Source: Phycisphaerae bacterium
Lineage (GTDB): Bacteria; Planctomycetota; Phycisphaerae; UBA1845
DNA length: 64,000 nucleotides
NCBI GenBank assembly: GCA_963666835.2
Contig: CAXXGO010000006.1
Span: forward strand, 1,792,001-1,856,000
Reading direction: 5' to 3'
The position numbers and the translations under genes were made by a program. The notes beneath the pieces are model-generated. The model was not told where the DNA came from, ran no database searches, and saw only the letters and a list, made by a program, of their open reading frames with translations. Below are positions 1 to 64,000 of this stretch, one piece after another. How positions within the stretch are numbered: the first letter of the stretch is position 1; every line of letters begins with the position of its first letter.

Positions 1-694
1 ACCCGCGGGAACGGCTGTCCGACTTCTTCGTTGGCCGCGTCGGTAGATCCCATTCTTCGATCTGCGCAGGAGTGACGGCCACGCGCTCGAAGTGGATTTC
101 AGCGTCCGGGGCGTATCGTCTGAGCGTCTCCTCGGTGTGCCGTTGGATGTCCTCCCCGCTGGGGTCATGATCCCCGAAGTGGTAGAGAAAGGCCGGCTTC
201 GCCCCTGCGGCGATCGCCTGTGCTGTCGAGTGGAGGAACGCCTTGGAGGCGTACCCGCGAGACACCATCAGCGGAACGTCCCACACTCCGGTGACCTCCC
301 AGAGGACCCCGGCCAGCGCGTCTTTCTCGCACCAGACCTCGGCGCGTACGGGTTGATCGCGCCACAGCGCGCGGCGATAGCACTCGATCGTGCTCTTTAT
401 GGCGGCTCCGATCGTCGAGAACGAGTCTGGCCGCCGGACCCAGCGGGTGTTATCACTTATCCAGCCAAAGGGAATCTCATTCTGCTCCCGCATCACGCCC
501 AGCAAGCGCACGACGGTGCCTTTGTACTCCTGCTCGCTCTTGCGGATCAGGGCTTCGGATACAAGCCTGTAGAAGATCTGCCGACAGGTGGCGGGGTTCT
601 CCTCCTCGGCGATGCGATAGATGGCATGCTTTATGCTCTCGATCTCACGTTTCGACCGTCTGCCTTTTGTTGGCCTAGTCTCCTTAATCGCCAT
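1..694 (-). CDS. TOPRIM-domain protein (TopoVI-A/Spo11-like TOPRIM), 3' end runs off the window
   Basis: Not in the ORF track because no stop lies in the window. Hand translation from ATG 694: MAIKETRPTKGRRSKREIESIK...RQIFYRLV...EVWCEKDALAG...SRGY...LYHFGDHDPSG. The E and DxD TOPRIM motifs are present; the start overlaps the stop of the upstream HTH gene. Confidence 0.7.
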   Translation of the reverse strand, partial: MAIKETRPTKGRRSKREIESIKHAIYRIAEEENPATCRQIFYRLVSEALIRKSEQEYKGTVVRLLGVMREQNEIPFGWISDNTRWVRRPDSFSTIGAAIKSTIECYRRALWRDQPVRAEVWCEKDALAGVLWEVTGVWDVPLMVSRGYASKAFLHSTAQAIAAGAKPAFLYHFGDHDPSGEDIQRHTEETLRRYAPDAEIHFERVAVTPAQIEEWDLPTRPTKKSDSRSRG

Positions 695-923
695 TGGCCG
701 CACCTCCCTCGATAGCGGCCTCCCAGTCGTTTTTGACCGAGATACCCTTCCGGCGGAGTTCAAACACTATGAACCGGACGTAGTCGGGACGGATCTGCCG
801 ACGGCCGTCGACGATCGGGCAAAGGTCGCCCCTGAGTTTCCCATCGTAGAACAGGCGAGTGATTACCGACGGCTTGACGCCGAGGATTCTCGCAACACGA
901 CCGACACCGAGGACTTCTGGCAT
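684..923 (-). CDS. Small helix-turn-helix protein, excisionase/AlpA-like
   Basis: 79 aa, LGVGRVARILGVKPSVITRL HTH pattern; GGAGG RBS just upstream of the ATG; mobile-element context. Confidence 0.55.
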   Translation of the reverse strand: MPEVLGVGRVARILGVKPSVITRLFYDGKLRGDLCPIVDGRRQIRPDYVRFIVFELRRKGISVKNDWEAAIEGGAANGD

Positions 924-1071
924 GGTAGGACCTCCACCTGCGAGGAATCGTCATGGCCGCAACTCGCGGCCCTCACAGATAGAGGCGGAAACTCACGTGT
1001 AGCCGATGGCTACAAAAGGAATGGCCAGCGGCTACAGGATGAGTAGCCGGTGGCTTCAGAGCAGAGGACGG

Positions 1072-2652
1072 TTAATGGGGTTCGTACGGAGAGGTATTCC
1101 ACGCCGGCGGAGCCTCTATCCTGTAGGCCCATTCGCCGTCGATGGAACGGAGGTGTTTGCGGAGATGTTCCCCGAGCGCTGGGATCGTCTTCTCGATCTC
1201 GCCTATGGCCCGTATGATGTTCCCCATGACTCTCTTGCGGGTCTTCTCGCAGACGGGCCTGTTCTGTCGCGGCCGTCCGCGTATTCCGCGGGCCTCATAT
1301 AGCCGCCTCGCCAGCTCTTGCTGCTGATCCTTGAGTGCTGCGGTTTCCTCTTCGCTTACGGAGTCGTCAATCTCACGCTGCAACCGGTGGATTTCGCTCT
1401 CGTAGTGGTCGATGGCCTCCTGGTCCGTCACGGTGTCCTCAGATATTGACTCTACGCACCCTTTGCCGAAGAGAGCCTCAACTTCCATGTAGTGGACTGC
1501 CGATCTATCGCCCGAGCATCTGCGGCCTATCAGGGAGTGGATGAGCGGGAAACCCTGACGGTTCTTGATGTTGGCGTGCGCCCCCATGTAGTCAATCACC
1601 CACGCATCCCCATCCAGACGGAATCCGCAGACCTCTTTGAGGTTCGGGTGGTCTCCGGAAACGACCTCGTCCACCGGCTGATTCACCGTGCTCTTATTGC
1701 CAGCGTCGCCACGGCCACTTGCTTCTTGTGGCTTCTCGACCGTTCGGTCCGATTGCCTTCGCACATCTGGGCATTCCGTGCTGGTTGTTGGTTGCCCCAC
1801 GAGGTCGTCTCCGGTACCGGCACACCAATTGGCAAAGACCCGACAGGCGACAACTGACGTTGCGCAGAAGAGGTGGCAGCGCAGATGAGGGCTGTCGCCG
1901 CTACCATCCCAGAGGAGTTCGTTCACCTCATTCTCGATCGCGTAGGTACGCGCGACGTCAGCGAAGCACTCACGTACTTCATCCGACGGGAAACGCAGAA
2001 CTTTGGCCACCCCATCGATCCCCAGGAGGGTCCCCATGAAATACAGCCAGTAGGACGGAGGACGAAGCTCCACTTTGCACGTGCTCGCGGCGAGACCGTT
2101 ACTGCAATCACAGTCGATCTCGAATGAACCGAAGCGCCAGAAAGGGGGGGGCAGTTCCTTTACTGCGTCTCGCAGAGCGTACGCCGCTGTTTGGGCGAGT
2201 TCTTCCACCTTTCTGACCCACCGTTCGTCATCCTCGTAGTGGTCCGCTGGCACATGATTCAGTGCCTTGCGGAAGCGCAGCTCGAATGACCGGAATGACT
2301 CGACAACCGCCCGAGCCATCTTGTTGGTTGGGCTTACGTCAGCCGGGACTACCGCTCGAATGTCTGGCTCCCACTGCTGGAAGAAACGCGAGACGCTACG
2401 GAAGTCCAGCTCATCAACGGCGGATTCAGCTTTCTCGTAGTTGGACTCGCTCGGGTGTCCTCGCGCGTGCTCCAACACGGGCGTCGGATCGATTCCATAC
2501 TGGCGAAGGAACGGCTTGAGCGCTTTCGCCGCGAAGAAGTTGCTCTCCGGAGAGAAAAGCTCTCCGCTGCTGCGGCTGCGCCAATCTGCCAGAGCCTGTT
2601 GAACGGCTACGAGATGATCGCCCAAACCCGAAGTGTCGCGCTGCATTTGCAC
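1072..2652 (-). CDS. Hypothetical protein with a C-terminal regulator-like helical domain
   Basis: 526-aa ORF. The C-terminus (AWVIDYMG...YESEIHRLQREI...EKTRKRVMGNIIRAIGEI...PALGEHL) resembles a C-terminal module I recall from regulators; the N-terminus is unrecognised. Confidence 0.55.
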   Translation of the reverse strand: MQMQRDTSGLGDHLVAVQQALADWRSRSSGELFSPESNFFAAKALKPFLRQYGIDPTPVLEHARGHPSESNYEKAESAVDELDFRSVSRFFQQWEPDIRAVVPADVSPTNKMARAVVESFRSFELRFRKALNHVPADHYEDDERWVRKVEELAQTAAYALRDAVKELPPPFWRFGSFEIDCDCSNGLAASTCKVELRPPSYWLYFMGTLLGIDGVAKVLRFPSDEVRECFADVARTYAIENEVNELLWDGSGDSPHLRCHLFCATSVVACRVFANWCAGTGDDLVGQPTTSTECPDVRRQSDRTVEKPQEASGRGDAGNKSTVNQPVDEVVSGDHPNLKEVCGFRLDGDAWVIDYMGAHANIKNRQGFPLIHSLIGRRCSGDRSAVHYMEVEALFGKGCVESISEDTVTDQEAIDHYESEIHRLQREIDDSVSEEETAALKDQQQELARRLYEARGIRGRPRQNRPVCEKTRKRVMGNIIRAIGEIEKTIPALGEHLRKHLRSIDGEWAYRIEAPPAWNTSPYEPH

Positions 2653-2876
2653 CTACCTTTCTTTCATCGGGTCGGTCCGGGCGAGTTGTTGGAAGGTAGG
2701 TCAAACCAACAACCTCGCCCGGACCGCTTGGCGGGTGTACGGCCCGCCGTCCCGATCGCACCACTATACTATCCAGGCAAGGGTCTGCGGAGAGTGGTGC
2801 GAGCCCCGGCTCCCGTACGGATATTCAAACCACCTTCTGGACACCTGCAAATCCCTCGCTGCCGGTTCTCCCCCGA

Positions 2877-5800
2877 TCATGCCGCTGGCTCATCCCGAAT
2901 CTGGTCGTAGACCTGCTGTGACAGGTGCTCGGCGACGATCTTCTGGAAGTTCTTGTCGTTCATGAACTTCGCGAAGAGTTCTTCGTTCTGCTCCATCCGA
3001 TCGATGAAGAGGCCTTCAAGTACCTTGTAGAAAACGAAACGGAAATTGTCGATCGTGTTCGCGTGAGCAGCTTGTCGCAGGTCTTCGTCGGCAATTGCCT
3101 CCTCGCGGATCTGGTTGAAGAAAAGCTCATCGGCTGGCGTGAAGTCGGTACCGAACCGCTCGTTGATTAGGTCGATGAGAGTCGATAGCTCGACCTGGGG
3201 GCCTTCGCCGCTGCGTGTTCCCACCGCCGTTGGTCCTTTCACTTCGCCGCCTTCACCCGGCTCAAGCTGAATCGTGCCTTCGCTGATCTTCTGGAGGCGG
3301 TAGAACTTGAGTGTAACCTCGTCGTCAAAATCGTACTTCGGCCCCGATGCCCGACGCGGCAGCTTTGACAGCAGGAAACGGGCGTATGTGTACAGCTTCT
3401 CCAGGTCCGAGTCCTGATATGGGATCACCTGCGACAGGAACGAGTAGAGGCTTCTGAAGGTGATCAAAAGGCCGCGGAACTCCTCCCGCTCTTCCTCGTC
3501 AAGAGCATTGAAGCGGGAGACTGCTGGATCGATGATGGCGTTGATCTTCCCGTGGTCGCTCGGTGTCTGCACGGCCTTGGCCTTGAAGAAGACCTTGCAG
3601 AACTCCTCGACTTCCTCTCGGTGATAGACGTGGCGTTCGTCGAGCTTGGCCTGGAGGTCGTAGAGTTGACGCGGGTCGGCTTCCTCGCCAACGTGGGTCA
3701 CTTCGTAGTACGGTTTGAACGCTTCGTAGATCTCGTCCGGCTTGTTCACGAAATCGAGGACGAACGTGTCCTCCTTTCCCGAGCACGTTCGATTGAGCCG
3801 CGAGAGCGTCTGCACAGCCTGGATGCCCGCCAACCGCTTGTCCACGTACATAGTGTGCAGGAGCGGCTGGTCGAACCCGGTCTGGTACTTCTCGGCAACG
3901 ATGAGCACGCTGTACTCGTCCGTCGCGAACTTCTCGGGGAGCCGCTTCTCGGGAAGTGGCTTCCCTTCGGCGTCGCGATTCATGTCCGGCTCGGTGTAGC
4001 TCACACCAGCCGTATCCGGGTCCTCGACGGTCCCGGAGAACGCAACGAGAGTCTTGATGTCGTCGTAGCCCTTCTCACGTATCTGCTTGTCGAATTCCTG
4101 CTTGTAGCGAACGGCGTGAAGCCGCGAACTTGTGGCCACCATCGCCTTCGCCCGCCCGCCGATCTTGTGCTTGGTGAACGTGCGGAAGTGCTCAAGCATC
4201 ACCTCGGTCTTCTGGGCGATGTTGTGCGGGTGAAGGCTCATGAAGCGAGCCAACGCCTGAGCGGCCTTTCGCTTGTCAACCTCGGGGTCATCCTCAATGG
4301 ACTTGATAAGTCTGAAGTAGGTCTTGTAGGTCGTGTAGTGCTTGAGCACGTCGAGGATGAAGCCCTCCTCAATGGCCTGCCGCATGCTGTACAGGTGGAA
4401 GGGGTTAGGCTTGCCGTCCGGCCCCTTCATGCCGAACACTTCGAGCGTCTTGTATTTCGGCGTGGCCGTGAATGCGAAGAAGCTGATGTTGGGCTGCCGA
4501 CCGCGTTTGAGCATCGTCTTGAGAATCTCTTCCTCGTGGTCCACCAGCCCTTCCGCCTCAGCTCTCTCCTTGGCTTTTTCCTTGATGCTATTTGCCGCGA
4601 GCACGCCCTTGAGTTCGGTCGCACTTTCTCCTGATTGCGAGCTATGGGCCTCATCCACGATGACCGCGTATCTTCGGTCTGGCAGGCTCCCGACCTTCTC
4701 CGTCACGAACGGGAACTTCTGAAGCGTGGTAATGATAATGGGCGTTCCGGCGGTGAGTGCTTCTGCGAGCTGCGTCGAGTGTTCGTCGATTTTCTCGACG
4801 ACGCCTTGCCGGTGCTCGAACTGATAAATCGTGTCCTGAAGCTGGCGGTCGAGCACGATGCGGTCGGTAATCACGATGACCGAATCGAAGACCTTCTCGT
4901 CCCGGTCATTGTGCAGGCTCGCGAGGCGGTGGGCCAGCCAGCCGATGGAGTTGCTCTTGCCGCTTCCGGCAGAATGCTGAATCAGGTAGTTATTCCCGAC
5001 ACCGCTTGCCCGGGCGTCGGCTTCGAGCTTTCGCACCGAGTCGAGTTGGTGGTAGCGGGGGAAAATCATCGTCTCTTTGCGAATCTTCCGCCCGCCGACC
5101 GTCTTCTCCTCCACTTGGAGGTGGATGAAGCGAGCCAAAATGTCGAGAAGCGAATCCCGCTGCCAAACCTGCTCCCACAGGTAGGCCGTCCTGTATCCGT
5201 CCGGGTTCTCTGGATTGCCCGGCCCGGTGGCGTCTCCGAGGTTAAACGGTAGGAAGAACGTCTTCTTGCCGCTGAGCCGCGTGGTCATGTAGACCTCGTC
5301 AGGGTCAACGGCAAAGTGAACCAGCGAACGCTTCTTGAACTCGAAGATTCGCTCACGCGGGTCGCGGTCGGTTCGGTATTGGTGTTTGGCATGGCCGACG
5401 TTTTGGCCGCTCATCGGGTTCTTGAGCTCTGCCGTCACGACCGGGATTCCGTTCAAACCGAGCACCACGTCAATCGAGTTCTCGTTCCTAGTGCTGTAAT
5501 GAAGCTGCCGGGTGACCGTTAGCCGATTAGCGGCGTAGAGCCGCTCGGTGTCCGGGTTCATGCTGTGGGCCGGTGCGAAATAAGCAACGTGGATGAGCTT
5601 ACCGAAACATTTGAACCCGTGGCGGATTACGGCCAGCGAGCCTTGTGAGTCCATCGCCTTGCACAGGTCTTCGAGCACGACGGGCTCGGTTTCCGAGCCG
5701 TGCAACTTCTCCAGAGCCTCCCATATCTCGTGCTGCGTCTCCTTGATGAACGGGACAAGCACCGTCGGGTCGATGGCTCGCTCGCGGTAGAAGTTCGCCG

Positions 5801-5885
5801 GGTCGGCCTTAGCGTAGCCTGCAACACTGAGCAGGTGATGCTCAATGGCGGTCTCGAACGCGATTTCGCGGTGGTCAATCGGCAT
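2877..5885 (-). CDS. hsdR: Type I restriction endonuclease subunit R
   Basis: 1002 aa; nuclease motif D-x-ELK (IDVVLGLNGIPVVTAELKN), Walker A HSAGSGKS, DEAH box, FTATP, QTGFDQP, QTLSRLNR. Confidence 0.95.
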   Translation of the reverse strand: MPIDHREIAFETAIEHHLLSVAGYAKADPANFYRERAIDPTVLVPFIKETQHEIWEALEKLHGSETEPVVLEDLCKAMDSQGSLAVIRHGFKCFGKLIHVAYFAPAHSMNPDTERLYAANRLTVTRQLHYSTRNENSIDVVLGLNGIPVVTAELKNPMSGQNVGHAKHQYRTDRDPRERIFEFKKRSLVHFAVDPDEVYMTTRLSGKKTFFLPFNLGDATGPGNPENPDGYRTAYLWEQVWQRDSLLDILARFIHLQVEEKTVGGRKIRKETMIFPRYHQLDSVRKLEADARASGVGNNYLIQHSAGSGKSNSIGWLAHRLASLHNDRDEKVFDSVIVITDRIVLDRQLQDTIYQFEHRQGVVEKIDEHSTQLAEALTAGTPIIITTLQKFPFVTEKVGSLPDRRYAVIVDEAHSSQSGESATELKGVLAANSIKEKAKERAEAEGLVDHEEEILKTMLKRGRQPNISFFAFTATPKYKTLEVFGMKGPDGKPNPFHLYSMRQAIEEGFILDVLKHYTTYKTYFRLIKSIEDDPEVDKRKAAQALARFMSLHPHNIAQKTEVMLEHFRTFTKHKIGGRAKAMVATSSRLHAVRYKQEFDKQIREKGYDDIKTLVAFSGTVEDPDTAGVSYTEPDMNRDAEGKPLPEKRLPEKFATDEYSVLIVAEKYQTGFDQPLLHTMYVDKRLAGIQAVQTLSRLNRTCSGKEDTFVLDFVNKPDEIYEAFKPYYEVTHVGEEADPRQLYDLQAKLDERHVYHREEVEEFCKVFFKAKAVQTPSDHGKINAIIDPAVSRFNALDEEEREEFRGLLITFRSLYSFLSQVIPYQDSDLEKLYTYARFLLSKLPRRASGPKYDFDDEVTLKFYRLQKISEGTIQLEPGEGGEVKGPTAVGTRSGEGPQVELSTLIDLINERFGTDFTPADELFFNQIREEAIADEDLRQAAHANTIDNFRFVFYKVLEGLFIDRMEQNEELFAKFMNDKNFQKIVAEHLSQQVYDQIRDEPAA

Positions 5886-6561
5886 TAGGATTACCTGCCC
5901 GAGTAGTCTCTTGTCGCTCGCCTAACGCCTGTTGCTCACTAATATCTACGGCCTCGGCGAAGTTGTTGAGCTCCGCATATGCGTAAAGGAGCACGCCAAG
6001 ACACCCAGCAAGAATCGCTGCACTCGTTCCAGACAGATTCCCGGGAGGGTATAGGGCTGAAGCCACTACGAGCGGAGCAACGAGGTTCCGCACGAGACGC
6101 CCCTGGGCTCTGCGTCGGTATATCTCGGCCTTGCTCTTGTCGCCGCTAACGGAACGCAATGCCGCCCGGTAAATCGCGTTCCATTCGGCCAGCCAACGGC
6201 ACCTGAACATCAGCCAGGATTTCGTTGAACGCTTAACGTCATCGTCAAACCCGGGGACACGAACGAAATCGTCCTGGAGGTTCTTGCGGGTCCGATGGGA
6301 GAGTAGGAACAACATGAACTGACGCGGTCCACGCTCGGATAATCCGTCGAGAATGAACCGACTCACTACTGCGGAGATAACACCGAGGCCGTAACAGCCG
6401 CACAAAAAAGCGAACGCAGATAGACTCTCGCTGCTAAGCTCTGGCTGTGAAGCCGGCGGCGGCCCAACCGGCGTCGCGGTGTGGTTGTAGAAGAGCCAAC
6501 CGAGAATCACGCCGGGTACAAGGTTCTCAATGTGAACGTTGACGTCTTTCCAGAACTCCAT
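5875..6561 (-). CDS. Uncharacterised membrane protein embedded in the hsd operon
   Basis: 228 aa with about 4 hydrophobic segments; starts 9 nt after the hsdS stop and overlaps the hsdR start. Confidence 0.7.
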   Translation of the reverse strand: MEFWKDVNVHIENLVPGVILGWLFYNHTATPVGPPPASQPELSSESLSAFAFLCGCYGLGVISAVVSRFILDGLSERGPRQFMLFLLSHRTRKNLQDDFVRVPGFDDDVKRSTKSWLMFRCRWLAEWNAIYRAALRSVSGDKSKAEIYRRRAQGRLVRNLVAPLVVASALYPPGNLSGTSAAILAGCLGVLLYAYAELNNFAEAVDISEQQALGERQETTRAGNPNAD

Positions 6562-6570
6562 TGCACTCTC

Positions 6571-7986
6571 TCACATACGGGCTTCCATGTCGCGTACGTC
6601 AATCTTGCCGGTAACGGCAGCCGAAATCAGGGCGGAGCGGTACTCCTGAAGCCGCTCGATTGCCCTTGAGACTTGGCCCATCAAATCGTCGTGTTTTGCG
6701 GTTGCCGTTTGCAGGTGCTCGCAAATCTGTCCCTGTTCATCAAACGGTGGCAGGAATAGCTCGAACCCCTTCCACAGGTCCGTTCTGAGGCATTTTGTGC
6801 CATGGCCCGACTCTTCAACAAGAGCGAGAAACGCCGGGGCGATTCCTTGGAGGAGATAGGCCAAAAAATCCGCAGATGTCCCTGAGCGAACTGAAATCGC
6901 CTTCATATCTTGGTTGATTGTCACCGGTACGCTAGTCAGCCCGACCGGGAAACTGTGAGACAGAATCATCCCCCGCACAACGACGAGCACCGCCGGGGGG
7001 GCGATGAGGCGAATCGTCGTCTCGCTCACCGCTTCGTCCGTCACGTGGTCTGCCGAGTCGTCTATGATGCGGCGTTTCATGTCCTTGGGAGACACCCAAG
7101 GAATTGAGCCGTTCCAGTATCCAAGATTGTCTTTGCTCGGAGTTCCGCCACCCTGCATGGTCGTGATGTACCCGAGCTTCCGGAGGCACCAGTGCTCCGG
7201 TACGGGGCCGAGCCAGGCGATTCCGGAGTCCTTCATCGGGGCGTCGGGGTTGAGGCCCTTGGTGACGGCGTGGCTGATGAGGGCGGTGCGTTTCTCGGCG
7301 AGAAGTTCGATGAGCCGCTGCTTCTTGGCGATGAGTTCATCTATTCGAGCTGTCTCGGTGTCGAGGAATGTAACGATGGCTCGTTGTTCATCGGTTGAAG
7401 GAAATGGAAACCTGTACACGCGGAGCTGTTCGCCCGTAAGGTGAGGAATCGTATTCGGATTCCCTCGTGCGACGAACACACCAGTCGAAGCCGCATGCAA
7501 CAGTGCGTAGTAGAGATAGCGAGTCAGGTCACGGCTGGCACGCGGGCGAAGTCGGTGAAGAGCTTTCTGATACGCACATCGAGGGAGCTTATCATTCCAG
7601 ATTGCAGCCCGGCCAACCTCTCCTCCTTCACAAACGAGCAAGTCGCCGTGGCGAAGAATGAAACGAGCCTCTTCGCGTGGCTCAATGTCCATGTCCGGCA
7701 AGGCGGAAGTGTCGATGTAATCCCACTGAACGTCGGCATTACGTAGATACGGTGTGAGGTGCTCGCCCGTAATCCGCTTCGCGTCGAGCATTTTTCCGAG
7801 TTCGAGCCAGTACCGGGCGTACAGCGGTGCAATCGCCCATTCCAATGGCACCTCGCCCAGCCAGTCAGCCCCGGAATCGCGATAAACCGAATAGCGGGCA
7901 AAACTACGAGCCCCGGACTCAACCGCTTCGAGAAGCTGCCCAGAACCTGACAAGGCAGTGGACTCGACGGCACCAGAGTGAGTCAC
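6571..7986 (-). CDS. hsdS: Type I restriction-modification specificity subunit S
   Basis: Two TRDs separated by the conserved spacer (EQRAIVTFLDTETARIDELI...TKGLNPDAPMKDSGIAWLGPVPEHW); C-terminal RSALISAAVTGKIDVR. Confidence 0.95.
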   Translation of the reverse strand: MTHSGAVESTALSGSGQLLEAVESGARSFARYSVYRDSGADWLGEVPLEWAIAPLYARYWLELGKMLDAKRITGEHLTPYLRNADVQWDYIDTSALPDMDIEPREEARFILRHGDLLVCEGGEVGRAAIWNDKLPRCAYQKALHRLRPRASRDLTRYLYYALLHAASTGVFVARGNPNTIPHLTGEQLRVYRFPFPSTDEQRAIVTFLDTETARIDELIAKKQRLIELLAEKRTALISHAVTKGLNPDAPMKDSGIAWLGPVPEHWCLRKLGYITTMQGGGTPSKDNLGYWNGSIPWVSPKDMKRRIIDDSADHVTDEAVSETTIRLIAPPAVLVVVRGMILSHSFPVGLTSVPVTINQDMKAISVRSGTSADFLAYLLQGIAPAFLALVEESGHGTKCLRTDLWKGFELFLPPFDEQGQICEHLQTATAKHDDLMGQVSRAIERLQEYRSALISAAVTGKIDVRDMEARM

Positions 7987-8531
7987 TTCGAAGCTCCTTT
8001 CGCTTTTCGTCCGGAGCTTGATGCTTGGGCTTTTTTCGTCGGTCTCTTCGCCTTCGCTTTGTATTCAGGAAGGACTTTCGCTTCTTCCGGCAGGACGTAG
8101 GCTCCCAAAAGCAGATGGTCAATCACCTTCATCGCTGCGATGGTCTGCTTTTCTGTCGGAGCCTTCATTTCGTGAGCCGCCTCGTTTCCGAGCAGGCGGA
8201 TTCCGTGGAGAATCTTCGCTCCGGAAGCAGTGAGCAGACTCTGCGTGACGAGATTGTCAATCTGCTCAAAGAGCGACTTGCCGGGCGTCTTTCGTTCTTT
8301 GCAGATAGCTTCGACAATCGCACGTACGCCGATACCAGCAAGCGTGAACAGCCGTTTCTGAATGGAAGCGATTGTCTCTCGATAAATCGCCTGCACGATA
8401 GCCGGTATGCTCCGCACATCGTCACCGAGGTAGAGGCCATCAACACGCACCTCGTCCGGCGGATAGCACTCAATCGACGTGGGAATGTACGGTTCACCGA
8501 AGTTGCTGGCCATCATTCTCCCCGGATTCAC
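7983..8531 (-). CDS. DUF4145-like (HEPN-type) protein, possibly 5'-truncated
   Basis: GVRAIVEAIC...IRLLGNEAAHE gives an R-x-x-G-N-x-A-A-H motif; 4-nt overlap with hsdS; short N-terminus. Confidence 0.7.
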   Translation of the reverse strand: MNPGRMMASNFGEPYIPTSIECYPPDEVRVDGLYLGDDVRSIPAIVQAIYRETIASIQKRLFTLAGIGVRAIVEAICKERKTPGKSLFEQIDNLVTQSLLTASGAKILHGIRLLGNEAAHEMKAPTEKQTIAAMKVIDHLLLGAYVLPEEAKVLPEYKAKAKRPTKKAQASSSGRKAKGASK

Positions 8532-8689
8532 CTATTGACCACGGCCTGCGTGGTTGATTGGCAAGGGCTGCCGGCTCCTAAGCTTCGTATCACCGCCTCC
8601 GCATAGCCCACGCGTCCCAAGACTGGACACAATTGTGCAACCTGGACGTGAGAATGTCCAATGCCCCGGTTAGGAGCGTCGGATCGCCG

Positions 8690-8860
8690 TCAATCCGGGC
8701 GTACCACCTGCAAACCACACTAACGCCAAGCGGCCTGGCCGATGCTTGGCGACAGCGGGCTGAGGTTCTGAACGCCCAGTACGAGCACATCGGTGAGCAA
8801 GCGAGAAAGTCCGCCCACTTGCACGGCGACGAAACGGGCTGACGGATCAACCCGACAAAG
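8690..8860 (+). pseudogene. IS66-family transposase remnant
   Basis: LQTTLTPSGLADAW...YEHIGEQARKSAHLHGDETG*RIN matches the IS66 DETGW motif with TGG changed to TGA; only a short fragment, ends approximate. Confidence 0.65.
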
Positions 8861-9320
8861 ACCATCGTGGGCACACTACGAACATACGTAGTCGCCGGCC
8901 AATTCACACCACTTCCCGACGCCGCCGTTGCATACGGCTAACGTGTTGCGGAACATCAACGCCACTGACCGGTTCTGGGACACCCGGCTCGCAATGGCCA
9001 TGACGCAGCCGTCACGTTCATATGATTGGGAGCCTGACCGTTGGTTATATCCGACACGCTGGTGGGCCGCTGCCCGGGCCGGAATAGATCCGCGAGTAGG
9101 GAAAGTCGTATTCACGTCTTCGGAGGCCGATCTTCGAACCCAGAATGTGCGATACAACGGTGCGGAGATCTAGTCGGGCAATCTGCCCACAGACGAAGAC
9201 CCCTGTCAGCAACAGGTCTTTGAATCGTATAATCAAGCGAAGAACCAAACCGTTGTCGTAGCGTGCCGGATTGGTTATATTTGACCTGGAAGACCACAGC
9301 TCGTGCGGAGGATGGAACGT

Positions 9321-10646
9321 ATGCGCAAAATCGATGCCCGTTTTGACATCATAACCAGCATGTTCCTCGGTGGGCCCGAACCTAATAACGTCCACAAACC
9401 GCACGAGCAAGTACCGAATGGCGTCCGCGGTCGAGTTGCCATCCGGCCCCCGTCGGTCAAGGGGGCGTTGCGGTTTTGGTGGCGAGCACTCCGTTGGAAG
9501 ACGTGGATTAAGGCCGCTGGCAACGACGAAGCCGAGGCGCTCACGCGTTTGGCGGAGGAAGAAGGCCGGGTCCTCGGCGCCGCGTACGATTCCTCCTCCA
9601 ACGCGGGCCAGGCAGCCGCTCAGATCATGGTTACGTCCAAGTGTAAGCCAATCAATGGGGGGGAACTGGGCAAGCGGATCAGTAGCGGACATGGTTACTT
9701 GTTGGGGCAAGGTCTCGCCAGACCTCCGAAGCAAGGTGTTACTGTCTGCACACGCGGAGCGATCGACGGTGCCTTCACGTTGCGTATTCTCCTTCACCGG
9801 AGTCTTGATGATTCCCAGGTTACTACCCTTCGGAATGCCGTACTCCTGCTTGGGCTGCTGGGTGGTCTCGGCGCCAGAGCGCGAAGAGGGTTCGGCTCGC
9901 TCGCGATTCAATCGTTGAGAGATGCTGACGGAGCAGCCGTCCCACTTCCTGAGAATCCGGCGGAGTATGCAGAGACGCTGAGGGGCTTGCTTCATGAGTT
10001 GCCCTCGGATGAGCCACCTTTTAGCGCATTCTCGCGTTACACTCGCGTGGACATCTCCGCAACGCATAAGAACGCTTGGTTCCTTCTCAACCATATCGGG
10101 GAGGCACAGATTGAATTTCGTAGCAACGGAAGGCGGACCGGGAAAGAAAGGCAGAATGCACTCAGGCAACGGGTAGCCCAGATGCCATTCAAAGGGGACC
10201 ACGACTCGATGCTCTCCCTCCTTCCTAGTCTCTCTCCTGGGCAGGGGCCGCCCCTGACGCATCCCCGGCGGGTCATCTTCGGGCTTCCGCACAATTATTT
10301 CTTCGGCAGCGTGAATCGGAAAGAAAGCTGGCGGGGACGGAAGGAGGCGAGGCGCCGCGCCACCGTACAGATCAGCCCTGTCAATGACAAGGACTTTGGA
10401 CGTCGGGCGTCCCCGTTGTTGATTCACATACACAGGTTTCCCACCGGTGACGCCGTCGCGGTGCAGACGGTGATGAGGGCTAGGTTCTTGCCCCCCGACG
10501 AGGGAATCAGAATCGCGGCCGGTGTCAACTCTAAGGATTTCCCTGTCGCGTGCGTACCGGCATGGGATGTCCTCGATGACTACTTGGACGGGTTCGGCTC
10601 ACGGACCACCGTTCTGCCTCTTGTGGAAGGTGGCGAAAATGGATGA
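9321..10646 (+). CDS. cmr1: Type III-B CRISPR RAMP protein Cmr1
   Basis: TSMFLGG, IRPPSVKGALRFWWRA, G-loop GGLGARARRGFGS, FGLPH, RRASPLLIHI; GGAGG RBS at 9307-9311. Confidence 0.92.
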   Translation: MRKIDARFDIITSMFLGGPEPNNVHKPHEQVPNGVRGRVAIRPPSVKGALRFWWRALRWKTWIKAAGNDEAEALTRLAEEEGRVLGAAYDSSSNAGQAAAQIMVTSKCKPINGGELGKRISSGHGYLLGQGLARPPKQGVTVCTRGAIDGAFTLRILLHRSLDDSQVTTLRNAVLLLGLLGGLGARARRGFGSLAIQSLRDADGAAVPLPENPAEYAETLRGLLHELPSDEPPFSAFSRYTRVDISATHKNAWFLLNHIGEAQIEFRSNGRRTGKERQNALRQRVAQMPFKGDHDSMLSLLPSLSPGQGPPLTHPRRVIFGLPHNYFFGSVNRKESWRGRKEARRRATVQISPVNDKDFGRRASPLLIHIHRFPTGDAVAVQTVMRARFLPPDEGIRIAAGVNSKDFPVACVPAWDVLDDYLDGFGSRTTVLPLVEGGENG

Positions 10647-12681
10647 GATGTACTTCCATTTCACAATCGGCCCGGTCCAGGGTTTTGTCGCCCAAGCGCG
10701 GCGGACGCGGGATTTCTGGGCTGGGTCCTTCTTGCTTTCCTGGCTCGCCGGTGTCGCGATGAACGCCGTGTTGAAGCAGTGCTCGGGGAACAAGACCGGG
10801 ATTGTCTTTCCGAGGCCGAGCAAGGAGTTGCTTGATTGGTGGAAAGGCCGGAAGAGCGATGGGCCTCGCCAGGGGACTATTCCCAATCGCTTTCTGGCGC
10901 GCGTCGACGGCGAGGCGTTCAATCCTCAGACCGTTGTCGACAGCGTTATCTTAGCTTGGCGCGGTTTGGCCGCGGCGGTCTGGGATGCGGATCTTGAGGG
11001 AAAGCCAGGGATCTGCTCAGAGCAACGCGTCATCTGGAACCGCCAGATCAACGGTTTCTGGGAGATCTCTTGGGCATTGACCAAAACGAAAAGCCAAGGC
11101 GACGCGCGCGCACTCGACCAGCGCAAGAATTGGAGGACACGTTACCCCACACCGGAGCCGGGAGTTAGCTGCATGGTGATTGATGGCTTTCAGGAGTTGT
11201 CCGGGGAAAGCAAGCCAGGTGCGAATGTGACAAACTTCTGGGAGCAGCAACGCAAGAGGTTACCAACCGACCTTCGCGAAGGAGAGTGCCTCTGTGCTAT
11301 TGCGTTCGTGAAACGGCGGTTCGTTCGGTGTTTTCATGGCCTCAAGATCGACATGCCCGGCAACTGGACTTTGACCGGATGGCGGGGCCTAACTACAAAC
11401 GTACCCTCGAACACGTTCATGGCCGCAACCCCTTGGCTCGCACGTGTTGTGCGTGCCGCGGCGGACGAACCGGCGCGCAGCGCAGAGGGGAAACAGCTTT
11501 CAGACTTCTACGGTACCGCCAAGGCCCTGGCCGACCACGGTGAACGGGCCACGAAGATCAAGCGGATCGAAGAGGCCGTTGGTGAAGCCCAACGAGCGTA
11601 TCCGGCCCACAAAGAGGAAATCGCGAGATTAGTTCAACTCGACGGATCGGTCTTCTTCGACAACTTGCTTGACAATGGTCGCCTGTTCCAGAAACACACG
11701 GAAGAACACGCTGCGATTGTCAGAGAGAAGCTCAAGAAACTGAAGGAGATCGCAGGAGGTGGTCCGGTGCCATTCTATGCTGTCCTGGCCATGGACGGCG
11801 ATAGTCTCGGCGCGAAGATGAGCAAGGAGGAGAACCAAGAGGGAATCGCCTCCGCGCTGAACGAGTTCACCCAAGCCGTAGCCGAGAAGCTCGTCACCGA
11901 GCATCACGGTTTTCTCATCTATGCTGGCGGCGACGATGTGTTGGCAGTGTTCGCCGCTGAGGACGCGCTTGCGGGCGCAGTTGCGATCCGGGAGGAGTAC
12001 CGGAGGTGCTTCAAGAAGCAGGCCGAGCCGGAGGTCCGCAAGTCCACTATCTCGGCGGCCGTGCATTATGTTGACATCCAGCGCCCGCTGACGCGTGTGC
12101 TCGGTGAGACTCACGATCTCCTCGAGAAGGTCGCGAAAGACCAGACCGGGCGAGATTCGCTGGCCGTTCGCCTGACCAGGCCCGGCGGCGTCTCTTTCGA
12201 GTGGTCCATGCCGTGGGAGATCGCACTGACACCAGAGAAGGACGACCAAGGTCGACCGGTTGAGAGATGCCTTGAGGTGGAGAGGTTGGCTGGAACGCTC
12301 AGACCAGATATGCACCCGGCATCCGACGGCGGTCGCGACAACGAAGAGGGCGGGCGTTTCAGCCATGGGTTCTTCTACAAGATCAGAAATCACATCGCAC
12401 TGCTCAATGGCGGAAACGGCGCAGTGCTGGGTGAGAAGGAAGCTAAGGCGATCCTCGCCACGGACTATCTGAACTCTGGCGTGCATGCACCTGGACGAAG
12501 CCTGACATTCGATGATGCTGTGGCGGCCATTGGACCCCTTTTTCAACAATGCCGCCGCATCACCCGGGATCCGGTCTCGGGCGAGATAGCCACGTTAGCC
12601 AAGGACGAGCTTGGCGAGGTGACCGACGATGCCGCCATGCTGGTTCGCTTTCTCGCGACTACTGTCTATGGAGGGGAGTAA
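10639..12681 (+). CDS. cas10: Cas10/Cmr2 without an HD nuclease domain, intact Palm2 cyclase motif
   Basis: Starts directly at FTIGPVQGFVAQARRTRDFWAGSFLLSWL (no HD domain); MDGDSLG and IYAGGDDV motifs. Confidence 0.95.
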   Translation: MDEMYFHFTIGPVQGFVAQARRTRDFWAGSFLLSWLAGVAMNAVLKQCSGNKTGIVFPRPSKELLDWWKGRKSDGPRQGTIPNRFLARVDGEAFNPQTVVDSVILAWRGLAAAVWDADLEGKPGICSEQRVIWNRQINGFWEISWALTKTKSQGDARALDQRKNWRTRYPTPEPGVSCMVIDGFQELSGESKPGANVTNFWEQQRKRLPTDLREGECLCAIAFVKRRFVRCFHGLKIDMPGNWTLTGWRGLTTNVPSNTFMAATPWLARVVRAAADEPARSAEGKQLSDFYGTAKALADHGERATKIKRIEEAVGEAQRAYPAHKEEIARLVQLDGSVFFDNLLDNGRLFQKHTEEHAAIVREKLKKLKEIAGGGPVPFYAVLAMDGDSLGAKMSKEENQEGIASALNEFTQAVAEKLVTEHHGFLIYAGGDDVLAVFAAEDALAGAVAIREEYRRCFKKQAEPEVRKSTISAAVHYVDIQRPLTRVLGETHDLLEKVAKDQTGRDSLAVRLTRPGGVSFEWSMPWEIALTPEKDDQGRPVERCLEVERLAGTLRPDMHPASDGGRDNEEGGRFSHGFFYKIRNHIALLNGGNGAVLGEKEAKAILATDYLNSGVHAPGRSLTFDDAVAAIGPLFQQCRRITRDPVSGEIATLAKDELGEVTDDAAMLVRFLATTVYGGE

Positions 12682-13895
12682 TGACCGATAGCCCCACTCG
12701 CACGTGGCGTTTTGAGCAGGTGGACAGCTGGTTCTTCCGCGAAGCCCGCCCCTACGGGACCATTGGCGGAGTCGAACTCTCGAGTGTGTTCCCGCCACCG
12801 GCACGTACGGTGGCCGGCGCGATTCGGACGATGATCGGGGAGCACCGCGGAGTTGACTGGAAGGAGTTCGCCAAAGAGGGGGATCTTAAGTGGTCGCCTT
12901 TACGGGAACAGATTGGGACGGGACGCGGCGACCAGGAGTTTGGTGCGTTTCGCATGAAGGGTCCGTACTTGGAGTATAAGCGTAGGCGGCTCTTCCCGGC
13001 ACCTTCGCTGCTCCTCGCCGGGCGCAAGGCGAAACAACGCACGCTGACACGACTGCGCCCGGGCGAGGCGTGCGTGTGCGACCTCTCGCAGAATGACAAT
13101 GCCGGAGACCAGTTGCCAGTGCGGCTGCCAACTATGACAGATCCCTTGCCGGGGGCCGAACCGCTGTCTGACTGGCTAACACCGGAAGGCTTCGCGGATG
13201 TGCTGTCAGGCAACCTGCCAGCCTGGGCGGACTGCGTACCGCCCGCCGAGTTGTTCGCGGAGGAACCGCGACTCGGGATCGCTCGCGAGTGCAAACAGCG
13301 CACCACTGTCAAGGGGCTCCTCTACCAAACACGCCACGTACGGCTTAACCCTGACGTCAACGTCCGCGCGGACATTTCGGGTATTGCCGACAGCTTCACG
13401 CCTCCGGCAGGCGCCGTCCGTTTGGGCGGGGATGGCCGCTTCTCCCACGTTACAATAGAAGGTGGTAACAGCGAGCATATTGCTCCGCCGGTTCCTTCCG
13501 ACCCCAACGGCAGACAGTTACTGCTCATCCTTACAACCTGTGCCGACTTCGGCGAAACCGGCTGGCTGCCGAGCGGCTTCGCGCCGCACGCCATTGAGCG
13601 CGGCACCGTGAAAATACGTTGCTGGAAGGGTACGATCGCGAATGTCCCGCTTATTATTGAATGCGCATGCATCGGCAAGACTGTCCGTGAGGGAGGCTGG
13701 GATGCTGCACTTAGGCAACCTCGGGAGGTTCGGTCCTTGGTCCCGGCCGGAAGCGTCTACTTCTGCCGCCTCGACGACGGTGCACCGCAAATCGCAGACG
13801 CAATGAAGGCACTCCACGGTGCTACGGTGGAGGGGCAGGGGACCGAGATCGGCTACGGCGAACTAGCCGTCGGCCTGTGGAACGAAGCTTGTTGA
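12681..13895 (+). CDS. cmr3: Type III-B CRISPR protein Cmr3
   Basis: DSWFFREARP, FPPPARTVAGAIR, RLGGDGR, GGWD, VPAGSVYF, GYG; coupled to the cas10 stop. Confidence 0.92.
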   Translation: MTDSPTRTWRFEQVDSWFFREARPYGTIGGVELSSVFPPPARTVAGAIRTMIGEHRGVDWKEFAKEGDLKWSPLREQIGTGRGDQEFGAFRMKGPYLEYKRRRLFPAPSLLLAGRKAKQRTLTRLRPGEACVCDLSQNDNAGDQLPVRLPTMTDPLPGAEPLSDWLTPEGFADVLSGNLPAWADCVPPAELFAEEPRLGIARECKQRTTVKGLLYQTRHVRLNPDVNVRADISGIADSFTPPAGAVRLGGDGRFSHVTIEGGNSEHIAPPVPSDPNGRQLLLILTTCADFGETGWLPSGFAPHAIERGTVKIRCWKGTIANVPLIIECACIGKTVREGGWDAALRQPREVRSLVPAGSVYFCRLDDGAPQIADAMKALHGATVEGQGTEIGYGELAVGLWNEAC

Positions 13896-13909
13896 TCAGG
13901 AGGTCAGAT

Positions 13910-14863
13910 ATGAGACAGGCCAATGCAATGCTCGGCCTACTTACGCACACTTCTATGCACGCGGGAACCGGGCAGGCAACCGGTGTGATCGACCTGCCCG
14001 TCCAGCGAGAGGGGCATACGGGATGGCCGTGCGTGTTCGGTTCAGCCGTGAAGGGCGCTTTGCGAACCCGGGCAGTCGACCGCCACGGAAGCGCCGGCTG
14101 GATCTACGACGTCTTCGGACCACCTCCTCCCAGGGACAACACCGCCGCATTCCCTCAACCGGGAGACTACGGTGGGGCGCTTGCGGTCGGCGACGCAAAG
14201 CTGCTGCTGCTGCCGATTCGTTCCCTGAGCACCCACTTCAAGTGGGTCACCTGTCCGGCACTCCTCGGCAGGTGGCAACGCGATATAGAACGAAATCGTC
14301 TGAGTGGCAAGTTCGGCGGCAACTGGGATGTGCCCGATGTCGCTGACGACAGAGCATACGTGGCTACCTCTCCGCCTGACCGTAAGCTGTTTCTTGAGGA
14401 GTTTCGTTTCGACGCAGAGGTTCCAGAAAGCAAGCTCGCAGGCGTAATTGCGTCCCTGACAACACTCATAGACGGAAAGCCGGATCAGGGGCAGCCGGGT
14501 CCAACCCGCAAGGCGCTGGAGAAGCAGCTCGCGATCATCAGCGATGACCGTTTCAGCACCCTCTGCCGTTTCGCAGCGCCGGTCGATCCGCACGTCCAAC
14601 TTTACGACAAGAAGACGGTAGCGCAGGGGCCCTGGTACGAGGAGACGCTCCCGCCCGATACGCTGCTCTACGTCGAGTTATTGGGGCATCCGTCACGCAA
14701 GGACCCCGCATCGATGAGTGCGTCGGACATCATGGACCATGCCACAACCAGTCTCTTTGACGACCATGACTCGTACCTGCAACTTGGCGGCAACGAGACG
14801 GTAGGCATGGGCTGGTGTGGCGTCGCGGTGCACAAGGCGAGCGCCCAGCCAACCAGTAAGTAA
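13910..14863 (+). CDS. cmr4: Type III-B CRISPR RAMP backbone Cmr4
   Basis: HAGTG...IDLPVQRE (catalytic Asp retained), GSAVKGALR, WYEETLPPDT, QLGGNETVGMG. Confidence 0.95.
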   Translation: MRQANAMLGLLTHTSMHAGTGQATGVIDLPVQREGHTGWPCVFGSAVKGALRTRAVDRHGSAGWIYDVFGPPPPRDNTAAFPQPGDYGGALAVGDAKLLLLPIRSLSTHFKWVTCPALLGRWQRDIERNRLSGKFGGNWDVPDVADDRAYVATSPPDRKLFLEEFRFDAEVPESKLAGVIASLTTLIDGKPDQGQPGPTRKALEKQLAIISDDRFSTLCRFAAPVDPHVQLYDKKTVAQGPWYEETLPPDTLLYVELLGHPSRKDPASMSASDIMDHATTSLFDDHDSYLQLGGNETVGMGWCGVAVHKASAQPTSK

Positions 14864-14887
14864 CGCACAACCAACGGGAGATCGGTC

Positions 14888-15331
14888 ATGCAAACCATTC
14901 AGCAGGAGCGGGCGGGGCACGCACTCAAGGGAGTCAATGATGGCCTTGAGGGGCTGAGTGAAAAGGAGAAACGTGAATACCGAGCCGCCGCCCGTGGGCT
15001 CGGTCCCATGGTGCTGTCGAACGGGCTCGGCCAGGCCGCCGCCTTCTATTGCAGCCGAGCGGACAAGACGCACGTCAAGCTCTACGCTCTCCTCTCCGAA
15101 TGGCTGACGGAATCGCAGATGCCGTACCGCGAGAAGCCGAACCTGCTCGAAGGCATCACCGAGGGGAATATGGACCAATACCTGACCGCTCAAGCCGAGG
15201 CGCTTTTGTACCTGCACTGGGTCAGCATGTTTGCAACCGCGCTGATCCGGACGGAATCGAATCCCGGCCGTGCTGCGGGAGACTCAGACGAATCCCCCGC
15301 GCCGGACGCAGAGGAAGGCAAGGTCGAATAA
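14888..15331 (+). CDS. cmr5: Type III-B small subunit Cmr5
   Basis: MQTIQQERA...YRAAARGLGPMVLSNGLGQAAAF; sits between cmr4 and cmr6. Confidence 0.9.
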   Translation: MQTIQQERAGHALKGVNDGLEGLSEKEKREYRAAARGLGPMVLSNGLGQAAAFYCSRADKTHVKLYALLSEWLTESQMPYREKPNLLEGITEGNMDQYLTAQAEALLYLHWVSMFATALIRTESNPGRAAGDSDESPAPDAEEGKVE

Positions 15332-16164
15332 TGGCAACGCTCCCCCTCTACAAGAACCACAACAGCCCTCCTCGGCTGGATCGCAACCAGAAGCCTCACT
15401 GCGGCCTCTGGTGGGAGAGATTCTGCACTCTGTACCGGTGCGTGGGCGGGAAGTGGATCGCAGCCGAAGCGCAGAATGACAGAGAAAGCTCACCGAAGCT
15501 TGATTGGATCAACGAATTCGCAAGGGACGCTTGTGGCGACCCTGCGATGCTCGCTCTCGCCGAAAGCCGCATGAGGAACCTGTGCACTACCCTACGCGGC
15601 AGCACGCGGACCTTTGCCACCGACTGGCACTTTGTCACTGGCCTCGGCATCGACCACGCCGTCGAAAACGGCTTCGGCTGGCACCCCACGTTGGGTGTGC
15701 CCTATCTGCCGGGTTGCGCCGTGAAGGGCATGCTCCGTGCGTGGTTAACCCACTGGGACGAGGAGGATAAGAGCAAGCTCGACCGGTGGCTCGGCACCTC
15801 CAAAGAGGCAGGCAAGTTCGTTTTCTTCGATGCCCTCCCCCCGAAGCCGGTGAAGCTCACCGCCGATGTGATGACGCCGCACATGGGCAATTGGTACAGC
15901 GAAGGCGCGTCAATCAGCGCTGTCAGCCATGAAGAGTGCAAGAAGATCCCGGGGGATTGGCACAACCCGGTCCCGGTTCCGTTTCTGGCTGTCCAAGCCG
16001 GCCAGCAGTTCGTGTTCGCCGTCGCACCGAAAAGAAGCGGCGACAGCGCAGAGAGTGACCGGAAGGAAGTGGCCGAAGTACTTGATCAGATTGAGCAGGC
16101 TTTGACGTGGATCGGCGCCGGCGCCAAGACCGCAGTCGGATATGGTCGTTTCGAGCGAGTTTAG
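15331..16164 (+). CDS. cmr6: Type III-B CRISPR RAMP protein Cmr6
   Basis: FVTGLG...ENGFGWHPTLGVPYLPGCAVKG, DVMTPH, PVPVPFL, GAGAKTAVGYGRF. Confidence 0.93.
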   Translation: MATLPLYKNHNSPPRLDRNQKPHCGLWWERFCTLYRCVGGKWIAAEAQNDRESSPKLDWINEFARDACGDPAMLALAESRMRNLCTTLRGSTRTFATDWHFVTGLGIDHAVENGFGWHPTLGVPYLPGCAVKGMLRAWLTHWDEEDKSKLDRWLGTSKEAGKFVFFDALPPKPVKLTADVMTPHMGNWYSEGASISAVSHEECKKIPGDWHNPVPVPFLAVQAGQQFVFAVAPKRSGDSAESDRKEVAEVLDQIEQALTWIGAGAKTAVGYGRFERV

Positions 16165-16208
16165 ACGGCGGACGAACACCTGAGTACTACTTTCGCATCC
16201 GAGATGAC

Positions 16209-18971
16209 ATGCCTGTTTCAGCTCCCAGCTTCTATCGACTCCAGGTCACCTTACGCATGACCGCCCGAGCCTCGCTCCCGGCCCATCATGCCGGTGTACT
16301 CTACTCGCTACTGGCCGCGGCCAACGGACGGGCCGTCGATATGGAGCCCGCTCTGCCGGACGGGCTGATGCTCGACGCCCCGGAACAGTGCCGCATGAGC
16401 CTCTCGCCGGGAGAGCGTTATAACTTCGGCTTCACCCTGCTATCCGACAATGACGATCGCGCGCAAGCGTGCATTGACCAGATCCGTGACGGGCTTGCAC
16501 GACACGGCAAAGAGCGTGCCTACGAGCCCCACGTCTTCGGCGGGAACTTCGCCGTTGCCGAACTTCGCGACCTCGTGGCAAACGCACCCATCGAAGCCGG
16601 GCAGGTCCCCGAAGCCATCCCGCTTGACCACCTGGAGGATGAGTGCCGTCGCCTCGAGTCGGAACCCAGGCTCAGTCTGAGTTTCACCTCGCCGTTACGC
16701 ATGCCGCGCCCGACCCGCTTCCGCGAAGAGGGACACGGGTTCTTCGACGGCCACCAGTTCTATACCGGGCTGTTTCTCCTTCGCCTGTGCCGCCGCCTTC
16801 GTAGGCTCGGGTTCCTCGACATCCCGGAATTCGCTCCAGACGACACGAATCACCTGGCTCACCTTGCGGCGAATCGGCTTGTCTGGCTCGACTTTTCCTA
16901 TGGACCACACGGGCAGCGGAAGTCCCTCGGCGGTGCACTCGGTTTGCTCACGGTTGAGCGCGTAGACCCCCGCGCGATTCGCCCCCTGGTACTCGGACAA
17001 TACGTCCGATGCGGCCAGAACACGCGATTCGGACTCGGTGCCTATCGCATCGCGCAGCTCGGCCCGTCGTCGTTTCCCGCCCGACGTGCCGTTTCGCTCT
17101 TGCGGCTCGCCCTGCGGCAGGATCACCTCGACACCGCCGCGCACCGCTATGAGCTCCCCAGCGGTTTACTCCAGACCCTCGCCGGACGCGTGGAGACCGG
17201 CTCCTATCAGCCCGAACCATCCCACAGTGTCACAATCCCCAAGCCGGACGGCGGCGAGCGCACGTTACGGATCGCGTCACCTGCTGACCGAGCACTGCAG
17301 CGGGTGTTGTTTGAACGCCTCGCGCCCGCGGTCGACGCCTTCTTCGAGGATTCTTCACTTGCGTACCGGCGAGGTCTCGGCAGACGCCGCGCCGCTCATC
17401 GCATCCGGCACGCCTTCCGGGAGGGCTACGGACACGCAATAAAGGCCGATTTCTTCCACTTCTTCGATTCGATTGACCATGCCCTCCTTCGAGCTCGCCT
17501 CAGCGCCTATATTGCAGATCACGAGACTGTCGACCTTATCATGCGCTGGGTAGGCGCCGACGCTCCCGAGCTTGGCCGCGGAATCCCCACCGGCTCGCCA
17601 CTCTCGCCTTTGCTTGCCAACCTGTTCCTTGACGAGTTCGATGAAGAGATCGAGCGGCACGGCGGACGCCTTGTTCGCTATGCAGATGATTTCCTGGTGC
17701 TCTACCGCACCCGCGCCGAAGCCGACCGAGTTTACGAAACGGCCGTCCAAGCCGCCCATGCCTTGGCCTTGGTACTGAACCGGAACAAAACCACGCGTCT
17801 CGATCTTACTGAAGGCTTCGAGTTCCTGGGATTCAGTTTCGAACGCACGGATCGTTGGGTCGCCAAGCCCGGGGAAGGGCCCAGGCACCTGCAGGATCTG
17901 GGTTGGCACGAGTCGCACAACAAGCCCAAGCCGGCCCCCAACCGGCTCGCCTTTGCCGGGGAGGACGCCACCATTGAGCCGTCGAACCGTGCATGGGCCG
18001 TGTTCGGTCCGGGAGCCGTAAAGCTGCGAATCAGCAGTGGCCGGCTGTTGTGCGCATACCGGGATGGTTCAACGTCCGCCGCTCACCTCGACCACGTGCG
18101 GAGTGTACTCGTTCTCGGCCGCCCGACTATGTCCTCCGGAGTACTCGAAGCCCTCCGTCACCACAGTGTACCAATGCTCGTCGCCGACGATTTCGGTCGC
18201 TCCCAAAGCACATTCACCCATAACGAGATTGTCGAGCATCCGCAGGCCGTCGCGGCGCAGGTGAACATGCTCCACGACAAACCGCACCGGCTCGCACTCG
18301 CCAAGCGACTCGTCTGGGCTAAGATCTCCAACTACGCCACTTTGGCCGCGTCCCTGCGCTCCAAGACGGATGGAACGTCCGAGACCCTCCGAGCGTATGA
18401 AACGCGCTGCCGCGAGGCCGCCGATATACAGGAACTCCTCGGCTTCGAGGGCGCTGCGGCCGCCGCCTGGTATCGCGTCTTCCCGCGCCTGTTGCCGGAT
18501 TGGTGCCGGTTTTCGCGCCGCGTGGCCCCCGACGCCTCCGACCCCGCCAATATCCTGCTCAACATTGCCCAGTCGGCATTGCACAACCAGTGTATTGCTG
18601 CGGCGCGCCTGGCCGGGCTTTCGCCGGTTGTCGGGGTCCTCCACGATCTGCGGCAAGGTCACGCGGCCCTGGCCTCCGACCTCCAGGAGCCGTTCCGCCA
18701 CCTTATGGACCGGGTGGTCATAGAGGCTATGCCGCTGCTGAAGCCCAAGGACTTCCGGAGAGTCGAAGGCAGCGAGTATCAGCTTACGATCGCTCCCAAG
18801 GCCATCCGCCTGTTCCTCGCGCACCTTTACGAGACGTTCCATCTGAATTGCCGATCGCGCGGCACGCTCGATACGTGCACCTATCTTGCTCATCTGTCGA
18901 TGAACGCCCGCTCCTTTCGCCGGCACCTGCTTGATCGCAAGGTCTTTCCCCACTACTTTCGTCACCCATGA
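16209..18971 (+). CDS. cas1: Cas6-reverse transcriptase-Cas1 triple fusion
   Basis: N-terminal Cas6 with G-loop GQNTRFGLGAY; central RT (IPKPDG, KADFFHFFDSIDH, GIPTGSPLSPLLANLFLD, YADDF, FLGF); C-terminal Cas1 (LLGFEGAAA, NILLN, GVLH, LASDLQEPFR). Start codon estimated. Confidence 0.93.
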   Translation: MPVSAPSFYRLQVTLRMTARASLPAHHAGVLYSLLAAANGRAVDMEPALPDGLMLDAPEQCRMSLSPGERYNFGFTLLSDNDDRAQACIDQIRDGLARHGKERAYEPHVFGGNFAVAELRDLVANAPIEAGQVPEAIPLDHLEDECRRLESEPRLSLSFTSPLRMPRPTRFREEGHGFFDGHQFYTGLFLLRLCRRLRRLGFLDIPEFAPDDTNHLAHLAANRLVWLDFSYGPHGQRKSLGGALGLLTVERVDPRAIRPLVLGQYVRCGQNTRFGLGAYRIAQLGPSSFPARRAVSLLRLALRQDHLDTAAHRYELPSGLLQTLAGRVETGSYQPEPSHSVTIPKPDGGERTLRIASPADRALQRVLFERLAPAVDAFFEDSSLAYRRGLGRRRAAHRIRHAFREGYGHAIKADFFHFFDSIDHALLRARLSAYIADHETVDLIMRWVGADAPELGRGIPTGSPLSPLLANLFLDEFDEEIERHGGRLVRYADDFLVLYRTRAEADRVYETAVQAAHALALVLNRNKTTRLDLTEGFEFLGFSFERTDRWVAKPGEGPRHLQDLGWHESHNKPKPAPNRLAFAGEDATIEPSNRAWAVFGPGAVKLRISSGRLLCAYRDGSTSAAHLDHVRSVLVLGRPTMSSGVLEALRHHSVPMLVADDFGRSQSTFTHNEIVEHPQAVAAQVNMLHDKPHRLALAKRLVWAKISNYATLAASLRSKTDGTSETLRAYETRCREAADIQELLGFEGAAAAAWYRVFPRLLPDWCRFSRRVAPDASDPANILLNIAQSALHNQCIAAARLAGLSPVVGVLHDLRQGHAALASDLQEPFRHLMDRVVIEAMPLLKPKDFRRVEGSEYQLTIAPKAIRLFLAHLYETFHLNCRSRGTLDTCTYLAHLSMNARSFRRHLLDRKVFPHYFRHP

Positions 18972-19240
18972 GCCAGTATGTAGCCGCCTATGACGTCTCC
19001 GATGACCAGCGCCGGCGTGCGGTTGCGGCCGTTTTGTCATCCTACGGCCAACGTATTCAGCAGTCGGTCTTCGAGATCTGGCTTGAGCCGCCGGAACTTC
19101 CCGAGTTACGCCGCAGCATCGGACCGTTGTTGGCCGTGACGGATGCGTTCGACCTCGTCCCGATCGACAACCGGGGCACACGCCCGCGCTATCGATGGCA
19201 GCGCCCCGTCGAAACGCAGAAGGCCGTTCTGCTCTGTTGA
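18968..19240 (+). CDS. cas2: CRISPR-associated endoribonuclease Cas2
   Basis: YVAAYDVSDDQRR...YGQRIQQSVFE; ATGA overlap with the Cas1 fusion. Confidence 0.95.
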   Translation: MSQYVAAYDVSDDQRRRAVAAVLSSYGQRIQQSVFEIWLEPPELPELRRSIGPLLAVTDAFDLVPIDNRGTRPRYRWQRPVETQKAVLLC

Positions 19241-19561
19241 CACTCGGAAGCCGGCACACATCTGGACAATATGCTCGATCTGTGATAAGATAATAACAGA
19301 GTTGGGCGGCTGCGCCTTGCTGGGCGCGGTCCAACACGTGCATGCCCCCGGCCGGCCTGGGCCGGAACTTTCGCGCAGGGAGGGGCATCCGGCCGAAGCG
19401 TTGACGCCGGCCCCGAAATGCGTGATTGCGAACCCGCCGTCGCGGTGGGAGGTGGAGGTTGTTCTTTCTCATCGGAATAGAACCTATGATCGCGGCTTCG
19501 CTAACTCCTTTTGACCACACCGATTACGTCGCTTCGGCCCATCGGCGCAAGGAACGAGGGG
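19241..19561 (+). promoter_or_regulatory. CRISPR leader region
   Basis: Interval without a convincing gene between cas2 and the first repeat; the degenerate repeat is at the opposite end of the array. Confidence 0.65.
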
Positions 19562-21441
19562 GTGAAATGAGCCGTCCTTAAGGACCGCAATCAAAACCAT
19601 TCGCAATTCCTTTCACCAGAAGCCAACCTTGTGAAATGAGCCGTCCTTAAGGACCGCAATCAAAACGCTACCTCCTTAAGTCAGTTCTCAGTTCTCAGTC
19701 CTCGTGAAATGAGCCGTCCTTAAGGACCGCAATCAAAACGTCCAGCTACAATCGTCGGCTGTTGCATCATCCGTGAAATGAGCCGTCCTTAAGGACCGCA
19801 ATCAAAACTTGAGGGTGTTGAGAGTGGTCATGATCGGTCTCCTGTGAAATGAGCCGTCCTTAAGGACCGCAATCAAAACCCAGTAAAAAACATTATTAAC
19901 ATGACTAACACCCGGTGAAATGAGCCGTCCTTAAGGACCGCAATCAAAACTCGAATTTTTTTAATCTCCAGTTTCATTATATCTCTCCGTGAAATGAGCC
20001 GTCCTTAAGGACCGCAATCAAAACGCTACCTCCTTAAGTCAGTTCTCAGTTCTCAGTCCTCGTGAAATGAGCCGTCCTTAAGGACCGCAATCAAAACGTC
20101 CAGCTACAATCGTCGGCTGTTGCATCATCCGTGAAATGAGCCGTCCTTAAGGACCGCAATCAAAACTTGAGGGTGTTGAGAGTGGTCATGATCGGTCTCC
20201 TGTGAAATGAGCCGTCCTTAAGGACCGCAATCAAAACCCAGTAAAAAACATTATTAACATGACTAACACCCGGTGAAATGAGCCGTCCTTAAGGACCGCA
20301 ATCAAAACTCAACCGTTCTTTTCGCGTATCCATGACTTTCGTGAAATGAGCCGTCCTTAAGGACCGCAATCAAAACCGTTCGTCGCCGTCTTGGTGATCT
20401 TGCCGTCGCGTGAAATGAGCCGTCCTTAAGGACCGCAATCAAAACCGTTGAAATAAATCTGTGCTAGTTCCACTGACAGTGAAATGAGCCGTCCTTAAGG
20501 ACCGCAATCAAAACTGATACGAACTCCTTAGAAAGGGAACCTTGGCCAAGGTGAAATGAGCCGTCCTTAAGGACCGCAATCAAAACTATAAGCGTTTCAT
20601 CGCCTATACTCCTACCGGGTGAAATGAGCCGTCCTTAAGGACCGCAATCAAAACAGACAGCTTCCGCTTCCGCTTCCGATCGCGCGACTCAGTGAAATGA
20701 GCCGTCCTTAAGGACCGCAATCAAAACGACGACCATTTCTGGTCTCCTTTCTTTCTGGTCTCTTGTGAAATGAGCCGTCCTTAAGGACCGCAATCAAAAC
20801 TGTTTCGCTGGGGGCAGGCGAGCGTAGGGACGGAACAGTGAAATGAGCCGTCCTTAAGGACCGCAATCAAAACCCTTAACGCTACCATAACCAGATCTCC
20901 ATATCGGTGAAATGAGCCGTCCTTAAGGACCGCAATCAAAACTCAGCCATCTCAGCCTCCCTAATTTTTTTTGATATAACCTTGGTGAAATGAGCCGTCC
21001 TTAAGGACCGCAATCAAAACTCCCGAACACCCCCAGAAACCCAACCACCGCCGCGTGAAATGAGCCGTCCTTAAGGACCGCAATCAAAACTTGCCTGTAA
21101 CTAGACTAAACATGATTGTTCCTTGGTGAAATGAGCCGTCCTTAAGGACCGCAATCAAAACGAAAATTTCGTCGCGTGTCATGATATTGTTCGGTGAAAT
21201 GAGCCGTCCTTAAGGACCGCAATCAAAACAGCCGCTCCTGAACTCATTCTGATACCTCACGAAGGTGAAATGAGCCGTCCTTAAGGACCGCAATCAAAAC
21301 CACCGCCACCAGCAGCACCGCAATCATGTTCTTCTGTGAAATGAGCCGTCCTTAAGGACCGCAATCAAAACGTACTATCACCCTACAAGGCGTGCTACCT
21401 CCCGGGTGAAATGAGCCGTCCTTAAGGACCGCAATCAGAAT
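19562..21441 (+). CRISPR. CRISPR array: 27 repeats of 36 nt (GTGAAATGAGCCGTCCTTAAGGACCGCAATCAAAAC), 26 spacers of 32-42 nt, 22 unique
   Basis: Counted by hand. The repeat contains the palindrome GTCCTTAAGGAC and ends in ATCAAAAC (type III-like 8-nt tag). The last repeat is degenerate (...ATCAGAAT), which supports + orientation. Confidence 0.98.
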
Positions 21442-21562
21442 GTGATGATGTCAATGCACTCGGAGGATATTGCGGAATGAGATGAGCGGCCCCCAAGAGC
21501 TTGCCAAGATTGGAGCCCCTGCGAGTGTGAGGAACTCGCCGAATCGACGGGCCTGAAGAGGC

Positions 21563-22861
21563 TTAGTGTTCAGCGGGTGGAGGTACGGTTCGGGCGTTGT
21601 AGATGATCGGCTTGCAGTCCCCCTCGGTCTGCACGTACTGGAATTGGTAGTGATCATTGAGCGTGACTACTACACCCACCGCACTCGTGACCTTCTGCCC
21701 ACCGGTCACGTCGATGACGGTGTGCTCCGGAGGGATACTCTTATGGCCGCGGTCCTTTCTGCGGAGGTCAGGTAGGATCTCGCCGGTGAGCACGTCGGAC
21801 AATTCATCGAAGCTCTCGAAATCCAGGCCCTCTTTTAGTATAAACTCGACGCTGGGAAGGTAGTGCTCGAGAAGCCTCTGGCAATCTCCGCCCCGCCCGT
21901 CCGACCCATACGTGGTGCGTCCGTTCTTGTCCGTCTTCTTGCGCGAGGTCAACAGGTAGACGTACCGGAGCGGCTGCCCCTTGTACGGAGCGATCGCACG
22001 AAGGAGCTGCTGCCAGTTCCATTTGATGTACTTCTCGTCTTCGCCCCAGCGGCAGAGCGGGTCCTTGCTGCCAGGTGTTGATCGAAGAACGTCCTGTGCC
22101 GGATCGTCACCGAGCAGTACGGTCGGTTCTGACGCGCGCTGCGTGCTAACCCAGATCTCTTTCTTGTTCTCGCCTTGGTTGAAGTCGACGGTGAAGGCGT
22201 TGCTCGACACGTGCAGGATCAGCGCCTCTACTTTCCCGCCTTGTTTCACGTATTCGTCCGCGTCGACGGGCTCTGACAGTGTTCGATGCACCGTTAGATT
22301 TCGGTGCAGCCGGTGGAGGATAATTACCCCGCCGACCACTACCGTCAGGGCGACGCCGTACGCCCAGTTCGGCAGCAAGTGGTGTGCGTGTAACAGGTGG
22401 TGCATGACGATGGCAAAGGCATGTCCGGACAAAAGGGCCAGGGCGGCCATGAGCACCTCAAGAACGTGCGCTCTTCGTTTGCTTGCCTCCAACTGTTGTT
22501 GCGACCCGCTCCCTTTCTCCGACGGCTGGGGCGTGAACCGCAGTGAGTGCAGCTTATCCGCGGAGTATACGAAGATCCCCAAAGTGCCGACCGCAAACAG
22601 GATGCCAAGGGCTAGAGCCCAGCCGGGTCGGCCGGAAACCGTGTTCAGCACCTCCACCATGAGGTACGCCATAATATGACCGGCCGCGAGCACAAAGACG
22701 AGTAATACGATGAAACCGATGAGGCTCTTTCGGTTTACGCGACGCCCTTCCTTAGCCGTTGCCACGGTACTGCGCTTCTCCCCCTCCAACGGGGTGCCAT
22801 CGCTATCGCTCTCGGTTGCGCCAACTGGTCGAACCGGCGACTCTCCGTCATCATTGGACAT
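21563..22861 (-). CDS. Membrane-anchored CARF effector (4 TM + CARF), Cam1-like architecture
   Basis: Four N-terminal hydrophobic helices; C-terminal Rossmann-like region with YVYLLTS, DFESFDEL and the CARF motif VIDVTGGQKVTS; no nuclease domain; adjacent to the array and csx3; GGAG RBS before ATG 22861. Confidence 0.8.
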   Translation of the reverse strand: MSNDDGESPVRPVGATESDSDGTPLEGEKRSTVATAKEGRRVNRKSLIGFIVLLVFVLAAGHIMAYLMVEVLNTVSGRPGWALALGILFAVGTLGIFVYSADKLHSLRFTPQPSEKGSGSQQQLEASKRRAHVLEVLMAALALLSGHAFAIVMHHLLHAHHLLPNWAYGVALTVVVGGVIILHRLHRNLTVHRTLSEPVDADEYVKQGGKVEALILHVSSNAFTVDFNQGENKKEIWVSTQRASEPTVLLGDDPAQDVLRSTPGSKDPLCRWGEDEKYIKWNWQQLLRAIAPYKGQPLRYVYLLTSRKKTDKNGRTTYGSDGRGGDCQRLLEHYLPSVEFILKEGLDFESFDELSDVLTGEILPDLRRKDRGHKSIPPEHTVIDVTGGQKVTSAVGVVVTLNDHYQFQYVQTEGDCKPIIYNARTVPPPAEH

Positions 22862-22917
22862 GCGTATTCTCCCTGAAGGGACTTCAGACGAGACGAGCTT
22901 AACCAAATGCAATCAGA

Positions 22918-23256
22918 TCAGTGAGCATCTGTCAAGTTTGCGATCCGGACTAATTCACCAACTTGCGGCGCTTCGGACTTGTGCCTTGCGACGACGATCG
23001 CGCCATTCTCACGCGGGTCATACAGCGCGAGCCAGGCAAACGCGTGCGCCAAGTGTACTAAATAAGCATAGAGCCATACAGGGCCACGGCCGGAGAGTAC
23101 AAGCCCGAGGTGCCGATATGCATCGAGCTCGACCGGCAGCTTGATCTCGGCCAACCGCCTGTAGTCGAGCAACCCATCAGGCGTGGTCGCGTGGAACTCT
23201 GCATAGCTGAGAGCGTTTCCCGTAGTGATCTTCCAACCGAGCATCTCCGACGTCAT
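22918..23256 (-). CDS. csx3: Csx3/Crn3 ring nuclease
   Basis: 112 aa; GLVLSGRGPVWLYAYLVH..H..AWLALYDPR..GAIVVARH is the Csx3 signature. Confidence 0.9.
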   Translation of the reverse strand: MTSEMLGWKITTGNALSYAEFHATTPDGLLDYRRLAEIKLPVELDAYRHLGLVLSGRGPVWLYAYLVHLAHAFAWLALYDPRENGAIVVARHKSEAPQVGELVRIANLTDAH

Positions 23257-23323
23257 TTCTGCCCGCCTCCCTTATTGTGCGTATTCGCTCACCCTTAGGC
23301 CACAACAACAGTGTATTTGTATT

Positions 23324-24187
23324 CTACAAAAAAGGCGACCACCGGGGAACCGCATAGAAGACCCCGGGGGCTGTATTCGTAATGGACGAGAAGCCGCCCA
23401 AGGCGAACACTCGCTCAAAGAACCCGGCCGTGATTGTCACCCCGTCCAGCACGGTCGTGCTGCCTACGCCCATGCTGACGACTACATGATAGCTGTTGTC
23501 TCCGGTATTCAGTCTCGTGATACAGGAGCCACCGCTGCACAACCCTCCGTGCGAATCACAATCTGGCGAGTCCTCCGTACATGGAACCGGCTCATCGTTG
23601 CGCATCAGGTCGCCGTTGAGGATGGTCTCGTTGGCAACGAAATCACGGTCGGCCAAGTTGAACGTGTCTGGGTTTTCATCGCCAAAGAAGCCACCGTAGA
23701 TGGCCACGCCGTTGACTAGCCCAAATGTCTCCGATCGCTCACCGGGTGTAACGATCTCGCCTTCATCCTGATCGGGATAATAGGTTCCACCGGTGACCCA
23801 GATCACATCCCCCTCTTCTGCAACGGCAAGGGCATCCTGGAGATACTTGTATGCCTTGAGCCACGTCGTTCCGTCACCATCGATGGGTGCGTCATCGTCG
23901 ACGTAAATCACGGCCTCTGTGAGCGGAACCCAGAATCCACCGCACATGGTAAAACCCCCATCGCTAGCCGTTCCAGATGCCGGCTGGCTTATGGTCCCCG
24001 TCAATGTAAACTCGCCGCCGAAGGTGGACGCTTTCTCACCACCCCCGGCAATCACCTCCTTCTTCATCTCGAAGTCCTGCGCATAGTCCAAGCGAGGCGC
24101 GCTGAGGACTATCAGAGCACCGATCGCAATGGTGCCGATCCAAGAACGACGGTTACGGTTACCACGCACATCTAGCAATATGTTCAT
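23324..24187 (-). pseudogene. Secreted beta-helix (pectin-lyase-like) protein, apparently 3'-truncated
   Basis: Signal peptide, GGG...TLTGTISQP...GGFW module, then VIYVDDDA..DGTTW..AYKYLQDAL, NSYHVV, LDGVTITAG; family-like sequence stops near 23425, where the beta-helix should continue. Confidence 0.6.
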
Positions 24188-24296
24188 ACTGAACCTCCGT
24201 TGCCGCCGGGACTACCGGCCAAACCATCTGCATCGCTTCCAGGAGGCCGCGTCGCACAGACTGCAGTAAGGTACGAACGACGAGTAACGGTGATTG

Positions 24297-25190
24297 TCAT
24301 GGGATGCAGACACAGCAACTGCCACACTCACCCTCATCAGCAGTTATCGAACAGCTCCCATTATCAGAAGTCGCCTCGCAATGGCCACTGGGCCCCGGGC
24401 AAAAACCGCTACCAAAGTGTACATGGCCTTCGCCACAAACAATGTGACATTGCAGGCTGGTCCAGCAGTCATCCATTTTCTGGCAGACGGCAATCGTAGT
24501 AACGGCCGGCCCAGGTGGCCCCTGCTCGCCTTGGTCACCTTGAATCCCCTGTGGTCCAGGAGGTCCCTGTTCGCCTTGAGCACCTTGTATCCCCTGTGGT
24601 CCAGGCGGCCCCTATTCACCTTGGTCGCCCGGTACACCCTGTGGTCCAGGTGGCCCTTCGGGACCCACCGGACCTGAGCAGTCAAGGACATCCACGAAAC
24701 CGTCACCATTGATGTCTTCGCTTAAGATGTCTCCAATACCGTTCTCATTCAGGTCCCAGCAATTGACGCCGTCGGTACCGGGCGAGCCACTTGCGGCATT
24801 GAGGGCGTGTACGGCATAGGGCGTGGGCGCAAACCGGAAGCGCGGCGAGAGGACAAAGTACGCGCCAACACCCGCGACCCGAACGTGAATCTCCATCCAG
24901 CGGGCGTCACCCGCGAAGATGGCCCCTCCGAAGTCCAGGTCCACGGAGATCTGGCCGTCAGTCACCGGCTCGTTGAGCATTTCAATAGTGGAGCCGACCT
25001 GAGCGCCCCCGAACTCGGCGTCATACACCAGGTATCGAAAGTCAAACTGACCGTTCGCGAGTCCGCTCGCGTCGTTCAGTTGGCCCTGGTAGTGGATCGC
25101 AGTGCCCACGGGAGTTTGAGCGTCAACGGCAAACAAGAAGCCTAGTACACCCACTAGAAAGACCAGAGGTACGGTCGGTTGTGTTCTCAT
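24297..25190 (-). pseudogene. Secreted collagen-like protein with an in-frame TAG at 24612-24614
   Basis: Signal peptide, YQGQL domain, G-X-Y repeats. GDQGE*GPPGPQG aligns with neighbouring GEQGPPGPQG repeats (CAG>TAG); the frame continues through more collagen and a Cys-rich tail to TGA 24297. Confidence 0.8.
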
Positions 25191-25831
25191 GTTTCTTCTC
25201 CTTCGTAGTGTCGTTTGGAGAAAACGCACTTCCACGCCAGCCGCAGCAAGCGCGTTCCCCTTCTCTGGTCCAGACTAACTCAATAAGATTGGTCGCTCGG
25301 GCGCCAGCTTGACATGATCGCAAGCAACGTGATGTTCCCCGCTTTTGGCCATCGCTTCCAGCCGACGTCCCGTAGCGATCGTGAAGCAGCAATAGTACGG
25401 AGTTCCGGCACTGACATCAACAGATGCCGTCGAGTATTCCCGTAGTGGATTGTGGCTCATACGCTCGCTGATCCGACTGTCGTTCCCGAGTATTCGATCC
25501 GTGTGTAACGAAGGCCTCAGAGGCGCGCCATGTGCGGCTTTCCCGAACAACCTACTGCCGCTTCTGGATCGAGCTGGTGTCGGGTCCTCACACACGAACG
25601 TCGGAAGCTCGTCCATGCGAGCGCCCCGAAACCGCCCCACCTCTGATTGGACGGACGATCACCGTTGGACCAACGGTGTCGGTGAGGGCTTGCAGTTCAA
25701 CGACAACGCTAACGCCGTGCCCTCGACGCTGGAGGGATAGCAGACCTGCCGCCCCCCGGTAGACTCTCATTCGCGCCGTACCCCGTACGGCGACTCACTA
25801 TGACGACGCTGGGGAACAGCTGCTGGCACCC

Positions 25832-28800
25832 TCAGGCCCGCCGTGGTCGACGGCGCCTGGGCCCATGAAGCCGTAGGCCGACCCAGCCGAATGTCCCGAT
25901 TACGACGCATACCCACGATCCCTCGCCGCAAGCGCCACATGGGGCGCCGACGTTGGTCTCACAACAGTCTTGCTCCTCGTTGCACCTGTCGCCCACCCCA
26001 CACGGTGAGTTTCCCGTTTGGCACGTCATGTCGAGGCACAACTCTGCCCCATTGCAGAACTGGCCGTCGTCGCAATCCGAATCCTCCGTGCAGTCGACCG
26101 TTTGGAAGTTCGCGGTAATGACTTTGTTGGAGTCCATGGAGACGATCAGTGGATTGTCCTGTTCTCTACCTTGTTCGACGGAACCCGACCATTCGCTGAA
26201 TACGCAGGGACGGGGGCAGTCGACCGACGCTGGAGTCGGCACGCAGCGGCCGTCACAGGTATCCGAAGGACAAACGTCATCACATGTCTGCGGTGCCACG
26301 GCGACGAAGATCCGTACTAATGAAGCGTTCTGATGCAGCGTCGCCGGTAGTTCCTGACCGGGGTCCGACGGAGTTGGATTAACGGAGAGCTCTAGATCCC
26401 AAATACGCTGACAGTCGCCGTCGATACACTGCTCATCATCGGGACATTCGATTGCCACATTCGCGCAACCCGAGATCGGATCGCACGAGTCCTCCGTGCA
26501 GGGGTCATCATCGCTGCAATCAAGTGGCGTTCCATCTACGCATGTTCGCTCTTCGCAGGTTTCCAGCCCGTTGCATGCGTTTCCGTCATCGCATTCTTCA
26601 TCGGACGTACAGGGGCATTCCTCGCACCGATCCAACGCCTCGCAGCAAGGCCCATCACACGGCGGGATACCTGATTCGCAACCGCCATCGACACATTCCT
26701 CCGCACCGTTGCAATAGATGCCGTCGTCGCACACGACGGGGTCGAATATGCAGGCACCGTCGACGCACGTATCCGTCGTGCAGGCATCTTCATCGTCACA
26801 TGTGATCGGCTCATAAACACACGTGCCATCTTCGCAGGAGTCCGTCGTACACTCATCGTCATCATCACAATTCACCCCATCACACGGGTCGACGCCGCAA
26901 CCCGGTATCGGCACGTGAACACAACCGATCGCCGGGTTGCACGAGTCGGTTGTGCAGTCGTTGCCGTCGTTGCAGTTGAGTGCCGTACCGGGTTGACAGC
27001 CGATTGCTGGATCACACGTCTCCTGGCCGTTGCAGGCGTTGCCGTCGCTGCAAGAGGCATCGTCGACGCACGCAGCACCAAACGCGAGATAGGTCGGGCC
27101 CTCAAGACCGCAACCGGTAGCAAAGACGCAGGGATTGGCCGGCGACCCATCGGTCCCGTCGAACTCCAGGATAGCATCGGACCCCAGGCTGGACACAAAG
27201 ACGTTTCCGTTCGGTCCGATTGTGATGCCTTGCGGTCCGCTCAGTCCACAGGTCCCGGGTGCCACGAAATCACCAACGCACCTCTGTGCCGGGTCCTCGA
27301 TCGACAAATCGAACTCCACCACCGAATCTGCATCGTGGTTGGCTACAAGCACGTGCCCGTTCGGCAGCACCGCGATCCCCACCGGCGTATCCAGACCGCA
27401 ACCGCTGGCCACGACCTCACACGTTTCCCCCGTCGTCGTGTCGAACGAGATGATACTGCCCGTTTCCTCGCTCACTACTAGCAGCTCCCCGCCGGCCGTG
27501 AACACGACGCCGTTGGGACCTTCCAGCCCGCAGCCGGCGGCCGCGAACCCCGGGTCCTGTTCGCCCGTCTCCCCGTCAAACCGAAGTACTCGATGAGTAC
27601 GCCAATCCGTGGCGTACAGCTTGCCATCCGGGCCGAACGCAATCCCAGAGGACGTGATGCCTTCGACGAAATCTCGCACGAACTCGCCCGTGCAGTCCCC
27701 TGCCACCTTACGATATTCCTTGATGCTCGACGTCTCGACACTTGCCACAACGAGGTTCCCGGTGTGTGGAGACACCGCAAGGCCATTCGCATAGTCGATT
27801 CCGCCGATACCTCTCGGCACCAACGGCGAGAGGTTCTCCCCCGTCCCCGCGTCGAACAAGGCAACGCTGTCGCCGCCGAAGCTGCCGACATAGACTAATG
27901 CCCCGCGCCCACTGGCCCACGGATTCGGCAGGCACTCCGCACAGTCCTCTACACAGCATTCACCCGCCTCGCATGGGTCACCGGTTGATTCACATTCGCC
28001 GTCGACGCACACTTCATCTCCGTCACAATAGGCCCCGTTGTCCTCGCAGTGTTCATCAACCAGACAGTCCACGCACCTGTCGTTCTCCTCGTCACACTGC
28101 GCTACGCACGGATCCTCCACGTCGCGACATGCGCCGGCCTCGCATTCCTCCTCCCCGTTACAGTATAGGCCATCGGCACACACATTCGAGTCGTCCGGCG
28201 TAAAGACGCACCCCGTACTCGGCTCACACGAATCGTCCGTACATGGGTTTGCATCATCGCACTCTGCATCGGTCATACACACGACGCATGCGTCGTTACC
28301 CTCGTCACATACGAGGCCATCATCGATACACGGATCTCCACTGGACTGGCACGCCTGATCCACGCAGGAGTCAACTCCTGTGCAGAACAGGTGGTCCTCG
28401 CAATCCGCGTCCGAGAGGCACTCAACACACGCCTCCCTGCCCTCGTCACAGACAAGACCTGCCGCGAGGCACGGGTCGCCGGTCGATACGCACAAGCAGC
28501 CGTCATCGCAAACCTCTTCACCGTCGCAAAAGACCCCGTTGTCGTTGCAGTCGCCCGATGTAAAGCAGGCGCAGCACCGTCGGTTGGGTTCGTCGCATAG
28601 TTGGTCCAGATGTGTGCAGGGGTCTCCGTCTGACGCACAGAATCCGTCCATACATACTTCGCTCCCGTTACAGTACACGCCATCATCCGCGCACTCGCCG
28701 TCATGGAAGCACTCCACGCAGTCCTCTAGGTCCTCATCGCAACGAAGTCCGGTGCCGATGCAGGGGTCTCCGCTCGATTCGCACCGGCCGGCATCACATG

Positions 28801-31800
28801 CCTCCGTACCGTTGCAATAGAATGTGTCAGCACAATCCTCGTCGCCCACGCAGTCTCCGCAGCGGTTGGAATCCTCGTAGCAGGCGAGAGGCCAACAGGG
28901 GTCGCCGGCAGATACGCAAACACCGTCAACACACACCTCCCCGCCATCGCAGAACACGCTATTATCAGGACAATCCTCGTCGATATGACACTGCACATAG
29001 ATGCCGTTGAAGACGAGCAGGCCGCCAGCCAAGAGAGTGCGCGTGTCAGGATTCGGGTCGGGAGAAAGCCAATCTGCCACGTCGGCCCATTCGATTGTGT
29101 ACGCACCCGGAACAGCATCTTCGATTACGAGGCTGCCGGGGCCAGCAATCTGAGTGTTGGGCCCTGTCAATGTCCATGACGCGTTAAGTGCGCCCGGTTC
29201 TGGATTCACGACGATTCTTCCCGCGGCAAACGAGTGAATCTGGTCCGTAATCGTCTGCCAGTACAATGAATTGTCCGTGTCGAGTAGATCGAGGTGGTCG
29301 CCGATGCCGTGATCCGCGTTGTTAAAGATGTGATGATGCCCAACAAGGCGGCGCGCAGCGATATTGGCATCCAGCGTGCCGACGACTCCGAGTGTTCGTG
29401 TCGAAAACGGGAGCCCGCCGGATATGTCTAAAAGGAGGGCACTTTGAAGAGGTACGAACCCGTCGTTGGCATGATAGACGGCCGCCCCCGACGCCGTGTT
29501 AGACATCTGCGATTGAAAGACGGTTACCGCAGAGAGTCCAAGATGTTCCGGCGTCAGCCCCGTGGTTGCGGCTGTGGCTTGTCCTCCGCAAACAGCAAGC
29601 AGATCGATGTTGTTTAGCAAGAGAACGTCATACGCGGCAAACGCCGCGATTTTGGCATGGTACTGTTCCGTCTGATTGAGATACGCGAGAGTACCACTCA
29701 TATCTTTGTAGGGATTTCCATAGAACACTGTCACGTCGGTCGACGATGATAATTGGTTGGCGTCCGTGGGCGTTGTTTGCATCCATCCGTCGTTTGAAAT
29801 CGTGACGGGAAAGAGCCGTGCAGTGGAATCCGCAAGCGCGTTATCCGCGTTGTCCCACGCGAGATTGAGGCTACCGAGTTCATCTGGATCGAATCTGTGA
29901 AGGCGTCCAAGTCCTGGTGTTGGCTCAGTGTCGATGATCGTGTCGTAACATCCCAGAGATAAGATATCGAGCCCGAAACGGTCAATCCATGCATATGCAA
30001 CCCAGTCGGGTACGGCAAGTGGCGAGCCATGATGAGGGGTCCCGAGAGTTATAAGGCCAAGGACATCGTCGCCCTGATGCTCATGGTTCATGAAGGCGCG
30101 TACAACGAGGCCGCCGCGGCTGTGTGCGACGAAAAGAACCCTTGTTCCGGCTGGATAATGGTCGTTGGCCAGGAGTGTGCCATAGACAAAGTCGGCAAGA
30201 TCCTCCGCATTGCCGGTATCGCCGTCGAAGCCCACAGCAGCGGTCGAGTCATGAACCCAGGTGTACACGTCGAACGCGCCAAAGGCAGATGGGTGTGCGT
30301 CAATCCACGCCTCGAGGGTGTCCCACCGGGCTTCTGCGTCATGGCCCTCGCTGTGAATGCCGTGCACGAGGACAAGCGGTGTTCTGGTTGACGAGCCCAC
30401 TGGGTCACTCCACGGGGACAAATGCCAATCACGCTCTTCAACCGTTAAGTTGGCCTGCTCTTGAGTCGGTTCGTACACGCTACTGCCATCGTACTTCACA
30501 TGGACGACATAGTCGCCGGGATCGAGGTCTTCGGGAATGACGTAGTACAAGCTGCCGACACCGAAGAAACTGGTTGTGAGGTCGGATAGCGTCACGCCAT
30601 CGTCGGGAAGCGGCTGGCCGAGGAGCTCAAAGTAGATTGGCTCACCCCCTATGTTATCATGCAGGCCCACGTCTTCCTCCAGCTTCGCTTCAAGCCGGAC
30701 CAAAGTGCCCTTTGATGCTGTCACGTCAACGAAATGGTTGCCTCGGAACCGCGTGGGCACACGGCCAACGGAAAAGTCTTCGCATAGTTCATTATTACCC
30801 TCGCCATCGGGAGGACACTCGTTGGCTACTTGGTCCTCAGGATCAATTACAACGCAGACCTGAAGAGTGCCAGACGTGTCAGGGGTGAAGGTGGTGGGTT
30901 CTTCATTACAGTGGCCGGCTAGAAGCCCCGCCGCCAGATAGTTGCTGTCGAGGAAGACGCCATCAATATAGAAGTCGAGACGAAGCATAAGCTCGAGGGC
31001 GTGTTTGTCTCCCTGGTTGCAGAGGTTTGCAGTGATCGTGCCAGGGCGCGCGACGACGAGGGGGTCAGGATCCACCCAAATGTCAGCGACGACTAAGTCA
31101 GAACAAGGGGGTTGCCGGACGTGCATAGTGGCGGTTAAGTCGTTGTTGGCCTCGTTAGATTCAACGACCTCGCCGTTGGCATCTGCGCGTGTCATGATCG
31201 TGTGATTACCCTGAGTAGGCGCTGTCAGTCCACACGCCGTCAATGTGACACACGCACCTGGCGCCACATTGTCGTAGTCGTCTTTGTCCTCGTATGCGCC
31301 ATCGACGTAGAAGAAAGCCTCTTGGTTGCGGAGAGCACCGGCGCTTGCCGTCGCATTGCCGATGTTACACACTGTCCCCTTAATGCAGTACTCCTCGCCC
31401 TCCTGCGGCTCTTCGGGCTCTGTCCAGACCGACTCCACAACGAGGTCCGCATGCGCCACTGGAAACTCCTCCTGCAGCTCGTTGTTGTCTTCACCGCCGT
31501 CCGGGCATTCGTCGACATCATCATCAGCATCAACAGTCACGCAGACCGTGACGTTCGCGCCCGCGGGAACGGTAAAGTCGTCGGTTTCTTCATCGCACTG
31601 ACCGGCAAAAAGGCCAAGCAATAAGACACTATCGCCGACGTGGATGCCGTCGACAGAGTATTCCACATCGATCCACGCGATAGCATCCTCGTCGCCCGTG
31701 TTGCACAGATTGGCGTGAATCGTCCCCGTCTGCCCGGCGACAAGCGGATCGGGCGTTACCCAGATGTCATTTACGATGAGGTCGGGACAACGCAGAACGA

Positions 31801-34108
31801 CATCGAAGTTCTCACACCTCTGGTTATTGCTCTCGTCTTCCTCCTCTATCTCGCTGGCGGGGTCGATGGTTGCGCAGACCTCGATCTCACCCTGCGCGGG
31901 TGGGGTGAAGTTGATCGATTCATCGTTACACTGCCCATCATCTAAACCGAGCGATAGGCTGTCACTTCCAATGTGAATACCGTCCACGAAGTAGTCCAGG
32001 TCGATACTCACGAGACCGGTTCCGACGGAGCCTATATTGCACGACGTGACCGTGAGCTCACAGGGCCGACCCACTTCGCAAGGGTCTGGCGAAGCGGAGA
32101 TTTCCTGCACGATCAAGTCTGGCCCCACCACTGCAACCTGTTCCGTGCGTTCGTTGTTTCCCTCGTTGCTCTCACGAACTTCGGCGCTTGAATCGGCGAC
32201 CACCTTAAGGCTGTAGGTGTCGATTGCCTGAAACGTGTAGCCGATGCTCTCGTCGTTGGAATCCCCCGCGTCGAGACCGAAACTGATACGGTCAGTGCCG
32301 ATAGAGCTTCCATCGACGTAGTATCTGATGTTGAACGCTGACGCGTCTGTGCCCCCCTGGTTCTTGATGCGGGCATGAATAGTCGCCGGATCATCCACAC
32401 CTGGATTCGTTGGTGTCGTCCAGATGTCCTGGACGATTAGATCGGGCTCACAGATTGTGAGGTTCTCAGTGCGATCGTTGTTGTTCTCGTTGCTCTCCGA
32501 CACCTCGTAGCTTGAGTCCGCAAAGATCTTGACGCTGTGGGATTCCCCGCTCTGAAACGTGTAGCCGATGCTCTCGTTGTTGGAATCCCCCGCGTCGAGA
32601 CCAAAACTGATACGGTCGGTACCGATAGAGCTTCCATCGACGTAGTATCTGATGTTGAACGCTGACGCGTCTGCGCCCCCCTGGTTCTTAATGCGGGCGT
32701 GAATCGTCGCAGATTCGCCCACCCCTGGGCATGAAGGTGTCACCCAAATGTCTTCAATGATGAGGTCAGGCTCAGTGACTGTGACGTTCTCCGTCCGTTC
32801 GTTGTTGTTCTCGTTGCTCTCCGACAGCTCGTAGCTTGAGTCCGCGAAGACCTTGATGCTGTGGGATCCCCCGCTCTGAAAAGTGTAGCCGATGCTCTCG
32901 TCGTTGGAATCCCCCGCGTCGAGACCGAAACTGATACGGTCGGTACCGATAGAGCTTCCATCGACATAGTATCTGATGTTGAAGGCGGATCCGTCACCGT
33001 CACCCTGGTTCTTGATGCGGGCGTGGATTGTCGCCGACTCACCAGCTTCTGGATTGGCTGGTGTAGTCCAGATGTCCTGAACGATCAGATCAGGTTGGGG
33101 GATGTGGACCGTCACATCCCAGGTATGCCAATACATGAAGCTCCAATCGCCATCGTAGTTGTTCGCGTCAATCGTTGTCGTGCCCGAGCCAAAATACCGG
33201 CAATACTCCGGATCCGTGTAGTTGTTTCCCCACCAAGTATGATCTTCGTCGACCTCCGTGTCATTCGCCCACCAAACAGTCCATACCTCTTCACCCCAGA
33301 TGCCGTCAACGCAGAAACAGTTCGTGCCCGGCGTAACCGTCACAGACTCGTATTGTGACGAGCCCCAGTCATGACAGTACGTCGTACGGGAATCGGCGAC
33401 ATTGGCGAGCAGTCCACCACGGGCATCCAGTGCGTTTTTCTCGTAACCGAGCAGGTGCGCCGTAACGAGCATAACCTCTCGACCTAAGTGACGACTCAAC
33501 GTGTCAATGTCCGTATGTCCATGCACGAGGTAGTCGCTGAAAACAAACCCCCGATCTGCGGGATCTGTGTTTCCCACGTCGACCTTCTCGGCAACGGCAA
33601 AGAACGCACCATAATCTCGAAACGAGGAATCGTTTCCGCCTACAAACACCGTTGAGTACGCGAATGGGGCGTCGGGACGCTCCGTGGCGAATGTCACGCC
33701 AACGTCATCAAAGGCCTGTTTGAGCATGAGTAGGACGCGGTCGATGACTTCGGCCTCTCTCCCTCTAAGGGGTGGATCTGGGATAGCGAACGGCTGGATG
33801 TCTATGTGCTCGATAGTGACGGAGCCCCGGTAGCTGACGTTGCGTGCCCCATTGAATTCCAGAACAACGAGCTGCCCGCTTTGCCCAATCCCTTCTGAGT
33901 CGGCCAACTTAAGGCCCGAAACATACTCGGGTCGCGAGGAAGAGTCGACCTGTTGCTGCTGTTTATCGCTCCTTGATAATGACTGGGCTGGTTCTTGCCG
34001 GCCGTGCTCTCCAGCATGTGAAGACACGGCAAGCATAAGTACTAGTATCAACGCCCCGTTTCTGGTTGCGAAGCTGGAATGGCAAGCTGCTCGCATTAAC
34101 TTAGACAT
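25832..34108 (-). CDS. Giant secreted/surface protein: CARDB repeats, alpha/beta hydrolase, Cys-rich repeats, beta-propeller, C-terminal anchor
   Basis: 2758 aa; signal peptide; about 7 PDLIV...E.NE.NN CARDB-like units; LVHG...FVAHSRGG...LGTPHHGS lipase-like core; many CxD..FCxGxExC repeats; NHL/Vgb-like propeller; CGACG + hydrophobic stretch + Arg-rich tail. Confidence 0.85.
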   Translation of the reverse strand: MSKLMRAACHSSFATRNGALILVLMLAVSSHAGEHGRQEPAQSLSRSDKQQQQVDSSSRPEYVSGLKLADSEGIGQSGQLVVLEFNGARNVSYRGSVTIEHIDIQPFAIPDPPLRGREAEVIDRVLLMLKQAFDDVGVTFATERPDAPFAYSTVFVGGNDSSFRDYGAFFAVAEKVDVGNTDPADRGFVFSDYLVHGHTDIDTLSRHLGREVMLVTAHLLGYEKNALDARGGLLANVADSRTTYCHDWGSSQYESVTVTPGTNCFCVDGIWGEEVWTVWWANDTEVDEDHTWWGNNYTDPEYCRYFGSGTTTIDANNYDGDWSFMYWHTWDVTVHIPQPDLIVQDIWTTPANPEAGESATIHARIKNQGDGDGSAFNIRYYVDGSSIGTDRISFGLDAGDSNDESIGYTFQSGGSHSIKVFADSSYELSESNENNNERTENVTVTEPDLIIEDIWVTPSCPGVGESATIHARIKNQGGADASAFNIRYYVDGSSIGTDRISFGLDAGDSNNESIGYTFQSGESHSVKIFADSSYEVSESNENNNDRTENLTICEPDLIVQDIWTTPTNPGVDDPATIHARIKNQGGTDASAFNIRYYVDGSSIGTDRISFGLDAGDSNDESIGYTFQAIDTYSLKVVADSSAEVRESNEGNNERTEQVAVVGPDLIVQEISASPDPCEVGRPCELTVTSCNIGSVGTGLVSIDLDYFVDGIHIGSDSLSLGLDDGQCNDESINFTPPAQGEIEVCATIDPASEIEEEDESNNQRCENFDVVLRCPDLIVNDIWVTPDPLVAGQTGTIHANLCNTGDEDAIAWIDVEYSVDGIHVGDSVLLLGLFAGQCDEETDDFTVPAGANVTVCVTVDADDDVDECPDGGEDNNELQEEFPVAHADLVVESVWTEPEEPQEGEEYCIKGTVCNIGNATASAGALRNQEAFFYVDGAYEDKDDYDNVAPGACVTLTACGLTAPTQGNHTIMTRADANGEVVESNEANNDLTATMHVRQPPCSDLVVADIWVDPDPLVVARPGTITANLCNQGDKHALELMLRLDFYIDGVFLDSNYLAAGLLAGHCNEEPTTFTPDTSGTLQVCVVIDPEDQVANECPPDGEGNNELCEDFSVGRVPTRFRGNHFVDVTASKGTLVRLEAKLEEDVGLHDNIGGEPIYFELLGQPLPDDGVTLSDLTTSFFGVGSLYYVIPEDLDPGDYVVHVKYDGSSVYEPTQEQANLTVEERDWHLSPWSDPVGSSTRTPLVLVHGIHSEGHDAEARWDTLEAWIDAHPSAFGAFDVYTWVHDSTAAVGFDGDTGNAEDLADFVYGTLLANDHYPAGTRVLFVAHSRGGLVVRAFMNHEHQGDDVLGLITLGTPHHGSPLAVPDWVAYAWIDRFGLDILSLGCYDTIIDTEPTPGLGRLHRFDPDELGSLNLAWDNADNALADSTARLFPVTISNDGWMQTTPTDANQLSSSTDVTVFYGNPYKDMSGTLAYLNQTEQYHAKIAAFAAYDVLLLNNIDLLAVCGGQATAATTGLTPEHLGLSAVTVFQSQMSNTASGAAVYHANDGFVPLQSALLLDISGGLPFSTRTLGVVGTLDANIAARRLVGHHHIFNNADHGIGDHLDLLDTDNSLYWQTITDQIHSFAAGRIVVNPEPGALNASWTLTGPNTQIAGPGSLVIEDAVPGAYTIEWADVADWLSPDPNPDTRTLLAGGLLVFNGIYVQCHIDEDCPDNSVFCDGGEVCVDGVCVSAGDPCWPLACYEDSNRCGDCVGDEDCADTFYCNGTEACDAGRCESSGDPCIGTGLRCDEDLEDCVECFHDGECADDGVYCNGSEVCMDGFCASDGDPCTHLDQLCDEPNRRCCACFTSGDCNDNGVFCDGEEVCDDGCLCVSTGDPCLAAGLVCDEGREACVECLSDADCEDHLFCTGVDSCVDQACQSSGDPCIDDGLVCDEGNDACVVCMTDAECDDANPCTDDSCEPSTGCVFTPDDSNVCADGLYCNGEEECEAGACRDVEDPCVAQCDEENDRCVDCLVDEHCEDNGAYCDGDEVCVDGECESTGDPCEAGECCVEDCAECLPNPWASGRGALVYVGSFGGDSVALFDAGTGENLSPLVPRGIGGIDYANGLAVSPHTGNLVVASVETSSIKEYRKVAGDCTGEFVRDFVEGITSSGIAFGPDGKLYATDWRTHRVLRFDGETGEQDPGFAAAGCGLEGPNGVVFTAGGELLVVSEETGSIISFDTTTGETCEVVASGCGLDTPVGIAVLPNGHVLVANHDADSVVEFDLSIEDPAQRCVGDFVAPGTCGLSGPQGITIGPNGNVFVSSLGSDAILEFDGTDGSPANPCVFATGCGLEGPTYLAFGAACVDDASCSDGNACNGQETCDPAIGCQPGTALNCNDGNDCTTDSCNPAIGCVHVPIPGCGVDPCDGVNCDDDDECTTDSCEDGTCVYEPITCDDEDACTTDTCVDGACIFDPVVCDDGIYCNGAEECVDGGCESGIPPCDGPCCEALDRCEECPCTSDEECDDGNACNGLETCEERTCVDGTPLDCSDDDPCTEDSCDPISGCANVAIECPDDEQCIDGDCQRIWDLELSVNPTPSDPGQELPATLHQNASLVRIFVAVAPQTCDDVCPSDTCDGRCVPTPASVDCPRPCVFSEWSGSVEQGREQDNPLIVSMDSNKVITANFQTVDCTEDSDCDDGQFCNGAELCLDMTCQTGNSPCGVGDRCNEEQDCCETNVGAPCGACGEGSWVCVVIGTFGWVGLRLHGPRRRRPRRA

Positions 34109-34988
34109 TCATGAACCTCCTCGCCTGCTGTCGCAGGTTTTAGATCGTGCTGCAAAACCACGAGACGAAGGGATACTCCACCGTCGGGCGGCATTGCCGT
34201 CGAGCCGGAGCCGCGTCTGTGCGACGGCCTTTAACAGCGACGCCCCGGCTCCATGCCGGAACATAGTTCATGGCCGCTTTGTTGCATGATCGATCTTTGT
34301 TCTCATTGCCCAACGACGCACCGGGGCACCTGGCGCTTCCACCGAGGACGACAACTGTACCGGGAGTCAGCGATGCGAGTATCGCGAGGAAAGCCGTGCT
34401 TTCTCTTCCGAAACAACGACCTAACGGCCACAATAGGAACGATTTTGCCGGTTCATATGGTGTCTTTGTGGCTCGAAACGCCCGCTCTACATATACATGC
34501 GTGAAACGGGTGAAACGGGCGCAGTGAAAAGTCAAAGTTCCTTGTGGGACTGCCGGCACCGGATAACGCATGTTGGGGGTAGATCGGTAGTTACTTTGCG
34601 CGACGCAGTAGCTTGAGCTGCATCTCACAATGTGCCAATCGCAAAACACGAAGCCACGAACACCAAAGGGAAGAACGCTGTGCGGTTTCGGTGCAACGCA
34701 GTTCCTTGCGGACGGGGGAGGGCAAGGACGATGGCTCAGGATGCCCGACCAGTCAAGAATCGCCCCGGTGGGCGTTTACGGGCCACCGGCGCGCGGATCG
34801 GAAAGCCCACCGCAACGAGGCGTAGCAACAGGTACTCGCGACGCCGGGACAGTAGGGCCGCAACAGACCCGAACACATCCTCCCAAATACACCACCAACG
34901 GAATCCGCTAAAGTGCTACTGTGGAGGGTTGTCGTGGGCTGCGAGACCTGTTACAGTGAACTGATGAGGTTTTCAGCTCTCTCGTGAG

Positions 34989-35585
34989 ATGTGCATGTCT
35001 GCGCACAGGGATAGTCCGGTGACGGAGCTACTGGCCGCGGTGGGGCGGGGGGAGGATTCCGCGCAGGAGGCGCTTTGGGCGGTGGTGTATGACGAATTGC
35101 GCCGCGTAGCTCGGGGGCAGATGGCCGGAGAGGCATCGGACCTCACTCTCCAGCCGACCGCCCTGGTTCACGAGGCGTACTTTCGTCTGTTTGACTCTCA
35201 GGACGTCCAATGGTCGAGCCGGCGACATTTCTTTGCGGCCGCGGCGAAAGCGATGCGTCGTATTCGCATAGATGACGCACGTAAGAGAAAGCGCCTTAAG
35301 CGCGGCGGCGCCGAGCGGCCCGCGCATCTGGCGGAGGAGCCGCCGCTGTTCGATCAGGATCCGGTCGAGGTGCTGGCCGTCGATGAGGCGGTGGACAAGC
35401 TTGAGCAGCTTGATCCGCGCAAGGCCCGGGTCGTAATGCTGCGCTACTTCGCGGGTCTGACCGTAGACGAAACCGCTGATGCCCTCGATGTGTCACCACG
35501 AACGGTGGACAACGAGTGGCGGCTGGCCCGGGCGTGGTTGCACCGCGAATTGAGCAAGGGCGACACCGTAATGGGTGACAAGTAG
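34989..35585 (+). CDS. ECF sigma factor, planctomycete kinase-associated type
   Basis: VYDELRRVA...TLQPTALVHEAYFRL...RYFAGLTVDETA..LDVSPRTVDNEWRLARAWL. Confidence 0.92.
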   Translation: MCMSAHRDSPVTELLAAVGRGEDSAQEALWAVVYDELRRVARGQMAGEASDLTLQPTALVHEAYFRLFDSQDVQWSSRRHFFAAAAKAMRRIRIDDARKRKRLKRGGAERPAHLAEEPPLFDQDPVEVLAVDEAVDKLEQLDPRKARVVMLRYFAGLTVDETADALDVSPRTVDNEWRLARAWLHRELSKGDTVMGDK

Positions 35586-35588
35586 CCG

Positions 35589-38500
35589 ATGTTGGCCGGT
35601 CAGTGGGAGCGCGTGCAGGAGCTTTTCGAAGCGGTCGTAGCACGCTCGCCTAAGGACCGGGCCGCTTACCTGGCTGAGGCCTGCAAAGATGACGCGGAGC
35701 TGCGGGCCGAGGTCGAATCGCTCTTGGAGCACGACGCGCGGGCTTCTTCAGAGTTTCTCCTTCCTCCCCGGCTCGGGTCCGGGGCGGCGCGTGGCAGCGC
35801 GGACGACGCCCCGGACCCTCTCATTGGCAAACGTGTCAACAAGTATCTGATCAAGAAGGTGATCGGCTCCGGCGGGATGGGCACGGTGTACGCGGCCGAG
35901 CAGATCAGGCCCAGCCGCATCGTGGCCCTGAAGGTCATGCGGGCCTGGGCCTCTACACGGTCGGCGTTGCGCCGTTTCGAGTATGAGTCGGAGATCCTCG
36001 CCCGACTGACGCACCCGCATATCGCCCAGATCTACGAGGCCGGTACGCATCGTGATCCTGAAGCGGGACGCGGCGTTGTGCCGTTCTTCGCCATGGAGTA
36101 CATCCGTGACGCCAGGCCGTTCATCGCTTATGCCAACGAAAAGAAGCTGGGCACGCGGGCTCGACTGGAGCTGTTCACCCAAGTCTGCGACGCCGTCCAC
36201 CACGGCCACCAGCGCGGTGTAATCCACCGAGATCTCAAGCCCGGCAACATCCTGGTGGATTCGTCGGGGCAGGTGAAGGTCATCGACTTCGGGGTGGCCC
36301 GCCTGACGGATTCGGACATCGCCGTGACCACGATTCGAACCGACGTCGGACAGTTGATCGGCACGCTGCAATACATGAGCCCGGAACAATGCGACGCGAA
36401 CGTTCTGGGCTTGGATACGCGCAGTGATGTCTACGCGTTGGGCGTGCTGGCGTACGAGCTTATCACCGGACGGTTGCCCTATGACGCGCGGAGTGAAACC
36501 ATCTACCGGGCGACGAAGGTCATTCGGGAAAGCACACCGCCCCGGCCGTCCTCGATCAACCCGAAGCTGCGTGGCGATGTGGAGACGGTTGTCCTTAAGG
36601 CGATGGAGAAGGACCGCGACCGGCGGTACCAATCCGCCTCGGATTTCGCGGATGATATTCGCCGGTACCTCAATAAGGCCCCGATCAACGCCCGTCCGCC
36701 GAGCATGTACTATCAGCTATCGTTGCTCGCCAGACGCAACAAGGCCGCCGTCGGTGCTCTTGCCGGCGTGTTCGTTGCGCTGCTTTTTGCGCTGGCGGGA
36801 ATCAGCTGGGCATACACTCAAACCCGTGCGGCCCGGGATGAATCCCGGAAGAACGAGCATGAGGCGCGGTGGAAGGCCTACGTTGCCGGCATCACTGCGG
36901 CTGAACTGGCGTTTCCATTGAATGACTTCGCAATGATCAATGACAGCCTCAACCGTGCGCCGCGCGAGTTCCGAGACTGGGAGTGGTCGCATCTGCACGC
37001 CGAAACCGATTACAGCCTCAAGACGATTCGTCTCGACGAGTTTGGTTTTGACGGCCGTTGCATAATAACGATCAACTCGATGGGCACACATATCGCGGCG
37101 GGCGCGCCGGATGGATCGATCTGCTTGTGGAGCACCTTGACCGGAGCGAAACTCGTCACTCTTCCTGGCGACGGGCAGCAAGTACAGTCCGTAGCTTTGA
37201 GCCGCGACGGATCGCGAATCGCGGCGAGGACGTCGGAGGGAGCAATCCGCGTGTGGGATGCTGCCGGCATCCCAAAGGTCGACGCCTCGTGGCGGCCTGA
37301 ACGGAGCTATTGCCCTCCGGCATTCAGCTCTGACGGCACCCGGGTGGCCTCCGTATCCTCTAGCGGTTTGGCTTGCGTGTGGGATACCTTAACCGGTCAT
37401 GAGGTCTGTGTCTCCCCCATCCACGATACGACGGTTCTCACTTTGGCCCTGAGTCCTGATGGCATGCGTATGGGAGCCAGCTCAACTGACGACACGATTC
37501 GCTTTTGGAACCTGGGCTCCGGTGATGAAGCGCACGTTCTGGCCGGGCACGATGAGGATGTCAGATCCCTGGCCTTCAGCCCGGACGGTGACTACTTAGC
37601 GTCTGCGTCACTGGACGGCACGGTGCGTCTATGGAGTATTGACGATGGCGCGGAGGTGCGGCGAATGGAGAGAAGGGGAGAGGGCGGCGGCTTCGTTGCA
37701 TTCAGTACGGACGGTAGTCGCCTTCTGTGCAAGAGTATGAACGACTACCTCTGCGTTTGGGATGTCGCCACCGGTAGCCGCATCGCGGAGATTCGCACGC
37801 GCGGCCATAGTCCGGATCAAGTGGCGTTCACGCCGGATGGCAAGGGACTTGTTTCTGGTAGGCATGACGGCACCGTGACATACTGGGGTCTCTTCCCCCC
37901 GGAAGGACTGAGGATCTATCGGGGTCACCAAGCTGCGGTTCGTTCAGTTAAGTTCAGCGCGGACGGGACGCGAATCGCATCGGGAGCGACGGACAAGACT
38001 GTACGGCTTTGGGACTCATCCACAGCGGAAGAGCTGGCCGTGCTGGCGGAACATAGCGACGTGGTGATTGCCGCTGCGTTCAACCGAGACGGCACCCGCG
38101 TGGCATCGGCGTCGTGGGACGGCACAGTACGGCTGTGGGATACCAGCACCGGCGAACAGACCGGCGTTCTGCTTCACGGCAACGAGATGGTCTTCTCCGT
38201 AGCATTCAGCCCAGAGGGCACCCGTTTGGCTTCTGGAACGTCGGAGGGAGCGTTACGTCTCTGGGATGCGGCTACGGGCCGCCTGCTGTGCAAGCAGGAC
38301 CTGGGAACGGTCGTCAAGTGCGTTGCGTTCAGCCCCGACGGAGTCAAATTGGCGTCCGGACTCGAAGATGGAACCATGCACGTCTGGGATGTCTCCTCGG
38401 GTGAGCACATGTCTCGTCTAGACGAACGAACCTGTGGGAACATCTCGATTGAGGACATCGCCTTCAGTCCGGACGGTGCTCTTCTTGCACCGGTCGGCGG

Positions 38501-38984
38501 AAACGGCATGTGCCTGTGGAACTTGGCCACGGGGGAAACCGTCGCCTCCCCGAGCAAGGTGCATAGCTTCTCCTCTGTCGAGTTCAACCAGACCGGTACG
38601 CGCGTGGCTCTGGGCTCGTCCGTCTCAACGGCGTGGATCGCGGATACGTCCACAGGTGAACGGGTCCTCACCCTTCGAGAGTATCAAGACTCGGTGAACT
38701 CCGTGGCGTTTAGCCCGGACGGCACGCGTTTGGCTGCAGCACTGGGCGACGGCACCGTGTGCCTGCGGGACAGCGTGCCGTTCAGGGATCGCTATGCGCA
38801 ATACCAAGCCATCCGTAACGCCGCGCCGGAAGCCCGGCAACTTGTGGAAGACCTTCACCGTGAGATAAGAGAATGGGGCGACGTAGTTGAGCGCCTGCGG
38901 GACGACACCACCCTGACCGCCCCCGTCCGCCGCGCGGCTCTCAACGAAGTCCTCCGCCGAGCGTCCGGCCACGGCGATGGATGA
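35589..38984 (+). CDS. Ser/Thr protein kinase with WD40 repeats
   Basis: GSGGMGTVY, VALK, HRDLKPGN, DFG, YMSPEQ; one TM; many GH...AFSPDG...VRLWD repeats; starts 3 nt after the ECF stop. Confidence 0.95.
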   Translation: MLAGQWERVQELFEAVVARSPKDRAAYLAEACKDDAELRAEVESLLEHDARASSEFLLPPRLGSGAARGSADDAPDPLIGKRVNKYLIKKVIGSGGMGTVYAAEQIRPSRIVALKVMRAWASTRSALRRFEYESEILARLTHPHIAQIYEAGTHRDPEAGRGVVPFFAMEYIRDARPFIAYANEKKLGTRARLELFTQVCDAVHHGHQRGVIHRDLKPGNILVDSSGQVKVIDFGVARLTDSDIAVTTIRTDVGQLIGTLQYMSPEQCDANVLGLDTRSDVYALGVLAYELITGRLPYDARSETIYRATKVIRESTPPRPSSINPKLRGDVETVVLKAMEKDRDRRYQSASDFADDIRRYLNKAPINARPPSMYYQLSLLARRNKAAVGALAGVFVALLFALAGISWAYTQTRAARDESRKNEHEARWKAYVAGITAAELAFPLNDFAMINDSLNRAPREFRDWEWSHLHAETDYSLKTIRLDEFGFDGRCIITINSMGTHIAAGAPDGSICLWSTLTGAKLVTLPGDGQQVQSVALSRDGSRIAARTSEGAIRVWDAAGIPKVDASWRPERSYCPPAFSSDGTRVASVSSSGLACVWDTLTGHEVCVSPIHDTTVLTLALSPDGMRMGASSTDDTIRFWNLGSGDEAHVLAGHDEDVRSLAFSPDGDYLASASLDGTVRLWSIDDGAEVRRMERRGEGGGFVAFSTDGSRLLCKSMNDYLCVWDVATGSRIAEIRTRGHSPDQVAFTPDGKGLVSGRHDGTVTYWGLFPPEGLRIYRGHQAAVRSVKFSADGTRIASGATDKTVRLWDSSTAEELAVLAEHSDVVIAAAFNRDGTRVASASWDGTVRLWDTSTGEQTGVLLHGNEMVFSVAFSPEGTRLASGTSEGALRLWDAATGRLLCKQDLGTVVKCVAFSPDGVKLASGLEDGTMHVWDVSSGEHMSRLDERTCGNISIEDIAFSPDGALLAPVGGNGMCLWNLATGETVASPSKVHSFSSVEFNQTGTRVALGSSVSTAWIADTSTGERVLTLREYQDSVNSVAFSPDGTRLAAALGDGTVCLRDSVPFRDRYAQYQAIRNAAPEARQLVEDLHREIREWGDVVERLRDDTTLTAPVRRAALNEVLRRASGHGDG

Positions 38985-39099
38985 AGCCACTCCACCGTGT
39001 GTCGCCCGGCAGCTCCCATTGAACATCTGCGCGAATAGGCTCTGCCGGTCACCGCGCAATACGACCGCTTCCGCCCAAAGCGGCGCCGCACAACCCGCC

Positions 39100-39360
39100 T
39101 CAACTCCCCGGCCGTTCGTCGCAGGAGCACTCCTCGCTCAATTCCGCGGCAAAGCGGCGTAGGGCGGCCCACTTGCCCTCTGCGAGCATGAGCGCCCTTT
39201 GCTCCTCCGACATGATCGTGTCATCGTCGCCTTCGGGTATGCGGCTCACGATCTCTTCTTGGAGGATGTCCAGGAACCTGAGCTGATACTTACGATCCAG
39301 CGAGTCAGCCAGGGCGATCGGCGTTGCCGCAGTGCTTTGCGGTTGTTGTGTCTGAGTCAT
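39100..39360 (-). CDS. Small hypothetical protein after the terminase-like gene
   Basis: 86 aa; AAGGAG RBS upstream; start overlaps the end of the preceding gene. Confidence 0.55.
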   Translation of the reverse strand: MTQTQQPQSTAATPIALADSLDRKYQLRFLDILQEEIVSRIPEGDDDTIMSEEQRALMLAEGKWAALRRFAAELSEECSCDERPGS

Positions 39361-40042
39361 TCGAATTATCTCCTTCTTTTGAGCCTGCCAAGGACACGAG
39401 GTAGTTCCGGTGTTCGCTAATGCGTTTCCGCACTGCCGCTTGGGCGGTAGGCATCGTCAAGACCTTGCCCGCGATCGTCGGAGCAAGGAGGGCCGGAAGC
39501 TCCTCCAGAACGCTCACGAACCATTCAATCAGCTCAAGGCGGTTTCGCTTGAGTTCTTCGAGCGTCACCAGCAGCCCGGCCTCCTCCTGGTTCTTCCGCT
39601 CTTCCCGTTCAGCCCGGGCTTGCTTGTACCGGCGATCCGCCTCACGGCTGCTCACCCGGCCGTCTTTTCCATCGCCGGCAAGCCGGTGCTTGTTACTGGC
39701 CAGGAAGTCATGCAGTGCGGCCACGACCGCGGGCAGGTCGATCGTCCGACCGAGCAACGGCAGACCGTACCGATGGGCCTGCTCGTTGATGACCTTCACC
39801 TGTCGCCCGGACATCGTCTGCCAATCCCGCTTCGGGATCGACCTGTAATGCTGCCAACGGAGTTGAGTTGCACGCGCCGCCTCCGCCCGACGCAGAGCGG
39901 CCAGCTCCCGCCCGGTGGGTTTCTCGCCCGCCCGACGCTTCGCCAACGCCGTAGCGGCCAGCTCGCGATCGATCTGATCGACCACCGTGAGCACCGGCTC
40001 CCCGGGCTTGGTTGCCTCCCGTGTGGTTTTTGGATTCGCCAT
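39305..40042 (-). CDS. Putative phage terminase small subunit (Nu1-like)
   Basis: Likely start MANPKTT at 40042; central HTH-like part, then the coiled segment RYKQARAEREERKNQEEAGLLVTLEEL...LEELPALLAP, reminiscent of Nu1-type TerS; lies downstream of the cos-like site. Confidence 0.55.
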   Translation of the reverse strand: MANPKTTREATKPGEPVLTVVDQIDRELAATALAKRRAGEKPTGRELAALRRAEAARATQLRWQHYRSIPKRDWQTMSGRQVKVINEQAHRYGLPLLGRTIDLPAVVAALHDFLASNKHRLAGDGKDGRVSSREADRRYKQARAEREERKNQEEAGLLVTLEELKRNRLELIEWFVSVLEELPALLAPTIAGKVLTMPTAQAAVRKRISEHRNYLVSLAGSKEGDNSNDSDTTTAKHCGNADRPG

Positions 40043-40044
40043 GA

Positions 40045-41049
40045 CTATCCCCTCAATCCCATCACCTTCCGATAGGTCGGCGTCTGCTTGATGGCGTCCA
40101 TGCACTCCGCGTACGACATCTTCGGCAGAGTCCGGGTCGACCGCGTATCCTGAGCCATGGTCTTGAAGCAATACGCAGTGCCCGGCTTCCGCATTCCGTC
40201 GGAGTATTCAACCCGCCCATCACGGGCGATGTGGTTCATGTTGGCCGTGAGAGTCTGCCAGCCCAGGCCGTCTACGCCGCAACAGCACGGATGATCGCCG
40301 AGCGACCGCAGGCGGTTCTCCGCACAATAGAACCGGAGCCCCAACTCGTGACAGCGCTGCCGAATCCGCCGGAAGTCCCGCTCCAAAGCCGCAGCCGGAT
40401 AGCACCAATCGCCCGCGACCTTCACGAACCCGTCGGCCCTGCGACCGCGTTTGAGACCCTCGATCGTAACGCCATACACCCCGGCCTCCGCCAGCTTTTC
40501 GAGGTTTGCCAGCACGTCCCGGCACAAGCCCAGCGCGTACGGCTGAATTCGCGCGATGGTGCGCGGCACTACCGGAGAGATCTTCCGCATGAGCTCGAGT
40601 CGCTCATGGTACCGCGGCGCTCCGGGCTCCAGCTTGTCGTATTGCGGCGAGACCATCGACACCTGGAACACGACGTTGGCACGGCCGAGCAGGCTTAGGT
40701 ACGGCTCCTCCCCCGGGAGCGTGGCCTTGGTGGACACCACGAACGGGTATTTCGTCTTTACCAGAATCTGTAACGCCTCCAGGGATCGGCGGTGCTTCCG
40801 CTCGGCCGGCTGGAAGGGATCGCTGGTTCCGCCCCAGTGAATCGGGATGTCCCAGTCACACCAGGCCGTCTCCAGGGTCCGGTGCCCGTTGATGAACCGC
40901 CGGAGCGAATCCGCGGACTCGCCCAGCTTGACGCTCAGGTCCGCTTTCCGCCGCACGAAGCAGTAGGCGCATTCATGAGTACACCCCTGGTACGTGTCGA
41001 AACGCACCGGCAGGTCGCACAACACTACTTGTGATCCGGCTCGGGGCAT
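40045..41049 (-). CDS. Radical SAM protein (spore photoproduct lyase-like)
   Basis: DTYQGCTHECAYCF (CxxxCxxC), GGTSDPFQPAE, STK, LEPGAP, RIQP, Cys-rich CCCG. Confidence 0.85.
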   Translation of the reverse strand: MPRAGSQVVLCDLPVRFDTYQGCTHECAYCFVRRKADLSVKLGESADSLRRFINGHRTLETAWCDWDIPIHWGGTSDPFQPAERKHRRSLEALQILVKTKYPFVVSTKATLPGEEPYLSLLGRANVVFQVSMVSPQYDKLEPGAPRYHERLELMRKISPVVPRTIARIQPYALGLCRDVLANLEKLAEAGVYGVTIEGLKRGRRADGFVKVAGDWCYPAAALERDFRRIRQRCHELGLRFYCAENRLRSLGDHPCCCGVDGLGWQTLTANMNHIARDGRVEYSDGMRKPGTAYCFKTMAQDTRSTRTLPKMSYAECMDAIKQTPTYRKVMGLRG

Positions 41050-41135
41050 TGTCGCTCCTTCGGTGAATGCCGCGTCTTAATAGCCAGCCCGCACACGCGA
41101 TCCAGCTCACTCTCCGGTAAGGTCGGCCAAGGCCC

Positions 41136-41290
41136 TTCCCCCCTTACCAAGGGGGGATCGAGGGGGGTCTGCTACCACGCAGAAAGACCCAACAAGATCC
41201 GATCAGCGCCAGCATTACAGCGTATTCCGTCGCCTGTGCGTTGCAGCGACGAAGAACCTCCCCCAGCTTCTCCTTGGTAAGGAGGGGAGG
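41136..41290. repeat. Inverted pair of palindromic REP-like elements
   Basis: CCCCCCTTACCAAGGGGGGATCGAGGGGGGT and an oppositely oriented related copy ACCTCCCCCAGCTTCTCCTTGGTAAGGAGGGG about 85 nt away. Confidence 0.55.
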
Positions 41291-41335
41291 AAGAAGTACG
41301 ACTACCTCTGAAAACAGCGCCATTCCTTTGTCACC

Positions 41336-41911
41336 TCACGCCATCTCCGCGCACAGCGCGGTAATCCGCTCTGCCACCGTTGTCTTGCTGTGATCCGAAC
41401 ACGCCCGTCGAACCACCGCAGCATCCTCAGGCGGGAACAGAAACGTAATCTGCTCGCAGTCGGCAGACTCGGAGATGCGGTCGACGAAGCAGCCCTCGAG
41501 ATCCCCCTCGGCCAGTACGGCCGGCTGGGCGAGATCGTCGAACAGAAGTTCGTCGTACAGGTCAACCGCGCTGCCCCGGAGCTCTTCGAGGATCGCGTCC
41601 AACTCCGGCGTGAACTCCCCGGCAATCGTCGGCGAGTTCAACGCAATGTTGAGCGCCTTCTCCTCGGTCTCCGACAGGTCGACGACCACCACATCCGCCT
41701 CGACCTCCCCGGCCGCCAGCATGGCCCTCAGCCGCTGATGCCCCCCGACGACGTTTCCGGTCCGCTTGTTCCAGACGATCCGCTCGACATACCCGAACCG
41801 CTTCAAAGACGCAGAGAGCCCCGTAAACGCCCGATCGTCGATCCGCCGAGGGTTGTAGCCCGCCGGCCGCAGATCGGCCAAACAAACGCGCTCGGTGTGG
41901 TGCTGTTTCAT
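41336..41911 (-). CDS. ParB/sulfiredoxin-like N-terminal domain protein (phage type)
   Basis: LRPAGYNPRRI...SLKRFGYVERIVWNKRTGNVVGGHQRL...EKALNIALN. Confidence 0.85.
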   Translation of the reverse strand: MKQHHTERVCLADLRPAGYNPRRIDDRAFTGLSASLKRFGYVERIVWNKRTGNVVGGHQRLRAMLAAGEVEADVVVVDLSETEEKALNIALNSPTIAGEFTPELDAILEELRGSAVDLYDELLFDDLAQPAVLAEGDLEGCFVDRISESADCEQITFLFPPEDAAVVRRACSDHSKTTVAERITALCAEMA

Positions 41912-42091
41912 CGCCCCTAAACCTCCAACGTCGCCCGGTCATCATCGTTCAGTGCGGGCATCGAACGACTCCAAGGTGGCACTCTCTTCAACCACATATA
42001 CCCGACATTAGGAGCGGTGTCGAGCCTATGTCACGCGATTTGTTACTTACTTAGTCAAAACAACCCCCCCGCGCGCGTTTTTCAGCCGATA

Positions 42092-42135
42092 CCCCGCGGT
42101 CCCCGCCCGCGGGGGGGGGCGTCCAAAAGGACCCG
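42092..42135 (-). other. Lambda-like cos sequence (cosQ-like and cosN-like)
   Basis: The minus strand reads CGGGTCCTTT-TGGACGCCCCCCCCCGC-GGGCGGGGACCG-CGGGG. GGGTCCT equals lambda cosQ; GGGCGGGGACCG matches lambda GGGCGGCGACCT at 10/12 (lambda sequence recalled, not looked up). Dyad CCCCGCGG-N7-CCGCGGGG. Confidence 0.55.
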
Positions 42136-42582
42136 AACCGCTCTCCCGGCGGTGACACTACCCCCTGAAACCGCCTTCGCCGGTGCCACTACCCTCTGTC
42201 TGTGGCCCCAATTGAGGGTTGTGTCACTGTCACCAGTGTCACCTACAAGTCGTTTCCCCCGCTCTCTCGCTGTGTGTCTGATCCGAACCGGTGGATTCCG
42301 GATCATGTGAGGATGCGTGAACCTTCGGCCGGTCAGTGGATCGCGACTACCAGTGCGACCGGCACTACGGAGCTTCGGGCGTCTCCGGAAAACACGCCGG
42401 ATCGCATCAAAGCGATCTCTGGTTCATTTGGCCGGAAAGCGGGGTCCTTAGACTCTGCTTCCCCGGACTGCGGGGCGGGATAGCGCGCGGACGATAAACG
42501 TGCGCTTCGCACAAGAACTTGTCCGAATCTGGCGGTTTCTGGGCTCAGAATCGGTGTTTTTTCGTGTTTAAACGCCTATGGG

Positions 42583-42628
42583 CGGTTTCCTAAACCGGGG
42601 GTCGCAGGTTCGAGTCCTGCCGGGCGCA
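42583..42628 (+). other. 3' fragment of tRNA-Arg(CCT), probable att site
   Basis: Anticodon arm CGGT-TTCCTAA-ACCG, T-arm GCAGG-TTCGAGT-CCTGC, acceptor 3' strand CGGGCGC-A; no D-arm or 5' acceptor strand upstream. Confidence 0.85.
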
Positions 42629-42827
42629 GTTTGACTGGGCTTGTAACCCTTTTCAATCGCGACAGTTACAGCGTTCTGCTTTTCTGGGGCAACTGACGAG
42701 GTTTTGTCAGCAGATGTCCCTGATGCGCACGGGTTGCCGGAATCCGGTACAATTGCTGGTAGAAGCGAAGCCGGTCTGTTCTCAGGGGGGCGATCCGTCC
42801 GGGCGTGGTCGGCCGGCGCTTTGTTCC

Positions 42828-43562
42828 TCACTCCGTTTTCGTGAACCAGAACCGTGCCAGTCTCTCGTCTCCGCGGCTGCGAGGCGTGTCACTTGGCCGG
42901 TAGACAAACCCGACTGGGTCAAACCATCCCAGCCATCCGGCGCGAAAGAAGATCACACCGGTTCCCCAATCAGAGATGTCATGCACTTCATACAGCCCGA
43001 TCCACCCTTGCAGGGTCTTCGGGTCCGCTCCCGACTGGATCTGCTGCACTGCCCGGGCGAACGCGGGTCGGCTGAGGTGGAACCGCCCTCGCAACGGCCA
43101 GGACCAGAGATGCACGGACAGGATCAAGGTGAGAAACAACGGCAAGACGCTCCACCGCCAACCGCGCCCCTGGGTCCTTTCTCCCCGGTCGAGCAACGCT
43201 CGGGCGCGATCGGTCCGCACGGCCACGCTGCGTCCGAAGTAATCGAGAGCCAGGACGCAGACGGTCGCCCCTGCGACCGGGATGATCAGGCACGCGCCAA
43301 AGTCCAGGGAGCCGGACAACCCTCCGGGTCCGCCGGACCAATAGACGTAGAGCGCGCCGGCAACAGCAAGAACGGGAGCTTGCCATCTAGGCGGGGCCTG
43401 CGGTCGAAACGGCCATGGCCACTTTGCTGATCCGTCTTGGTATGTCGTGGGATCATCCGGAATGAACGCCCGCCCACATTCCGGGCAGACCGCCTCCGGC
43501 AACCCGCGAAGGGCGTATCCACAACCGAGGCAGTAAGCGGTATCGGGAGCTTCGCCGGTCAT
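42828..43562 (-). CDS. Membrane protein with an N-terminal Zn ribbon
   Basis: CLGCGYALRGLPEAVCPECG followed by about 3 hydrophobic segments. Confidence 0.7.
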   Translation of the reverse strand: MTGEAPDTAYCLGCGYALRGLPEAVCPECGRAFIPDDPTTYQDGSAKWPWPFRPQAPPRWQAPVLAVAGALYVYWSGGPGGLSGSLDFGACLIIPVAGATVCVLALDYFGRSVAVRTDRARALLDRGERTQGRGWRWSVLPLFLTLILSVHLWSWPLRGRFHLSRPAFARAVQQIQSGADPKTLQGWIGLYEVHDISDWGTGVIFFRAGWLGWFDPVGFVYRPSDTPRSRGDERLARFWFTKTE

Positions 43563-44536
43563 CTTGTTGTTGGAGCAGGTTCACTCCCTCCGCCGTCCGA
43601 TGTTGCTCCGTCCGTGCCGTCTCTCCAGTTGTAGTATTCCGTCGCCAGCCAATCATTGATAGGCTCTCGCCTTCGAATCGAACTCCGGATTCGGTCCAGG
43701 ATGCCAGGGTGATCGTCCAGAAACTGCATGTAGTCGGCATTATACTCGGCGGAGCTTCGACAGAGATCAGGGCCGGTTCCCCGCCAGCCTTGCATACCTT
43801 CTTCGTCGGAACCGTTGCAGACCCAGTTGTGTGGGCATTCTTCGCGCGGATCGAGGAGCGGTGTCAGTACGCTTGTTAGCTCCCGGTTCTTCTCAAGACC
43901 CCCGGATATCTCAAACAGCACCGGGCCGCCAAATGGAAGTCCGAATTGATGGCGGACGCGGAATTCACGCCGGCAACACTCGGAGCACTGCCACGCTTCG
44001 GTAATCCTGATGTATCCGAGAAGCCCGGCGACCAGAACGACTGCCAGCAGCCACGCCGGTAGGACTATGCGCCAGGGCAGCGCCTTGATGGGATGACAAG
44101 AAGAGGGCACTTCAGCCGCAGGCTCTCTTATCGGCGTGCCGCATTCGGGGCAGATTCCGCTAACGTTCCCGGTGAGGTTGTAGCGGCACCGCGAGCAGAG
44201 ATTCACGGCCGACGCCTTGGCTCCAACCACCGCGAGTAGGTATTGAGCCAGAAACGGGCCAGCGAATGCCAGGGCGAGAAGGGTGAATCCGGCGATCGGC
44301 CCGAGCAGACGCAATGTCTTGTAGTCGAAAAACGAGCGAAGAGTGCCGTCAGATCTGCCCAACTCTACCCCCGTAAGAACGAGAAAGGCTATGGCCGCAT
44401 AGTAGATTATGATCGCGGTGCGCCGGCGACTCATGACCGCGCCGCATCTTCGCCGCCCGACCACGAAAGCGATGAGGGGGCATAACGCCAGAGCGGCAAG
44501 ACATGCGAGAAACGAGATCAACACAAACAGCATCAC
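43559..44536 (-). CDS. Membrane protein with an internal Zn ribbon
   Basis: Three TMs, CSRCRYNLTGNVSGICPECG, a further TM; 4-nt overlap with the next gene. Confidence 0.7.
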   Translation of the reverse strand: MMLFVLISFLACLAALALCPLIAFVVGRRRCGAVMSRRRTAIIIYYAAIAFLVLTGVELGRSDGTLRSFFDYKTLRLLGPIAGFTLLALAFAGPFLAQYLLAVVGAKASAVNLCSRCRYNLTGNVSGICPECGTPIREPAAEVPSSCHPIKALPWRIVLPAWLLAVVLVAGLLGYIRITEAWQCSECCRREFRVRHQFGLPFGGPVLFEISGGLEKNRELTSVLTPLLDPREECPHNWVCNGSDEEGMQGWRGTGPDLCRSSAEYNADYMQFLDDHPGILDRIRSSIRRREPINDWLATEYYNWRDGTDGATSDGGGSEPAPTTR

Positions 44537-45004
44537 GATAGCGTTTCCTCGTCGTCAATGGGCATGCAACGTCCGCCCGACCCAATCCGCATCAGATTAT
44601 AGCCAGTCCCCGACGAGGTTTCGAATGGCGAAACGGTACGAACGTGTCGTGGGTGCAGGATCGTGCCTCGACCGTGCCGTAAGTTAAGCCCCTTGGGGCG
44701 ACAGGTTCTCGAGCCCCACGGCGTAAGCCTGGGGGACTGTGCGGTGGCCTCGCGCCAAGCCCCTACCTGTGGGCGGCAGAAGGCATCGAGGCATCGATCG
44801 GACGCCGGTGATTCAACGTCATACGGCGGCACGATGGCGAGCGCCGAGACTTCCTCGATCATCGAAGTGCCGCCCTGACGGGCTGGTTCCGCGAGACACG
44901 CGCGTGGCACGTTTTCGTGCGATTCGGCCCATTGTGGCCTTGATGGCAGGTCTCGTACCTCGACCATGCCCTACCCAACTCCCCGGTGGACATTCCGCAA
45001 GCGA

Positions 45005-46375
45005 TCATAGTTCGACCCGCAAGCGCAGCCCGGCCACGAATGCGTTGCGATCTCCTTTATCACCTCCGGCGTTGGCAATGAACTGCAGGTCCGGCGAAAT
45101 CACGCACCACGGAGTCGCCTGGATGGAGTAGTAAAGCTCGTAGACCGTTTCGCGGTCGGCTCGGTCATGAATCTCGTCGTGATACTGGTTCGAGAGGATC
45201 GCCTGGGCTATGCCCAGTCCGAGCGTGTCCTTGTCGCGACCGGAGATCAGCCCTACATACTGCGCCCCGCAGGACCAAAAGTGCTCGATTTTGTTTACGT
45301 CGCCGCGTGCGAATCCGTACCGGGCGAAAACGGAGGCACCCTGTTTGTCCTTCGGGTCATCGTTCTCCTTCCAGACCATCTGATCACAGCCGAAGTAGTA
45401 CCCGACGTCGCCGGACCGCGACCGTGGGGCCAGCAGACCGCCGAGGTCGTCTCGGAAGATGCTCTGCGGATGCGGGCGGTACCACGAGCCGAACCGATAG
45501 TGCCCGGCCAGCTTGCCGTTGGCCGATTCGAACTTCGGGGCGAGTCCGATCTCCGCGAAGAGACGGATGCGGTCCTCGCCGTGAAACGCCGTGTCGAACC
45601 CCGTTCGGCGGTCCCGCGCCTCGGGGTCCATGGCCGCCGCACAGATGTATAGCCAGTCGGTTGCCCATACGTTCACGAACGCGCCCAGCGCAGTCTTGTG
45701 AGGAATCGTCGGGTTCCTCACCAGGGCGGTGTTCATGAACTGCTTATCCTCGCTGCCGGCCACCATGTTCACGTCGATGAAGTCCTTGTCCGTCCCGATT
45801 TGCCCGAGGACAAACTTGACCCGATCATCCAAGAGGCGTTGCTTCCACCACCACTTGTCGACGTAGATCGGCTCCTCCGTCTTTGCGTCCTGATTGGTTT
45901 TGAACAGCGCGCCGATTTTCTCCTTGTCGAAGTCGCTGGAATCTCCGCCCGAGGTGCCCTTGGCCTGGAAGTAGATCTCACCACCGGGTATGAGGTTCAT
46001 CTTGCCGAGGTCGAGGTAGATCTTGAGATCGTAGCAGGCCGCGGAATCATGCCCGTTCTTCGTCTCCAGCCCGCCGTACATGTTGGTCATCAACTGAGTC
46101 GTGCTCCGCAGCGCGAAGGAAATGCCCGCGTCCTCCAGATCGGTTCGGAGCCCGCCCCAGTCACCGGTGAGCTTCTTCGCGGTCCAAGGGTCATAGGGTT
46201 TGCGGGCCGGGATGGTGGCTGCCGGCTGCTCGGCCCGTTCGACCTTAGTCGCCGGCTCGCTGTTCTGGTCGCCCGGTTCCTGCCTGGCATCGGCCAGCGC
46301 GTTCGTCGCTCCAAACACCAAAAGGCACGCAAACCCTGTTACCAACAGGCCCATTACCCACCGTGTTTCGGTCAT
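45005..46375 (-). CDS. Carbohydrate-selective porin, OprB family
   Basis: Signal peptide; LTGDWGGLRTDLEDAGI; ETVYELYY..Q...ISPDLQFI; terminal GLRLRVEL beta-strand. Confidence 0.88.
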   Translation of the reverse strand: MTETRWVMGLLVTGFACLLVFGATNALADARQEPGDQNSEPATKVERAEQPAATIPARKPYDPWTAKKLTGDWGGLRTDLEDAGISFALRSTTQLMTNMYGGLETKNGHDSAACYDLKIYLDLGKMNLIPGGEIYFQAKGTSGGDSSDFDKEKIGALFKTNQDAKTEEPIYVDKWWWKQRLLDDRVKFVLGQIGTDKDFIDVNMVAGSEDKQFMNTALVRNPTIPHKTALGAFVNVWATDWLYICAAAMDPEARDRRTGFDTAFHGEDRIRLFAEIGLAPKFESANGKLAGHYRFGSWYRPHPQSIFRDDLGGLLAPRSRSGDVGYYFGCDQMVWKENDDPKDKQGASVFARYGFARGDVNKIEHFWSCGAQYVGLISGRDKDTLGLGIAQAILSNQYHDEIHDRADRETVYELYYSIQATPWCVISPDLQFIANAGGDKGDRNAFVAGLRLRVEL

Positions 46376-46881
46376 CGTTCGACTCCGTTCGCCCCGCTGC
46401 GCCCCGTTTCGTAGGCACCGCCCCGTTTGGTCCGGATGTTCGGTATGTCCGCCGGAACCAAGGGGAACGCAATGCCCGCCAAGTACCGTGGACCATGGCG
46501 TCCTATAATCTACCCTCAGGGGCGAACCACGGCCTTTCAAGTCAGCCCAGATCTAGGTGATCGCCCGCACTTCCAAATCGCCGTCCGGCAAGGAATACCG
46601 CCCGACCGTAGAGCAACTTATGGCCGAAATACACTTCAAATGCAACCTCGTGGCAAGGAAATGGAAAATCACAGCCCTTCGGCGACCGTTTCCGTGCGCC
46701 CATGGTCGATGTGAAGCCGAGAGCGTCTGCCCATGCCGCATGCGCCGGCTGTTACGCGGTTTCGATGGTCTATTAACGCGCAGTGACGGGGGATTGATGG
46801 GGGCGCTGCGACGCAGAAGGACTCTCCCCAGCTCCTCTTTGGTGAGGAGGAAGAGACGTGACTGCCCTCTCGGAAACGGGA

Positions 46882-48174
46882 CTAGTTTGTCGTCGCACGG
46901 GCAACTCGCCCGCTAGCAGTGGTTGCGGCAGGTCTCGTTTCTCGACCATGCCCCACAAGGCCGACTTCATTCTCCCGGATCAGCTCGAGCAGAACGGTTT
47001 TGGCTTGCCGGAGTTGTTCATCGTGTCCGGCAGTGTACGGGAGGCTCCTTTCAACCATGATGTCCGGATTGGTGGGGTGTCCTTCAAGCGCAAAGCGGTC
47101 GCCGGGCAACATGATTAAGCCGTCGGATCCGATACGCCGGAACCCGCCTACGGAAATAACATGCCCCGGCGTTGGAGTGCCGAGCAGAGGGGCAACGTCA
47201 TGTCGCTGAACGGCGTCGACCACAATCTCTTTAGCGCTGCGGGTCCCGTCGGCGACCAGGATGACCGCCGGTCTGGTCCAGCATTCGTCGGGGTCGCGAC
47301 CGTCCTTGGGGCGGCTGGAGCCGAAGAAGAACCGCATGGCCGGGGTGGACACCCCGCCGAATCCGTCACGATAATCGAGCAACAAACCATCAACCTCGTC
47401 TTGCAGGTCCAACAGTTGGCGGTACTCGCCGCCTCCGCCGAGCAGGCTCCAGCCGTGCAGATAAGCGAAGCGATGACCTTCGTGTTCAATAACGCGAATG
47501 CTACGCCGGATTGCCCGCTGCACGGCATCATGCAGCGATTCTCGCACCGGAATAATCTCGACGTTCAAGACCAAGCCCGGTTTGCGACGGACCCGGACGG
47601 TGACCGGCTTGCCCGCCTTGCCGCTAAAGCTGCCGATCGGCTCGAATGGCCGGCCGTCAACCGAAAGGAGCTCATCGCCGACTCTGAGGGCGGAATCGGT
47701 AGCCGCGGACCCTTCGAGGATCCCGCGTACGAACCAGTTTCCGTCTATTCGTTCGGTCATCAGTCCGATGTGATCCGCATGGGATTCCGACCCGCCGCCG
47801 AAGGCCGATCGCAGGTGCCAGAAGAACCAGTCTTGATCCGTGTAGTAGTGGAAATGTGATAGGCCGGTTGCCCCGAATAGGGCGTTGACGGCCTCGGCAA
47901 ACTCCTGATGGTTGAGCGTTCGCTCTATCAGCGGGCGGTGGAGGGCTACGAGATCGCGCCAACGTTGCCGGCCGATGAGGTTCGGGGCGTTCGATTTGTC
48001 TACCAGTCTGATTACGCGATCCAGGCGGCGTTGGATCTCCGTCTGTTCCGATGGGGCGGTTGCGGCGGCGTTCTTCTCCGGGATCAGCCGGGCTTGTGCG
48101 CCAGGCACCCCGGCCGTGAGTCCGATGATAACTGCGAAGCAGAGACTCCACCGTAGTTGCCAATCTGTTCTCAT
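46882..48174 (-). CDS. S41-family peptidase with a PDZ domain
   Basis: Signal peptide; SHF; PDZ (GSAA...LRVGDELLSVDG); LLDYRDGFGG; TRSAKE; GTPTPG. Confidence 0.85.
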   Translation of the reverse strand: MRTDWQLRWSLCFAVIIGLTAGVPGAQARLIPEKNAAATAPSEQTEIQRRLDRVIRLVDKSNAPNLIGRQRWRDLVALHRPLIERTLNHQEFAEAVNALFGATGLSHFHYYTDQDWFFWHLRSAFGGGSESHADHIGLMTERIDGNWFVRGILEGSAATDSALRVGDELLSVDGRPFEPIGSFSGKAGKPVTVRVRRKPGLVLNVEIIPVRESLHDAVQRAIRRSIRVIEHEGHRFAYLHGWSLLGGGGEYRQLLDLQDEVDGLLLDYRDGFGGVSTPAMRFFFGSSRPKDGRDPDECWTRPAVILVADGTRSAKEIVVDAVQRHDVAPLLGTPTPGHVISVGGFRRIGSDGLIMLPGDRFALEGHPTNPDIMVERSLPYTAGHDEQLRQAKTVLLELIRENEVGLVGHGRETRPAATTASGRVARATTN

Positions 48175-48553
48175 GGTATGTTTCCCTGTTGTACAGTCGC
48201 GCCGCTGCGCGCCGTCTGAAGCACCCATCTGAAGCGGGCCGGCCTTCGCCGTTGTCGCCCCCGGCGCGATACTATCAAGTCGATGGCGTTTGGTGCAGTA
48301 CCCTGCCCCGTTTCAAACGCCGTATCATCAATCCAGACTATCCTTCGGACGACCGCTCATGTGTTGGGTTGTCGCACAATCCTGTGTTTATTTGTCTGTC
48401 GCTTAGCATCAAGCAATCCTGCACGGCGTGGCGAGCTCGGCCGGTGGTGGGCGTGTACCTTTTTTAGTCGGAGCAAAGCGTTGCGGTCAGGATCCACCCG
48501 CACACACCTGCGGACTGCGGCGACAGCCGACGGACCTCGTATATCGATCCGGC

Positions 48554-51181
48554 CTACGGCCACGCGAGGCTCGTCTGATACGCGGCCCAATCGAATAGAT
48601 CGCAGTCGCCGTCGCTGTCGAAGTCTGCCAGGGCGCAGCAACGATTCTCATAGAGCGTCGGCATACAGGGCGGGTCCGCACAAGGGGCGGTGGCACACGC
48701 GGCGATGCCGAGCCAATCATCCAGATCGATTGAGCTGTCACCGTCGATGTCCCCTATCTCGCATTCGTCGGGGGTTTCGTTGAGGTTGCAGTCCAGGCTG
48801 GTTCCTCTCGACCGATAGGTGACGACGACGGATACATAGGTCTCGTTGGAACATCCTTCGGGGTTCACTGCGTCGGTTGGCACCAGGTGGATCACCGCGT
48901 CATTGTCGTTGACGATACTCTCGAACACGTCGGGGGCGATGATCAACTCGTCGGTATCAGGAGTGGCGGGGCAGTCCGTCAGATCGCCGGTGAAGACCGC
49001 GCCGACGGTCGTTCCGTTGATATCCACGTTGATGCACTCGCCTGCTCCGCCGGCTAAGTCGGCGTAGGCGGTGAACGAGAGGGTCACGTCGGTGTCAGGT
49101 GGTGGGGGATCATCGAGCGTGAAGGACTGCTCCGCTCCCACCCCGATCGGCGAGAGCCGGCCCGAAGATACGCGAAAATCGTGGCCGACATCACATTCAT
49201 CCGGTGAACCGTTGTTGTTGCAATCCGGGCTCAAGGCCGTGGATATGTCACACTCGTCGGGAACGTCGTTGCCGTTGCAGTCGGAGGCGGTTCCCGCAGT
49301 CTCGTGGTGAACTGTAACGGTGATGAACGACGGCACCATGCAGTAGTCGGCGGTGACCCACTGAGTTGGCGCCATGCGGATTACGACCTCGCCGTCGTCA
49401 TTGGCGGCGTTGTTGAATGTCTCGGCGGGGACGACGAGCCTCTCGATGTCCGGCTCCGTCGGGCAGTCGTGAGCCCCGCTTACGAAGATGCTCCCGACCT
49501 GCCGGCGGTCGATGAAGATGTCGATCGCCTCCGCAGGGTCGCCGAGAAGATCGGCGGACGCGGAGAAAGACAGAACTACGTCGTCGATCGCCGGCGGGGG
49601 AGCAACAATCGTATGGCTCTGTTCGAAACCGTCTCCGATAGGGGAGAACACTGGAGATGTTTCAAGGAAGATGCCCCCGAACTCGCACTCGTCGGGGGTG
49701 CTGTTGAAGTTGCAGTCCTGGCTTTCGGCCGATGATAGATCGCATTCATCGGGGACTCTGTTGCGGTTGCAGTCCGAGCAACTGCCGTCACCGATTTCCA
49801 CATAATCCCAGATGTCGTTTTCATTGCAGTCCTTCAGGACAACTCCCAAGGCCTTGATACAGAAGTTAGCCGTGTGGTCCCATGAACTGTTGTCGAATTC
49901 GTACTCATACAGGTCCCGCCAGGTCGTACCCACTCGGTAGTAGCTCTCGCCCGGGCCGGACGCGGACTGTACGATAGTGCGGTAGTGCGCCCCCAGAAGC
50001 ACGGGGACATTGGACGTTCGATCGAACGGCTGCCCGCCGGCGGAGAGTTCCAGATAGACGTAGAAGTCGTCGCCTGCGAGAACCTCCAGCGGTTCGGGAA
50101 GGTCTACCGTGTGGAAACCGCGACGGGCGATGGTGTCGGTGATGGACGACAGTTCGCCGGTCAAGACGCCGTCTTCGAACTGATCGAAGACCTTAACCGT
50201 GAAGCTGACGGCGTCCTCGGCGGTGTAGAAACTGACGGCCTGCAGCAGCTCGTTCTCGGCTGCCGAGAACGCGTTGAAGGCGGTGGAGACGTCGGTCATC
50301 GTATCGCGCCAGCCGTGATAATCGTGATAATGGAAGACGTTGTACGAAGAACGCTCCACTCCGGAAAAAGACACGGCTCCCATTTCGGGTTCCGTTGCCG
50401 CCCATTTGTCATAGTAGGAGATCCAGAAGTACCCGTCGAGGCCCCAGTTTACCCCCCAACTGTTCTTGCACAGCCACGCTCCGCGGTACCAAGCCTGTGT
50501 CAACTTATTGTCATCCCAGCCGACGATGGCGACGGCGTGGTTCGGCGGGGTAGCGTCGGACGGTGATTGGTAGTGAACGAAGTCGGAATTAATGAACTGG
50601 CTATTGTAGGCCAGGCACGTGCCGATGACTCCGTTTCTCATCAGAGCGGACTTGACCACGGCCATGCCGCTGTTGTCTATCCCGATGGTGAGCCACTCGA
50701 TGTCGCGAACGTAATAGTAATGATAACCGGGATCCGACCGGGGAGGGGCCGGGTCATACTGCCCGCCGTCCGACTCGCGGACCGCGCCTTCTCCCCGGCT
50801 CAGGTAGGCGGCGGTCATGAGGTAGTCACCGCCCTGATGTACCTGGAGCCCGCCGCCGGTGGGCGGATTGGTGTCATCGTTGTTGTCGCGGTTGAAGCCG
50901 TTCCACCAATCGAGATGATACTCGGCCAGGTCCGGTACGCCCGGCTCCCCGGCGATCAGCCAGGCATCCGTCATAAGGAGGTTCCCCTCCATGGCCGCCA
51001 TGGCCCCGTGCGTCCAGCAGGTACCGCCCGTTTGGTCTTTGACGGGCGTCACATAGTTGACACCGTCGACGTCCCGCAGGTCGAACGCGGACGGCAGGTC
51101 GTCGGCCGCAGTGTGCGCGGCGGCCACCACGGGTGCAAACATTAGGAACGTTCGGATTCGGAAAGCGGTTCTCATCGTCAT
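48554..51181 (-). CDS. Papain-like (C1A) cysteine peptidase with a lectin-like domain and Cys/Ca-binding repeats
   Basis: [39 protein letters not shown]; DCNxN..PDEC repeats; C-terminal dockerin-like DxDGD motifs. Confidence 0.9.
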
Positions 51182-51697
51182 ATCCCCCAAAGATGATTGA
51201 TGCGTCGCTGCGCAGTCACCCCTTGCCGACGGCGGGTCGCCCACGCCGCCCGGCGAGAGCGGATCTGCGCACGTTCGAACCGCGGCTCGCCTGACTTGCC
51301 GAAAGGGCCACCACCCCCGCAGAAGACCCTTCGACCCCAACCATCGAGCCGAGCGTCTATTATATAGCAGAACGCGGGCGACGCGAGAGATTTCCCCGAG
51401 ATTGAGGGGCAGCGGCGAAATCGTCGTGCCCCGGAAAAGCCTTCGCATGACGGAACCGAATCAAGCAAGGCTCTGGTGGGCGCTTACCGCGCAAAGGCCA
51501 AGCGTGATTCGCCCGCAGAGGCCCAGCCCCCGCTGAAACAGCCCTGGCGGTGTCATGAAACGGGGTGGTTCCCGTGTCCCCGGGGCGGGGGCGATTCCGC
51601 CGAGGCAAGCGTTGGCTACATTGCGAACAAAAAAGACAGCCCGACGTCACAGGCAGCCTCGCAGCGCAGCCATCCGCACGTAACGCAGGCTTCCTGC

Positions 51698-53234
51698 CAA
51701 TAATGTCCGGAACCCGTTGATTTCACGGCGGATCCGGGCTCGCTGGCGTGAGCCGCGAGCTGAGGCGGTGCGCGGGCGGCGCAGGCCCCGTGGAGCGACG
51801 GGCGCAAGCTGCCTTACTCGGCGCATACCGATAGCCGCGCTGGTCGGGCTGCGGACCGGCGCGGAACGCTACTTCCTGTTTTTTTCGCGTTGCCGTTCGG
51901 CGGCGCGGCGGCGTTCACGACGCCGTCGCTCAGCAATCTCGAACGATCCTTGCCGCGGCATTAACCCGGAAACTACGGCTGAGACAATCACAAAGTCGTA
52001 TTTCGATGGCCGCGAGCCAGTCTCGACCGCGATCAGCAGCAACGCCACCATCATCACGTAGACCTGCACGGTCATCCCGGATTCGTCTTCCGAGAAGAAA
52101 TGCTGGAAACTCGCAGAACTCTTCAGCCATCGGAAGAACAGCTCTACTTGCCACCGGTGCTGGTAGATCAGCGCGATCATCCAGGCCGGGATGTCCAACA
52201 AGTCCGTAAGCAAACGCATCCGCTTCTGTTTACCTTCGCGGTCGGTGAACTCGACCACTACCTCACGTAAACGCGGTAAGTCGTGCGCCTCGGGATCAAC
52301 GCCCAAGGTAACCTCGGTGTCGATCGCAACACCTGCGGCCACATCCTCATCGCTGAGCGGTTTGACCCTTACGGAATTGGTATGCACGTTCTTACGCAAA
52401 CGCACGACGAAGGAACTCTTGACCTTAATGATTTCCTCGAGGAGGCCATACGATTGAAAACCGCGGTCCATGACGTACAGGCAATCGGGCTCAAGATGCG
52501 TTCCGAGCACCTTGGCTTCACGCATCTGTCCATCCGTGACCGTGCAACATTCGGGAACGCCCTTGAGGACATCGAAATCGACGTGCACGCGGATCTGGCC
52601 CTTACGGACCCCCTTCTTCTCGGATTGGTTGTACAACGCCCAGGCGATTCGCGGAGCCACCGCGAAGAAGGTGCCGTCGACGGCCAGGAGCTTCTGTGTC
52701 AGGCTATCCAGGCGGTTGTCATGTGGTTGGATGTCGGCACGCTCCACAAGCGAGTCGATCAACGGCAGCAGTAGGGCCGGGTCGAAGATCTTCTGGGCGT
52801 CGGAGACTGTGCTCTTGGGCATCCGAGGGATTCCATACCGCTTTCGAATCCGAGGATGTTCGAAGAGATCCTCGATGCTGCGCAGGCCTGTAACCGACGG
52901 GTTGAAGAAGGCCAACAGGTGAGCCACCACCAGTTGATCGTAGAACACGTCCCGGTTGGCGTGGGCCGGCTGGTCATGGAGGTGTTCGAGGTAGTCTTCG
53001 ATCAGTCGTGTGTAGCGGATTCCGATCAAATCGGGCGGCAACTTGGCCCGGCGCGCACGCCTTTTGCGCTTCTCCTCTGCTTTCTGGGCTTTCTTTCGCC
53101 TGCGCGTCATCGTGCCCAGAGTAGAGCACAAAGTGAGGCTGGGCGCAAGTTTGGTTTATGTTAGGTTGGCTGCACGCCTTCTGAGGGCCCGCGCCCACCG
53201 CCCCGAACTCCCCCGAGAATCCCGGACACTATTG
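51698..53234 (-). mobile_element. IS4-family insertion sequence
   Basis: Terminal inverted repeats CAATAATGTCCGG (51698-51710) and CCGGACACTATTG (53222-53234) enclose a single transposase gene. Confidence 0.85.
51869..53110 (-). CDS. IS4-family DDE transposase
   Basis: AVDGT, VMDRGF, FVVRL and YQHRWQVELFFRWLK (YREK motif). Confidence 0.92.
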   Translation of the reverse strand: MTRRRKKAQKAEEKRKRRARRAKLPPDLIGIRYTRLIEDYLEHLHDQPAHANRDVFYDQLVVAHLLAFFNPSVTGLRSIEDLFEHPRIRKRYGIPRMPKSTVSDAQKIFDPALLLPLIDSLVERADIQPHDNRLDSLTQKLLAVDGTFFAVAPRIAWALYNQSEKKGVRKGQIRVHVDFDVLKGVPECCTVTDGQMREAKVLGTHLEPDCLYVMDRGFQSYGLLEEIIKVKSSFVVRLRKNVHTNSVRVKPLSDEDVAAGVAIDTEVTLGVDPEAHDLPRLREVVVEFTDREGKQKRMRLLTDLLDIPAWMIALIYQHRWQVELFFRWLKSSASFQHFFSEDESGMTVQVYVMMVALLLIAVETGSRPSKYDFVIVSAVVSGLMPRQGSFEIAERRRRERRRAAERQREKNRK

Positions 53235-53471
53235 GCATCTTGCCTGCAGTATGACGCACACGCAGAACGACGCTTACGTGCCTTCGGAACGGATTGCCGT
53301 GTGGTTGCCTGATGATATTAGGTCTTCGCGCGATATGCGTTGTCGCGGCAGGTCTCGTTCCTCGACCGTGCCCTACGGGTGGCACCTCGCATCGTCGCAG
53401 GTCTTCTGCCTCGATGCTGATCTACGGGGCTGATACGCCCGGGGGGCGTTCGTGACCCTTGTGGGATTGCT

Positions 53472-54719
53472 CTAACGCCGCCTCATTGGTTGGGCTTGTC
53501 CGTACGTCAGGGTCCGCCAGAGCCACTCGAACGGGCCGAACCGGTAGTAACGAAGCCACACCGCTGACACCACAATTAACGTCACCCAGATAGCTATGGT
53601 GATCCCGGCTTGCCCGGTTCGCTCCACTTTGCCGAACAGGCCGAATCCGTGGCCGTAGAAAAGCGTGGTGCAGATGATAGTCTGCAGCAGGTAGTTGGTT
53701 AGTGCCATCCGCCCGACGGATGCCAGCGGCTTGGTTATGGCGGTTATAGCACCCGTTCGGCAAACGAGCATGACGGTGCCGACCCATCCCAGGCTGACCA
53801 GGAGACTTCCCCAGTAGTTGTATTGCGAGCCCCGGAACAACGAATATTGCATGTCCCACCCGGCCGCGAAGTTGCTTTGAACCCCGAGCAGGATGATCGG
53901 AATACCCGCGCCGAGGCCCACGGCGATCATCACGAGGTACTCTGCGGTGGAGCGCCGGGCACTGAATACGCCGAGCTTGAACAGCCCCATGCCGATCAGC
54001 ATGAGCCCCCCGGCCCGCCAGAACACGTGAAGGGCAAGCATAAAAGTCTGGACCGCAATCGAGGTTAACGCCCGATGGGGCATCTGGTGCAGCCAACCGC
54101 CGCGATAGGTGTCCAGTTGCACGGCGATGGTCTCGGCGCTGGGAGCCCAACTGTCGACGAACCCCTCGATGGCTTTCTCGGGCCAGTAGGGTATCGACAA
54201 TCCGAGCAGAGTCCAGATTCCAGCGCCGACGGCGACGGTTAGAAGCCCCACGGTTATCAACGAACGAGCTCGCCAGTGCCGCGCCAGGTAGATGAGAAAA
54301 CCGCTCATGGCATAAGCGAAGAGGATGTCCCCGTACCACAGAAGATATGCATGGAGTAGGCCGAACCCCAGCAGGATGGCCATGCGGCGGTAATGGACCC
54401 CGGCCGTGTATTGCCCGGAGGCTTCGCGTCTCGAAGTCATCAGCACGATGCCGGCTCCGAAGAGCATGCTGAAGATGGTCATGAACTTCTGATCGGCGAC
54501 GACGTGCCCGACTACCCACACGACGTAGTTGGCCCCGTTGAGATCGCCGTAGGCGGTAGGGTTCATATACGCCGCGTCGATCATCGAGAACGACTGGATG
54601 TTCATAATCAGGATGCCGAGGATGGCGAAGCCGCGAAGCACGTCAATCGAGGCGATCCGCTCTTGCTCGGTGACCGGACCAGTGTTCGACGGTAACAGAT
54701 CGGTGCTGCTCAAGAGCAT
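53472..54719 (-). CDS. DUF418/YeiB-family membrane protein
   Basis: RIASIDVLRGFAILGILIMN, KFMTIFSMLFG, GDIL, VGRMALTNYLLQ, GPFEWLWRTLTY. Confidence 0.92.
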   Translation of the reverse strand: MLLSSTDLLPSNTGPVTEQERIASIDVLRGFAILGILIMNIQSFSMIDAAYMNPTAYGDLNGANYVVWVVGHVVADQKFMTIFSMLFGAGIVLMTSRREASGQYTAGVHYRRMAILLGFGLLHAYLLWYGDILFAYAMSGFLIYLARHWRARSLITVGLLTVAVGAGIWTLLGLSIPYWPEKAIEGFVDSWAPSAETIAVQLDTYRGGWLHQMPHRALTSIAVQTFMLALHVFWRAGGLMLIGMGLFKLGVFSARRSTAEYLVMIAVGLGAGIPIILLGVQSNFAAGWDMQYSLFRGSQYNYWGSLLVSLGWVGTVMLVCRTGAITAITKPLASVGRMALTNYLLQTIICTTLFYGHGFGLFGKVERTGQAGITIAIWVTLIVVSAVWLRYYRFGPFEWLWRTLTYGQAQPMRRR

Positions 54720-54916
54720 GCTCCAGTACTTCGGTGCTTGGTGTTAGTCGTGCCGCACGACAATTGTACGGGCCGATCAGCAACAAGGCGACAAGTTGTT
54801 CAGGTAAGGAACAGTCCGATGTTGTGTGGCGGTGGTCAGCAACCCGGTGTCGCCCGTCGGACCAGATCCGGGATGTAGGTATGTTCTCGCCCGACGTGCG
54901 TTATCGCGCAGGTCTC

Positions 54917-55188
54917 GTAGCGCAGGCATCTTGCCTGCAGAATGATGCGTAACATACTGTATTGCGGCAGGTCTCGTACCTCGACCTGCCCTACGGGGTT
55001 TCGCGGCGGCTTCGTAGCGCAGGCATCTTGCCTGCAGTGTGATGCGCAACGCGCGGTATTGCGGCAGGTCTCGTACCTCGACCTGCCCTACGGGGTTTCG
55101 CGGCGGCTTCGTAGCGCAGGCATCTTGCCTGCAGTGTGATGCGCAACGCTCGGTATTGCGGCAGGTCTCGTACCTCGACCTGCCCTAC
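54917..55188. repeat. Tandem cluster of GTAG-type REP-like palindromes, three units with 97-bp period
   Basis: GTAGCGCAGGCATCTTGCCTGC at 54917, 55014 and 55111 alternates with oppositely oriented GGCAGGTCTCGTACCTCGACCTGCCCTAC; related copies near 44946, 46927 and 53346. Confidence 0.85.
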
Positions 55189-55249
55189 AAGAGTGGTTTT
55201 CAGACCGTGCGCCGATGTTCTTCAACACGATGCTGGAGCGATCGGGGCG

Positions 55250-56143
55250 TCATTCTCCGGCAAGAGACAGCAGAGCCCGGATGATCCCGAGGCACTCGCC
55301 TTTCTTCTTGACGGACAATACCGGCACGGGGCTGTGCCGTATGAGCCGTTCGGTGACTTTGCCCAACAACACTCCGGCCGTCCCGGTGCGCCCGCGAGCC
55401 CCGATTACAACCAGGTCAGTCGCGTCGGCGGTTACCTCGTCCAGAATGACGGGTGCGGGCTTACCGTGAAGGTCGGGCACGCACTTGCATTGAACGGTTG
55501 TAGTGTTGGCGTCCACTCTTCCGAGAAGGTCGTCGCACTCGCGCTGGGCGGCGGTGTCGAGCAGGGCTTCGTGTTCTTCAAGTGAGGTGCCGACGCGCGA
55601 GTACCCCGGATGGACTTGGAATACGTTCAGTGCGGTGACGGACGCTTTTGCCGCCGCCGAGATGGCGCACGCCACGTCGAGAGCGTTCGCCGAACACTCC
55701 GAGTCGCGGACCGGCACCAGGATTCTGTTGATCTTCACCGGGGCGTTTTCTGGAAGGACCAACACGGAGCAGGTGGCCTTACGCGTGACGCGACGCGGCA
55801 GCAGTGCTTCCTCGTCAGTCTCCGTTCGATCGCCGTAGTGGCGTCCGATGACGATAAGATCGATATTGCGATCATGTGCATAGCGCAGGTTCTCGAGAAG
55901 CGGCGTGCCACGGACCACAGTGCAGGAACTGGCCCACGTTCCGGACTCGGTAAGGTGAGCGGCCGCGAACGCGTCGAGGTTCCCCTGGGTGATGTCAGTT
56001 TCAGGGGGGTGATTCTCCGCAACGTGCAGGAGGTGGATCTCCCGCGCTCCGGCCAGTCGGGCGATGTTCTGGACGTAGTCCAGCATGTGAGAATCGCGTT
56101 GGAGATTGTCGATGCAAACCAGGATGCGTTCGAACCGTTTCAT
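55250..56143 (-). CDS. Universal stress protein with tandem Usp domains
   Basis: MKRFERILVCID...DLIVIG...CSVLVLP; second domain RILVPV...DLVVIGARGRTG...LLGKVTERLIRHSPVPVL. Confidence 0.9.
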   Translation of the reverse strand: MKRFERILVCIDNLQRDSHMLDYVQNIARLAGAREIHLLHVAENHPPETDITQGNLDAFAAAHLTESGTWASSCTVVRGTPLLENLRYAHDRNIDLIVIGRHYGDRTETDEEALLPRRVTRKATCSVLVLPENAPVKINRILVPVRDSECSANALDVACAISAAAKASVTALNVFQVHPGYSRVGTSLEEHEALLDTAAQRECDDLLGRVDANTTTVQCKCVPDLHGKPAPVILDEVTADATDLVVIGARGRTGTAGVLLGKVTERLIRHSPVPVLSVKKKGECLGIIRALLSLAGE

Positions 56144-56919
56144 GATGAGGTGTCCTTCTCTAGCGATTGCGAGCCGACCCAGACGGAAAGGTCGAGGGCC
56201 GATCTTAGCCTCAGGACCGGGGAGGCTGCAACGTACGCTGCTCCGCAACGAAGACGCATCCCCAAGGATGTAGCGGAAAGTTGTGGGTCTGACATTGACT
56301 AGCGCATCGCGACTAGCAGCGGTCCGAGTCTGATCCACGCCGTGTGCCGTAACGCGAGGTTTGCCCTTACCCGGACCGTTACGCTGTAACGAGGGATCGC
56401 GGCTACCGGGATCTCCATTGGCCGAGGCGGCGGTCGTCCGCATGCTGGTTCGAACGGGTGATACTCCGCAACCAGAGTCTCATGACGCGGCTGCGGCTCC
56501 GCATATCGATAGGGTTACGGTTTTCGATTGGGGTGGGGGCGGTGTGCAGTGTGGGTGTACTTTCGCTTTCTGGACAGGGCTGGAGTCTCGGGTAGGCTGG
56601 ACGACCGCGTCATTTGCGCAGAATTCTGCGGGTCGCTGTTGCGGGATTCCGGCGATGGGCGCGGGGGTCAGTGGAGTTTGGGGTATTACCGCGGTGAGTG
56701 GGCCGCGAGGCCGGCTCGTGGTTCGCGGGGTCGCCCGTTGGGGCTACGGAGCGCGGGGGAGAGCCCATCCCGCCGCCTGTTCGGGCGGGAGTTCTGCTTG
56801 ACTTGGGGACGTCGTCCCAGCATACTGCGCGGGTGCATCGCGTCGATCGGGCTCGCGTTGTACGGAAACAGCGTTTGTTTCAGCGGGTCTGTCCGGTGTG
56901 CGAGTATAAGGTTGTGGCC

Positions 56920-57123
56920 ATGCAGGGTACCGTCAAGTGGTTCAATGACACCAAGGGTTTCGGGTTCATTACTCCCTCAGATGGAGGCGCTGACGTTTTC
57001 GTTCACTATAGCGACATCGACGGCGAAGGACGCAAGACGCTTCGCGAGGGCGACCGCGTCGAGTTCGAAACTACTCAGGGTGAGCGAGGGCCCAAGGCAA
57101 CCACAGTCCGGACAATCGAATAG
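56920..57123 (+). CDS. Cold-shock protein (CspA family)
   Basis: [17 protein letters not shown]...DVFVHYS; RNP1 and RNP2 motifs; 67 aa. Confidence 0.95.
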
Positions 57124-57159
57124 CCGGTATTAGGATTAACCACCCCCGGCGGGCCGCGG

Positions 57160-59487
57160 CTATGCCGGGCGGTGTGTTTTGGATCCGGGCGTACGTTCTA
57201 TAGTTACCGGTCCACGATGGGCCGGAGGGTCTCCGTACGTCTCGGCAAAAACACCAGCGGCCTGTTCCTGTCCTACTCTTGCGGGATCGTCGGGATCCGA
57301 CCCTATTACGAGTTCGCTGGCGCCCTTTTGTTCGCGGGTATTGCGCTGAAGCCACAGGGTCTGCGTCGGGAAGGCGAATTCCACGCCGAGTTTGCGGGCG
57401 AGGCGCAGGATGTCCAGGAACAGCATGTGTCGTTCGCGCAGCTCAGTACTCCAATCGGGCGCCTCGAAGAAGATATAGAGCAGGATGTCCAGCGACGAGG
57501 CCGCGAACTTGTTGAAGTAGACGTGGTAGTAGTCTTTGCGGGTGTATGGGTGGAGGCGGACCAGTTCGCGGATGCCTTCGCAGAAGGCGTCGATCTTCTC
57601 CGGCGGGGTCGAATAAGTGACCGAGAGCATTATCTTGGCCCGGCGGTACTGGCGGGCTCCGAAGTTGTCGATCGTGGCACTCATCAAGCCCGAGTTAGGT
57701 ACGACGACCTGAGAGTTGTAGAAGGTCCGCACGCGCGTGCTGCGGAAGCCGACGGATTCGATCGTGCCCTCTATGTCTCCGATCAACACCCAATCCCCAA
57801 CCTTGAAGGGCCGATCTATGATCACCGTGAGTGAGCCGAAGAGATTCTTCAACGTGTCCTGGGCGGCGAGAGCCAGGGCCAAGCCTCCCAATCCCAGCCC
57901 GGCCAGAAGCTGAAACGGCGGCTCCTCCGTGAACTGCTGAACGACAAACAGCACGCCGAGAACCGTCACCAGGATTTTGGCGGACTTGCGCGCGAACGGT
58001 ACCAGCAGATCGTCCACGGTGGTGCGGGTGGTTTCGGCCAGCGATTTGAAGTAGTCGGCCAGCAGGTCCACTGCTCGATAGACCGTCCAGACCACCGCCC
58101 AGCAGGCGACGAACTTCACCGCGTACATAAGGACGGCCAGTACCTGCGGGGGGAGGGTCAGTTGCTGCAATCCCCAATAGCAGATGCCGGTTTGGACGAG
58201 AATTCCGACCGGCCTGAAGGACTTCACTTGGACCTGTTGATCGACGGACGCGCTCTTGTGTTTGAGCCAAAGGCGGGTGACGCCGTGCATGATCGTAGTG
58301 ACCAGCCAATGCGCCGCGGTGCCCAGTAACGCCAGGACAACCAGCCCCAGCCACTGCCAGTGGGCCAATAGGAACCAGGTGTTGCGCAGCCCGTCGGGGA
58401 TGTGTTTTCGCATTCGCATCGAAAACGAGCGGGGGGCGGCTGCTCCGGGGTCGGTTTCTTGGACATCTTCGCCGGCCGCGCGGCGCGCCGCTATCTTCTG
58501 CTCAGCCTGTGCCTCCAGCGTGTCATAAAGATCTGCGATTCCCTTGACGGTCGTCTTCGTGAAGAGCCAGCAACCCTGGCGATCGCCTTGATTCTGGCGA
58601 GCGATGACAATAACTCCGGCATCATCCTGTCGGAAAATATAGGGCTTGCCGTCGGGAGTATCGGGAATCAACGGGAGGGCCACGTCTTTGGTCCGGACGA
58701 TGGATCCCTGCAGGAATCCGACCAAATCCCTGCCGGTTTCGCCCCGACTTACCACGGGGATCTCGGATAGGTCCAGGCACTTGGCCGCATCGTCGGGCCG
58801 ATCGCTCTTCATCGCATCCAGAAAGCTGCGCATCGTTGCGCGGGCTGAGCGATACTCTGCGGGCACTTCGGAAACGGCTGCTGCAGTGGTCGAGGCCGGC
58901 GTTGACTTGACCGGAGCCGGCTTCTCGATGACCGGCTTAGCTGCGGGTGGAGCCTCTCGCGACGCAACCTCGATCGCTTCCAGGGATTGCCGCGTGAAAC
59001 GCCAGATGTCGTCCTCTTGCGGCTCGATCCGGACTATGGGGTCCGTCTCATGGAAGATGTATGGTTGCCCCTGCGGATCGTCGGGGATCAGTTCCAACTC
59101 TACGGCGTGAGCTACGATGAACTCCTTGAGTATAGAAGCAAGCTTGCGGCCTTGCAGTGCTCGACCGTCTTCCGGGAGTTCTTCCAGTCCGGTCAGGTCC
59201 ATGCACGCCAGCGCGTCGGCGTAGCGTTCGACCTGACCGCGTTCCGCCTCGTCTACCGCGCTGAGGAACGTCGCCATCGTGGCCCGCGGACTGCTCCGAT
59301 CCAGCGACTCGGCCGCTGCCTGAGGAGGTTGACCGGTATCGGTAGGTTGAGTTCCTTCTGTTTGTCCCGGGGCCGGATTCGCGTCAGCCGGACGGACGGG
59401 CACTTGGGCGAGCGTGTTCAGTGGGATTGCGGCGAATCCCGCCATCCATACAGAGAATCCGATCAATAGTCGCGGTTTTTTGTTCAT
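57160..59487 (-). CDS. Small-conductance mechanosensitive channel (MscS family) with a large periplasmic N-terminus
   Basis: LAGLGLGGLALALAAQDTLKNLFGS...DRPFKVGDWV...GFRSTRVRT...VPNS; duplicated SPRATM/SARATM N-terminal domain. Confidence 0.92.
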   Translation of the reverse strand: MNKKPRLLIGFSVWMAGFAAIPLNTLAQVPVRPADANPAPGQTEGTQPTDTGQPPQAAAESLDRSSPRATMATFLSAVDEAERGQVERYADALACMDLTGLEELPEDGRALQGRKLASILKEFIVAHAVELELIPDDPQGQPYIFHETDPIVRIEPQEDDIWRFTRQSLEAIEVASREAPPAAKPVIEKPAPVKSTPASTTAAAVSEVPAEYRSARATMRSFLDAMKSDRPDDAAKCLDLSEIPVVSRGETGRDLVGFLQGSIVRTKDVALPLIPDTPDGKPYIFRQDDAGVIVIARQNQGDRQGCWLFTKTTVKGIADLYDTLEAQAEQKIAARRAAGEDVQETDPGAAAPRSFSMRMRKHIPDGLRNTWFLLAHWQWLGLVVLALLGTAAHWLVTTIMHGVTRLWLKHKSASVDQQVQVKSFRPVGILVQTGICYWGLQQLTLPPQVLAVLMYAVKFVACWAVVWTVYRAVDLLADYFKSLAETTRTTVDDLLVPFARKSAKILVTVLGVLFVVQQFTEEPPFQLLAGLGLGGLALALAAQDTLKNLFGSLTVIIDRPFKVGDWVLIGDIEGTIESVGFRSTRVRTFYNSQVVVPNSGLMSATIDNFGARQYRRAKIMLSVTYSTPPEKIDAFCEGIRELVRLHPYTRKDYYHVYFNKFAASSLDILLYIFFEAPDWSTELRERHMLFLDILRLARKLGVEFAFPTQTLWLQRNTREQKGASELVIGSDPDDPARVGQEQAAGVFAETYGDPPAHRGPVTIERTPGSKTHRPA

Positions 59488-59544
59488 GGCACGCGGATGT
59501 TACACCATCCGGTGCGGACGATCCACGGATCGACCATTGCATAG

Positions 59545-59574
59545 AAAACGGGGCTCGCCGTAGCGGAGCCCCGT
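59545..59574 (-). terminator. Probable intrinsic terminator after clpC
   Basis: The minus strand reads ACGGGGCTC-CGCTACGGC-GAGCCCCGT followed by TTT, about 30 nt after the clpC stop. Confidence 0.65.
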
Positions 59575-59604
59575 CTCTTATCCTCAGTTGCGGCGCCGTC
59601 GCCG

Positions 59605-62133
59605 TCAGGTCTCGTCGGTGTTGCCGGCGCCGACCGGTTCCGGTTCTTTGTCGTTCCCGACAGTCACACCTTCGAGCAGCAGTCCGAGTTCCTGTTCCTC
59701 GCCCTCCGTCTCCGGCTTGGCCGAGGCGATGACCTTGTTGTTGCCGGCGAACTCTCCGCGGAGCATTGCCTCGGACAAGGCGTCTTCGAGGAACTGCTCG
59801 ATAGCACGACGAAGCGGCCGGGCTCCGAATTTCTCGTCCGTGCCGTGCTCGATCAGGAAATTCTTGGCGTCCGGGCGGACATCCAGTTCCATGCCCTGGT
59901 CTTTCAGACGCTTGGCCAGCTTAGCGAGTTCGAGATCGATGATATCGATCATATCCTCGTGGGTGAGCTTCCGGAACACGATGATCTCGTCCAGTCGGTT
60001 GAGGAACTCCGGACGGAAGTAATCCTCGAGCTCGTTTTTGAGGGTGTCCTTCATCTTGCCGTAGGTGACGTCCACATCGCGCTTCTGGAACCCGAACTCC
60101 TCCTGATGAGTGATACGGTGGGCCCCGATGTTGCTCGTCATGATGAGGATCACGTTCTTGAAATCAACGTGGCGGCCGAACGAATCGGTCAGGCGACCTT
60201 CTTCCATGATCTGCAGGAGCATGTTGAAGACGTCCGGGTGAGCCTTCTCGATTTCGTCGAGCAGGATGACGGTATAGGGTCGGCGGCGAATCCGCTCGGT
60301 TAGCTGTCCGCCTTCTTCATACCCTACGTATCCCGGAGGTGCTCCGATCAGCCGCGAGACGTTGTGCTTCTCCATGTATTCCGACATGTCGAGCACGAAA
60401 AGCGCTTCCGGATCGCCGAACATGAACTCCGCCAGGCACTTGGCGAGATAGGTTTTCCCTACACCCGATGGCCCCACGAAGACGAAGCTGCCCATTGGCC
60501 GGTTCGGGTCCTTCAGGCCGCTTCGGCTGCGCCGTACGGCGCGGGAGACTGCTTCGACGGCCTCGTTCTGGCTGACCACGCGCTTGTGCAGTTCGGCTTC
60601 GAGCTGGAGCAAACGCCCGGCCTCGTCGCTGCCCATACGGGTAAGCGGAATGCCGGTCATACTGCTGATGACCTCGGCAATGACCTCATCGTCGACCACG
60701 CCGTCGATTTCCTTGCTGCGCTCCCGCCACTCTTTCTGCATGGCTCGTTTCTTCAGCTTGATTGAGTCAATCTGGTCGCGAACCTGCGCCGCCCGCTCAT
60801 AGTCGGCGTTCTTGACGGCCTCGTCCTTCTCTGCGGCGAGCTGCTCCAGTTCATGTTCCAGATCAGTAAGATCCGGCGGCTTAGTCATGGACTTCAGCCG
60901 GACGCGGGCTCCCGCCTCATCCATAACATCGATCGACTTATCCGGCTGGACGCGCGGGATGTAGCGGTTGGACAGATCAACCGCTGATTCCAAGGCGATG
61001 TCGGTGATCTGGACCCGGTGATGGGCTTCGTACCGATCGCGCAGCCCCTTGAGGATCTCCATTGTCTCGTCCCGATTGGGGGGTTCGACAATGATCTGCT
61101 GGAAGCGGCGTTCGAGGGCGGTGTCTTTCTCGATGTACTTGCGATATTCGTCGAGGGTCGTCGCCCCGATGCACTGGATCTCACCGCGACTCAACGCGGG
61201 CTTGAGCACGTTGGAAGCGTCGATTGCACCCTCGGCCCCTCCGGCACCGACCAGAGTATGCAGCTCGTCGATGAACAAGATTACGTTACCCGCCCGGCGG
61301 ACCTCGTTCATCACCGCCTTGATGCGCTCTTCGAACTGGCCGCGGTACTTGGTTCCTGCCACCATCATCGCCAAATCCAGCACGACGATGCGATGATCGG
61401 CGAGCAGCTCCGGAATGTCATTCATGACAATCTTCTGGGCGAGCCCCTCGACGATAGCGGTCTTGCCCACGCCGGCTTCCCCGAGCAACACGGGGTTGTT
61501 CTTCTGTCTCCGGCAGAGAATCTGGATGATCCGCTCGATTTCGGGATGGCGGCCGATGACCGGGTCCAGTTTGCCCTGGCGAGCGTACTCGGTCAGATCA
61601 CGTCCGAACGAATCGAGAGCGGGGGTCTTGCTCTTGCCCTTCTTGGGCTCAACGCTGCCGCCCACGACGGGACCGCCGACTTCCTCGGTCTCATCCGACG
61701 CTCCGAGGAGGTTGAGAACCTCCTCGCGAACGTCCTCGAGACGGAGGTTGAGATTCATGAGCACTTGGGCGGCCACTCCGTCTTGCTCGCGCAAGAGTCC
61801 GAGCAGCAGGTGTTCCGTGCCGACGTAGTTGTGATTCAGGTTCCGGGCTTCCTCGATGGCGTACTCGATCACCTTCTTGGCCCGCGGGGTCTGCGGTAGC
61901 TTGCCCATGGTCACGGTCTCGGGTCCGCTCTTGACGAGCTTCTCAACCTCGAGCCGCACCTTGCGCAGGTCGACATCCAGGTTCTTCAGCACGTTTGCGC
62001 CGACCCCTGATCCTTCCTTGACCAGACCGAGGAGGATGTGCTCCGTACCAATATACTCGTGGTTAAAGCGCTGTGCCTCTTGATTGGCGAGCGCCATCAC
62101 CTTGCGTGCACGGTCCGTAAAACGCTCGAACAT
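59605..62133 (-). CDS. clpC: ATP-dependent Clp protease ATP-binding subunit ClpC
   Basis: [16 protein letters not shown]lp-N repeats; two AAA modules ([16 protein letters not shown]); UVR-type middle domain; GARPLRRAI. Confidence 0.95.
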
Positions 62134-62680
62134 CTCTGCGCCTCTCCTTGGTATCAGCGCCGACTGAATCCGCCCCAACGGAGGAGGAACCATGTCGGAA
62201 TCGCAGTCTCTCTCGGCAGCAGCCTATTGCCATACCGACAGACTATCGCAGGCAGATCGGCGACCGTAACGGCAGCCCCGGACGTGCTGCTCCAGGGTTT
62301 AGTCCACCCGCCGGCTCTCCATGCAAGCCTGTTGTTCACTTGAAGCAGCGCGGCGGATTCTATCACTGCCCCTTGTCTTGCTCAACTTACGGTGCGCCTC
62401 TCGTCGACCGCTGCTATGGATGTATCGACATCCTGCCGCCATCTAATGAAAGCCCGTCGGCTGGTTCCGGCCGTCTCTGCTTATCCGCTCTCAGCAAGAA
62501 GTACCCGGACGCTGCCCGTGCAATCTGTGTTCTCCTTCCGCCGAGAGTGGTATTTGTGGGCCTAACCGGTAGACTTCCCGGTAAGGAGCCTGCGGGCTGC
62601 CGAGACCTTCGGGAGGCTATCCGGACGTTCCTTGTGCGCAAACATTGCCGAACAGACCGCGAATCCCCGGTAGAGGCATT

Positions 62681-64000
62681 ATGAACCAAGCCATCACCGA
62701 AGCGTTGGAGATCGTGGCTCGCGAAGGGGTCTGTTTGCGCCGTGACTGGCGTTTGGCTTGGCCTGCGCCGATGCAGGAACTTGTCTACCGTTTTAGGCTC
62801 TGGGAACCGGGGTCTCCGGGGCCGATACTCGTGGCGGTAATGGGCGGGGCGTCGTCGGGCAAGAGTACGGTTTTCAATAATCTGCTTGGCGGGCATCTCA
62901 CCAGTCGGATCACTGCTCGAGGGCACGCGACGCGGGGCCCGATCCTGGCGGTACACGAGGACCAGCGGGAGCGAATCGAGCAACTTCTGGGCGACGGGCG
63001 GCTGCTGCCCGGGCTCCGCCGTGTTCCAATCGAGCTGGACGGCAATGTGTCCGGAGAGCCGGATGCGGTGGCTATGCTGTACCACCATCTGGATCCTCTT
63101 CGCAATATACTACTGTTCGACATGCCGGACCTGACCTCCCAGGCATCGGCGACCGAAGGTGAGGTTGCTCTTACCTTGCTCCCCTGGTTTGACCGGCTCG
63201 TGGTAGTTGTGGACCACGAGCGTTGGTTCGATCGCCAGACGGTCTCCGAACTGCGCGCCTATTCGGTTCGCTCCGGGCAGGATCGCCTGGTTCTGTTCAA
63301 CCGGACCCGCGAGGAAGATCTTGCCGACGAGGACGAGGCTGCTCTTCGCGTTCAGGCTGAACGGCTTGCTGCTCAACGTATGCTCGTTCTCGGGTTTCGC
63401 CGGGGGCGGGGTTTCTGTCTGTTCGTCCCCGGCACACTGGATGAAGTTGTCGCTTTTCTGGCGACCCCCGGGCCGAAGCGAACGGGAGCGATGATCCGCC
63501 AGTTGTCCGAGGCCGCCAACCGGGTGCTCAACGAGAACGAGGAGAGGGCGGTTGGGTTGGCCAAGCTGCACGAGTCCCTTGGTGCGGCGGTTGCCCGAGT
63601 TTTGCCTTCGACGTGGGATTGCATGACGTCGCAAATGACCCCGCGGGAACGCAAGCAGCTCGAGGTGTTTTCCCGGATCTTCCGGCTCTACGAGACAGGG
63701 AGTTGGTTCACCGCCCAGACGCGTCGCGTCCGCAGTGCGCTGCAGGGCATTCCGGGGATTGGGGTGCTCCTGCGGTCTGCGCCGCCGCCGGATGAACCTA
63801 TTGATGACAACGCGGACCGGATTACGGTGACTAAGGCGTTCTACCAGTCGACGGCCCAGCGTCAGATTCACGAGGTTCAACGGGTGGTCCGAGCCAGCAA
63901 GTTCTGGAGCGAGCTGGAACGATGGACGGGGCAGCGACCCTCGGCGCGGGCTTTTGAATGGACGCCCGCGCTGGTAAGTGAGGTTCAGGGGGTGGCGGAG
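62681..64000 (+). CDS. P-loop GTPase-domain protein (Era/dynamin-like), 3' end outside the window
   Basis: Hand translation from ATG 62681: MNQAITEALE...VAVMGGASSGKSTVFNNLL...HATRG...LLFDMPD (G1, G2, G3). Absent from the ORF track, consistent with no stop before the window end. Confidence 0.75.
   Translation, partial: MNQAITEALEIVAREGVCLRRDWRLAWPAPMQELVYRFRLWEPGSPGPILVAVMGGASSGKSTVFNNLLGGHLTSRITARGHATRGPILAVHEDQRERIEQLLGDGRLLPGLRRVPIELDGNVSGEPDAVAMLYHHLDPLRNILLFDMPDLTSQASATEGEVALTLLPWFDRLVVVVDHERWFDRQTVSELRAYSVRSGQDRLVLFNRTREEDLADEDEAALRVQAERLAAQRMLVLGFRRGRGFCLFVPGTLDEVVAFLATPGPKRTGAMIRQLSEAANRVLNENEERAVGLAKLHESLGAAVARVLPSTWDCMTSQMTPRERKQLEVFSRIFRLYETGSWFTAQTRRVRSALQGIPGIGVLLRSAPPPDEPIDDNADRITVTKAFYQSTAQRQIHEVQRVVRASKFWSELERWTGQRPSARAFEWTPALVSEVQGVAE

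Follow-up and report, generated by a model that had tools for sequence, protein, structure and literature searches.

Cas genes of the locus

Annotation of the window, the whole 64,000-nucleotide stretch of DNA under analysis, revealed all six cmr genes in order on the + strand (9303-16164), a gene content that, on its domain matches, identifies a type III-B (Cmr) system. The leading gene, cmr1 (9303..10646, +; RAMPs PF03787, E 8e-15; TIGR01894 Cmr1, E 5e-10), is given here as the listed open reading frame, with a start that is not fixed. It is followed by cas10/cmr2 (10522..12681, +; PF22335, PF12469, TIGR02577 E 5e-40), which likely starts at the internal methionine of MDEMYFHF and whose translation keeps the GGDD cyclase motif (IYAGGDDVLAVF); a profile search gave no HD domain match for this protein. 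The product of cmr3 (12549..13895, +; PF09700, E 2e-58) scores 199 bits against Pfam Cas_Cmr3 and slightly under the NCBIfam Cmr3 cut-off (97.1 vs 100.4). The backbone RAMP encoded by cmr4 (13877..14863, +; TIGR02580, E 5e-51) was aligned to P. furiosus Cmr4 chains 4w8w and 4rdp, placing GVIDLPVQRE opposite GVVDQPIQRE with the aspartate kept; we take this aspartate of the P. furiosus GVVDQP segment to be the catalytic residue for RNA cutting. The series closes with cmr5 (14888..15331, +; PF09701, E 1e-26) and cmr6 (15049..16164, +; TIGR01898, E 8e-35), for which the listed open reading frame overlaps cmr5 and the profile matches residues 239-369, the true start probably lying later than the listed one.

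The predicted adaptation module comprises a Cas6-RT-Cas1 fusion (16107..18971, +; PF01867 Cas1, E 5e-50; PF00078 RVT_1, E 4e-28), bearing the reverse transcriptase motif YADD (LVRYADDFLVLY), and an adjoining cas2 (18968..19240, +; PF09827, E 3e-12). The Cas6 domain of the fusion matches weakly (PF10040, E 3e-4, 21.9 bits, under the 25-bit cut-off), and the same PF10040 domain is recorded for most of its homologues. These number 58, the named ones coming from Planctomycetota MAGs; in 101 genomes of the family, searching at the protein level recovered group II intron RTs only. Beyond the array, on the - strand, lies csx3 (22918..23256; PF09620, E 4e-22), which is CRISPR-associated by family annotation, presumably has the ring nuclease role of its family, and is flanked by two open reading frames without a family match.

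Array anatomy and orientation

The CRISPR array (19562..21441, +) lies directly downstream of cmr1-6, cas6-RT-cas1 and cas2, all on the + strand, and consists of 26 identical 36-nt repeats and one degenerate last repeat (21406-21441). Its 26 spacers of 32-42 nt span 19598-21405 and, with S2-S5 identical to S7-S10, represent 22 unique sequences. The coordinates and anatomy assigned to the array in an earlier reading of the DNA without database searches (hereafter, the sequence-only reading) proved correct, and domain matches confirmed that, as it had described, the array belongs to type III-B and adjoins a Cas6-RT-Cas1 fusion. The repeat is absent elsewhere in the host assembly, its 29-nt core has no exact match among the genome contigs searched, and no Rfam family matches it. 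Contigs from three DNA runs collapse the array.

A putative leader (19241..19561, +) occupies the interval between cas2 and the first repeat and contains one sigma-70-like site on the + strand (19263-19291), a consensus match only. The degenerate repeat is found at the leader-distal end of the array, and the repeat 3' end reads ...ATCAAAAC. Among related RT-cas1-linked repeats of 35-37 nt, those of 59/59 scored arrays have AC as their last two bases when read on the strand of RT-cas1, in a set that left out three repeats of this length without an AC end. These features suggest that the array is transcribed from the leader side, with crRNAs corresponding to the + strand reading.

Spacers carry translation start regions on the target strand

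The start-region motif was defined as a core Shine-Dalgarno (SD) 4-mer (AGGA, GGAG or GAGG) followed after 4-11 nt by ATG, and was scored on both strands of the 22 unique spacers. It is present in target sense, that is, on the reverse complement, in 9/22 spacers and in crRNA sense in 0/22, bearing out the statement of the sequence-only reading that the other strand shows no comparable pattern. Dinucleotide shuffles contain a mean of 1.31 motif spacers and reach nine or more in 0/5000 cases, so that the enrichment holds against composition-matched controls, and the motif occurs in 837/40000 random 35-mers of the host genome (2.1%). Taken separately, the two elements are only weakly enriched (SD core in 12/22 spacers vs 10.2 expected, ATG in 14/22 vs 10.0).

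All nine of the SD-spacer-ATG strings quoted in that reading are present on the reverse complement of the spacers, which are numbered here along the + strand. They close the reverse complement of S1 (19598..19630, ...AGGAattgcgaATG), S17 (20728..20764, ...GGAGaccagaaATGgtcgtc) and S20 (20943..20984, ...GAGGctgagATGgctga), open that of S4 (19809..19843, copied as S9 at 20167-20201; aGGAGaccgatcATGacc...), S6 (19951..19988, GGAGagatataATGaaa...) and S22 (21091..21125, caAGGAacaatcATGttt...), and lie within that of S15 (20587..20618, ...GGAGtataggcgATGaaa...), S19 (20874..20906, ...GGAGatctggttATGgta...) and S24 (21230..21264, ...GAGGtatcagaATGagt...). The start region of S17 also appears, in another register, in spacer 22 of the array of locus L033, from a Pirellulaceae MAG.

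The weaker cases are likewise as described: a GGTG-type SD with ATG in S5, an SD without a clear start in S2, S14 and S26, and an ATG near the 5' end in S3, S11, S23 and S25. The resulting total of about 17/22 stands only in its core of nine firm cases, or 10/22 target-sense if the GGTG-type SD is also allowed; the partial classes do not exceed chance expectation here, and 17 is an upper bound. Mechanical rules assign four spacers to an early ATG with an open frame and two to a late SD without ATG, with shuffles giving 2.7 and 3.3, respectively, and place no crRNA-sense spacer in any full or partial class. With nine spacers firm and at most 15/22 target-sense under the loose rules, the proposal that the array samples start regions almost exclusively is overstated.

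Spacer ATGs and the shape of the captured pieces

Further analysis pooled 66 motif spacers out of 232 from this array and those of L033, L137, L132, L140, L135, L141, L120 and L122, arrays that, as in all pooled analyses here, were picked as positive by the motif itself. Downstream of the ATG, in-frame stops occur in 0/193 codons, compared to 18/326 off-frame (Fisher p 2.6e-4); the spacer ATGs behave like real translation starts. In the motif-picked arrays, SD cores with at least 12 nt after them are in excess (119 vs 48.7 expected) and those with fewer than 12 nt after them are depleted (28 vs 39.3 expected), an apparent boundary that fits either RNA with little extension on the 5' side or a hotspot of AT-rich sequence. 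GC is 0.35 in the stretch preceding the SD. Spacers of the early-ATG class that enter the gene by more than 19 nt are likewise overrepresented in these arrays (42 vs 24.8). Within the target-sense spacer the position of the ATG varies from 12 to 35, with no fixed register, and overlapping spacers on one start are shifted by 5-13 nt at both ends, with no shared end; no base bias was seen at spacer ends. Across the spacers measured, length is 28-42 nt, with a mode of 33.

Protospacer searches

A blastn-short search of the 26 spacers against the host genome (6.02-Mb assembly, 92% complete) yielded only partial matches of 18-24 nt, with E of at least 0.38. The sequence-only reading had offered gene silencing as one use of the array; such a use on host genes is unsupported, as no spacer matches the host genome beyond such chance-level pieces. 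With the complete array as query, cultured phages and plasmids returned nothing better than 29-46-nt matches with E about 0.5, the arrays of L137 and L033 had no match among phages, and exact cores of four start regions had 0 hits each among viral contigs. The 401 genomes of the phylum contained only 21-34-nt matches (E at least 9e-4), most of them on S25, which encodes a hydrophobic N-terminus. When 1178 spacers were compared with the host genome and every locus retrieved, only 23S rRNA matched.

Because no protospacer was found, target position relative to genes and transcription starts has to be read from the spacers alone. On that reading, about 40% of the guides in this array are antisense to real SD and start-codon regions in foreign genes of higher AT content.

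Comparison with other arrays

The enrichment recurs in other arrays located beside RT-Cas1 homologues, with five of 59 significant after Bonferroni correction: L033 (target-sense motif in 17/47 spacers), L137 (17/56), L132 (7/24), L135 (5/13) and L141 (3/4). In the four of these with at least 13 spacers, the motif share is 29-38%. The arrays picked for the motif hold 51 target-sense and 6 crRNA-sense motif spacers, and the remaining 786 RT-linked spacers are at background (31 target-sense, 17 crRNA-sense, 23.3 expected). No motif spacer is found in L110 and L111, the closest sequenced relatives that have an array (0/29), in two RT-linked Cmr arrays of the same phylum (0/34), or in closely related Cmr/RT systems from similarly GC-rich loci (L124, 0/27; L125 and L130, 0/35). 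L033 also carries the motif in the non-targeting orientation in 5/47 spacers, against 1.65 expected.

RT-less Cmr arrays of the phylum also show a mild excess, with 10/97 target-sense motif spacers vs 4/97 crRNA-sense (about 3% expected, binomial P 7e-4). RT linkage is thus neither sufficient nor necessary for a start-region excess. The motif is absent on either strand from the host's own type I arrays (I-G, 0/25; I-C-like, 0/24; 0/49 together), whose spacers have a GC of 0.61 and 0.60, respectively, compared to 0.49 in the RT-linked array, 0.60 in the window and 0.61 in host genes. In the GC-rich loci, spacers are lower in GC than the locus itself by 0.07-0.18, and the GC gap correlates with motif share over 43 loci (42 related loci and this window; Spearman 0.46). 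On the target-sense strand, every group of RT-linked spacers is rich in purines.

The five positive arrays fall in at least three places on the RT-Cas1 tree. The possibility that the trait marks a single RT-Cas1 clade was rejected: a quick tree needs six changes, a number equaled in 62/500 shuffles. Spacers of L114/L153 and L178 match 23S rRNA in sense orientation, pointing to RNA or rDNA as their source; together with the apparent upstream SD boundary, they are no more than hints of RT-dependent capture from RNA.

A probable natural instance of start-region capture

With little more than even confidence, we favor the view that this array is a natural and strong example of a known RT-Cas1 start-region capture bias that supplies guides to conventional Cmr immunity, with no novel silencing function involved. 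Under this view, RT-Cas1-Cas2 would sample foreign transcripts with a strong preference for their AT-rich leaders and start regions (about the first ~50 nt, near the start codon), and would integrate the fragments mostly in the orientation that gives an antisense crRNA, with selection later purging misoriented or useless spacers. The Cmr complex would then pair with the 5' part of invader mRNAs, Cmr4 would cut them, and the Cas10 cyclase would be turned on. Since the Cmr4 aspartate and the Cas10 GGDD motif are kept, ordinary type III interference is the default reading; coverage of the ribosome-binding site would be a by-product of capture, not a distinct silencing role, and any blocking of initiation by the crRNA would likewise be a by-product of interference. 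An antisense bias at integration is inseparable here from later selection because the array is a natural one, and the 9:0 strand asymmetry could stem wholly from selection.

The capture bias itself is already reported, from laboratory work, for the Fusicatenibacter saccharivorans (Fs) RT-Cas1-Cas2 module used in Record-seq, and this array is probably a natural instance of it. The available part of that literature describes AT-rich, start- and stop-codon-proximal capture with an antisense preference (PMC10828431), and UTRs as acquisition hotspots governed by AT-richness (PMC13501316). The array studied here resembles the Fs system, as far as those texts go, in its RT-Cas1 module, in spacers more AT-rich than the window (GC 0.49 vs 0.60), and in start-region enrichment (9/22 vs 1.3 expected); its own strand split is 9:0. 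The Fs result, however, was obtained in the laboratory, in effector-free E. coli, with a system described as type III-D, whereas this is a natural III-B array with a history of selection. Marinomonas mediterranea MMB-1 shares Cas6-RT-Cas1 with Cas2, a III-B effector and spacers of about 34-36 bp (available text of PMC10828431 and PMC6821258), but the part of the former review at hand attributes no significant sequence specificity to it, in contrast to the strong start-region share of this array. For the type III-D RT-Cas1-Cas2A/B module of Vibrio vulnificus YJ016, the accessible portion of PMC6821258 reports no gene-start or gene-end bias, unlike Fs, and an antisense bias without the effector module, the same being said there of the other two RT systems studied; on that account, its behavior resembles the motif-free natural arrays and not the array of this window. 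The presence of the bias in some natural RT-linked arrays and its absence from others agrees with this mixed record: a bias for the Fs module, none reported for that of V. vulnificus, and no sequence specificity recorded for that of M. mediterranea.

Uptake in the RT-less type III-A system of Streptococcus thermophilus is enriched near the starts of transcribed genes (PMC8860593), which parallels the 10/97 of the RT-less Cmr arrays. In S. thermophilus the peak sits 10-50 nt past the start codon, which that work attributes to DNA becoming exposed where transcription pauses; the spacers of the present array instead span the SD and ATG, with a far stronger enrichment. In having almost no database matches, the array is like the RT-linked arrays with "hyperdiverse, enigmatic" spacers of Silas et al. 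2017 (PMC5513706), the text of which does not discuss their gene-start content.

In several unrelated RT-linked arrays, as many as about 40% of spacers consist of a foreign ribosome-binding site and start codon, which provides a concrete handle on what RT-linked arrays with unmatched spacers record and extends the laboratory bias of one recorder, Record-seq, to wild arrays of GC-rich bacteria. A simple SD and ATG target-strand test sorts RT-linked arrays into biased and unbiased and invites comparison of their enzymes, and the biased modules are candidate RNA recorders with a defined 5'-end preference.

Alternative explanations

Selection in place of capture is a possible explanation, though a good deal less probable to us: uptake would have no positional bias, and lineages would retain start-region crRNAs. 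On this account, start regions would be favorable targets as unstructured, ribosome-free when new and present on every transcript of the gene, and targeting them might be doubly harmful to the invader, combining Cmr activation with blocked initiation. The mild excess in RT-less Cmr arrays and the many RT-linked arrays without any excess favor such a process, as do the near-total strand asymmetry of the motif-picked arrays (51 vs 6) and the positional and strand bias of Thermus thermophilus type III spacers, which the available part of PMC7515739 shows to arise by selection. Selection fails, however, to explain why RT-linked spacers are 11 GC points under the host and the host's type I spacers are not; no such retention is seen in the related GC-rich Cmr/RT loci L124, L125 and L130, and selection for RNA targeting would not keep the non-targeting motif spacers of L033. 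A literature search, moreover, gave no evidence of better protection by start-region targets.

We consider it unlikely that some Cas6-RT-Cas1 modules are tuned to capture foreign mRNAs at their leader and initiation region, making their arrays dedicated "start-site memories", with a substrate that might be, for instance, a 5'-terminal transcript piece or RNA held by initiating ribosomes. If true, the guides would trigger Cmr and also shut off translation initiation; the result would be a type III defense concentrated on the opening ~50 nt of invader mRNAs, and the arrays would document, in nature, where foreign transcription and translation begin.

Still more doubtful is a ribosome-linked origin, in which spacers would be footprints of initiating 30S subunits or of paused transcription complexes at gene starts. 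The protection afforded by the 30S subunit spans roughly -35 to +19, a span longer than the 28-42-nt spacers; spacer centers lie near the SD-ATG interval, and SD-bearing spacers of the motif-picked arrays nearly always include the ATG, all of which would be compatible with footprints. Against this, the ATG position is free between 12 and 35, same-start spacers differ at both ends without any end-base bias, and early-ATG spacers extending beyond +19 are in excess.

Regulatory use, with crRNAs silencing the host's own genes at start codons, has in its favor only the shape of the targets, an SD plus ATG, and we judge it very improbable, given the chance-level matches in the host genome and host genes of GC 0.61 as opposed to AT-rich targeted starts. 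Accidental generation of SD-like words and ATGs by purine-rich spacers is hardly credible, even with RT-linked spacers being purine-rich in target sense and each element alone weakly enriched, as the joint spaced motif far exceeds its shuffles, the frames after the ATG are open, and the same start region recurs in the array of another host.

Organization of the window CRISPR array and cas locus

The CRISPR array (window positions 19562-21441, + strand) consists of 26 identical 36-nt repeats and one degenerate last repeat, with 26 spacers (S1-S26) of 32-42 nt. S7-S10 repeat S2-S5 through an internal duplication of 358 bp, leaving 22 unique spacers. The duplication is seen as a perfect 300-bp direct repeat (19631-19930 and 19989-20288, offset 358 bp) covering both sets of spacers and their repeats, and represents duplication inside the array, not repeated acquisition. 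At window position 20148, a 120-nt contig from a DNA sequencing run (X3, record 6) has half a repeat and S9 fused to 30 nt of unrelated sequence. This could mean that a related strain has a variant array, or that the contig is chimeric.

Upstream of the array and on the same strand lie cmr1, cas10/cmr2, cmr3, cmr4, cmr5 and cmr6, a 954-codon cas6-RT-cas1 ORF (RT motif YADD; weak Cas6 match) and cas2. Cas10 retains GGDD, with no HD domain found, and alignment of Cmr4 to its P. furiosus counterpart shows conservation of the aspartate in 'GVVDQP', which we take to be the catalytic residue. Just downstream of the array, csx3 (22918-23256, - strand) sits between ORFs of 449 and 287 codons (21563-24187, - strand) that returned no Pfam or NCBIfam matches and may be type III accessory genes. 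Type I restriction-modification genes (2877-8531, - strand), encoding HsdR, HsdS and a DUF4145 protein, directly precede the cmr operon, forming what looks like a defence island. Further downstream, a 2758-codon ORF (25832-34108, - strand) encodes seven CARDB repeats, NHL and Dictyostelium-type repeats and an alpha/beta-hydrolase-like stretch.

The polarity used here, with the + strand as putative crRNA and the reverse complement of each spacer as target, is predicted from the degenerate repeat at the far end of the array, the repeat terminus ...ATCAAAAC, and the AC-ending repeats found on the gene's strand in 59/59 scored RT-cas1-linked arrays (three same-length repeats lacking the AC end were skipped).

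Translation-initiation motifs in the spacers

The sequence-only reading held that about 17 of the 22 unique spacers were antisense to Shine-Dalgarno (SD) and ATG regions, and every string it quoted was found in the window spacers. With the motif defined as an AGGA, GGAG or GAGG core followed, after 4-11 nt, by ATG, nine of the 22 carry it in target sense and none in crRNA sense. Composition-matched dinucleotide shuffles average 1.31 (0/5000 reach 9), and 837 of 40000 random host 35-mers (2.1%) contain the motif. The core excess is real and lies well outside what chance would give. The larger figure of about 17 is not established: mechanical rules place four spacers in a class with an open frame after an early ATG and two in a class with a late SD but no ATG, against 2.7 and 3.3 in shuffles, so these partial cases do not exceed chance in the window array.

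The host genome has two other true arrays, at C1 504348-506183 and C1 2167015-2168828. One is type I-G, with a Cas4/Cas1 fusion, Cas3g, Csb1 and Csb2 nearby, and carries the motif in 0/25 spacers on either strand (spacer GC 0.61). The I-C-like array, located at a contig end and containing some near-duplicate, slightly divergent spacers, carries it in 0/24 on either strand (spacer GC 0.60); the spacer GC of the RT-linked window array is 0.49. The host 16S rRNA tail is canonical (...CCTCCTTTCT). A dispersed element whose core resembles GGCAGGTCTCGT.CCTCGACCGTGCCCTAC occurs at many sites on C1 and C6 (e.g. C6 281478-282049 and C6 1055852-1056297), where its short tandem arrays, with 'spacers' of constant length, mimic CRISPR in a simple finder; it is probably a REP-like repeat family.

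No protospacers were found in any sequence set searched, and position relative to genes was therefore inferred from the spacers themselves. The window array and eight related arrays together comprise 232 spacers, of which 66 bear the motif. Read in frame with the ATG, these 66 contain 0 stops in 193 codons, against 18 in 326 codons for the other two frames (Fisher p 2.6e-4), and the residue following the start is S, K, A or R in most cases. The start region ...GGAGACCAGAAATGGTCGT... is stored, in registers 13 nt apart, by both S17 (window 20728-20764) and spacer 22 of L033, a Pirellulaceae MAG locus whose RT-Cas1 shares 37% identity with that of the window, suggesting that the mobile element behind it is shared or widespread. 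In several further pairs, both spacers span one and the same start, shifted by 5-13 nt.

Distribution among RT-linked and RT-less arrays

An array finder recovered 59 usable arrays (943 unique spacers) from 160 loci with RT-Cas1 relatives. Judged against its own shuffle expectation with Bonferroni correction, the target-sense excess is significant in five: L033 (17/47), L137 (17/56), L132 (7/24), L135 (5/13) and L141 (3/4). L140, the sister array of L132, has 2/13, plus one in crRNA sense. The remaining 786 spacers are at background (31 target-sense, 17 crRNA-sense, 23.3 expected), and include those of the window's nearest array-bearing relatives, L110 and L111 (0/29), and of L124 (0/27). The L137 array has 57 repeats, and its RT-cas1 frame (1647-4424) yields merely a 563-residue open stretch, through either a frameshift or an assembly error. 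On a quick tree, motif-rich arrays occupy at least three places (the window, L132/L140, and a clade of L135, L033 and L141), requiring six changes, and 62 of 500 label shuffles do as well; the trait is thus recurrent yet patchy.

Of 401 sampled genomes of the phylum, 31 were found to encode Cmr4. Among the neighbourhoods retrieved, seven RT-less Cmr loci with arrays (97 spacers) have 10 target-sense and 4 crRNA-sense motifs, and two RT-linked loci (34 spacers) have 0 and 1. The RT-less proportion exceeds the 3% background (binomial P 7e-4) but falls far under 30-40%, so RT linkage is neither needed for a mild excess nor enough for a strong one. Since RT-less arrays are mildly biased and many RT-linked arrays are unbiased, selection for accessible start-region targets stays a serious rival explanation, albeit one we hold to be rather unlikely. 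In Thermus, selection is reported to have produced positional and strand bias (PMC7515739), and an RT-less type III-A system is reported to take up spacers lying 10-50 nt past the start codon (PMC8860593).

Shape of the bias and source of the spacers

In a pool of 179 spacers that is circular by design, combining the window array with six arrays picked for showing the motif, SD cores are enriched only where the spacer continues for 12 nt or more beyond them (119 vs 48.7 expected) and depleted where it continues for less (28 vs 39.3), so that SD-bearing spacers almost always extend through the start codon. Open ATGs in this same selected pool number 80 at positions 13-24 (32.2 expected), with a smaller excess at positions 1-12 (42 vs 24.8). 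The register is otherwise free, with the ATG anywhere at positions 12-35 of the target-sense spacer, and no base bias was seen at spacer ends. GC content is 0.35 upstream of the SD and 0.45 in the coding part past the ATG, and motif share climbs as locus GC and spacer GC move further apart (Spearman 0.46 over 43 non-independent loci, 42 related plus the window). This shape is consistent with capture of an AT-rich segment that spans leader and start and is bounded on its upstream side, perhaps by a transcript 5' end close by or by the GC-rich end of the preceding gene. It does not fit a phased footprint, and ribosome-linked capture of spacers is a weak alternative to which we assign little probability.

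Silencing of the host's own genes by the crRNAs, one form of the gene-silencing use raised by the sequence-only reading, is removed as an explanation and seems very improbable, because the host assembly (6.02 Mb, 92% complete) contains no spacer matches beyond partial ones of 18-24 nt (E at least 0.38).

A review (PMC10828431) reports that the F. saccharivorans RT-Cas1-Cas2 module has a strong AT-rich bias, prefers the antisense orientation and captures most of its spacers close to start and stop codons. The V. vulnificus module is described as lacking start or end bias (PMC10828431; PMC6821258) and as antisense-biased without effectors (PMC6821258), and a 2026 Record-seq analysis identifies UTRs as acquisition hotspots governed by AT-richness (PMC13501316). 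The text of a 2017 survey of natural RT-linked arrays (PMC5513706) contains none of the terms ribosom-, start codon, UTR, antisense or intergenic, and no description of the start-region pattern in natural arrays was found in the accessible RT-Cas1 literature. The window array resembles the F. saccharivorans module in having AT-rich, start-proximal spacers, and its nine motif-bearing spacers all have one orientation, a split that biased integration or selection could produce; for that module, AT-rich, start-proximal and antisense-biased RNA capture has been measured. We lean, with some reserve, towards the window array being a natural, strong case of the capture already measured for that one module, which is the most economical reading: its RT-Cas1 would acquire RNA with this bias, and the resulting spacers would supply ordinary Cmr immunity against AT-richer mobile elements.

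Among the related arrays, spacer 5 of L114/L153 and spacer 1 of L178 match 23S rRNA (27-32 nt, 90-96%, against host C1 101119-101385, L189). Both are rRNA-sense, the non-targeting orientation, as expected if the spacers had been captured from abundant RNA or rDNA.
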